Shown here: positions 1 through 64,000 of the stretch, one piece after another
Layout of the letters: every line of letters starts with the position of its first letter
Position numbering within the stretch: position 1 is the first letter of the stretch
DNA from: Phyllobates terribilis
Lineage: Eukaryota
Length of the DNA: 64,000 nucleotides
Assembly (NCBI RefSeq): GCF_046119375.1
Contig: NW_027362772.1
Coordinates: 303,676,001-303,740,000 of the forward strand
Reading direction: 5' to 3'
Notes under the pieces: model-generated
What the model was told of the DNA's origin: nothing
Seen by the model: the letters and a program-made list of their open reading frames with translations, nothing else
Databases searched by the model: none
Made by a program: the position numbers and the translations under genes

Positions 1-1789
1 ATAACTGAGCAGTGCGGCACACAAAGGGTCATGAAGTGCAGCAAAGCCGGAAATTATACCCGGGTCACTGGAAAGTAAACCAAATGACAAAAAAACAAAA
101 GCATCAAAGTCACAGATGATGCAACTCCATGGGCTCATCAGCCCAGAATACCCCGGTCCCCAGCCAAAACTACAAACACCCAGCATGCAAGATTTAAACA
201 CTGCTCAATAATTGAGTTAAGAATAAAAAAAAAAAATAATACTTTGAATAAAATCCCTGAGCTCCCCAGATTCTGCCGCTGTTTTCAGTTTTGTGCTGCG
301 TCGCTCCATTGCAGAGATATTCATATTTGTTCCTTTTGGGTGCAGTATGTGAAATCTCTGCTTGTAGTTCAACTGAAAGTTTTTTCAGAGTCTTCTCTGG
401 GGGGCGTGCGCCAGAGGAAACTTCTCTCCATCCCCTACAATAATGTGGCTAGAAAAATATCCCTCCCTCCAATAAGATGGGCAGATGTCGGTGTGGACCG
501 GACCCCGCACTGGACGGAGCAGCAGGTCAAGGATTACAGAGGACCTACAGCAGCTCCCAACTTGTGGCTCTGAGGATGTTCCAGAACTAGAGTTGTCACC
601 ACAGATATCCTGGTAGCTTTGGTTGTGCTAGCACCAGAGGGCCACAGGCTGGGGGCCACCAATATGGAGAGTAGGACCCCTGTAAGCCATGGCCTAGGGT
701 CTTATTACAGCCACAGTAATAGAAGTGGCTGTGTTTAACCCTTCGCTCCCTGTTGACTTACATGCAACAAACCCATCACAACCAGAGAAATAACAGGTAA
801 CAAGATGCACACAGCACAATCACTAAACAATCCACGGAGGACACACAGTAACAGAACATCAGCACTGATCTAGCCCATGTTACACCCAGCCAGGCCTTAC
901 AATGGCAGACCCCCCTCCCCCGGCCATGTGCCTCTAATCTCCGTGTGACCTTGTCAGGATCCAGCTTCCTTCCTGTCACCCTGGGACTGCCCTGATGGTA
1001 AAGAAGAAGTGTGGAGGGGACAGCAGCAAAGGGTTAAACGCCAGAATACATGAAATGGACCTACAGAGAGAACAGCAGCCTGATGCCCCTGACTGCAGCT
1101 GGCCCAATACGGCCATGTGGGGGCGCTATACCAGGCATTATTACATGAGCGTGCGCCAAGTTGTAATAGATCAGACTCCTGACACCATATTATACTACAC
1201 ATCAGATCATAGCCACCAGCACTGGATTTATAGTTAGTGCAGCACATAATGAAATTATATATATATACATAGACCTCATGGAATCACATTATGGATTATT
1301 ATATCAGACTGCACAATAAAATATCACACTGGCTTTATAATGATAAATCATGTTGTATTGTATCAGACGACCTGACAATGTATATATAATTTATTATGCA
1401 TCAAGCATTATTATATCATCTGCCAGATTATGTAACACTATACAACATATACAGTACATTATACAATCGTATATACTCTACAGAATATTATATCTACCCA
1501 ACACTATATGCATTATATATGACCATCTACTAATTATATATATTATTCACACACACAGTACATCATGTCATATTATACACATGATATATGTCATGGATTA
1601 TTATATCAGACTGCCCTACACTGTATTATATCAGAATACCTGACAATATATACTGTATATTATGCACCATACATTATATCAGACTTCCTATCATATATTA
1701 CACTACCGCAGACAATATATAGGAGTATTATAATAATCGGATGTGTAATATAAAGTCATACATCAGATCACCTGCCTATATATACACAG

Positions 1790-1837
1790 TATATTATTAT
1801 ACCATGTACCCGACACTGTATACAGTACACCACATTA

Positions 1838-1891
<54 letters not shown>

Positions 1892-1935
1892 GACCACATG
1901 ATATCACTATATATACATACACACAGTACACCACA

Positions 1936-1968
<33 letters not shown>

Positions 1969-2110
1969 CATACATACACACACACACACACAGTACACCA
2001 CATGATATCACTATATATACGCAGTACATTATATGACATCTACCCCCCCCCCCCCCAAAAAAAAAAAATCATCATATTATATATACACACAGTATATCAC
2101 ATTTCTATTA
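1790..2110. repeat. (TA)n/(CA)n microsatellite cluster in slc25a33 intron 1
   Basis: Visible TA and CA dinucleotide runs at ~1838-1887 and ~1945-1990, within a locally duplicated context (cacagta...gatatcactatatatac). Confidence 0.9.
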
Positions 2111-2385
2111 CACGGCCCTATATACAGTATATTACACTACGCTGCAGAGTCCTGACACTATATACTGTATATTATATTATTAGATGCCACGGCCCATTAT
2201 TACAGTCAGTACATCCCGCTCTTCTATGGAGGCGCCATACACAGCATTATATTATTATAGCCCATCACACACTGGGATCGCTCCATCGTCCCTTATACAT
2301 TCTCATTAGCCTTCATCACATTATTCCACCATGGTCCTCTTCATCACCTCCGGATCACACTCACACATTCTGCACCTGCTGTGGA

Positions 2386-2428
2386 ACTACTAGTCCCAGG
2401 AGACGCCGGACCTGCTGGGAATTGTAGT
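2386..2428. promoter_or_regulatory. Inverted pair of ZNF143/THAP11-type (ACTACAnnnCCCAG) motifs near the slc25a33 promoter
   Basis: actactagtcccag (2386-2399) and tgctgggaattgtagt (2413-2428; reverse complement ACTACAATTCCCAGCA), ~110-150 bp into intron 1 and next to the CpG island. Confidence 0.55.
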
Positions 2429-2535
2429 CCCCCAGCAGTTACAAGGACACGCGCGTCCCTGTGACGTAATACCGTCTAATATATGATGTAACGTCCCATA
2501 ATAGAAGTATAATGACAGAAGCCCCCCGCTCTTAC

Positions 2536-2579
2536 CCCCCAGCCAGGAGGTGCAGGAGCGTGTCCTTGCTCTGAGTCAT
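2536..2579 (-). CDS. slc25a33: Mitochondrial pyrimidine nucleotide carrier SLC25A33, first coding exon (rest of gene lies left of the window)
   Basis: Minus strand reads ATG ACT CAG AGC AAG GAC ACG CTC CTG CAC CTC CTG GCT GGG GG|gtaag = MTQSKDTLLHLLAGG. This matches the SLC25A33/36 N-terminus (TLLHLFAGG) with the same phase-2 intron. TLLHL favours SLC25A33 over SLC25A36 (TLVHL). Only 15 aa are visible. Confidence 0.75.
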
Positions 2580-2599
2580 GTCCCCGGTAGCTGGACAGA

Positions 2600-2950
2600 T
2601 CGGGGTGGTAGTGTCCGGTCAGCCGCTCATCCCCCCCCGCTCGCTCTCCGTTCTGTGTCCCGGATGGCCGGTAAAAGCCGGTTTTCTCCTTTCAGCCGGC
2701 TGCTGATATGACGTCGCACTCTCGGGGGCGGGGCGAAGGTGTGCGGGCAGTGACGTGTGCTGGGGGCGTGTCCACTGGAATGCGGGAGACGTGGGGGGCG
2801 CGGCGGGGGCGTTGTCCGTGACGTCATGTAGAGGATTGCAGAAGTTTACACCATCCTGGAAGAGGGGGGGAGGGGGCGATGGGGGCAGGACCGCTGCCAT
2901 CTGTTCACCCCGAAAAGTTGGACAAGTGTCCTGCGTACGTCGTTCCGTAT
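2600..2950 (-). promoter_or_regulatory. CpG-island promoter/5'UTR of slc25a33
   Basis: Very CpG-rich; GC box (ggggcggggc) near 2725; full CRE TGACGTCA at 2819-2826; further TGACG half sites at ~2462, ~2709 and ~2751. Confidence 0.75.
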
Positions 2951-3605
2951 GTTATGTCAGTGGGCGATTTACTTTCTCGCCTAGAATCCGTATGACATAC
3001 GTTTTTAACATCATCTTTTATATAATATTTAACTAAAAGCTAGTTTACAAACTAATAAAGCAATCTTATATATAGAGAGATGATCGAAGGAAATTATATA
3101 AATGAGAAATTTCACAGCCCCCTACATATTATAATCATGCCCCCTTTAGTGCCTTTCATGTGGAGTTTATTCTACAGCTATTTAACCTTATAATTAATTG
3201 AAAAGAAAACCAATGTGCCTCCCCACCCCCCATTTTGATAACCAGCAAAGGTAAAGCAGACAGCTGTGAGTTGATATTACCAGGCTGGGAAGGTCCATGG
3301 TTATTGGGCCCTTCCCAGCCTAAAAATACCAGCCCGCAGCCACCCCAGGAATGGAGCATCACTTTAGTTGCGTCAATTCTGGCACTTCGCCTTTGCTCTT
3401 CCCGATTCCCCTTGTACATTGGCAATCGGGGTAATGGTTTTGGGGTTGATGTCAGCTGTGTAATGTCCGCTGACATCAAGCCCTGGTATTAGTAATGGAG
3501 AGGCGTCTATCAGTAATAAAAAAATCAAACACACACAAAAAAAATTTATTTAAAAAAACGTTCCCCAACACTTTCCTTGGTACACCAGTTTACTAAAATA
3601 ATAGT

Positions 3606-4046
3606 CCATGGAATCCCACGTGGTCCAGGGAATCCGACGTGGTCCGGGAAATCCGACGTGGTCCATGGAATCCGACGTGGTCCAGGGAATCCGACGTGGT
3701 CCAGGGAATCCGACGTGGTCCGGGGAATCCGACGTGGTCCGGGGAATCCGACGTGGTCCGGGAAATCCGACGTGGTCCGGGAAATCCGACGTGGTCTGAG
3801 AAATCCGACGTGGTCCAGGGAATCCGACGTGGTCTGAGAAATCCGACGTGGTCTGAGAAATCCGACGTGGTCCAGGGAATCCGACGTGGTCCAGGGAATC
3901 CGACGTGGTCCAGGGAATCCGACGTGGTCTGAGAAATCCGACGTGGTCCGGGGAATCCGACGTGGTCCGGGGAATCCGACGTGGTCCGGGGAATCCGACG
4001 TTGTCCAGGAAATCCGACGTGGTCCAGGAAATCCGACGTGGTCCAT
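3606..4046. repeat. 19-bp CpG-rich minisatellite (GGAATCCGACGTGGTCCAG), ~23 copies
   Basis: Directly visible tandem units; explains the overlapping repetitive ORFs at 3546-4212. Confidence 0.95.
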
Positions 4047-4499
4047 AAATGGATACCTGAAAAACATGAAAAGAGAAAAGCAAAAACAAAACATTGTCCC
4101 TTGTTCACCAATTTATAAGAAAATAAGGGTCCCACTCAGGTCCGGCGCAGTCCAGCGCTTCCCTCGATGTTCCCTGATTACGTTGTTAAAAGCCTATATA
4201 GACTCGTTCTGATTCTCCATAGGCTTTTAGCAGCAGCCATTCCCGGGACATGCTGCGCTCTGCGAGACGCGGCCGCTCTGAACAGCGGTGATGTCAGGAA
4301 TGATAACTCTCATCAGAGTCGCCAAGTCACGCTGTGAGATCAGCACTGACTCATTGAATAACATTGGTCAGAGTGCAATGTGATTTTTTTCTCGCATTGC
4401 CCTCGTCCGATTTCTATGTAGATATGAGCAAACCCTAAAAGAAATGATACAGGGTTCTCTTAATTATTTATAAATCTGAAAACTGTGGCGTACATTTGT

Positions 4500-5030
4500 A
4501 TCCAGCCCCCTGCAGTCTGATTCCCCTAAATGAAATCCTGAGTGACCAATCACCTCCAGAAGTCACATAATTAGTATACTGTGTCCACCTGTGTGTAATT
4601 TCTTCTCCGTATAACTACAACCATTCTGTGAAGGCCTCACAGGTTTGAGAACATTAAGGATCAAGCAGCATCATGAAAACCAAGGAGCCCACCAGACAGG
4701 TCGGGGATAAAGTTGTGGAGAAGGGTAAAGCAGGGTTAAGTTATAAAAAATTAGCCCAAGCTCTGAACATCTCACGGAGCACTGTTCAGTCCATCATCAA
4801 GAAATGGAAGGAGTGTAGTACAACTGCAAACCGACCAAGACAAGGCCGTCCAACTAACCTGACGTCCCAAGGAAGGAAAGCACTAATTAGAGAAGCAGCC
4901 CATGGTCACTGGAGGAGCTGCAGAGATCCACAGCTCAGGGGGGAGAATCTGTCCACAGGACACTATTGGCCATATATTCCACAAATCTGACCTTTATGGA
5001 AGAACGGCAAGAAGAAAGACATTTTGCAGC
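4500..5030 (+). mobile_element. Decayed, truncated Tc1-like transposon (transposase N-terminal HTH region)
   Basis: ORF 4673: MKTKEPTRQVGDKVVEKGKAGLSYKKLAQALNISRSTVQSIIKKWKE...GRP is a typical Tc1 paired-like DNA-binding domain. It is frameshifted after about residue 75 and has no DDE domain. Confidence 0.85.
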
Positions 5031-5489
5031 CATAGTCCCCATATAATCAGTGTTATCGCTCAACCAGTTGGCGGTTTTGTTGTTATGGATGATCTGATCG
5101 GTTTATACCTCCGTCCACATTTTCCCCTTCTACCGAGACAAAAAATAATTATAGGGTTAGAATAGTAGTGACCGCTCCACCCTGACCGGTGACACAGAGA
5201 ATCTGCTGCGTGGTGCGACTCCACATGGTGGGTTTTCATGGACCTTCCCGTCCCTTGTCTGCGGCATCGCTGGTCAGTAGACCCAGCGTCACATCATATC
5301 CACCTCCAGAGTAAACATAATAGATCTGCCTCTGGGAAAGCTGGGTGATCGTGGCCTGTTATATAACGTCAGTGGAGCTATGGAGACATAACTACTGTAA
5401 AATTGTTCAGGACTTGTCAGGTTCACTAGGTGAGGTGGGTCCTCGGTGTCCAAGGTCCTTTGGGCACACCGGCCACAGGCGTTGGTGCT

Positions 5490-6860
5490 GCCGGCAGATG
5501 AGGCATACGGGAAACGGATAGCAGAGGTCCCGGAAGACGGGGAACAGATAGCAGAGGTCCCGGAAAACTGGGAACAGGTAGCAGAGGTTCTGAAAGACGG
5601 AGAACAGGTAGCAGTTGTCCTGGAAGACGGGGAACAGGTAACAGTTTTCCTGAAAGACAGGGAACAGGTAGCAGGGGCTCTGGAAAACGGGGAACAGATA
5701 GCAGGGGCTCTGGAAGACGGGGAACAGGTAGCAGGGGTCCTGGAAGACGGGGAACAGGTAGCAGGGGTCCTGGAAGACGGGGAACAGGTAACAGAGGCAT
5801 TGGAAGCTGCTGGTGAACAGGAGATTGGGAACAGGTAGCAGAGGTCCTGGAAGACGGGGAACAGGTAGCAGAGGTCCTGGAAGATGTTGAACAGGTAACA
5901 GAGGTCCTGGAAGGCGGGGAACAGATAGCAGAAGTCCTGGAAGGCGGGGATCAGATAGCAGAAGTCCTGGAAGGCGGGGAACAGATAGCAGAAGTCCTGG
6001 AAGGCGGGGAACAGATAGCAGAAGTCCTGGAAGGCGGGGAACCGATAGCAGAAGTCCTGGAAGGCGGGGAACAGATAGCAGAAGTCCTGGAAGGCGGGGA
6101 ACAGATAGCAGAAGTCCTGGAAGGCGGGGAACCGATAGCAGAAGTCCTGGAAGGCGGGGAACAGATAGCAGAAGTCCTGGAAGGCGGGGAACAGATAGCA
6201 GAAGTCCTGGAAGGCAGGGAACAGATAGCAGAAGTCCTGGAAGGCGGGGAACAGATAGCAGAAGTCCTGGAAGGCGGGGAACAGATAGCAGAAGTCCTGG
6301 AAGGCGGGGAACAGATAGCTGAAGTCCCGGAAGGCGGGGAACAGATAGCAGAAGTCCCGGAAGGCGGGGAACAGATAGCAGAAGTTCCGGAAGGTGGGGA
6401 ACAGATAGCAGAAGGCGGGGAACAGATATCAGAAGTCCCGGAAGGCGGGGAACAGATAGCAGAAGTCCCGGAAGGCGGGGAACAGATAGCAGAAGTCCCG
6501 GAAGGTGGGGAACAGATAGCAGAAGTCCCGGAAGGCGGGGAACAGATAGCAGAAGTCCCGGAAGACGGGGAACAAGTAGCAGAGGTCCCGGAAGATTGGG
6601 CACAGGTAGTAGAGTTCCCGGAAGATTGGGCACAGGTAGTAGAGTTCCTGAAGACCGGGAACAGGTAGCTAGGTTCCAGAAGATGGGGCACAGATAGTAG
6701 AGTTCCTGGAAGACCCGGAACAGTTAGCAGAGGTCCCAGAAGATGGGGCACAGATAGTAGAGTTCCTGGAAGACCCGGAACAGTTAGCAGAGGTCCCAGA
6801 AGATGGGGCACAGGTAGCAGAGTTTCTGAAGACCAGGAACAAGTAACAGAGGTCCTGGAA
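5490..6860. repeat. 30-bp minisatellite (GAACAGATAGCAGAAGTCCTGGAAGGCGGG), ~45 copies
   Basis: Tandem 30-bp units, most homogeneous in the centre (~5900-6300) and diverged at both edges. Confidence 0.95.
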
Positions 6861-8544
6861 GCTGCAGGCAAAAAGGAGACCAGGGAAAAGGGAGCAGTGC
6901 CTAGACATGGGACAGGTATGTAACAGGACCTTGAAAAGCTTGGTGAGAAGTCTGCAGCAAAAAGTAATGGCAGCCGCCTCAAAATAACAGTGCAATGCTT
7001 CTAGGGGGGAAATTCCTCTGTACATACTGTAGTTCTCTTGGGTTCATGGAAATTTATAAAAAGTTGGTAATTTTTTTTTTAAACTTCTTAGGACCCTTGT
7101 CAATAGTTTAGGGGGTAACACTGGTTGTCAGTTTATTTACACAATTCCAAGGGGAATAACAGAGGAACGGCCCAGTGCAGAGTTGTTCCACAACTATTTA
7201 ATGGTGAATGCTCGCACAAGTCATTTCCTCAATTACATAAGAGTCATTATGTTCCTGGAAATCAGCGTAAAGAGGAAGCACATTTTACAAGATCCGTCTC
7301 TTCTCTCTCCCCTACCCCGAAGACTAAGGGCCCCTCATTCTCAGCATCAGTGGGGACCCCAGGGTTGTACCCCACCTAAATAACTTTTCCTACCTGTAGT
7401 TATTGGGAAATCCCTGCTCTTGCCCTGACCACCCTTGATCTTACCTGGTTGCCCCATTTGCCAGTCTGATGTAAACTCTACAATTATGACATAAAGACCA
7501 CCGCAATGAAAAGTTGCGACATAGATCAATATGTCTTGTGCAATCCGCACCCATCGTGATGCCAGGGACTTGGGACAATGTGTTGCGCCAACATCTAAAG
7601 TCAACTAGTCAATGGCACCGCTCCCTAAAAAAAAGCATTGATCAGCATGGGGCCATGAAGGGTCACAAGATGACACCGTCCAGGATCCAAGAGGCCATGA
7701 CAAGTGACGATAAGAGCCTCCCCCCCAAATGGCGCCACAACCACAGGGCCAAGAAAAAAAGACGCTATGGACACCAGGATCCAGAAAACCTAGTGATAAA
7801 CCCCTTAAAGGGGTTTGACCATAGATAGAATAGAGGACCCCTGTCCGCTCAGCCACATGCTGAAATGTAAGATCTTACTATATGCCGCAATTTAGTCAGT
7901 CTATATCTGCTCAATCTAAACGCCCTAAAGGCTGAAAATCTAAAATTAGTGACCATTGGCCGGCAGTTCCACATTAAGCCGCCGCACCCTGATGTGTGTA
8001 TGTAAAGAATCTGTAAAGGGATATTCCAAAAAAAAACAGGTTATATAGGGCAAAAGACAAAATAATACCGCCCTTCTGCTTCCTTACCATGAAGCTCCCA
8101 GTGCGGCAGCTCTGCCGGACGATCAGGCTATCTGGATTATCAGATTATTGTATATTGTGATATATGGAGATTTTCGCGTTGTTTATTAGACGACATTTAC
8201 TTTTTTTTTTCACTGTTTTCGCCTTTCTCCCTTGAAAGCCGATCTGTGCAGGAACATGACACACGGAGAAGAGGAGGAATGTCAGCGTGTGAGTCCTATG
8301 TGGGTATATATAGAAGATGCATGTGAGACGCATAGGGGGCCACCATGTGCCATCACTGCGGACCGCGGCGTGTGTACCCTCTCCAGCAATACAGCCTCCA
8401 TGAGAAACGGGAAAGAGGGTCACCGCGGAGCGCCAACGGGAATACTTGTTTTACGCTAAGCCACATCCCCAACCCAGTGCTGTATATGCGCACAGAGACG
8501 GAGAGCCCCTAGTGAAGCCCAAAAGTGTTACCACACAATATAAT

Positions 8545-9500
8545 ACCGGCTTCATGGCCCCAAAGTATGATGCCCCACAGCCCCCCACATAGTATGATGC
8601 CCCACAGCCCCCCCCCACATATGATATCCCTACAGCTCCCCAATACACACAGTGTGATGCACCCACACAGTACTGAATAATGCCCCACAGCCCCCCACAC
8701 ATAATATGGTGTTTCTACAGCCCCCCACCAAACACAGCGTGGTGTACCCTTAGCCCCCCCAACACACACAGTGTTATACACCTACACAGTGTAATGCCCC
8801 ACTACACAGTATGATGTCCCACAGCCCCCCACACTTAATATGATGTCCCTACAGCTCCCCAATACACACAGTGTGATGCACCCACACAGTACTGAATAAT
8901 GCCCCACAGCCCCCCACACATAATATGGTGTTTCTACAGCCCCCCCCCCCAACACAGGGTGGTGTACCCACAGCCCCCCCCCCAACACACACACTGTTAT
9001 ACACCTACACAGTGTAATGCCCCACTACACAGTATGATGTCCCACAGCCCCCCACACTTAATATGATGTCCCTACAGCCACCCCCCACCAACACAGGGTG
9101 ATGTACCCACAGCCCCCACACATATGATGTCCCTACTGTCCTCCCAACACAGGGTGATGTACACCCACACAGTATAATGCCCCACCACCCCCTACACAGT
9201 ATGATGCCCCACAGCCCCCCACCCACAGTATGATGCCCCACACAGACAGTATGATGTCCTTACAGCCCCCACACAAAGTATAATGCCTCACACACAGTAT
9301 GATGCCCCCATACACAGTATGATGCTCCACACACTGTATGCTGATCCCCACCAGAGTATAATAACCTAAAAGCCCCCACTACACTGTATTATGCCCCACA
9401 GTCCCCTACACAGTATGATTTCCCCATAGCCACCCCACACAGTATGATGCCCCAACACAGTATAATGCCCTCCAGCCCTCCCCGCACACACAGTATGATG
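8545..9500. repeat. Degenerate ACACAGTATGATGCCCCACAGCCCCC minisatellite with an internal ~219-bp duplication
   Basis: The motif recurs throughout; the block starting tacagctcccc occurs at 8631 and again at 8850. Confidence 0.85.
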
Positions 9501-10477
9501 CCCCCTCTGCTGGGGTTGTTTTGCGAAGAAAGCAAACACGTTTTTCTATTCTTGGACAACCCCTTTAAATTGTTGTCTGGCGTTGATCACTTCCGAATTG
9601 TGAGGTTTATGTCGCTGATATTGGACGTGTGTCCCTATGGCAGGTACCATGCACCTGTCCTATTCATGCACTGATCGTCCCAGCAGGTGAGTGCAGACAG
9701 GACGTCATCGTTGTTGCCAACCCGCCGATGCTGAAGTGAGCGGCGCAAGACCCCTTTAAGAACAATTCATACTGGATAAAGGAACAGAAATCATCAGAAC
9801 TCATCTATCCACAAGCAAATAATCACGACAGAGATGGGGGGTCGTGACATAATGAGAGTTTATTTAACTTTATGGTTTATTCCTCTTTAATTTTTAAGAT
9901 CTCTGCTTGATGTCAGTGAATAAACTGAATTGTTATTCCTCCATCCTCATTAGTGAGCGCGGCCGGATCTGACTTCATCCCCGTTATTGATCAGTTGTTG
10001 ATGTTTTCTCGGCGGCGCCGTCATCCGTCACGTTTCTGGACGCTGTTTACCTGCGGATCGGTGTTTTTTGACACAATGTTCCCTCTGGTCTTTGTCAGCG
10101 CAGCCGGGGGACGTCGTCCTGAACTTTACAGAAGTTACAACTAAGCGCGAAAACACCTGAATATTCTGTCACGTCCCCGACCCTGCAGTGCTCCAAACAA
10201 GTCTGCACCCTGACCCGCCGCTCGCTATTGGCGGAGCCGCCGCACACCCCCGGCTATTAAAACAATGGCTGCCGCCCCCACCGCCCGCACTCACTGCACT
10301 TTGTATCCGATCTCTGCAGCGTCTCCATCCGGGTGAATACAGGAACTCCAGCATTAGTTCTGCAGGGGACAGATATACACCGATCATTAAAGGGACGGTC
10401 TCACCCCATCTCTCCGCAGCCAAATACAAAGCCGGAAATAACGGGAAAGATTCTGTTGTGGTAAATGTGCAACATTG

Positions 10478-12178
10478 CAGAACATCGCTCCATCACACTG
10501 CAGAACATCGCTCCGTCATACTGCAGAACATCGCTCAGTCACACTGCAGGACATCGCTCCGTCATACTGCAGAACATCGCTCCGTCACACTGCAGGACAT
10601 CGCTCCGTCATACTGCAGGACATCGCTCCGTCACACTGTAGGACATCGCTCCGTCACACTGCAGAATATCGCTCCGTCATACTGCAGAACATCGCTCAGT
10701 CACACTGCAGGACATCGCTCCGTCACACTGTAGGACATCGCTTTGTCACACTGCAGAATATCGCTCCGTCACACTGCTGAATATCGCTCCGTCACACTGC
10801 AGGACATCGCTCCGTCACACTGTAGGACATCGCTTTGTCACACTGCAGAATATCGCTCCGTCACACTGCTGAATATCGCTCCGTCACACTGCAGAACATC
10901 GCTCCGTCACACTGCAGAACATCGCTCCGTCACACTGCAGGACATCGCTCAATCACACTGCAGAACATCGCTCCGTCACACTGCTGAATATCGCTCCGTC
11001 ACACTGCAGAACATCGCTCCGTCACACTGCAGAACATTGCTCCGTCACACTGCAGGACATCGCTCAATCACACTGCAGAACATCGCTCCGTCACACTGCA
11101 GGACATCGCTCCGTGACACTGCAGGACATCGCTCAATCACACTGCAGAACATCGCTCCGTCACACTGAAGTACATCGCTCCGTCACACTGCAGGACATCG
11201 CTCCGTCACACTGCAGGACATCGCTCCGTCACACTGCAGGACATCGCTCCGTCACACTGCAGAACATCGCTCCGTCACACTGCAGAGTATTGTCCCATCA
11301 TACTTCAGAACATCGTTCCGTCACACCGCAGAACATCACTCCATCACACTGCAGAACATCGCTCAGTCACACTGCAGAGTATTGTCCCATCATACTTCAG
11401 AACATTGCTCCCTCACACTGCAGAACATCGCCCCGTCACACTGCAGAACATCGCTCCGTCACACTGCACAACATCGCTCCGTCACACTGTAGAACATCGC
11501 TCTGTCACACTGCAGAACATCGCCCCGTCACACTGCAGAACATCGCTCCGTCACACTGCAGAACATCGCTCCGTCACACTGCAGAACATCGCCCCATCAC
11601 ACTGCAGAACATCGCCCCGTCACACTGCAGAACATCGCTCCGTCACACTGCAGAACATCGCTCCGTCACACTGCAGAACATCGCTCCGTCACACTGCAGA
11701 ACATCGCTCCGTCACACTGCAGAACATCGCTCCGTCACACTGCAGAACATCGCCCCGTCACACTGCAGAGTATTGTCCCATCATACTGCAGAACATTGCT
11801 CCCTCACACCGCAGAACATCGCTCCGTCACGCTGCAGAGTATCATCCCATCATACCGCAGAACATTGCTCTGTCACACTGCAGAGTATCGTGCCGTCAAA
11901 CTGCAGAACATCGCTCCTTCACACTGCAGAACATCACTCCGTCACACTGCAGAGTATTGTCCCATCATACTGCAGAACATTGCTCCCTCACACCGCAGAA
12001 CATCGCTCCGTCACGCTACAGAGTATCATCCCATCATACCGCAGAACATTGCTCCGTCACACTGCTGAGTATCGTCCCATCATACTGCAGAACATTGGTC
12101 TATCCTGCGGCAGAGCATCGCCCCCGTCACACTGCAGAGCACTGCTCCGTTACACTGCAGAACATCGCCCCGTCACAC
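10478..12178. repeat. 23-bp minisatellite (CACACTGCAGAACATCGCTCCGT), ~74 copies
   Basis: Period 23 (tcacact at 10861 and 10884); one PstI site per unit. Confidence 0.95.
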
Positions 12179-13078
12179 ATCTCTTCCCAAGGTCAGTGAT
12201 GAACCGACCATCCAGATGACTGAAATGGGATTCATCAGAGCGGGTGCCTTGTTCCATCGCTCCATGGTCCGGTTCTGATGCTTATGTGCCCCTTGGACAA
12301 CGGGGCATCATAGAAACTCTGATAGCTCTGCTGCAGCACAGCTCCATACACAAGCTGCGATGCTCTGCGTGATCTGATACAAGACCTGCCATATACCATG
12401 AACACCCCTAGAAGACCTGTCATTTTCAGATAGCTCTCTTGGATATGATGGGGCTAGTGTACTTACTGTAATAATCCATGTCAGAAGAGCCGTACAATTC
12501 TGATATCAAAATCAGCAGTCTAGCTAGAGCAGGCCTCATAAAATGCTCATTGCCATATCAGGTGTAAAATGCTAATAAATGATTATACCGCCATTGTAAT
12601 TTGCAAAGTAAATACACCAGCCTCATCAGGGATCTATTTAACAACATATACATCTTGAATTGTGAAAACTGGTGACAGATCCACTTTACTTCTGCAGCTA
12701 ATCAAAAGGGAGGACAAATGCTGGCGATATTCCATCACTTATTGGGGTGAGCGAGGATGATATCCGTACGTGGCGCAGTCTCATCTGTCATCGGCCTCAG
12801 AATGGACGGGATTTGTCTCCAGCATTACAGGATCACAGGTAGATTACTCGCTGTGCGCTCGGCTGGATCTATTCACCTGAGTTAATGATTACCTGAGCTG
12901 GAGGATACACAGGAGCGGGGGGCCACGGGGGCCGACCTGGCGCAGAATAAGTGTTCACAACTCGGGGGTACAGCTGTAAACTTCATGCAACTAAACCCTT
13001 CCCCTTGAATATTTGAAACTTAAAGGAATTCTTCATCCTCGGCTTCTTATGACATATTCTATGCAGGTACCTCCTTAA

Positions 13079-13421
13079 AGGGAACTTGTCAGGATGATTT
13101 TTCTATGAAACTAACAGTATGGCTGCATAGGTCTTAGCACAATAAAAATGATACCTGTCTTGTAGTAATCTGTTGTACCAACGCTGAGAAATCAAGCTTC
13201 GAATCTGCATGCAAATCAGCCTGGAAGTGCATTGGGGGTGTGTCACTACAATTAAGTGCATAGACACGCCTTAATTGCACTTCCAGGCTAAATTGCTTGT
13301 GGCTTCTAAGCCTGATTTCTCAGCACTGGAACATTGGATTACTACAAGACAGACCCCACCAAGAATCATTACTAAACAGGGGCTATTACTTATCAATAAT
13401 GTCTAAAAGTTTAGTTTCCCT
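13079..13421. mobile_element. Palindromic MITE with TTAA target sites (T2/Kolobok-like)
   Basis: TTAA|AGGGAAC...GTTTCCCT|TTAA. Internal arms are complementary (gtcttgtagtaatc/gattactacaagac; agcctggaagtgc/gcacttccaggct). The family assignment is an inference. Confidence 0.8.
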
Positions 13422-14825
13422 TTAAATAGGAGGAGTGGGATCAGTGATAAGGGCCTATATGTGCACCCATCTGGTGTACTGTCCTCTGCGCTCCAGTGCA
13501 GACTGGTTTAAAGACGCCGTTCCTTTATGTAGGGAGCGCCTGAATCAGGTTTTACTGAAAGCATTCACATAAAAAGGGCAAAACAAAGTGAACTGATACC
13601 TGCATCACAGTAACTGGGGTGTGACGCGGAGCTCCTGGGCTCCCATCCAAAATCTGTAACATGGGAACCAGAAGGATTCCTGGGCCCCCTTAGGCTCTAG
13701 GACTCATGTACAAATGCAGCGTCTGCCCCCCTCTGTAGGTAAATTCTGGGGGGCGGCAACTACATTCTGCAGAACAGCAGTGACTGTCGTGTGATGTCAG
13801 AGGGCACAGCGAGCGGATACAAAACACTGATTGTTCCAGGCTGTTTGCTGAGTGTAAGAACCTGCGGGACGGTGACAACCACGTAATGGCCGTTATTGTG
13901 AAATATACCTTTTGTGGATTCATTTTTCACCATTTTCAAGATCTCTGCTTCCTGTCAGTGAATAGAAACATTCATTGCTGATATTCAGAGGCCTTTATTC
14001 TCTACTTACTCGGGTGCACGGATTGTAGACGTCCGTGTATCACAGTTCAACTGCACGGACCGGCCGTGCATCTCCTGGCCCAAACATGAGGCTGTCGAAT
14101 TCGGGTCTGGAGACTTGAGGCCAGTGCGTCCATCAAGGTCCATCAATTCTTTTTGCAGATTTCTTTACAGATTTCACCCCTGTTGTACTACAAAATCCAC
14201 ATTAAAAACGTGCAGATTTTACAGCAACAAATTTGGCCGTGTTCACACCATGCATTTTTTCACTGCAACTTTATTTTTGGAAAGTCACAAGAAAAAACGC
14301 ATTCAGAACACATCGTGTGAACTAAAATCTCATTCACTTGTTTTTTTCCTTGTATTTTTTTTACCTGTGATGGTTTTTTTTTTTTTTTTTTTTAAAGCAG
14401 CATGCCAAATGTTACAGCTTTTTTACTGCAGTTTTTCCCCCACTGAAATCAAAATGGTTTAGCATAAAAACATATGCAATTTCCATTGCGTTTTTTTGGA
14501 CATAGCCTGGGTTTTTTATGCAGAAAAAAAAAATGCATCGAAAAAGCTACGGTGACTCACGGTGGCTGGAAGATGTGCCAAATTCATTGAGAGGCACCTG
14601 CTCGTGATTTTGGTGCCTCTTTCAGCATAGAACAAAACAGACCCTAAATGAATCGGATTCTTAAATTCTAAAGAAAAAAAAATGCAGGAAAGACACTGCC
14701 AAAAAAGGTGTGTGTGAATGTAGCCATAGTGTCACTCCCCCATAGACTGGCCAGGTTCTCAGTCTCCAGAATGTCATCAAGAACAGTACCGTTCACAACA
14801 GCAAGCAGAGATGTTGACAACTGTG

Positions 14826-15020
14826 AGGCCACGGCCCCACTATCAGTATTTGGTCAGTATTTTTTCTCAGGAGTTGGAGCAAAAACCAGGTGAGGAACAA
14901 TCAGAGAAAAGGTAGAATAGAAACTAGTCACCAATTCTGCATTTATCGCCCACTCCTGGTTTTGGCTCCCACTCCTGAGAAAAAAATACTGACCGAATAC
15001 TGATAGTGGGGCCGTGGCCT
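14826..15020. mobile_element. MITE with long TIR (AGGCCACGGCCCCACTATCAGTATT), PIF/Harbinger-like
   Basis: 25-bp terminal inverted repeat visible; a second copy lies at 16228-16400. Confidence 0.8.
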
Positions 15021-16227
15021 AAAAGAAACTGACATACAAGTTATAGTGGAAAGTTGCAGAACTTTTCATGATGTAATGAATAGGCTTTATGTACATGAAG
15101 TAAGTGTACCCCTCAAATATCTGCTGATCACTGGGGTCCCATCAGACCTTACATCCTAGCGGCAACATGGCGCCAACTTTGTGTAACACCCGGAAACAGC
15201 CTATGCCCTATAATGGTAAATAGATGTTATACAGAGGCTCCCCCCGCTCTGGTGGGCTCGGGGCACAGTACTTTGCTGTCTCTGGCAATCCCATGGAGAA
15301 TGAATGGAGCAGAGATTTGCATGCTTGACCTGCTGCTCCATTCAGAAGAGCCTGTTCTCAAGATCGCTGGTGGTCCCAGTCCTCCGACCCCCTGCATGCA
15401 ATAGTGATCCAGTTATATGGATATGGCACAAGTTCATGTCAGTTGCAAATTAGCACAGAGGGACCTCTTGTGGTCGGGTTCAGGTACTGCATGTTCCCAT
15501 CCTGATAAAATGGTAAAATAATAAGTCGAATAATGTCAGTGATGGTCACCGTCCCCATGTGCAGCATATATATACGGATCACTGACTATATATCATGCGC
15601 TGCCTAGAGAGTAATAAGACCCCCTTATTGCCCCTGGACAGTAATAATGCAAGTAACGATGACCCCTGAGTGTCTCTGTAAAGTAACAATGCCAGCCAGT
15701 GCCTCCTTAAAAAGTATAATGCCACAAGTGCTCCTTTAAAAAAACTATTTTGCCCCCATGTAAAACTACTATGACAGGAGATAAAGTGGATTTCCCATAG
15801 AAATGAATAGGAAAGAGTTTATACGAGATTTTGGAGGAGGATGTTGAAGCAGATCTGCTACAACCTGCTCCTAAAAAAAACCTCTGTGTGAACAAAGTCT
15901 TAAAAAATATTTGAAAACTCTGCAGCTGTGAACAGATGTACCAATTAAAAGAATGGCAACGAGGTTGTGGGTGATTTGCAGAGATGAAGGCGATGTTCAC
16001 ACTAAGATTTCTGATGCAGAGTTTTTCAGCTGAGTTAAAAATAAACCTTTAAAAATAAGATTTTTTTGTTATTTTTTTCTGATTCATTCAGTTTTCACAT
16101 TTTTTTTCCAAGCAGAAACATCTGAAGATGTTCGTAATTTTTTATTTTTGTAGTTAAACCTGTAAAAAAACAGGAAAAAAATTGCTGAAGAACCAACTTC
16201 AGCTCGAATAAGAAACTGTGCGACTTA

Positions 16228-16400
16228 GGCCACGGCCCCACTATCAGTATTTTTTCTCAGGAGTGGGAGCCAAAACCAGGAGAGGAACAATCAGAGAAAA
16301 GGTCTAATAGAAACAAGTCACCAATTCTGCATTTATCACCCACTGCTGAGAAAAAATACTGACTGAATACTGACCAAATACTGATAGTGGGGCTGTGGTC
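16228..16400. mobile_element. Second copy of the same MITE family as 14826-15020
   Basis: TTA|GGCCACGGCCCCACTATCAGTATT...AATACTGATAGTGGGGCTGTGGTC; shares internal sequence with the first copy. Confidence 0.8.
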
Positions 16401-16809
16401 TTTATTCACAGACTATGTAGTGCGGTTTGCCATTTGAATCTGCTCCAAAATCTACTTAGTAAAACTCTGTGTGAACACAGCCTTAGTGCAACAATCCACT
16501 CGTAAAACATTTACACAAAGGTCACAAAAAAAACGCAGCAATGTCGCGTCCTCCCTCCGCCTTGTAGTGCTAATCTAGGGACTCTCCCGATTGTCACATG
16601 GATTCTCCACATTTCTACAACCATCCCTTACACGCATCCAGCAGAGCTAAAACAACGAAGCTATAACTTGTCCTCGAAGACGTATCCGCAGCGGCCATGT
16701 TCTCGGAGTCTTTTCCCGATCTGTTCTATACGGATTGTTCTTCAGTAGGAAGAGACCGGAGGGTGGACTGTTTTTATCGCTCTAGTGTTCGGCAAATTAG
16801 CATAGTGAT

Positions 16810-16890
16810 GTCTTCTAGCCAATCAGGTGCGGAGGAGGGCGGGGTTTGCCGTGTTGGGCGGGGCTGCGCTGGCGGCCGCTTCCTGTCCTT
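16810..16890 (+). promoter_or_regulatory. mfn2 core promoter (CpG island)
   Basis: CCAAT at 16819-16823; GC boxes GGGCGGGG at 16837-16844 and ~16856-16863; ETS-type CTTCCTG at 16879-16885; CpG-rich ~16670-17060. Confidence 0.75.
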
Positions 16891-16997
16891 CACAGGCCGC
16901 TCAGGTGTCAGAGGCCGGGGATGGGCGCAGCGGAGTAGCCGGTCTGCCCGGGCACCGTGTGAGGCGAGAGTACCGGAGCACCCCGCGGTACTGACAA
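16880..16997 (+). other. mfn2: mfn2 non-coding exon 1 (start approximate)
   Basis: CpG-rich segment downstream of the CCAAT/GC boxes, ending in a strong donor ACAA|GTAAGC. Mammalian MFN2 also has non-coding 5' exons. Confidence 0.65.
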
Positions 16998-19443
16998 GTA
17001 AGCCTCGCCCGGGAATGCGTCATATCATGGAGGGGCTGATAATGCGGAGCTGTGATGTCATGTCACGATATCATTCATAGAACCGCTCATCCAGGGGCAG
17101 AGATGAGATTCAGTGCGGTTTCTACGCGTTAATGATTATTATGGGAGCATTCCTTTACTCCGGCATCGCCTGCTCTCAGTCTGGAGTATCGGACGGTTCT
17201 AGAACAAGGACGACGCGGTTTTAATTTGTTTGCTGTAAAATTGACTAAAACCTTAGAAACGTCTCCGGGAAACATTAGATTCTGCAGCAAATAAACGTCG
17301 CTGATCCGCGCGGTGCCGGGTTGTCAGGATGATTGGGTCACTGAGGGTTGGTGGTGCTGGTGGAGGGGCACACGGTGCAGCGCTGACCCCGGAACCCGCG
17401 CAGCTGTGTAGAGATCCGTGTCCTGTCTGCTGCTGCCGGGGTCAGTGCAGCCTGGAAATGGGGGGGGGGGCACAAATATTTGGTCTCCCCCAGTACCAGA
17501 GATGCCACTAAGAATCCCCCCCCCCCCGTAATCCGGCATCTGATAAAGTAGAGACCCGACCTCCCACTGAGAGCCACATTCTGTGCCCGGAAATCTGAGA
17601 AGCCCCCGGTGTGTCCCTTTAACAGTTATACGCCCCTCCTATATGCAATAATGATGCTCCCTGTGGATGTGGGTACAGAGCTGACCGCTGCAGCCACTGA
17701 TTGAGGACCCTGGTTGCAGAGCAGGACCCCTCAGGAGGTGCAGCCGGACCCTGCAGATTTCCAGTGAGGACGTATTTGCCCCATATCAGGCTCAAATGTC
17801 TCCAGATGATGAGGGTTATTGTACAACTGTTACTTCCACCGTGTGACCCTCCAGCTGCTGTGATTCTACTACTCTCCAGGCTGTCTGGGCATGCTGGGAG
17901 TTGTAGTGTCACTGCAGCTGGAGAGTGGGAATACCCCTTTAATAGATGATGCCAGCTGTGGGTGCAGTGTGCATTACCAGTCACTGAAGAGTTAAGTAGA
18001 TCCCTGCTGGCCAGTGAAGTGCAGATCTAGAACATTATATTGGTGATCTGCTCTGTGCCTGTGCGTGCCAACAGAGATTATGCATCGGGCTCAGGGTTCA
18101 TTAGGATGTGTGCTCGTCTGAAGGGCGAGAACCAGACACTGACTGTGCCCAGGACCCTGCCAGACGGGTCACTGCGGGCGCTAAGTATAGCCGCCCTCTC
18201 ACACAGATACCTGATGTGATCTGTGAGCGGCTGGAGTGGTCTGCCGGACCCTCACAATCTATACACTGTGGCTTCCTGCCAGTATAATCATGGGAGGTAT
18301 GCAGAAGTGACAGGGCATGCTGAGAGTTGTAGTACCACAGCTGCTGGAGAAGCTTACATCCCCTTCCCATAGGATGTAAGGGGTGGGTGGCAAATGTGTC
18401 CACTGAAGTCAGCGGCCTCGTCTGGTCTTAATGCGTGCGAGAGTTTCTAATATAGAGGGAATTAAAGGGGGACCCCACTGCATTATAGCCACCTGTCCTA
18501 CTAAGGGGGAGGGAGATCTATAGGATTTTCCAGGTTTCACAAAATAAGTTTTATTACTTTTGTTAAAGTTTTAAAAAAAAATTGTATCACTTTCCAGCTC
18601 TCTGCTTGCTGATATTTATTAAGGACTTTAATTGTTTAAAGGGGTGATCTAGTACCATATTTTTTTTTTCTGATAAGTTCACAAAATAAAAAATACTTAC
18701 CTGCGGTTCCCCCCTCTGCACCTCCGCCTGGGCCCTGCGTGTATCTCCAAGCTTTCTCCTCCTGTGACTTTGTGTCCAGTCAATGCTGCAGCCAGTGATT
18801 AGCTGCAGTGGTCACAAGTACATACAACTGAAATCATTTACTGGGTGACCCCTTTAAGATGTAGCAGACGTACACACAGAGCTTTAATAGGCCTTATGTT
18901 ACTGTAACGAGCCGCATGTGATCATTGTATAACCAGAACAGGTGGAAGGTTCCTATTGAATTACAGCAAGCGGAGATCTTGAAAGTCGTGATATATAGAA
19001 AAAATAAAGTAAAGTTTACAAAGAATAACATGTTTATGGAATCTGAGCTGCCCCTTTAAGCCCCATGGATACATTGTATCACATTGTGTTACTGTCATGT
19101 CCTTTTATTTGCACAGTGTGTGTATTTACCATATATTATAAATCAGAGATCCAGGAAATTGCACCCTAGTGGCAGGATTCCTATCAGCCTCACCGGACTA
19201 TCGCTTAATGATAATTTCCCTTAAGAACTACCTGTCCCTCCTATAGCTCCTCTTGTCCAGATATCTGTTTCCTGTTGCATCGTTTCACTCCGTCTACTTC
19301 TGCTGATAGGGATTAACGGTTTGGCTGTGTTGGCGTGGCGCCCGCGCGGTGTGACGGCTGGTCAGTATACGTGTGCCGTGTGCAGAAATCCTCACCACAT
19401 TGTCTGTGCGAATCGTAATGGTAGAGTTTCCCCCCACAGCGCG

Positions 19444-30638
<11,195 letters not shown>

Positions 30639-32710
30639 TGGGCCCGCGCTACTGAAACTCCAGCAAATGGGAATTTCTATAACCACTTTCTCTGTAGAGT
30701 CACGTGTCTCTTCCACCACCATCGTCCTCAGACGTGACCTACCTTCTAATGCGTCTAGTTTACATGACCTGTCCGGGACTTCCGTACTCTGATCACGGGC
30801 CATCTCTGGGCTCGCAAATCATATGCAGCTTCTCGTCACGCTGTACTGCTGCAAAGAATGATGGGATGGTAACGAAGGCCCCCAAAAAGTCAGAAAATGC
30901 AGCTTTGCCCAAAATGCAAGCTGTCCTGTGATGCCGGACGGCTGATATGAAGGACTGGGCTTCTACGTTGTCCCGTTCCCGTTTCCCTGCTGCTTTTGAC
31001 CTGACGTTTCGCCAATTTTAGAGATTCTGGTTAAAGAAGGAAAAAATAATTTGTGTTTTTCTGTGGATTATTATAATGGCCCGGACCACGGGAGACTAAA
31101 CCTACCACACATGCATTTATAAGAGTTCTCCATTAGTACACATGAAATGATTATGTAATGAAAAAATAGGTATATTTTAATTTTTTTTTTTAAAGAGCTC
31201 TGCTTGCTTCTAGTGACTGGAAACATATTAACACGAAACTGATGAAAACTCTTCCTGACCGAACGCATCTCACTGTTGAGGGTTTGCTACAGTTGCATCC
31301 ATAATTTTAGGTCCGGACATGAATTCAGTCCCTTTTGCTGGCAGCAAGCAGAGATTTTGAAAATGGTGAGGAATTGAAATGCTAAGTTTATTAGAAAGTT
31401 GCAAAACGTTTCATTATAGAGTCATTCAGCTTCATTACCATAAACCTGGAACAATCAAAAATGTATCCCACGGCCATAGCGTAATTTATTTATCCAGTTT
31501 GGACGACCCCAGTTCAGTGGTCTCTTCCCCAGCAGCTCGATGCCCTTCGGGGGGGGGGGTCCGGCTACTGGGATCTCAGGTCACTGAATATTTCCACTGC
31601 AGTCTAACGGAGTGGGGTCGTCCTTTGCACGGCTGTGGTCCGGCGGCCATGGATTCGGGGGTCCTGCGACTTTTTGCTGATCACCATTATTAATGTATCC
31701 CCTGTATTTATTACTGCACGATTCTGGGCATTTCCTATTAACCCCTTATTGTCAGGTTTGCATTAGGATATGAGGTTGGATATAACCCTCTGTCCTCTCC
31801 ACACTGAGTTTCGGTTGCCCTGTATTAGTCCCAGTCCCATATTTTTGGTCCCATTTGCAGACACAGCATAGGAAGATTTTTACTCATTCATGTAAGAATA
31901 TTAGAGATCCTGTATGTTATTCGAAAGGTATCTAGATTATAGGTGATGCTGAGATTATCGGAGACTCGTGCACTGATTCCCCCACTTATTGCCCCCATTT
32001 CCCTTTTGATGTCAGATTATTTGTCTTGTCCGTGTCATTAGAGAAGATGAAATTAGAATGTTTTGGTTTAATGCACATTGATGTTGCTGGGTTTATTTTT
32101 TTCAGATGCATCTGTTGCAAAACTACAAATCCCAGCAGGCTCTGACTGTGTGCAAACTGGCTGGAGACCACTAATATATGTTATCCTATCTAACGAGATG
32201 TGGCTTGTATAATTGCTGCCCTGGTGTTATGTCATTTTCCATCTTAATAAAAAGGGTGAGAGGTTTTGGAAAATGTCCTTTTTATTGGACACATTTCCCT
32301 TATTATAAAGCTCCTTCCTCCTATAATTTATCATAACTGTAATACTGTCATTGTCCACCAGGGGGGGACGATGCTGAGATAATTATTTTCAGCTCTGCTC
32401 AGGAGCAGCAGTAAAATGCATCATATACCGGTCATCTCGGGTAGAAGACCCCTTTAAGCACGTTCTGATCAATTGCTTGTACTGGGTATAATAACACTAT
32501 GAGATGAACGCTGGGCGCTGTCCTCATTGATCCACACCCCATATTATTCTTTTCATTGCCAAATATGATTTGACTTGAATAGAGAAGATGCCGCAGCCGC
32601 GAGGCGAGAAGCACTTTATGTTCTGCTCTGGTAATAAAGACGCTGATGTTCTAGAACGTGTATTTAATTTTGTCACAAGCATGAAAGGCTGTAACCTACT
32701 ACATCCGAGA

Positions 32711-32716
32711 AATAAA
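32711..32716 (+). terminator. Probable mfn2 poly(A) signal (alternative AATAAA at 32246-32251)
   Basis: AATAAA followed ~20 nt later by GT-rich cttgtctgtggt. This gives a ~2.1-kb 3'UTR, similar in size to mammalian MFN2. Confidence 0.6.
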
Positions 32717-32756
32717 ACATTTCTTAAATCCTTGTCTGTGGTATTATATGGGATAA

Positions 32757-35700
32757 GCAGCAGAACAGTGAGTGCAGCTCTGGAGTATAATGCAGGATGT
32801 AACTCAGGATCAGTAATGTAATGTATGTGCACAGTGACTGCACCAGCAGAATAGTGAGTGCAGCTCTGGAGTATAATACAGGATGTAACTCAGGATCAGT
32901 AATGTAATGTATGTACACAGTGACTGCACCAGCAGAATAGTGAGTGCAGCTCTGGAGTATCATACAGGATGTAACTCAGGATCAGTAATGTAATGTATGT
33001 ACACAGTGACTGCACCAGCAGAATAGTGAGCGCAGCTCTGGAGTATAATACAGGATGTAACTCAGGATCAGTAATGTAATGTATGTACACAGTGACTGCA
33101 CCAGCAGAATAGTGAGCGCAGCTCTGGAGTATAATGCAGGATGTAACTCAGGATCAGTAATGTAATGTATGTACACAGTGACTGCACCAGCAGAATAGTG
33201 AGCGCAGCTCTGGAGTATAATGCAGGATGTAACTCAGGATCAGTAATGTAATGTATGTGCACAGTGACTGCACCAGCAGAATAGTGAGTGCAGCTCTGGG
33301 GTATAATACAGGATGTAACTCAGGATCAGTAATGTAATGTATGTACACAGTGACTGCACCAGAAGAATAGTGAGTGCAGCTCTGGAGTATAATACAGGAT
33401 GTAACTCAGGATCAGTAATGTAATGTATCTATACAGTGACTGCACCAGCAGAATAGTGAGTGCAGCTCTGGAGTATAATACAGGATGTAACTCAGGATCA
33501 GTAATGTAATGTATGTACACAGAGACTGCACCAGCAGAATAGTGAGTGCAGCTCCGGAGTGTAATACAGGATGTAACTCAGGATCAGTAATGTAATGTAT
33601 GTACACAGTGACTGCACCAGAAGAATAGTGAGTGCAGCTCTGGAGTATAATACAGGGTGTAACTCAGGATCAGTAATGTAATGTATGTACACAGTGACTG
33701 CACCAGCAGAATAGTGAGTGCAGCTCTGGAGTATAATACAAGATGTAACTCAGGATCAGTAATGTATGTACACAGTGACTGCACCAGCAGAATAGTGAGT
33801 GCAGCTCTGAAGTATAATACAAGATGTAACTCAGGATCAGTAATGTATGTACACAGTGACTGCACCAGAAGAATAGTGAGTGCAGCTCTGGGGTATAATA
33901 CAGGATGTAACTCAGGATCAGTAATGTAATGTATGTACACAGTGACTGCACCAGCAGAATAGTGAGTGCAGCTCTGGAGTATAATACAGGATGTAACTCA
34001 GGATCAGTAATGTATGTACACAGTGACTGCACCAGCAGAATAGTGAGTGCAGCTCTGAAGTATAATACAGGATGTAACTCAGGATCAGTAATGTATGTAC
34101 ACAGTGACTGCACCAGCAGAATAGTGAGTGCAGCTCTGGAGTATAATACAGGAGGTAACTCAGGATCAGTAATGTAATGTATGTACACAGTGACTGCACC
34201 AGCAGAATAGTGAGTGCAGCTCTGGAGTATAATACAGGAGGTAACTCAGGATCAGTAATGTAATGTATGTACACAGTGACTGCACCAGCAGAATAGTGAG
34301 TGCAGCTCTGAAGTATAATACAGGATGTAACTCAGGATCAGTAATGTAATGTATGTACACAGTGACTGCACCAGCAGAATAGTGAGTGCAGCTCTGAAGT
34401 ATAATACAGGATGTAACTCAGGATCAGTAATGTAATGTATGTATACAGTGACTGCACCAGCAGAATAGTGAGTGCAGCTCTGGAGTATAATACAGGATGT
34501 AACTCAGGATCAGTAATATAATGTATGTACACAGTGACTGCACCAGCAGAATAGTGAGTGCAGCTCTGGAGTATAATACAGGATGTAACGCAGGATCAGT
34601 AATGTAATGTATGTACACAGTGACTGCACCAGCAGAATAGTGAGTGCAGCGCTGGAGTATAATACAGGATGTAACTCAGGATCAGTAATGTAATGTATGT
34701 ACACAGTGACTGCACCAGCAGAATAGTGAGTGCAGCTCTGGAGTATAATACAGGATGTAACTCAGGATCAGTAATGTATGTATACAGTGACTGCACCAGC
34801 AGAATAGTGAATGCAGCTCTGGAGTATAATACAGGATGTAACTCAGGATCAGTAATGTATGTACACAGTGACTGCACCAGCAGAATAGTGAGTGCAGCTC
34901 TGGAGTATAATACAGGAGGTAACTCAGGATCAGTAATGTATGTACACAGTGACTGCACCAGCAGAATAGTGAGTGCAGCTCTGGAGTATAATACAGGAGG
35001 TAACTCAGGATCAGTAATATAATGTATGTACACACAGACTGCACCAGCAGAATAGTGAGTGCAGCTCTGGAGTGTAATACAGGAGGTAACTCAGGATCAG
35101 TAATGTATGTGCACAGTGACTGCACCAGCAGAATAGGGAGTGCAGCTCTGGAGTATAATACAGGAGGTAACTCAGGATCAGTAATGTAATGTATGTACAC
35201 AGTGACTGCACCAGCAGAATAGTGAGTGCAGCTCTGGAGTATAATACAAGATGTAACTCAGGATCAGTAATGTAATGTATGTACACAGTGACTGCACCAG
35301 CAGAATAGTGAGTGCAGCTCTGGAGGATAATACAGGATGTAGCTCAGGATCAGTAATGTAATGTATGTGCACAGTGACTGCACCAGCAGAATAGTGAGTG
35401 CAGCTCTGGAGTATAATACAGGAGGTAACTCAGGATCAGTAATGTAATGTATGTACACAGTGACTGCACCAGCAGAATAGTGAGTGCAGCTCTGAAGTAT
35501 AATACAGGATGTAACTCAGGATCAGTAATGTAATGTATGTATACAGTGACTGCACCAGCAGAATAGTGAGTGCAGCTCTGGGGTATAATACAGGATGTAA
35601 CTCAGGATCAGTAATGTAATGTATGTACACAGTGACTGCACCAGCAGAATAGTGAGTGCAGCTCTGGAGTATAATACAGGATGTAACTCAGGATCAGTAA

Positions 35701-38700
35701 TGTAATGTATGTACACAGTGACTGCACCAGCAGAATAGTGAGTGCAGCTCTGGAGTATAATACAGGATGTAACTCAGGATCAGTAATATAATGTATGTAC
35801 ACAGTGACTGCACCAGCAGAATAGTGAGTGCAGCTCTGGCGTATAATACAGGATGTAACTCAGGATCACTAATGTAATGTATGTACACAGTGACTGCACC
35901 AGCAGAATAGTGAGTGCAGCTCTGGAGTATAATACAGAATGTAACTCAGGATCAGTAATGTACTGTATGTACACAGTCACTGCACCAGCAGAATAGTGAG
36001 GGCAGCTCTGGGGTATAATACAGGATGTAACTCAGGATCAGTAATGTAATGTATGTACACAGTGACTGCACCAGCAGAATAGTGAGTGCAGCTCTGGAGT
36101 ATAATACAGGAGGTAACTCAGGATCAGTAATGTATGTGCACAGTGACTGCACCAGCAGAATAGTGAGTGCAGCTCTGGAGTATAATACAGGATGTAACTC
36201 AGGATCAGTAATGTAATGTATGTACACAGTGACTGCACCAGCAGAATAGTGAGTGCAGCTCTGGAGTATAATACAGGATGTAAACTCAGGATCAGTAATG
36301 TAATGTATGTACACAGTGACTGCACCAGCAGAATAGTGAATGCAGCGCTGGAGTATAATACAGGATGTAAACTCAGGATCAGTAATGCAATGTATGTACA
36401 CAGTGACTGCACCAGCAGAATAGTGAGTGCAGCTCTGGAGTATAATACAGGATGTAACTCAGGATCAGTAATGTAATGTATGTACACAGTCACTGCACCA
36501 GCAGAATAGTGAGTGCAGCTCCGGAGTATAATACAGATGTAACTCAGGATCAGTAATGTAATGTATGTACACAGTGATTGCACCAGCAGAATAGTGAGCG
36601 CAGCTCTGGAGTATAATACAGGATGTAACTCAGGATCAGTAATGTAATGTATGTACACAGTGACTGCACCAGCAGAATAGTGAGCGCAGCTCTGGAGTAT
36701 AATACAGGATGTAACTCAGGATCAGTAATGTAATGTATGTACACAGTGACTGCACCAGCAGAATAGTGAGTGCAGCTCTGGAGTATAATACAGAATGTAA
36801 CTCAGGATCAGTAATGTAATGTATATACATAATGACTGCACCAGCAGAATAGTGAGTGCAGCTCTGGAGTATAATACAGGATGTAACTCAGGATCAGTAA
36901 TGTAATGTATGTGCACAGTGACTGCACCAGCAGAATAGTGAGTGCAGCTCTGGAGTATAATACAGGAGGTAACTCAGGATCAGTAATGTAATGTATGTAC
37001 ACAGTGACTGCACCAGCAGAATAGTGAGTGCAGCTCTGAAGTATAATACAGGATGTAACTCAGGATCAGTAATGTAATGTATGTATACAGTGACTGCACC
37101 AGCAGAATAGTGAGTGCAGCTCTGGGGTATAATACAGGATGTAACTCAGGATCAGTAATGTAATGTATGTACACAGTGACTGCACCAGCAGAATAGTGAG
37201 TGCAGCTCTGGAGTATAATACAGGATGTAACTCAGGATCAGTAATGTAATGTATGTACACAGTGACTGCACCAGCAGAATAGTGAGTGCAGCTCTGGAGT
37301 ATAATACAGGATGTAACTCAGGATCAGTAATATAATGTATGTACACAGTGACTGCACCAGCAGAATAGTGAGTGCAGCTCTGGCGTATAATACAGGATGT
37401 AACTCAGGATCACTAATGTAATGTATGTACACAGTGACTGCACCAGCAGAATAGTGAGTGCAGCTCTGGAGTATAATACAGAATGTAACTCAGGATCAGT
37501 AATGTACTGTATGTACACAGTCACTGCACCAGCAGAATAGTGAGGGCAGCTCTGGGGTATAATACAGGATGTAACTCAGGATCAGTAATGTAATGTATGT
37601 ACACAGTGACTGCACCAGCAGAATAGTGAGTGCAGCTCTGGAGTATAATACAGGAGGTAACTCAGGATCAGTAATGTATGTGCACAGTGACTGCACCAGC
37701 AGAATAGTGAGTGCAGCTCTGGAGTATAATACAGGATGTAACTCAGGATCAGTAATGTAATGTATGTACACAGTGACTGCACCAGCAGAATAGTGAGTGC
37801 AGCTCTGGAGTATAATACAGGATGTAAACTCAGGATCAGTAATGTAATGTATGTACACAGTGACTGCACCAGCAGAATAGTGAATGCAGCGCTGGAGTAT
37901 AATACAGGATGTAAACTCAGGATCAGTAATGCAATGTATGTACACAGTGACTGCACCAGCAGAATAGTGAGTGCAGCTCTGGAGTATAATACAGGATGTA
38001 ACTCAGGATCAGTAATGTAATGTATGTACACAGTCACTGCACCAGCAGAATAGTGAGTGCAGCTCCGGAGTATAATACAGATGTAACTCAGGATCAGTAA
38101 TGTAATGTATGTACACAGTGATTGCACCAGCAGAATAGTGAGCGCAGCTCTGGAGTATAATACAGGATGTAACTCAGGATCAGTAATGTAATGTATGTAC
38201 ACAGTGACTGCACCAGCAGAATAGTGAGCGCAGCTCTGGAGTATAATACAGGATGTAACTCAGGATCAGTAATGTAATGTATGTACACAGTGACTGCACC
38301 AGCAGAATAGTGAGTGCAGCTCTGGAGTATAATACAGAATGTAACTCAGGATCAGTAATGTAATGTATATACATAATGACTGCACCAGCAGAATAGTGAG
38401 TGCAGCTCTGGAGTATAATACAGGATGTAACTCAGGATCAGTAATGTAATGTATGTGCACAGTGACTGCACCAGCAGAATAGTGAGTGCAGCTCTGGAGT
38501 ATAATACAGGATGTAACTCAGGATCAGTAATGTAATGTATGTACACAGTGACTGCACCAGCAGAATAGTGAGCGCAGCTCTGGAGTATAATGCAGGATGT
38601 AACTCAGGATCAGTAATGTAATGTATGTACACAGTGACTGCACCAGCAGAATAGTGAGGGCAGCTCTGGAGTGTAATACAGGAGGTAACTCAGGATCAGT

Positions 38701-41700
38701 AATGTAATGTATGTACACAGTGACTGCACCAGCAGAATAGTGAGTGCAGCTCTGGAGTATAATACAGGATGTAACTCAGGATCAGTAATGTAATGTATAT
38801 ACACAGTGACTGCACCAGCAGAATAGTGAGTGCAGCTCTGGAGTATAATGCAGGATGTAACTCAGGATCAGTAATGTAATGTATGTGCACAGTGACTGCA
38901 CCAGCAGAATAGTGAGTGCAGCTCTGGGGTATAATACAGGATGTAACTCAGGATCAGTAATGTAATGTATGTACACAGTGACTGCACCAGAAGAATAGTG
39001 AGTGCAGCTCTGGAGTATAATACAGGATGTAACTCAGGATCAGTAATGTAATGTATCTATACAGTGACTGCACCAGCAGAATAGTGAGTGCAGCTCTGGA
39101 GTATAATACAGGATGTAACTCAGGATCAGTAATGTAATGTATGTACACAGAGACTGCACCAGCAGAATAGTGAGTGCAGCTCCGGAGTGTAATACAGGAG
39201 GTAACTCAGGATCAGTAATGTAATGTATGTACACAGTGACTGCACCAGCAGAATAGTGAGTGCAGCTCTGGAGTATAATACAGGAGGTAACTCAGGATCA
39301 GTAATGTAATGTATGTACACAGTGACTGCACCAGAAGAATAGTGAGTGCAGCTCTGGAGTATAATACAAGATGTAACTCAGGATCAGTAATGTATGTACA
39401 CAGTGACTGCACCAGCAGAATAGTGAGTGCAGCTCTGAAGTATAATACAGGATGTAACTCAGGATCAGTAATGTAATGTATGTATACAGTGACTGCACCA
39501 GCAGAATAGTGAGTGCAGCTCTGGGGTATAATACAGGATGTAACTCAGGATCAGTAATGTAATGTATGTACACAGTGACTGCACCAGCAGAATAGTGAGT
39601 GCAGCTCTGGAGTATAATACAGGATGTAACTCAGGATCAGTAATGTATGTATACAGTGACTGCACCAGCAGAATAGTGAATGCAGCTCTGGAGTATAATA
39701 CAGGATGTAACTCAGGATCAGTAATGTATGTACACAGTGACTGCACCAGCAGAATAGTGAGTGCAGCTCTGGAGTATAATACAGGAGGTAACTCAGGATC
39801 AGTAATGTAATGTATGTATACAGTGAATGCAGCGCTGGAGTATAATACAGGATGTAACTCAGGATCAGTAATGTAATGTATGTACACAGTGACTGCACCA
39901 GCAGAATAGTGAGTGCAGCTCTGGAGTATAATACAGGATGTAACTCAGGATCAGTAATATAATGTATGTACACACAGACTGCACCAGCAGAATAGTGAGT
40001 GCAGCTCTGGAGTGTAATACAGGAGGTAACTCAGGATCAGTAATGTATGTACACAGTGACTGCACCAGCAGAATAGGGAGTGCAGCTCTGGAGTATAATA
40101 CAGGAGGTAACTCAGGATCAGTAATGTAATGTATGTACACAGTGACTGCACCAGCAGAATAGTGAGTGCAGCTCTGGAGTATAATACAAGATGTAACTCA
40201 GGATCAGTAATGTAATGTATGTACACAGTGACTGCACCAGCAGAATAGTGAGTGCAGCTCTGGAGGATAATACAGGATGTAGCTCAGGATCAGTAATGTA
40301 ATGTATGTGCACAGTGACTGCACCAGCAGAATAGTGAGTGCAGCTCTGGAGTATAATACAGGATGTAACTCAGGATCAGTAATGTATGTATACAGTGACT
40401 GCACCAGCAGAATAGTGAATGCAGCTCTGGAGTATAATACAGGATGTAACTCAGGATCAGTAATGTATGTACACAGTGACTGCACCAGCAGAATAGTGAG
40501 TGCAGCTCTGGAGTATAATACAGGAGGTAACTCAGGATCAGTAATGTATGTACACAGTGACTGCACCAGCAGAATAGTGAGTGCAGCTCTGGAGTATAAT
40601 ACAGGAGGTAACTCAGGATCAGTAATATAATGTATGTACACACAGACTGCACCAGCAGAATAGTGAGTGCAGCTCTGGAGTGTAATACAGGAGGTAACTC
40701 AGGATCAGTAATGTAATGTATGTACACAGTGACTGCACCAGCAGAATAGTGAGTGCAGCTCTGGAGTATAATACAAGATGTAACTCAGGATCAGTAATGT
40801 ATGTGCACAGTGACTGCACCAGCAGAATAGGGAGTGCAGCTCTGGAGTATAATACAGGAGGTAACTCAGGATCAGTAATGTAATGTATGTACACAGTGAC
40901 TGCACCAGCAGAATAGTGAGTGCAGCTCTGGAGTATAATACAAGATGTAACTCAGGATCAGTAATGTAATGTATGTACACAGTGACTGCACCAGCAGAAT
41001 AGTGAGTGCAGCTCTGGAGGATAATACAGGATGTAGCTCAGGATCAGTAATGTAATGTATGTGCACAGTGACTGCACCAGCAGAATAGTGAGTGCAGCTC
41101 TGGAGTATAATACAGGAGGTAACTCAGGATCAGTAATGTAATGTATGTACACAGTGACTGCACCAGCAGAATAGTGAGTGCAGCTCTGAAGTATAATACA
41201 GGATGTAACTCAGGATCAGTAATGTAATGTATGTATACAGTGACTGCACCAGCAGAATAGTGAGTGCAGCTCTGGGGTATAATACAGGATGTAACTCAGG
41301 ATCAGTAATGTAATGTATGTACACAGTGACTGCACCAGCAGAATAGTGAGTGCAGCTCTGGAGTATAATACAGGATGTAACTCAGGATCAGTAATGTAAT
41401 GTATGTACACAGTGACTGCACCAGCAGAATAGTGAGTGCAGCTCTGGAGTATAATACAGGATGTAACTCAGGATCAGTAATATAATGTATGTACACAGTG
41501 ACTGCACCAGCAGAATAGTGAGTGCAGCTCTGGCGTATAATACAGGATGTAACTCAGGATCACTAATGTAATGTATGTACACAGTGACTGCACCAGCAGA
41601 ATAGTGAGTGCAGCTCTGGAGTATAATACAGAATGTAACTCAGGATCAGTAATGTACTGTATGTACACAGTCACTGCACCAGCAGAATAGTGAGGGCAGC

Positions 41701-44089
41701 TCTGGGGTATAATACAGGATGTAACTCAGGATCAGTAATGTAATGTATGTACACAGTGACTGCACCAGCAGAATAGTGAGTGCAGCTCTGGAGTATAATA
41801 CAGGAGGTAACTCAGGATCAGTAATGTATGTGCACAGTGACTGCACCAGCAGAATAGTGAGTGCAGCTCTGGAGTATAATACAGGATGTAACTCAGGATC
41901 AGTAATGTAATGTATGTACACAGTGACTGCACCAACAGAATAGTGAATGCAGCGCTGGAGTATAATACAGGATGTAACTCAGGATCAGTAATGTAATGTA
42001 TGTACACAGTGACTGCACCAGGAGAATAGTGAGTGCAGCTCTGGAGTATAATACAGGATGTAACTCAGGATCAGTAATGTATGTATACAGTGACTGCACC
42101 AGCAGAATAGTGAATGCAGCTCTGGAGTATAATACAGGATGTAACTCAGGATCAGTAATGTATGTACACAGTGACTGCACCAGCAGAATAGTGAGTGCAG
42201 CTCTGGAGTATAATACAGGATGTAACTCAGGATCAGTAATGTAATGTATGTACACAGTGACTGCACCAGCAGAATAGTGAGTGCAGCTCTGGAGTATAAT
42301 ACAGGATGTAAACTCAGGATCAGTAATGTAATGTATGTACACAGTGACTGCACCAGCAGAATAGTGAATGCAGCGCTGGAGTATAATACAGGATGTAAAC
42401 TCAGGATCAGTAATGCAATGTATGTACACAGTGACTGCACCAGCAGAATAGTGAGTGCAGCTCTGGAGTATAATACAGGATGTAACTCAGGATCAGTAAT
42501 GTAATGTATGTACACAGTCACTGCACCAGCAGAATAGTGAGTGCAGCTCCGGAGTATAATACAGATGTAACTCAGGATCAGTAATGTAATGTATGTACAC
42601 AGTGATTGCACCAGCAGAATAGTGAGCGCAGCTCTGGAGTATAATACAGGATGTAACTCAGGATCAGTAATGTAATGTATGTACACAGTGACTGCACCAG
42701 CAGAATAGTGAGTGCAGCTCTGGAGTATAATACAGGATGTAACTCAGGATCAGTAATGTAATGTATGTACACAGTGACTGCACCAGCAGAATAGTGAGCG
42801 CAGCTCTGGGGTATAATACAGATGTAACTCAGGATCAGTAATGTAATGTATGTACACAGTGACTGCACCAGCAGAATAGTGAGTGCAGCTCCGGAGTATA
42901 ATACAGGAGGTAACTCAGGATCAGTAATGTAATGTATGTACACAGTGACTGCACCAGCAGAATAGTGAGTGCAGCTCTGGAGTATAATACAGAATGTAAC
43001 TCAGGATCAGTAATGTATGTACACAGTGACTGCACCAGCAGAATAGTGAGTGCAGCTCTGGAGTATAATACAGGAGGTAACTCAGGATCAGTAATGTAAT
43101 GTATGTACACAGTGACTGCACCAGCAGAATAGTGAGTGCAGCTCTGGGGTATAATACAGGATGTAACTCAGGATCAGTAATGTAATGTATGTACACAGTG
43201 ACTGCACCAGCAGAATAGTGAGTGCAGCTGTGGAGTATAATACAGGATGCAACTCAGGATCAGTAATGTATGTGCACAGTGACTGTACCAGCAGAATAGT
43301 GAGTGCAGCTCTGGAGTATAATACAGGATGTAACTCAGGATCAGTAATGTATGTACACAGTAACTGCACCAGCAGAATAGTGAGTGCAGCTCTGGAGTAT
43401 AATACAGGATGTAACTCAGGATCAGTAATGTATGTACACAGTGACTGCACCAGCAGAATAGTGAGTGCAGCTCTGGAGTATAATACAGGATGTAGCTCAG
43501 GATCAGTAATGTAATGTATGTGCACAGTGACTGCACCAGCAGAATAGTGAGTGCAGCTCTGGAGTATAATACAGGAGGTAACTCAGGATCAGTAATGTAA
43601 TGTATGTACACAGTGACTGCACCAGCAGAATAGTGAGTGCAGCTCTGGAGTATAATACAGGATGTAACTCAGGATCAGTAATGTAATGTATGCACACAGT
43701 GACTGCACCAGCAGAATAGTGAGTGCAGCTCTGGAGTATAATACAGGATGTAACTCAGGGTCAGTAATGTAATGTATGTACACAGTGACTGCACCAGCAG
43801 AATAGTGAGTGCAGCTCTGGAGTATAATACAGGATGTAACTCAGGATCAGTAATATAATGTATGTACACAGTGACTGCACCAGCAGAATAGTGAGTGCAG
43901 CTCTGGAGTATAATACAGGATGTAACTCAGGATCACTAATGTAATGTATGTACACAGTGACTGCACCAGCAGAATAGTGAGTGCAGCTCTGGAGTATAAT
44001 ACAGGATGTAACTCAGGGTCACTAATGTAATGCATGTACACAGTGACTGCACCAGCAGAATAGTGAGTGCAGCTCTGGAGTATAATACA
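32757..44089 (+). repeat. 86-bp satellite array (~11.3 kb, ~130 units; 81-bp deletion variant interspersed) between mfn2 and miip
   Basis: Unit GTGAGTGCAGCTCTGGAGTATAATACAGGATGTAACTCAGGATCAGTAATGTAATGTATGTACACAGTGACTGCACCAGCAGAATA; ORF-track hits recur every 86 bp. Confidence 0.99.
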
Positions 44090-44189
44090 TGTCTTTGCTA
44101 TTATTGGATTCCAGGCGGAGGGTTGCTGTTGCTATAGCTGTTGTCGCTCTGCGTACTGTACTTACAGCGTTCAGTGATTGACAGCTGAG

Positions 44190-44290
44190 TCGGTTGCTAT
44201 GGTGACTGATGAAGCGTTGTCTTCACTCAACGCGGGAACAGACGCGGCTTTAATTTGACCAATCAGCGGTGTCTCCATTGGTCACGTGAG
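44190..44290 (+). promoter_or_regulatory. miip promoter: RFX X-box, two CCAAT boxes, E-box
   Basis: GTTGCTATGGTGAC at 44193-44206; CCAAT at 44259-44263; ATTGG at 44277-44281; GTCACGTGA at 44281-44289; CpG-rich ~44220-44520. Confidence 0.7.
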
Positions 44291-44399
44291 GAGTAGCCCA
44301 ATTCCTTTTAAAGTGGCAATTCTTCCCAGCACACTGTGTATCACCACACCTAGAGACAAACGTCGCCACTTTAAGAATCGCTGTATTGCGTTGCATAAC

Positions 44400-44534
44400 C
44401 TGCAGGGGGCGCTGGGTGACAGTGACCAGCGGTTGAGCCGCCGGATACCGGACATCCCCGGCGATTGTGCGGCGGGAGCCGGGAGGAGGCCGTATGAGGT
44501 CCCGGGGGATTGAAGACAGGTCCATGTGTATCAG
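44400..44534 (+). other. miip: Candidate miip non-coding exon 1 (boundaries approximate)
   Basis: CpG-rich segment downstream of the promoter motifs; candidate donor TCAG|GTAGTG at 44535. The ATG exon has its own acceptor at 44882, so an upstream exon is required. Confidence 0.4.
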
Positions 44535-44919
44535 GTAGTGAGCTCCGGGGACACGTGTCCACTGCAGGCCCGCTGCATGCTGGGTAGTAATTAAAGGGCT
44601 TATCCATCTGGGATCAGTGCACAACATCTGGTATCCCAGGATCCTCTGCGGCCACTTCTTAGTTACAGTATGTTACTTGGAATATCTGGTAATGTCCAGT
44701 ATGGCGGTCTCCCAGCTACCACCTGTGTGTCTGCTCCCAGGAGACTGTGATGTCAGGGGAAGCTGATGGATCTGTGCTGGTGAACTACAACTCCCAGCAT
44801 GACTATTTGCATCTCGTTTGGGGGTGATCTGCAGCTGACACATATCAGTGATGGTGACGCGATGCCGTCCTGTGATTTACAGATGGAGACGTCCGGATAC
44901 TGATCAGAAGTAATAGAAA

Positions 44920-45036
44920 ATGTCCTCCGAGCGCCTGGACGAGCTGCGGAGTCTGAACAAGTCTCTATTAAAGAAGCTGAATGTGAACCGGGAGGAGCTG
45001 AAGAAGCAGCAGCTATTCACCGACAGCAACATCACA
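44920..45036 (+). CDS. miip: miip coding exon 1 (MSSERLDELRSLNKSLLKKL...SNIT)
   Basis: Acceptor tttacag at 44882; ATG at 44920; donor ACA|gtgagt. Resembles the human N-terminal helix EELAQLRLLNLELL. Confidence 0.85.
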
Positions 45037-48000
45037 GTGAGTTATACCCTCCTGTATCACCATCTGCACTCACTATTCTGCTGGTGCAGTCACTGTGTAC
45101 ATACATTACATTACTGATCCTGAGTTACATCCTGTATTATACTCCAGAGCTGCACTCACTATTCTGCTGGTGCAGTCACTGTGTACATACATTATATTAC
45201 TGATCCTGAGTTACATCCTGTATTATACTCCAGAGCTGCACTCACTATTCTGCTGGTGCAGTCACTGTGTACATACATTACATTACTGATCCTGAGTTAC
45301 ATCCTGTATTATACTCCAGAGCTGCACTCACTATTCTGCTGGTGCAGTCACTGTGTACATACATTACATTATTGATCCTGAGTTACATCCTGTATTATAC
45401 TCCAGAGCTGCACTCACTATTCTGCTGGTGCAGTCACTGTGTACATACATTACATTACTGATCCTGAGTTACATCCTGTATTATACTCCAGAGCTGCACT
45501 CACTATGCTGCTGGTGCAGTCACTGTGTACATACATTACATTACTGATCCTGAGTTACATCCTGTATTATACTCCAGAGCTGCACTCACTATGCTGTTGA
45601 TGGAGTCACTGTGCACTTACATTACATTACTGATCCTGAGTTACATCCTGTATTATACTTCAGAGCTGCACTCACTATTCTGCTGGTGCAGTCACTGTGT
45701 ACATACATTACATTACTGATCCTGAGTTACATCCTGTATTATACTCCAGAGCTGCACTCACTATTCTGCTGGTGCTGTCACTGTGTACATACATTAAATT
45801 ACTGATCCTGAGTTACATCCTGTATTATACTCCAGAGCTGCACTCACTATTCTGCTGCTGCAGTCACTGTGTACATACATTACATTACCGATCCTGAGTT
45901 ACCTCCTGTATTATACTCCAGAGCTGCGCTCACTATTCTGCAAGTGCAGTCACTGTGTACATACATTACTGATCCTGAATTACCTCTTGTATTATACTCC
46001 AGAGCTGCGCTCACTATTCTGCAAGTGCAGTCACTGTGTACATACATTACTGATCCTGAATTACCTCTTGTATTATACTCCAGAGCTGCACTCACTATTC
46101 TGCTGGTGCAGTCACTGTACATACATTACTGATCCTGAGTTACATCCTGTAGTATACTCCAGAGCTGCACTCACTATTCTGCTGGTGCTGTCACTGTGTA
46201 CATACATTACATTACTGATCCTGAGTTACCTCCTGTATTATACTCCAGAGCTGCGCTCACTATTCTGCTTGTGCAGTCACTGTGTACATACATTACTGAT
46301 CCGGAGTTACATCCTGTATTATACTCCAGAGCTGCACTCACTATTCTGCTGGTGCAGTCACTGTGTACATACATTACATTACTGATCCTGAGTTACCTCC
46401 TGTATTATACTCCAGAGCTGCACTCACTATTCTGCTGCTGCAGTCACTGTGTACATACATTACATTACTGATCCTGAGTTACCTCCTGTATTATACTCCA
46501 GAGCTGCGCTCACTATTCTGCTTGTGCAGTCACTGTGTACATACATTACTGATCCTGAGTTACATCCTGTATTATACTCCAGAGCTGCACTCACTATTCT
46601 GCTGGTGCAGTCACTGTGTACATACATTACATTACTGATCCTGAGTTACATCCTGTATTATACTCCAGAGCTGCGCTCACTATTCTGCTTGTGCAGTCAC
46701 TGTGTACATACATTACTGATCCTGAGTTACCTCCTGTATTATACTCCAGAGCTGCGCTCACTATTCTGCTTGTGCAGTCACTGTGTACATACATTACTGA
46801 TCCTGAGTTACATCCTGTATTATACTCCAGAGCTGCACTCACTATTCTGCTGGTGCAGTCACTGTGTACATACATTACATTACTGATCCTGAGTTACATC
46901 CTGTATTATACTCCAGAGCTGCGCTCACTATTCTGCTTGTGCAGTCACTGTGTACATACATTACTGATCCTGAGTTACCTCCTGTATTATACTCCAGAGC
47001 TGCGCTCACTATTCTGCTGGTGCAGTCACTGTGTACATACATTACATTACTGATCCTGAGTTACATCCTGTATTATACTCCAGAGCTGCACTCACTATTC
47101 TGCTGGTGCAGTCACTGTGTACATACACTACATTACTGATCCTGAGTTACATCCTGTATTATACTCCAGAGCTGCACTCACTATTCTGCTGGTGCAGTCA
47201 CTGTGTACATACATTACTGATCCTGAGTTACATCCTGTATTATATTCCAGAGCTGCACTCACTATTCTGCTGGTGCAGTCACTGTGTACATACATTACAT
47301 TACTGATCCTGAGTTACCTCCTGTATTATACTCCAGAGCTGCGCTCACTATTCTGCTTGTGCAGTCACTGTGTACATACATTACTGTACACAGTAATCGG
47401 GTTTCCATGTCCCATTAGATCCAACAGCAAGCGGCAGAGCTCTTAAGGTATATTCTAGGCTGTTCCTGTGAGTTACACCCTCGCCTACAGGGCGGGGGTC
47501 AGGGTGTCTGCTACACATATAGGCTTCTTGGAGAAAAGCAGCTTATAATCTTGTCAGCTGCAAGGGCTGATAACAGAGAACTGCAGCTGCACAACAAATG
47601 CCGATACTCCCAGCTTTAGCTTTATCAGTGTTTTAATGCACTTTTGTTCATTGGATTCTCTTATTTTTTGCATCTTTCTTCATGCAGAGCTGCAAACCTA
47701 CAACGACACTGGCCGGATCTCGGAGCGGTCAGGATCCAGCTCTGCAGACCTTGCAAGGTTCATCCTCCGCTGCCAGGAAAGCCTTGTGTACCCCCAAGAC
47801 CTCCCATCCTAGGGGGCCTCACCCACACGGTGCGTCCGTAGTGATTCTTGGGGGGTCCGGACACAGGGGGCGCTCTGCTCTGGACGTTATTAGGGTGAAC
47901 TCTCCAGTGAAACGCGTCAGTATCCTGAACTCCACAATGATTGACCCCAAATCTGACGCTTCGGGGGACACAAGGGATTTTCCTGCTCAGTATATCGACC

Positions 48001-51000
48001 GGTTAGAGAATGACGGAAACCTGCGGAGCAAAGAACCGAGGACCCCAAAATCTATTCTCCTTACACCAAACCGAAGCTCCAAGGTAACGACTGCGCTTAC
48101 AACAGGTGGTCGGACCTCCGTCTGCCGATACCGGGGGCCGAACTGTAGGAATTCATGATTGCAGTTATAAGAGACCCCAATAATTCTGCCTGACAACCCA
48201 TATGGCCAGGGCCGGTGTCAGCACCCGGGCAAGTCCCGGGGCCCTGAGCAGGCGGGGGGCCCACTCGCGGTCGGGCTATGGGCGGAGGAGAGCGGTGTCA
48301 GCGCCCGCCCTTCTCCGCCGCTTGCTCAGGGCCCCGGCAGCCGGATACTTACCTCTCCCCGTGCCTCCACAGATTCGTTGTCTTCCTGCTGTGCTCTCCC
48401 TGAGACGTCTCAGGTCAGAGGGCGCGGTGACGTCTTTCCACGTCGCTCTCTCCTGAGCCGTCACAGGCAGTGCAGAGCCGGAAGACGTCGGCGACGCTGG
48501 AGTACAGACCTGAGCAGCGGCAGCAGGTGAGGAGGAGTGAGGTGAGTATTTGAGTTTTAATTTTTTTTTTTAATGTATGGAGGCTTGGGGCATTATATGG
48601 GGGGGGGGGTGACATCCTGCATGGAGCATTATATGGGGGCGGTGACATGCTGCATGGGGCATTATATGGGGGCGGTGACATCCTGCATGGGGCATTATAA
48701 AGAGAAGGGGGGGTGATATCCTGCATGGGGCATTACATGGGGGGGTGACATCCTGCATGGGGCATTATAAAGAGAGGGGGGTGATATCCTGCATGGGGCA
48801 TTACATGGGGGGGTGACATCCTGCATGGGGCATTATAAAGAGAGGGGGGGGACATCCTGCATGGGGCATTATATGGGGGGGGACATCCTGCATGGGGCAT
48901 TATATGGGGGGGGACATCCTGCATGGGGCATTATATGGGTGGGGGCATCCTGCATGGGGCATTATATGGGTGGGGGCATCCTGCATGGGGCATTACATGG
49001 GTGGGGGCATCCTGCATGGGGCATTATATGGGGTGGAGAGGTGACATCCTGCATGGGGCATTGTATGGGGGGGTGACATCCTGCATGGGGATCCAGTATT
49101 CCGTATAACGTGTTATATGGGGGCTAGTATACTGTGTGGAGTGTTATATGGGGGCCAGTATCCCGTATGGAGCTTTTTATGGGGGCCAGTATACTGTGTG
49201 GAGTGTTATATGGGGGCCAGTATTCCGTATGGAGCTTTTTATGGGGGCCAGTATACTGTGTGGAGTGTTATATGGGGGCCAGTATTCCGTATGGAGCCTT
49301 ATATGGGGGCCAGTATTCTGTGTGGAGCGATTCACTGGTTTCTGAGCTATTGTGGAATTTACTATAGATATCACTCATGTAATGTAAGAAGTGAAATCCT
49401 TGGCCTTGTACTATATATATATATTTCTCTGCGGTATCTGTGCATCATGAATCGTGGTATGTGTTAAAGGGGCCACAGACTCTCGCCCGGCCCAGAAAAA
49501 CCTGGAGCCGACCCTGCATATGGCCAAAATCTCAGGTAAATCCCTGGTTGTCGCCCTACTTCCTGGGATCCAGATCCTGCAATGATAAAGGTGAAAAATT
49601 CCTGACAACAGTGGGACCTACACTGGTGCCTCCTGTTAACGAGACAATATCACGGTTTCAGGCTTATGGATGTGATTAGTCTGTTAACCCTTTCTTTCCC
49701 CAGAGACGTGAATGGGTAACAGGGGCTGGTTTGGCGGAGCGCCCCTTTAAACCCTCCTGCAGCTCTCTAGCTCTGGTAAATCTGTCCCTGTGCCTTTAAA
49801 TGCTGTGTGTCCCCAGAGCCACCCTGCGTGTGTCTGCGTCGCCGCGCTGCAGCTTTAAGGCCGAGTTATCAGCAGTTGCATTGAGTGACTTGCAGGCAGA
49901 AGGGGGGCCGACGTGACTCATTCTGGGGTCTCACACTCATTCTGCAAACTCACTGACTAAGATTTTCCTTCCCAGAAATGACGGGTCCTGGCCCCCTAGC
50001 ACCCGCTCTGCAGATCCCCCCCCCCTGACATTATGAGAAGGTCACTGTCGCTTCTTCTTGCAGAGAGATGCAGGGCGCGTCACCTTCCTGTGCGACGGCG
50101 AATTCCCTCCCCTGGAGCCACGGTGGTCTGCTCGCCCCCTGCTGGGATACGACTGGATAGCGGGTCAGTATGTGTGGACACAGAACCACCTCCTGTGGAT
50201 TGACAGACACATCCTGTTATAGAGGATCTATGGGATGAATAAAAAGCGCCCCTCCTGCATGCAGGTTGTGTCTGGTACTGCACTCCAGTCTTCATTCACT
50301 GCAGTGGCACAGAGCTACAGTACCAGACACAGCCTATGAGCAGGCGTGGCGGCAAAAAAAAAAAACTAAAATTGTCTCTGGTGGGAAGAGGTTAATCTTG
50401 GCATACATAGCCCTACCATTAACCCTCTCACCTGCAGGACTTTTGGAAGTGAAGTCTCCCATCACCAATAAATCTGACCAGTTTTTCGCAGAGATCAATG
50501 AATTCCGACTCATCAACCGCGAGGAGTGCGCACACGAGTGTTTTACTGAGTGAGTCAACGTTTTGAATTGGGCATTTACAGGTGGGGGCGCTGTGCCATT
50601 GTTGTCTATGAAAAGTAGGTCCCTACTGTCATGGTGAGAAGTGGTACTGCAGGTAAGACCAGAAATGCAATATATTCTGGAATAACCTTGTAAGCAGTTT
50701 CCTCTTATATACTCGTCCTCCTTACTTGGGAAGATGCAAACGATCATTATCACTGTCGGGCTTTTGCCTCCTATTATCCAATCACTCCCACTTGTAAAAT
50801 AAATCGTTCCGGTGATAAACTTTTAGTGTTGGGGGAATTACATTTTAAGCAATTCACTACTATGTTTAAGAGACTTTTGTGTTTGTCTTCAGATCAGGGG
50901 CCCAGGACTCATCGGCAGAAGATCTGGACCTCTCGTTGGACACTCATCAGTGTAAGGAGACTTTTTTTTTTTTTTTTTTTTGCAGCTTTTAGGTTGTTGG

Positions 51001-52604
51001 ACTTTGGAGGCCGCTCTGGTCACCGCTGCTTTTCTGTTTCTGTGTTTCAGGTGTATTCTGCTACCGAGTGAACCAGCGATTGTTTACATCCCCGGTGGGT
51101 GCAGAACCTGCATGTCCCGTATGTAAGAAGCGTAGGGGCAGACGCCTCGTCTCCGTAGAGGAGCCCGCGTATATCCGGTAAGTGAACGCTCCACTCGCCC
51201 AACACAAGAAACTATGGGATGGCTGCAGGGGAAGGTGAAGACTTTTACAACCTTGTTGTTTTTTTTTATTCCCTTTAAAACATAAAATTAAGCAACTGAG
51301 TAATGAAAATATCTCCTGCCGTTCTGCGGTTACAGGTCCCGTGCAAAGTTATATGTTGCCATGGGTACTAGCGACACGATTCCTTTTTATTTATATTAGG
51401 GAGAAACAGTGGACAGATAAAGGGACTGGCTGCTGGGCTTGTTTGTAGTCTGTAATTATGGAGCCACATAGTTCTGCATAGGAGCTGCATACACAAAACC
51501 GTAAAGGATTTTTAATAAATATTGTTTTCATTTATATTTTAAATGCACAAAAGCAATAAGAAAATTCAAAGGAACGTATTGTCCATTCTGATTTTAATGG
51601 GATCACGTGGTCTCACAGGATGAGGACCTTCACAGATAACCTGGTTCAACGGTGTACTGGCCCTTTAAATGTCTGTGTTTAATGTTATTAGTCTCCTATG
51701 TTCTGTTACCAATACAGAGGTTATGTTTTAGGGTGAGCATCCCCCGGAGCACGCTGCTCCCACCTTACAAGTACCGAGCCCACAGGAGAAAAAGCTTCGA
51801 CCCTACAGACAGCCTCGCCTTGCCGTCAGTAAGTCGCTTGCCGTTCTCCAGCCTGTATCCTGGCCTGGAATTTCTACATGTCCAAAATGAATCCGATGCA
51901 GCCATTTCTTTGGGGTGCATGCTATTTTTTTTGGAAGGGATCCATTTTCAAGTCCTCTATTTGCTGTCAGTGAATGGAAACATTCAGCCGTACGACCAGA
52001 GGTTCCAGTCTGCTGACACACGTGATTCTGATGTACTCGCTGGCCGTTTCCCCGTGTGCTCAGGAGGGGCGAAGGTTCCGTTCACTGAGTGCAAGCAGAG
52101 ATCTTACTTGTCTAATCCTTTGTGTATCTCTTTTATTCTCTTTTTTTTTCCATTCGCTTCTGCCAGTTTATCACCCCTGTAACTTTGCACTCGTGTACAC
52201 ATTACTTACTGGACAACAACTCCCAGCATTCGCTGTCAGGCTCTTGCTGGGAGTTGTAGTGCTGCAGCAGCTTTGATCCTGTCCCAGAGCCTTTTATATT
52301 ATTTGCTCGCTTTTAGCACTGTTTAGCTGGATGGGAGAACGCCGGGCCGTCCTGCAACCTGAAAGTCACCAGTCTGGACCTGAGGACCTCAACGGGGCCA
52401 AAAATGGTGACTGCACCCACAACAGCGAGCGTGGTAAGAGAATGCACCATTACTATGCCTGCATACTAGGGGGCGCAATTCTCTTGTTGTTAATGCTGAT
52501 AACTCTTATATCTCCAGGACGCCGCTTCTTACTTCGCTTCACGGGCCACATCTGATAATCTGCTGAACTTGTCCCGATCCATTGCCTTCCATCACAGGAA
52601 GTAA
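44920..52604 (+). CDS. miip: Migration and invasion inhibitory protein MIIP; 9 coding exons, 1212 nt, 403 aa
   Basis: Continuous frame over GT-AG exons (117,396,100,112,59,127,97,117,87 nt). Family motifs: RVTF, RPLLGYDWIAG, CVFCYRVNQRLF, VSIPRSTLLPPYKYRAHRRKSFDPTDSLALP, HCLAGWE. Lies downstream of mfn2, as in human. Confidence 0.93.
45064..47386 (-). repeat. 86/81-bp satellite array (~2.3 kb, ~28 units), inverted relative to the 32.8-44.1 kb array, in the miip intron after the ATG exon
   Basis: Units read ctgcactcactattctgctggtgcagtcactgtgtacatacattac..., the reverse complement of the left array; the ORF-track peptides switch strand. Confidence 0.99.
47688..48083 (+). CDS. miip: miip coding exon 2 (SCKPTTT...PKSILLTPNRSSK)
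   Basis: catgcag|AGC ... AAG|gtaac; 396 nt; phase 0 at both ends. Confidence 0.8.
48207..49516. mobile_element. Non-autonomous hAT-type element (1310 bp) with internal minisatellites, in a miip intron
   Basis: Perfect 8-bp TSD CATATGGC (48199-48206 and 49517-49524); termini CAGGGCCGG...CCGACCCTG; CpG-rich left arm; ~30-bp GGGGCATTATATGGGGGGTGACATCCTGCAT repeats at ~48590-49090. Confidence 0.9.
50064..50163 (+). CDS. miip: miip coding exon 3 (RDAGRVTF...RPLLGYDWIAG)
   Basis: ttgcag|AGA ... GCGG|gtcagt; 100 nt. Confidence 0.93.
50438..50549 (+). CDS. miip: miip coding exon 4 (LLEVKSPIT...EFRLINREECAHECFT)
   Basis: ctgcag|GAC ... TGA|gtgagt; 112 nt. Confidence 0.92.
50893..50951 (+). CDS. miip: miip coding exon 5 (SGAQDSS...DTHQ)
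   Basis: ttcag|ATC ... CAGT|gtaagg; 59 nt; restores the frame between its neighbours. Confidence 0.85.
51051..51177 (+). CDS. miip: miip coding exon 6 (CVFCYRVNQRLF...CPVC...PAYIR)
   Basis: tttcag|GTG ... CCG|gtaagt; 127 nt. Confidence 0.94.
51732..51828 (+). CDS. miip: miip coding exon 7 (VSIPRSTLLPPYKYRAHRRKSFDPTDSLALPS)
   Basis: ttttag|GGT ... TCA|gtaagt; 97 nt. Confidence 0.95.
52317..52433 (+). CDS. miip: miip coding exon 8 (HCLAGWE...TTASV)
   Basis: ttttag|CAC ... GTG|gtaaga; 117 nt. Confidence 0.9.
52518..52604 (+). CDS. miip: miip coding exon 9 (DAASYFASRATSDNLLNLSRSIAFHHRK*)
   Basis: ctccag|GAC; TAA at 52602-52604; AATAAA follows at 52779. Confidence 0.75.
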   Translation, partial: DAASYFASRATSDNLLNLSRSIAFHHRK

Positions 52605-52778
52605 AGGGAACAACAATGAGACCGGAAACGTGGCCGTGGACCCTCCCACCTTGCCGATCTGATATCGACGAGCCAACGATATTATATTCCCAAAAGCCCA
52701 TATTAATCTTTATCAAAAGTTCTGAAACTTTCCAATATACATACATGAAGAAAGGTCCACTGAGGCGCCCGTCCCTTT

Positions 52779-52784
52779 AATAAA
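52779..52784 (+). terminator. Probable miip poly(A) signal (second AATAAA at ~53056)
   Basis: AATAAA ~175 nt after the stop, followed by T-rich sequence. Confidence 0.55.
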
Positions 52785-53159
52785 TTTGGCACATTTCTTT
52801 CTGTTTTCTTTTCAAGAACTCTGCTTGCTGTTAGTGATCGGCTCATTGGAACAACGAAACCACTTTTTAAAAAAACAAAACAACGCTCCACCTCTGTTCG
52901 CTGGTTGTGTCTGGTCCTGGGGCTCCACTGTCTTTAATAGGCACTACATAATACGTGACTATTAATCTATATTTCTGTGTTTTCTACACTTCGTGGTGAA
53001 TGTTACATTTCGATCTTTCATATTTGATTGTGAGAGTTTATATTTTTAAATTTGAAATAAAAAAAATCTACAAAAAAAAAAAAAAATGTGATCGATTTCA
53101 CAAAAAAATATTTTCAGAAAAGTCAAGTCAAACAAACTTATCAGGGTCACACAGTGCAT

Positions 53160-53465
53160 GACCGTCGCCTTCTACCCCAGCTTGTGACTGGCAGCATCTC
53201 CTACCCGGCGTATGACCAACAGCGCCTACTAATCGGCGTATGATCGGCGGTACCGCCTACCTGGCGTGATACAGATGGCACCACCTACCCAGCGTGTGAC
53301 CGACAGCGCCTACTACCCGGCGTGTAACCATTGGCACCTCCTACCTGGCATATAGCCGGCAGCGCCTAGTAATCGGTGTGTGAGTGGCGTGTGACCGACG
53401 GTGCCTCCTACCCGGCGAGTGACCGACGGTGCCTCCTACCCGGCGAGTGACCGACGGTGCCTTCA
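53160..53465. repeat. Degenerate ~30-bp minisatellite (CCTACCCGGCGTGTGACCGACGGTGCCT-like)
   Basis: About 9-10 diverged units; the last ones are near-identical. Confidence 0.75.
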
Positions 53466-56400
53466 GTTTGTGATTTGCCATTAGTCAGTGTGACCTGAGC
53501 TGATCACTCAGCACGTAGCATTGATTTTACTACACGGTTCTGTTCACATTGGTTGGATTTCAGCTCGATTTGCGCTTCTAAATCTTCGCAAGATGCGACG
53601 GTTCCCACTACCCGAGTTATAAGCACTGGAAAATTGCGCTGTAAGCGAAAAATAGATGAAACTTAATGACATTCTCATTAGTTCAGCAGATTCCACAAAG
53701 AAACAACAGCAGATTAGAACTTTATCTACTAATCCACTCGTGCGTTGGCGGTGCGTGCGTTGGCGGCGGTGCATGCGTTGGCGGTGCACACGGCACAGCT
53801 GCAGCGGAAGTCATAAATTCTGTTGCAAAGTTTCCATTTATTTTACTGCAAGATATCCGTAGGCAAATCTGCACTTTCAACGTGCGGACATCATCGCAGA
53901 TTTCACCGCTCCACGTTGAAAGGGGTTAAAATCTGCAGCAGGAATTGAGAGCGCAGCTCTGCAGGTTACTTTCCAGGGAGAAGTCATCACATTGTTCACA
54001 ATGGATTTTCCGTGCACTGATCCGCAGCATTTCCGGACGGTGCGGATGTCTAGGTAAAAGCGAGGCTCTTATGTCGTTCATAATTTTATCTGTTACTGGA
54101 AAGTTGGGTGACAACTCGTGTGCTCAGCATTAGAGTTTCTAAGGGGTTGTCACCCAGCTTTCCAAGACTCCTGTACAAGTCCTGGTGATATAAGGTGGAG
54201 GAGGATTTATTGCAGCACCAGGCAGATGTACCATTCAGGACCCTGGGAAAGCTGGGTTACAACCCTTGTGGGAGCGATATCGGCACACATCATCACTGTC
54301 GGTTGTCTGAACCTCGCCGCCTTATCGGCATTAATAAGAGGGGAGGGGTGAGAATAGTAATAACCACGAGGCTCTTTACAGGAAACGCAAATAGAAAAGT
54401 CATCGTTCCTAGAATTCGCTGGCCGCTTTCTGTTCTACTTGTTCATTTGATCGTTTTTACATTTTGCATAATTATAGTATCATCCGGTAAATTTAGGGTC
54501 ACTCCAGGTACCGTAAATGGTGCCAGCAGCGAGGTCTGGGGTCTATTAAAGTCTGTGCGCTTACAGACTGGCAGCAAGTGATCGATTAGGGAATTGCATT
54601 GTGAGCAGTTTCCCGAGATATGATGCAGAAGTTGTAATTCCTGGGATCCAATCGGCAACTTGAAGTCACTACAACCCCCATCAGATCCCTATACTGTCAT
54701 CAACTAATATTTTCATGGGGGAATGGGAAATTGCTTGACACACAATTCCTAAAACATGTTGCTATATTGGATGAAAAGATGGAAATCGCCTGTTGAGGGA
54801 TTATAATATCAGCCCATACTGTTTATCATGGACGACGGAGACGAGGGTCTGGCGGAGCTGACATGTAAAAGGCACTCGGCCCCTTGAATAAACCAGTGCT
54901 GTTGCAACACTACAACTCCCAGCATGCTCTGATTGGCCACACACAGTGTCTGGCTTTGTGTGTGAGTGCATAGGGTGATACATGTGTATATTCTACTATC
55001 AGATTATATTGTGACGTAATGTTCGCTGCCATTTTCCCGCCGCCGCGGACACGTCCGTTTCTTCTCTCACTAATAGATTATACTTTTACCATCGTTACCA
55101 CGTCTCCTGTTTGCGACTTTGTGTTATCAGGGCTGGAGCGCGTTCACATTGGCGCCATATGATCGCGCTCTGTATGTTGTGTGATACCACGTTGGCACTG
55201 ACTATACAATGTCTCTGTCAGAGCCTGGGGGGCCATTCATAGGTCACAGTCATCCGAAACCTCAAGAAAAGTTGGCGCAAATTTCGTTCTACTGGAAAAA
55301 AAAAAGCTGTGAAAATATATATTTTTTTTACTGGTGACGGACAGATGGCTGCACGCTGCGATGGCGACTCTCTCAGTAACAGTCGACCACGCTGATTTGG
55401 GTTTAATGCACCAATCTCCACCATTCTGGATCCTGCATTATATTTCTATGATGAGACTATTTAGGGTCAGTCTGCTGTGCCGAAAATATCTGTAAAGTAA
55501 CGATCCGGCCCCGTAGGTGCACACGGGGGTGAGTGCACTGATGACATAAGAGCTTATTATGGCCGATATCTGCACGCTTCTTGCAAAGAAGGAAACTGAC
55601 AGAGGGTCCTGGAAAGTGTCTGTGGGGTGGAAGGCGCGATACGTCGGCGTCTACGTCAAGATGTTTTCTATCCAGATGTCTTTTTACCCCGAGGTGACAA
55701 GAATCGGTGTCGTCATTGCTCGAGCTGAATCCACTACATGCGCCGCCCCCACCCTCCACCTACAACCTCGTGCCCTTTTCACGGCAGACGGTTCCACGGC
55801 TCGTACTGAACAGCACAGGTGGAGTCCCCGACATCTCACCGACCTTTACAGGAGCTGCCGATCTGCTCCAGACGAAAACAAGACCAACGTTCATCTGGGG
55901 CAAAGAACGGACCGGACGTGTAAAGTTCAAGGCTCCTGAGATTTTACCTTCCTCGTCCGTGCCCCTGTTGTGCCTCTCCTCGTGTCCGTAATCCTGCTTT
56001 TGGGTGAGGAAGCACCTATCCGACCATTTTCGATGACGGCCATCTTGGCACTCATAGGTGGTGTTATCTGTCACCCAGATGGTCCTGTCCCTCCATAGCG
56101 CAGCTCCTTTGTCAATCTACCCATCCCCAATCGCCCTCTCCGTGAGGAGACATGACTGCTGGCAGACAACGCGGCTTGTATAGATCGTACACCAATCCGC
56201 CATGACATTAATATCACCGACCAAACATGTTGCCTCCTCTCTGATCCATTGAGGCCCGGACACCGCGCTCCTCCACGGACCGGACCTGGTTTTCCAGCAT
56301 TTCCCACAGATGATTGATCGACTTGAGGAATTTGGTGACAAGCCGTCACCTCTATCTCAGTCATGTTCCTTGGACATGAGGGAAATCACTGCCATGTGGG

Positions 56401-56685
56401 GGGTCTGTACAATGTTAGGTAGGTGGCACATATCACATCCACATGACACCAGCAGAGCATCACTCCGTCATCCTGATGATCGTCGGCTCTTTATACCATG
56501 TCATATTGCACCAGCACGCCGCAGAGCATCACCCCTTCACATTGCCTCCATCGGCTTGTCTTTTTCCTAGTTTGGGCAGAGAGCCGGGGCTCAGCCAATC
56601 AAAAGAAGGTTTACCAACACCCACCGTGCCCTCGGGTTTGGTACCATTCTAGAGTTTTCCTACCACAGTACCCCTTCCCTTGTAA

Positions 56686-57112
56686 AGGGAATCTGACAAC
56701 AGTTTTTTTCCGCCTAATCTGAGAGCAGTATAATGTAGCGGCAGAGACCCTGATTCCAGCGATGTGTCACTTACTGGGCTGCTTGCTGCAGTTTTGATAA
56801 AATCTCTGTTTCATCCGCTGCAGATCTAGCAGAGCTTGGAATGCTGAGCTCTGTATAACTCCACCCACACTACTGATTGGCTGCTTTCTGTGCACACTGT
56901 GCATAGGCTGAAAGCCACCAATCAGTGGTGTGGACGGGGTTATACAGAGCTCAGCATTCCGACCTCTGCTAGATATGCAGCAAATAAAACTGGAATTTTA
57001 TCAAAACTGCAGCAAGAAGCCCAGTAAGTGACGCATCGCTGGAATCAGGGTCTCTGCCGCTACATCCTGGTGCTCTCAAATGAGGTAGCAAAAACCTGTA
57101 GTCAGATTCCCT
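56686..57112. mobile_element. Near-perfect palindromic MITE (T2/Kolobok-like)
   Basis: AGGGAATCTGAC...GTCAGATTCCCT|TTAA; arms complementary over ~200 bp (e.g. gcagagaccctgattccagcgatg / catcgctggaatcagggtctctgc). Confidence 0.9.
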
Positions 57113-58600
57113 TTAATATCTCAACCCTGCTGGGAATTGGTGACTGAGGCACACGCTTATCCAGGCACACACTGTACTTACTGTACGAGAATCTGCGCCT
57201 ACTCAGTTTCCTTTTCCTAGACAGTGGTTGATGTCACCGCCGCCGCTGAACTCTCTCTCATTTCCAACACAACAGAACCAAATTTGAGACTACAACTCCC
57301 AACATTTCCTGATAAGTGCAGATAAGCTGGAGTTGGGGGAACCTTGGCTGAAGACATTAATATTCTGGGAAGCACAACCCAAACAGCAGCATTAGGGACG
57401 GTCAGTACAGAGGACGCAGAGGCGACAGCGGTACGACAGAGGGACAGCAGTGGTGCCCTGCTCTGTGCCACCCCATGTCATCTGGCGCCCCCTCTGTCCA
57501 CATCTTATATCACCTAAAAGGCTCAGAACCTTTATGCCAGCACTCAGGGCAATATTTATGTCCCAAAGCCATAGTGTGCCACCTATGTGAGATGCCTTCC
57601 TCACTACGAGCAACAGGAACCTCATTATTGCGGCATACGGGGCCATACAACTGCCCGGCGATGTTTGCCACATTTCTGATCCGGCCATTTGGACTTGTCC
57701 ATAGTATCAGAAAGACACAACTGGATAAACGAACACTTGTATATAACTTTCAAGAAAGCTCCACATCATTGGTCCGTCCTGTTTTCTGCATCAGTTCCTT
57801 TGTTTTCTAGATCTCTGATTGCTGTTATTGAATAGGATTCTTCATTATTTACCGGCATTGGCTATAAACCTATACTGGTAATGTGATGGGCACCCATGGG
57901 TCACGGCTCGTTACCGGACATGGGACTGATACACCTTAATGACCAATGCACCTGTGTGCCCACCCGTCACATGACCATGACAGATTTATATGTGCTAGAT
58001 TTAAACAATAAAAGTGTATATTGAATGACATCAAGCAGAGATCTTGAAAATTAGACGAAGAACAAAGTATACTGAGATAAGACTCTTTTTTTTTTTTCTC
58101 CCAGTTGGGAGAAGGGATGGGTGCAAATGGCCAAATATTGATCAGGGATGGCGGAAGGATAAGGCTGGACCTTTAGCTGGAAAACAGGAGCAACTGCTCA
58201 CCTTCTAATGCAGGATCTGCTGGATATTGAATATTGGCAGCTGCACAAGGGCCACCAGGCAAGGGGGCGCACTGCCATAACATCAGCGTCCATGAGATTA
58301 CATGTCAGCCTGAGCTGATAACCTTCATGGCTCTCAATTACTGGTGTAATATGATGGGTTATCAGAGAGTAAGGGCCCCAGATATGGGGGGCACAGGGGC
58401 CCTCACCGTCTTCACACAGTCATGAATCAGAATTGAAGTATTGGGTTGAGTAGCTACAAGCGTGTGATAACCAATATCTGCAGGGGGGAGGACTTCAGTC
58501 ACTTGTGGTCGAAAGAATTAAAGTTTCTGAATGACTGTGACAAAATGATAGAACGCAATGATCGGTGTGAAAGAGCGACACTGCTCTCTGACATGACACC

Positions 58601-58985
58601 TGCAGTGTGAGCAGCACAGCACAAGGCTCTGCAGTGTGAGCAGCACATCACAAGGCTCTGCAGTGTGAGCAGCACATCACAAGGCTCTGCAGTGTGAGCA
58701 GCACATCACAAGGCTCTGCAGTGTGAGCAGCACATCACAAGGCTCTGCAGTGTGAGCAGCACATCACAAGGCTCTGCAGTGTGAGCAGCACATCACAAGG
58801 CTCTGCAGTGTGAGCAGCACAGCACAAGGCTCTGCAGTGTGAGCAGCACATCACTAGGCTCTGCAGTGTGAGCAGCACAGCACAAGGCTCTGCAGTGTGA
58901 GCAGCACATCACAAGGCTCTGCAGTGTGAGCAGCACAGCACAAGGCTCTGCAGTGTGAGCAGCACAGCACAAGGCTCTGCAGTGT
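58601..58985. repeat. 29-bp minisatellite (TGCAGTGTGAGCAGCACATCACAAGGCTC), ~13 copies
   Basis: Period 29 (58601, 58630); very homogeneous. Confidence 0.95.
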
Positions 58986-59618
58986 AGATCTGGAGGAGCC
59001 CAAGGTGAGTACAAAGCTTCTCCGCTCATGCTTGCTTGGCTTATACACTGATGGAGCAGGCTTAAGTGCAGAGGGCATTTTACAGACCTAGCATTAAACC
59101 CTAGGACGAGGTGACAACAAGTGCAATTTTGGTGCTTTTTTTTTTTTTTTGAGCCAAAGCCAAAAGTGGATCCAACAGGAAATAAATGTATCAGTTTTTC
59201 CTTTACACTTCCTCTTCCAAAATTTGGTTCCAATAACTAATAACGCGTTTCCAGTCCGAGGCAGGGGCGACACGAGGTTAATTGTTCTTCCTTTTTTTTG
59301 CCCTTGTGTGGCACTATATATCACTGGTATATTATCAATAGGCAGCGAAGGGTTAAGCTGCACGGAATGTTCAGAGTTAGAATGTTGTTATTATGTGGAC
59401 GCTTTCTGATACTTTGATAACGGAATATAATTAACCCCTGAGCGCATTCACAAGCGATGAGAAAGTGATATTACAGCAGCACGAGGCACCGATCGCTGGG
59501 GGGGGGGGAGACCATCTGGACGTCAATTTTTGCATATTTTCCCTCATGGTCAATGTTTTTAGTGTGGGGCGAGAGATATAATTTGATGCAGCGGGGACTA
59601 CCAACAGGGTACACCAGA

Positions 59619-59768
59619 NNNNNNNNNNNNNNNNNNNNNNNNNNNNNNNNNNNNNNNNNNNNNNNNNNNNNNNNNNNNNNNNNNNNNNNNNNNNNNNNNN
59701 NNNNNNNNNNNNNNNNNNNNNNNNNNNNNNNNNNNNNNNNNNNNNNNNNNNNNNNNNNNNNNNNNNNN
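59619..59768. other. Assembly gap (150 N)
   Basis: Run of N. Confidence 1.
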
Positions 59769-59888
59769 GTAGCCGCCTTTGACTTGACTTTCTCCAACCT
59801 TTTTGGCCGTAGATGACCTGCGTATCATATGGCCCCTCACATTTATCTATTCTTGCACTCATTTTTCTCCTTCTTCTGCAGAGACGTC

Positions 59889-59942
59889 ATGTTCTTCGCT
59901 CAAGTAATTTCCATATTCGTCTTGATCACAGGGATCTGTCAG
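59889..59942 (+). CDS. Candidate signal-peptide exon (MFFAQVISIFVLITGICQ) of a secreted/type I membrane protein; by position possibly TNFRSF8/TNFRSF1B-like
   Basis: Strong acceptor (tttttctccttcttctgcag) at 59881; ATG at 59889; hydrophobic 18-mer; phase-0 donor CAG|gtaaag. The identity is inferred from synteny only. Confidence 0.5.
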
Positions 59943-61059
59943 GTAAAGCTTTATTATATTCACAAGTTTTTGGGGCTGAGGGGGGGGGGTGTATTTTTCA
60001 CTTTTTTTATTAGAGGGGGTTGAAGATTCGTCATGAAGAGACTTTCCATTTCATGTACGATACGTGTGGAGGCGTCCTACTTTATAACGGTGCAGGAAAA
60101 ATAGAACAGTTCAAAAAGAAGATAAAAAAGTGCCGTCCTGGAGTTATATATACATATTAGGTTGCGAAGAACTGTGTATATATTCTACCCTTATATGTGG
60201 AAAGTGTCAGATGTAACTTTCTTTGTTTGTGTATGTTTTATATTATTATTTTTTTAGCCTTTAAAGTTTATTATTTTTTTTGTTATTAAAATGTAATCTC
60301 ATGATGCTTTATAGCAAGGATCTGAGTGTGTGTGATCTACATAGACTGTAGGTCCATACCGGGCGAAGGGGGTATTGTGATGATTACCGCACTTACTTCA
60401 GTATGTAATATAAAGATAAATCTTACTTCATATTGTATTGTATCATACGCCTCATCATCCTGCTGTCAGGGCATGCTGGAAGTTGTAGTTTTGCATTTCT
60501 TTTGCGTGTATGTGGCAAACGTCATTTGGAAATTGAACCATTTTTATCCATGGAAAACAGTTATACATCTGAATATTAGGAGCCATCACAGATACATGTG
60601 CAGGCGACATCTTGTTTATTTTCTGTAACACAGATTCACGTGTGATATTTCCACGGGGATGTGTCACTTGTGCTCTCTGCATCTGTGACTTATATTAAGG
60701 ATATAATCATAATTGTATGGTCTAGGATGGAGCGTATGGACCCTACACCAGTCGGATTATTGTAAAGGAGTTTTAATGTCAATGGCCGATCATTAGGAGA
60801 GATCATCAATATCAGATCATTCATTCACTTGCCTGGGTCAGAGCTGCAGTACCACTCATGGCCACTACACAATATATGGCGCTGTGCAATATCCAGTGCC
60901 CCAAAGAGCCTCCTATAATAAAGCCCAGGGGACTCACTTATAAGGGGTCATTTCACTGTAAATATTGGAGGCGATATAAGTAGATATTGATTGATAGTGA
61001 CCCCCTAGGATCCAGAATTAGAAAAACATGGCTACATTCTTTCCAAAACAGCACCACCC

Positions 61060-61615
61060 TGTCACGGGTGTGTCAGAGGTGACAGACAGTCGCCCTGCAG
61101 TTGGTTGCAGTAGATCTCTACGTTTGGCATTACAGACATGTCTCTAGGACCCAGCGGCTACCTCTCTCTGGCTAATTAGCTCCCTGGCCTGGGTGTATAA
61201 ATACCTGGTGTGTCTAAGAGGGAGGTGCTGGCAATATTCATTACTACTTGTGAGGGTTTAAAGCAAGAGCGGTACTTCGTCCTCTCTGGAGCTTGAGGCC
61301 GTATGCGCATTTGTATAGAGTCGTCTAAAGCTAAGCAATCTCCCCCTGTTTGTGCACCCTTGTTGTCTATAGAGTTTAGTGGAGATCGACTAGTGCTCAT
61401 CTCCTCCCTTCCCTAGCCTTAGCCTTATGCCAGGGAAAGTCAGGATGAGGCACGCGTGCGGCGATTGATGAAGAGCCAATATAGGGACGGTAATTGAGGC
61501 AGGGTGACACTAGACCAGACTAGGAGGTCTCCACTCCTCCCTTTCCCTAGTGTCTGGGCTCCCTTTCCCTCTTACCTCTGTGTTGCCCTAAGTCTTTCCC
61601 ACACCTTGCGTGACA
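61060..61615 (+). mobile_element. 5' LTR (556 bp) of a Gypsy retrotransposon
   Basis: Termini TGTCACG...CGTGACA (7-bp inverted repeat); TATAAATA at 61196-61203; directly precedes gag. Confidence 0.8.
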
Positions 61616-64000
61616 TTATCGCTGGCCGAGCATGTTTTGAAAAGGAAAAAAAAAAACCTGACATTTTGTTGTTTTTTTTCTCTGTGTGTTTTGGGGCGTG
61701 GACCTTTTTCTTTTTTTTCCTTTCTCCCTTTGGTATGGGTTCAGTTGTAGAGCTTGCAGAGCGGTTGCACGGGCTTTCTCTGGAGGTGAATGACCTCCGT
61801 GGTGAGGTTCAGCAGAAGCATCAGCGGCTACAGGTCGCCAATATGGGGGTCTCTGCAGATAGGCCTGCCGAGCCTGAACCCAAGGTTGCCCTCCCGGACA
61901 GGTTTTCTGAAGGTAGGAACAAGTTTTTTGTATTCAAGGAGGCCTGCAAATTGTATTTTAATCTTCGTCCCTATTCCTCCGGAAATGAGGAGCAACGTGT
62001 TGGTATTGTGATCTCTCTACTGCAGGGCGATCCTCAATCCTGGGTCTTTCCTTTACCGCAGGACTCTGTCTCCAGTCTGTGACGTGTTTTTTTGGGGCTC
62101 TAGCCCTTATCTACGATGACTCTGACCGAGTCTCCTTGGCTGAGTCTCGGCTACGTCACCTTCAGCTGGAGATTCGGTCAGTGGAAACGTACAGTTCGGA
62201 ATTCCGTAGATGGACGACGGATTCCAAATGGAAGGACTCAGCCCTTAGAAGTCAATTTTGTGAGGGGATTACTGAAAGGTTAAAAGATGCCTTGGCTGTA
62301 TATGAAACCCCTCAGTCTTTGGAGGCTGCCATGTCTTTGGCCATACTTCTGGATAGGCGCCTTTGGGATAGACGGGTGAGACCACCTTCTCCGGGGCCTT
62401 CTTGTTGGGGTTGTGTATCTCTGCCAGGGGAGCGGTCTGGGGGTGAACCAGTACTGGGGGAGGTGGAGGAACCCATGCAGTTAGGGGGTGTCTCAACATC
62501 ATACATCTCCCCAGAGATTCGCAAGAAAAAAGGCGTATTTTTTTTGTGGGAAAAAGGGACATTTTGTTGGGACCTGTCCTTCAATTCCTAAACAAAAGGA
62601 GACTTGATTAACTCTTGGTAGTCTGGAGTTGGATAAACAAGGGGTGCATTTGTGACCAAACTGCAGTTCCCGCTTTGTCTTGACAGCAGAGGTGGTGCTA
62701 GAGAGCAAAACCGAGAAAATTTTTGTGTTTGTTGACAGTGGAGCCGGAGTCAGCATGGTGGATGCTGAGTTTGTGAAAACTCATAGTCTTGCTTGCTTTA
62801 CTTTAGATAAACCTATTTCCATTTTCGCCATCGACTCGGCGCCACTTGCACAGAAAGCGTTTGCTTAGATTGTACATAATGTAAAACTGAGGGTGGGGTC
62901 AGTTCAATGTGAAATCATCCCTTGCTATGTCCTGGACAATCTTCCCACACCGATTGTCTTGGGTATCCCTTGGCTTGTTAAACATAATCCGTTGGTGGAT
63001 TGGCAAACTGGGGAGATTATTGAACGGGGAGATTACTGTCATGAGAACTGTTTAGATATTTCCCTTGCTTCTGTCTCTACGGAAATATTACCTGCTTTTC
63101 TGTCTGGTTTTGAGGACGTTTTTACTAAGAAGGGGTGTCAGGATTTCCCTCCTCATCATGCTTATGACTGTCCTATTAACCTGACCCCTGGAGCTAATCT
63201 ACCGAAGTCCAGACTGTATAATCTTTCTGGCCCTGAGAAACAAGCCATGAAGGATTTCATTGCGGAAAGTCTGGAGAAGGGACATATCAGACCCTCATCT
63301 TCGCCCATGGCGGCAGGGTTCTTCTTTGTGAAGAAAAGAAGATGGCGGTCTACGTCCCTGTTTAGATTTCCGGGAATTAAATCAAATTACCGTCCGTAAC
63401 CCTCTTCCTCTGATTCCTGATTTGTTCAGCCAGGTTCTGGGAGCTAAGGTATTGTCCAAGTTGGATTTAAGGGTTAGAATCAGAGAAGGGGACGAATGGA
63501 AAACAGTTTTCAATACCCCGGAAGGACATTTCGAGAGTCTGGTTATGCCTTTTGGTTTGACCAATGCACCTGCGATATTCCAGCATTTCATAAATTACAT
63601 TTTCCATTATTTTTTGGGGGAGGTTTGTGGTGGTCTATCTGGACAATATTGTGGTTTACTCACCTGATTTTGAGACTCATCGGGGGCATGTTAAGCAGGT
63701 GCTCCAGATATTAAGGGATAACAAACTTTTTGCCAAACTAGATAAATGTGTTTTCGCTGTTCAGGAGGTGCAGTTTTTGGGGTACTTATTGTCATCTTCG
63801 GGTTTTCGGATGGATCCGGAGAAGATCCGTGCAGTCCTTGACTGGGAATGTCCCGAGGACCTGAAGGCTCTACAACGTTTTCTGGGCTTTACTAATTTTT
63901 ACCGGAAATTCATAAAAATTACTCTGTTATAGTGAAACTCCTTACTGACATGACTAAGAAGGGGTCGGATTTTTCCAAATGGTCGGATGCTTCCCTCCAG
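61616..64000 (+). pseudogene. Gypsy (sushi/PEG10-like clade) gag-protease-RT, frameshifted, truncated by the window end
   Basis: gag from ATG 61735 (LPDRFS...CKLYFNLRP...SLLQGDPQSW); CCHC remnant CGKKGHFVGTCP in a shifted frame at ~62545-62580; protease VDSGAG; RT motifs [24 protein letters not shown] and YLDN (from YLDD). Multiple frameshifts and an in-frame stop. Confidence 0.95.

What the first reader, a model, noticed from the sequence alone, without database searches (positions are those of the whole stretch)
32757..47386. miip promoter and start codon form the ~1-kb loop of a giant inverted satellite repeat (possible invertible promoter cassette)
A unique 974-bp island (44090-45063) holds the whole miip promoter, exon 1 and the ATG exon. 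It is bracketed by 11.3 kb of satellite in one orientation and 2.3 kb of the same satellite in the opposite orientation. Recombination between inverted homologous arms would flip the island, cutting miip off from its promoter and aiming that promoter back at the mfn2 3' end, like a phase-variation switch. Even without flipping, a housekeeping-type CpG promoter sitting between satellite blocks raises the question of how it resists silencing.
Basis: partly seen in the sequence, partly recalled or inferred. Interest (0 to 1): 0.75.

Follow-up and report, generated by a model that had tools for sequence, protein, structure and literature searches.

The report
Frog miip promoter between inverted satellites
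The start of a frog's miip gene really does sit on a 1-kb unique island between two oppositely oriented blocks of one 86-base repeat, but that repeat is enormously abundant across the genome and nothing indicates that the island flips like a switch.

Summary
An 86-bp satellite runs 32758-44089 (+, about 132 units) and 45064-47384 (-, about 27 units). Between them lies a unique 974-bp island.

An independent DNA sample gives one 1,021-nt contig covering the whole island plus 23 nt of satellite on each side, so both inner junctions are real. An RNA-like contig is spliced 44424-44534 | 44883-45036 and runs on for 1,538 nt. This confirms exon 1, a GT..AG intron and the ATG exon on the island. MIIP and mitofusin exons are confirmed by Pfam.

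The switch reading is not supported:
- The satellite is a hyper-abundant dispersed family. Tens of thousands of contigs were laid, word depth is 10^5-10^6 times single copy, and a third array lies at 24.4 kb.
- Contigs from other loci show direct strand switches of this satellite.
- The arms are about 94.5% identical and slightly but significantly differentiated. They share no flank homology, and their longest perfect match is 228 bp.
- No recombinase system is evident.

The two arrays most likely arose and grew independently. A rare inversion allele produced by recombination between the arms cannot be excluded. Only reads spanning the 2.3-kb arm can test it.

The satellite is almost CpG-free, which partly answers the silencing question. 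Earlier notes of this scan describe other promoters in this genome flanked by tandem arrays.

The parts
32758..44089 (+). Array A: about 132 units of the 86-bp satellite (86- and 81-bp variants). It fills the whole space between the mfn2 3' end and the miip promoter.
   Evidence: Internal block duplications: exact repeats of 1,625 bp at offset 1,544 and 1,155 bp at offset 5,694.
44090..45063 (+). Unique 974-bp island holding the miip promoter, exon 1, intron 1, the ATG exon and the first 27 nt of intron 2.
   Evidence: One contig of independent sample X5 spans 44067-45086.
44090..44423 (+). Only unique DNA upstream of the observed transcript 5' end. It is a CpG-island-like promoter with CCAAT 44259-63, inverted CCAAT 44277-81 and an E-box 44283-88.
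   Evidence: Read directly from the sequence. GC 0.54 and CpG o/e 0.88 over 44090-44560. Function as a promoter is inferred.
44424..44534 (+). miip exon 1 (non-coding). The 5' end is a minimum, set by where the contig ends.
   Evidence: X7 1,807-nt contig. A joint 44531>44880 (cut +3, GT..AG) is also seen in X17.
44883..45036 (+). miip exon 2 with the ATG at 44920 and 39 codons, phase 0. A 6-codon uORF starts at 44883.
   Evidence: The contigs stop matching exactly at the donor 45036|GT.
45064..47384 (-). Array B: about 27 units of the same satellite in reverse orientation, inside miip intron 2.
47688..48083 (+). miip exon 3 (132 codons). Boundaries are inferred from frame and splice consensus.
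   Evidence: Not checked with reads, and no Pfam hit for this exon alone.
24361..24660 (-). Array C: about 3 diverged units of the same satellite in an mfn2 intron.
   Evidence: nhmmer E 4e-51.
32711..32716 (+). Last AATAAA of the mfn2 3' UTR, 42 nt before array A.
   Evidence: The mfn2 stop codon is at 30636-30638.

Best explanation
These are two separate local arrays of one hyper-abundant, dispersed, almost CpG-free 86-bp satellite family of a poison-frog-type genome. One array (11.3 kb, + orientation) occupies the entire mfn2-miip intergenic space. The other (2.3 kb, - orientation) lies in miip intron 2. Between them, 974 bp of original sequence survive, carrying the CpG-rich CCAAT-box promoter, exon 1 and the ATG exon, and the gene is transcribed and spliced normally across the intronic array. 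Each array grows and homogenises on its own by unequal exchange and block duplication. The inverted arrangement is a by-product of independent seeding or insertion with random orientation. There may also be a filter on intronic copies: the + strand of every monomer carries a consensus 5' splice site GTGAGT, and both intronic arrays in this window have the other strand in the pre-mRNA. The structure is static in practice. Shown here: the anatomy, the inner junctions in two individuals, the splicing, the abundance and dispersal of the family, and the differentiation of the arms. Inferred: independent origin, the splice-site filter, and stability.
For: - Architecture.
- Inner junctions in an independent sample, plus a spliced transcript.
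- MIIP and mitofusin exons.
- Family abundance: 21,594 (X1) and 43,172 (X5) contigs were laid on only 260 nt of satellite. Summed word depth is 10^6-10^7 against 5.8 and 18.4 on the island. Contigs of 81 and 86 nt are present genome-wide. The family is also seen in a run labelled as a second organism.
- A third, more diverged array lies 8 kb upstream.
- Contigs that join + satellite directly to - satellite with no island occur in all four runs, so strand switches of this family exist at other loci (table 5).
- B aligns to A at about 94.2-94.8% in every register, with no privileged or mirror-image partner segment.
- There is no flank homology beyond chance.
- B has private monomer types. Column 15 C with column 40 G is found in 7 of 25 B units and 0 of 131 A units. 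Label permutation: 0 of 2000 reach the observed differentiation.
- GTGAGT on the + strand: A 108, B 0, C 0.
- Dispersed euchromatic satellite arrays near genes are a known pattern (PMC10048060).
- Earlier scan notes report other promoters in this genome flanked by tandem arrays (not re-tested here).
Against: - A and B monomer pools are almost as close to each other (mean 3.69 differences) as within A (3.36) or within B (3.6). They share the 5-bp deletion variant and the T/G variant, whereas array C is clearly more diverged. This would also fit one array being copied from the other.
- Array A alone is flanked by an imperfect 18-19-nt direct repeat (p about 0.003) whose meaning is open.
- No long read was available, so stability of orientation is assumed, not shown.
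- The splice-site filter rests on two intronic arrays only.
Confidence: 0.72

Rival explanations
1. Single-event origin. Array B is an inverted copy of part of array A, or the reverse. It would have been moved across the promoter by template switching, by reintegration of an excised block, or by a foldback-type element, and then diverged. The structure would still be static today.
For: The A and B monomer pools are nearly indistinguishable (AB 3.69 against AA 3.36 and BB 3.6) and share variant types. Array C in the same window is much more diverged (85% matches). The innermost 430 bp of B reach 98.8% identity to A. Strand-switch junctions are common in this family.
Against: No segment of A is a privileged or mirror-image partner of B; several A positions tie. 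There is no homology between the flanks of the two arrays. The shared 81-bp variant also occurs in contigs from elsewhere in the genome. The inner ends are in different phases: A ends at unit position 37 and B at position 20. A simple inversion cannot give this layout without also flipping the island, which holds a functional exon in the correct orientation.
Confidence: 0.18
2. Recurrent recombination-mediated inversion polymorphism. Homologous exchange between the inverted arms occasionally flips the island in the germ line or soma. This would give a miip-null allele whose promoter points at the mfn2 3' end, as at human loci flanked by inverted repeats.
For: The arms share a 228-bp perfect tract and 430 bp at 98.8% next to the island. 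In humans, inverted repeats are hotspots of recurrent inversion, with one rate estimated at about 5e-5 per generation (PMC6748972).
Against: Overall arm identity is only about 94.5%, whereas the human cases involve highly identical repeats. Repeated flipping should mix the inner parts of the arms, yet the arm populations stay differentiated. A flipped allele destroys a conserved gene. RNA contigs show the assembled orientation in use. No second orientation has been seen, though short contigs could not reveal one.
Confidence: 0.06
3. Programmed invertible promoter cassette, a true switch comparable to bacterial phase variation.
For: Only the geometry: a promoter plus start codon between inverted repeats.
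Against: There are no short specific recombination sites and no dedicated recombinase nearby. The Tc1 copy in an mfn2 intron is an unrelated transposon. The arms are ordinary members of a satellite present at a very large number of other loci. No vertebrate precedent is known outside antigen-receptor rearrangement (general knowledge).
Confidence: 0.01
4. Assembly artefact: a false strand switch or misjoin inside a collapsed satellite.
For: Long, nearly identical block duplications in A (1,625-bp exact repeat) are the kind of sequence assemblers get wrong. The outer junctions and array lengths were not checked.
Against: Both inner junctions, each with an orientation-specific 23-mer of satellite, lie on a single contig of an independent individual and in contigs of the possible source sample.
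Confidence: 0.03

Closest known systems
Dispersed euchromatic satellite DNA arrays near genes (for example Drosophila 1.688 and Tribolium TCAST copies; review PMC10048060)
   Same: One satellite family occurs as many short to medium arrays scattered through gene-rich DNA, in introns and beside promoters, with local homogenisation.
   Different: Here the arrays are long (2.3 and 11.3 kb), sit within 330 bp of a transcription start, and lie in opposite orientation around it. No regulatory effect has been tested.
Inversion polymorphisms mediated by inverted repeats (human HsInv loci, PMC6748972; Xq28 FLNA/EMD from general knowledge)
   Same: A unique segment lies between long inverted homologous arms that could recombine.
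   Different: The known cases have highly identical duplicated segments and both orientations documented. Here the arms are about 94.5% identical tandem arrays of very unequal length, and only one orientation is known.
Foldback (FB) transposons of Drosophila (general knowledge)
   Same: Long inverted arms built from tandem repeats around a central loop.
   Different: The loop here is a host promoter and a conserved coding exon in its syntenic place. No duplication of the outer flanks was found, and the arm lengths differ five-fold.
Bacterial invertible promoters (fimS, hin; general knowledge)
   Same: A promoter between inverted repeats.
   Different: Those use short specific repeats and a site-specific recombinase, and both states coexist in populations. 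None of this is seen here.
Inverted Alu pairs in primate transcripts (general knowledge)
   Same: A dispersed repeat is present in both orientations within and next to one transcription unit, so read-through RNA could form long duplexes.
   Different: Array A lies upstream of the miip start, so a duplex needs read-through from mfn2. This was not tested.

Membership tests
Dispersed satellite DNA family | Head-to-tail tandem monomers with high identity | tested here: met
   86-bp period, 93-95% matches, 132 + 27 units.
Dispersed satellite DNA family | The same monomer at many other genomic loci | tested here: met
   A third array at 24.36-24.66 kb. Between 21,594 and 43,172 contigs were laid on 260 nt of satellite, with many different loose ends and word depth 10^5-10^6 times the island (depth is only a rough guide).
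Dispersed satellite DNA family | Array-specific homogenisation | tested here: met
   Block duplications inside A and inside B. B has private types, and no permutation of 2000 reaches the observed differentiation.
Inversion polymorphism mediated by inverted repeats | Inverted homologous arms flanking a unique segment | tested here: met
Inversion polymorphism mediated by inverted repeats | Highly identical arms with long perfect tracts | tested here: inconclusive
   About 94.5% identity over 2.3 kb, 98.8% over the inner 430 bp, longest perfect tract 228 bp.
Inversion polymorphism mediated by inverted repeats | Both orientations present among chromosomes | not testable with these tools
   All runs are short Logan contigs that end 23 nt into the satellite. 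Orientation relative to the outer flanks cannot be read from them.
Programmed invertible promoter (phase variation) | Short specific inverted repeats plus a dedicated site-specific recombinase | tested here: not met
   The arms are kilobase satellite arrays. No recombinase gene lies beside them (ORF lists). Only a Tc1 transposon is present, in an mfn2 intron.
Programmed invertible promoter (phase variation) | Promoter inside the invertible segment | tested here: met
   The transcript 5' end is at about 44420-44424 on the island.
Foldback-type transposon | Target-site duplication at the outer ends, and a loop that belongs to the element | tested here: not met
   The left flank of A against the right flank of B gives no direct repeat above chance. 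The loop holds the host promoter and the ATG exon.
CpG-island promoter | GC above 0.5 and CpG o/e above 0.6 over more than 200 bp at the transcription start | tested here: met
   44090-44560: GC 0.544, CpG o/e 0.88.
MIIP gene (Pfam PF15734) | Exons matching the MIIP profile downstream on the same strand | tested here: met
   Three exon-bearing ORFs give E 1e-5 to 1e-15.

The most novel reading that the evidence does not exclude
The inverted satellite arms recombine at an appreciable rate, so that frog populations or tissues carry both orientations of the miip promoter island. That would be a naturally occurring, satellite-driven on/off inversion of a vertebrate gene start.
Probability: 0.05. 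Interest if true: 0.7.

Novelty: new member of a known kind. Interest (0 to 1): 0.27.

Why it matters
As it stands, this is a clean example of how far satellite DNA can invade a gene in a giant frog genome. The entire intergenic spacer and most of an intron are satellite, and a working promoter is left with only about 330 bp of unique upstream DNA. That amounts to a natural deletion experiment, bounding whatever proximal control sequence lies upstream to about 330 bp. It also shows that a CpG-free satellite can abut a CpG island without shutting it off. It matters more only if long reads show both orientations. In that case satellite arrays would be shown to drive gene-disrupting inversions.

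Tried and rejected
- I looked for a mirror-image (palindromic) relation between the inner parts of the arms. Several A positions tie as best partner of inner B, so this was rejected.
- I looked for extended homology between the flanks of A, B and C as a sign of duplication of array plus flank. Nothing rises above shuffles at the 300-bp scale.
- A 15-nt direct repeat around B (45037-45051 and 47468-47482) looked like a target-site duplication. Both copies resemble the satellite's own CTGAGTTACATCC stretch, so I do not count it.
- An nhmmer profile of the monomer found no degenerate relic units beside the arrays.
- An inverted match inside the island (44122-44143 against 45007-45030) is low-complexity and partly coding, so I treat it as chance.
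- Rfam found nothing on the island or satellite. The monomer dimer folds no better than shuffles, z 0.27.
- Exact-product look-ups of two window ORFs found no public contig, so no further individuals or haplotypes were gained.
- The findings search by sequence was blank.
- Orthologous loci of other frogs could not be reached. The DNA collections here are microbial or viral. The word-based protein search cannot return full-length MIIP from a single exon because of its length window.
- The N run at 59619-59768 was left alone.
Full report
**Observation**

Tandem Repeats Finder reports an 86-bp unit from 32758 to 44089, in about 132 copies with 89-95% matches depending on the period row. It reports the reverse complement of the same unit from 45064 to 47384, in 27.5 copies with 93% matches. 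GC skew is +0.2 across the left array and -0.2 across the right one, while the stretch between them has 52% GC. A 28-nt core of the unit matches 158 times in the window against 0 in 100 shuffles. All matches are + in the left array and - in the right. Four further - matches lie at 24.37-24.66 kb. Units are mostly 86 bp, with an 81-bp variant lacking five bases in both arrays.

**Is it real DNA or an assembly slip?**

All runs that hold the island are kept as short Logan contigs. I laid four runs on 43960-45190, that is, the island plus 130 nt of satellite on each side.

- I kept the stretch short because the tool refuses long repeats and only one call was allowed.
- In X5, a different sample and study from the possible source, a single 1,021-nt contig covers 44067-45086.
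- That is the whole island plus 23 orientation-specific letters of satellite at each end. It carries four substitutions and one inserted T relative to the window (tables 3, 4, 8).
- X1, the possible source, gives 44062-44799 and 44772-45086.

The inverted arrangement at both inner junctions therefore exists in at least two individuals. The outer junctions and the array lengths were not checked.

**The genes**

- ORFs at 50058-50219, 50266-50550 and 51652-52179 (+) match Pfam MIIP (E 1e-5, 2e-7, 1e-15).
- ORFs at 21648-21977, 29235-29477 and 30111-30347 (+) match Dynamin_N and Fzo_mitofusin (E down to 9e-37).
- The mitofusin reading frame ends at 30636-30638.
- AATAAA signals lie at 32633 and 32711, and array A starts at 32758. 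The satellite therefore begins right at the end of the mfn2 3' UTR and fills the whole intergenic space.

**The island**

- An RNA-like run (X7) gives a 1,807-nt contig that matches 44424-44534, skips a GT..AG intron (44535-44882), and matches 44883-45036.
- The match stops exactly at a GT donor, with 1,538 more letters beyond. A run labelled as a second organism (X17) shows the same joint with one mismatch in exon 2 (tables 5, 8).
- The ATG at 44920 opens 39 codons ending in phase 0 at 45036.
- Exon 3 (47688-48083) is inferred from frame and splice consensus only.
- Upstream of the transcript start there are just about 330 unique bases, with CCAAT (44259-63), ATTGG (44277-81) and CACGTG (44283-88).
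- GC is 0.54 and CpG o/e 0.88 over 44090-44560.

**What the satellite is**

- On only 260 nt of satellite, 21,594 (X1) and 43,172 (X5) contigs were laid.
- Summed word depth in the satellite bins is 10^6-10^7, against 5.8 and 18.4 on the island.
- Hundreds of different loose ends lead from the satellite into unrelated sequence.
- The tool warns that summed depth is not a copy number, so I take this only as [quoted passage not shown].
- Contigs 81 and 86 nt long show that both length variants are genome-wide.
- A third array of about three more diverged units sits in an mfn2 intron at 24361-24660.
- Table 5 lists contigs in all four runs in which + satellite runs directly into - satellite, or the reverse, with no island between. 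Several have 30-54 letters on the shorter side. Strand switches of this family therefore occur elsewhere.
- The monomer has no Rfam match and no unusual fold.
- The array has almost no CpG: o/e 0.05, with 26 CpG in 11.3 kb.

Dispersed euchromatic satellite arrays near genes are a described pattern (PMC10048060). Earlier notes of this scan call the genome poison-frog-like. They also report other promoters in it flanked by tandem arrays, in one case inverted. I did not re-test those notes.

**Relation of the two arms**

- B aligns to A at 94.2-94.8% in every register, and no A segment stands out. Within A the median is about 95%.
- Mean monomer differences are 3.36 within A, 3.6 within B and 3.69 between them. 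This small differentiation is significant: 0 of 2000 label permutations reach it.
- B has private types. Column 15 C with column 40 G is found in 7 of 25 B units and 0 of 131 A units. A has many private variants of its own.
- The longest perfect match between arms is 228 bp. Within A, exact repeats reach 1,625 bp at an offset of 1,544 bp, so each array grows by its own block duplications.
- The inner 430 bp of B reach 98.8% identity to A, but four A positions are nearly tied, so there is no mirror symmetry.
- Flanks of the arrays share nothing beyond chance at the 300-bp scale.
- A simple inversion cannot produce the layout, because it would also flip the island, whose exon is in the correct orientation.

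**How it most likely works**

I read this as two independently seeded and independently growing arrays of a hyper-abundant satellite that happen to bracket the miip start. The gene works normally. Its proximal promoter is confined to about 330 bp, and intron 2 is spliced across 2.3 kb of satellite.

One inferred detail concerns splicing. The + strand of the unit carries GTGAGT, a consensus 5' splice site, 108 times in A. On the + strand this motif occurs 0 times in B and 0 times in C, and those are the two arrays that lie inside introns of + strand genes. Intronic arrays may be tolerated only in that orientation, which would make an inverted pair with an unconstrained intergenic array a one-in-two outcome. 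With two intronic cases this is only a lead.

**The switch idea**

Recombination between inverted repeats does cause recurrent inversions in humans (PMC6748972). A 228-bp perfect tract makes a rare event here conceivable. Several points argue against a switch:

- The arms are far less identical than the human examples.
- They have not been mixed.
- A flip would abolish a conserved gene.
- There is no recombinase system.
- The same satellite lies at a very large number of other places.

Short contigs cannot show orientation relative to the outer flanks, so a low-frequency inverted allele is not excluded. I give it about 6%, and a programmed switch about 1%.

**Open point**

Array A alone is bracketed by an imperfect direct repeat, TGTCTGTGGTATTATATGG at 32733-32751 and TGTCTTTGCTATTATTGG at 44090-44107. 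It lies within 6 nt of the array on one side and immediately after it on the other. Against random 25-mer pairs of the window, p is about 0.003. It could be an old target-site duplication of a block insertion, or chance.

**Verdict**

The invertible-cassette reading is not supported. This is a new instance of known kinds of structure, of modest interest unless long reads reveal both orientations.

Noticed in passing
window 32733-32751 and 44090-44107: An imperfect 18-19-nt direct repeat brackets array A, within 6 nt of the array on one side and immediately after it on the other (p about 0.003 against random 25-mer pairs). It may be an old target-site duplication of a block insertion, or chance. 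Arrays B and C have none.
   Followed up: partly
window 32758-44089 (+), 45064-47384 (-), 24361-24660 (-): The + strand of the satellite unit carries the consensus 5' splice site GTGAGT. On the + strand it occurs 108 times in A and 0 times in B and C. Both intronic arrays have the other strand in the host pre-mRNA, which may reflect an orientation filter on intronic copies.
   Followed up: partly
window 43960-44089 and 45064-45190 (table 5): Contigs from all four runs join + satellite directly to - satellite, or the reverse, with no island between, at depths above single copy. Strand switches of this family therefore occur at other loci.
   Followed up: no
window 44775-44802: A short motif (ACTACAACTCCCAGCATG-like) in miip intron 1 has at least nine other copies in the window on both strands. 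Its word depth is 10-45 times the island. It is probably a fragment of a small dispersed element.
   Followed up: partly
window 44493-44919: The miip leader contains upstream ATGs. One in exon 1 (about 44493) opens 23 codons, and one at the first base of exon 2 (44883) opens 6 codons. Both stop before the main ATG at 44920.
   Followed up: no
window 35343-42712: Array A contains very recent block duplications: exact repeats of 1,625 bp at offset 1,544 bp, 1,155 bp at offset 5,694 bp and 898 bp at offset 4,150 bp. This is either real higher-order growth or a point where the assembly should be checked.
   Followed up: partly
window 27290-28921: A Tc1-type transposon with a long open frame (363 codons at 27611-28699) lies in an mfn2 intron.
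   Followed up: no
window 3604-4045, 5508-6861, 10472-12178, 19727-21130, 23357-23909, 48603-49329, 58600-58985: There are seven further unrelated tandem arrays (units of 19, 30, 23/46, 49, 35/25, 31/62 and 29 bp). The window is unusually rich in minisatellites.
   Followed up: no
window 61500-64000: Open frames here look like gag, protease and reverse transcriptase of an LTR-type retroelement and run off the window end. They were judged by eye from the ORF list only.
   Followed up: no
window 59619-59768: A run of 150 N (assembly gap or mask).
   Followed up: no
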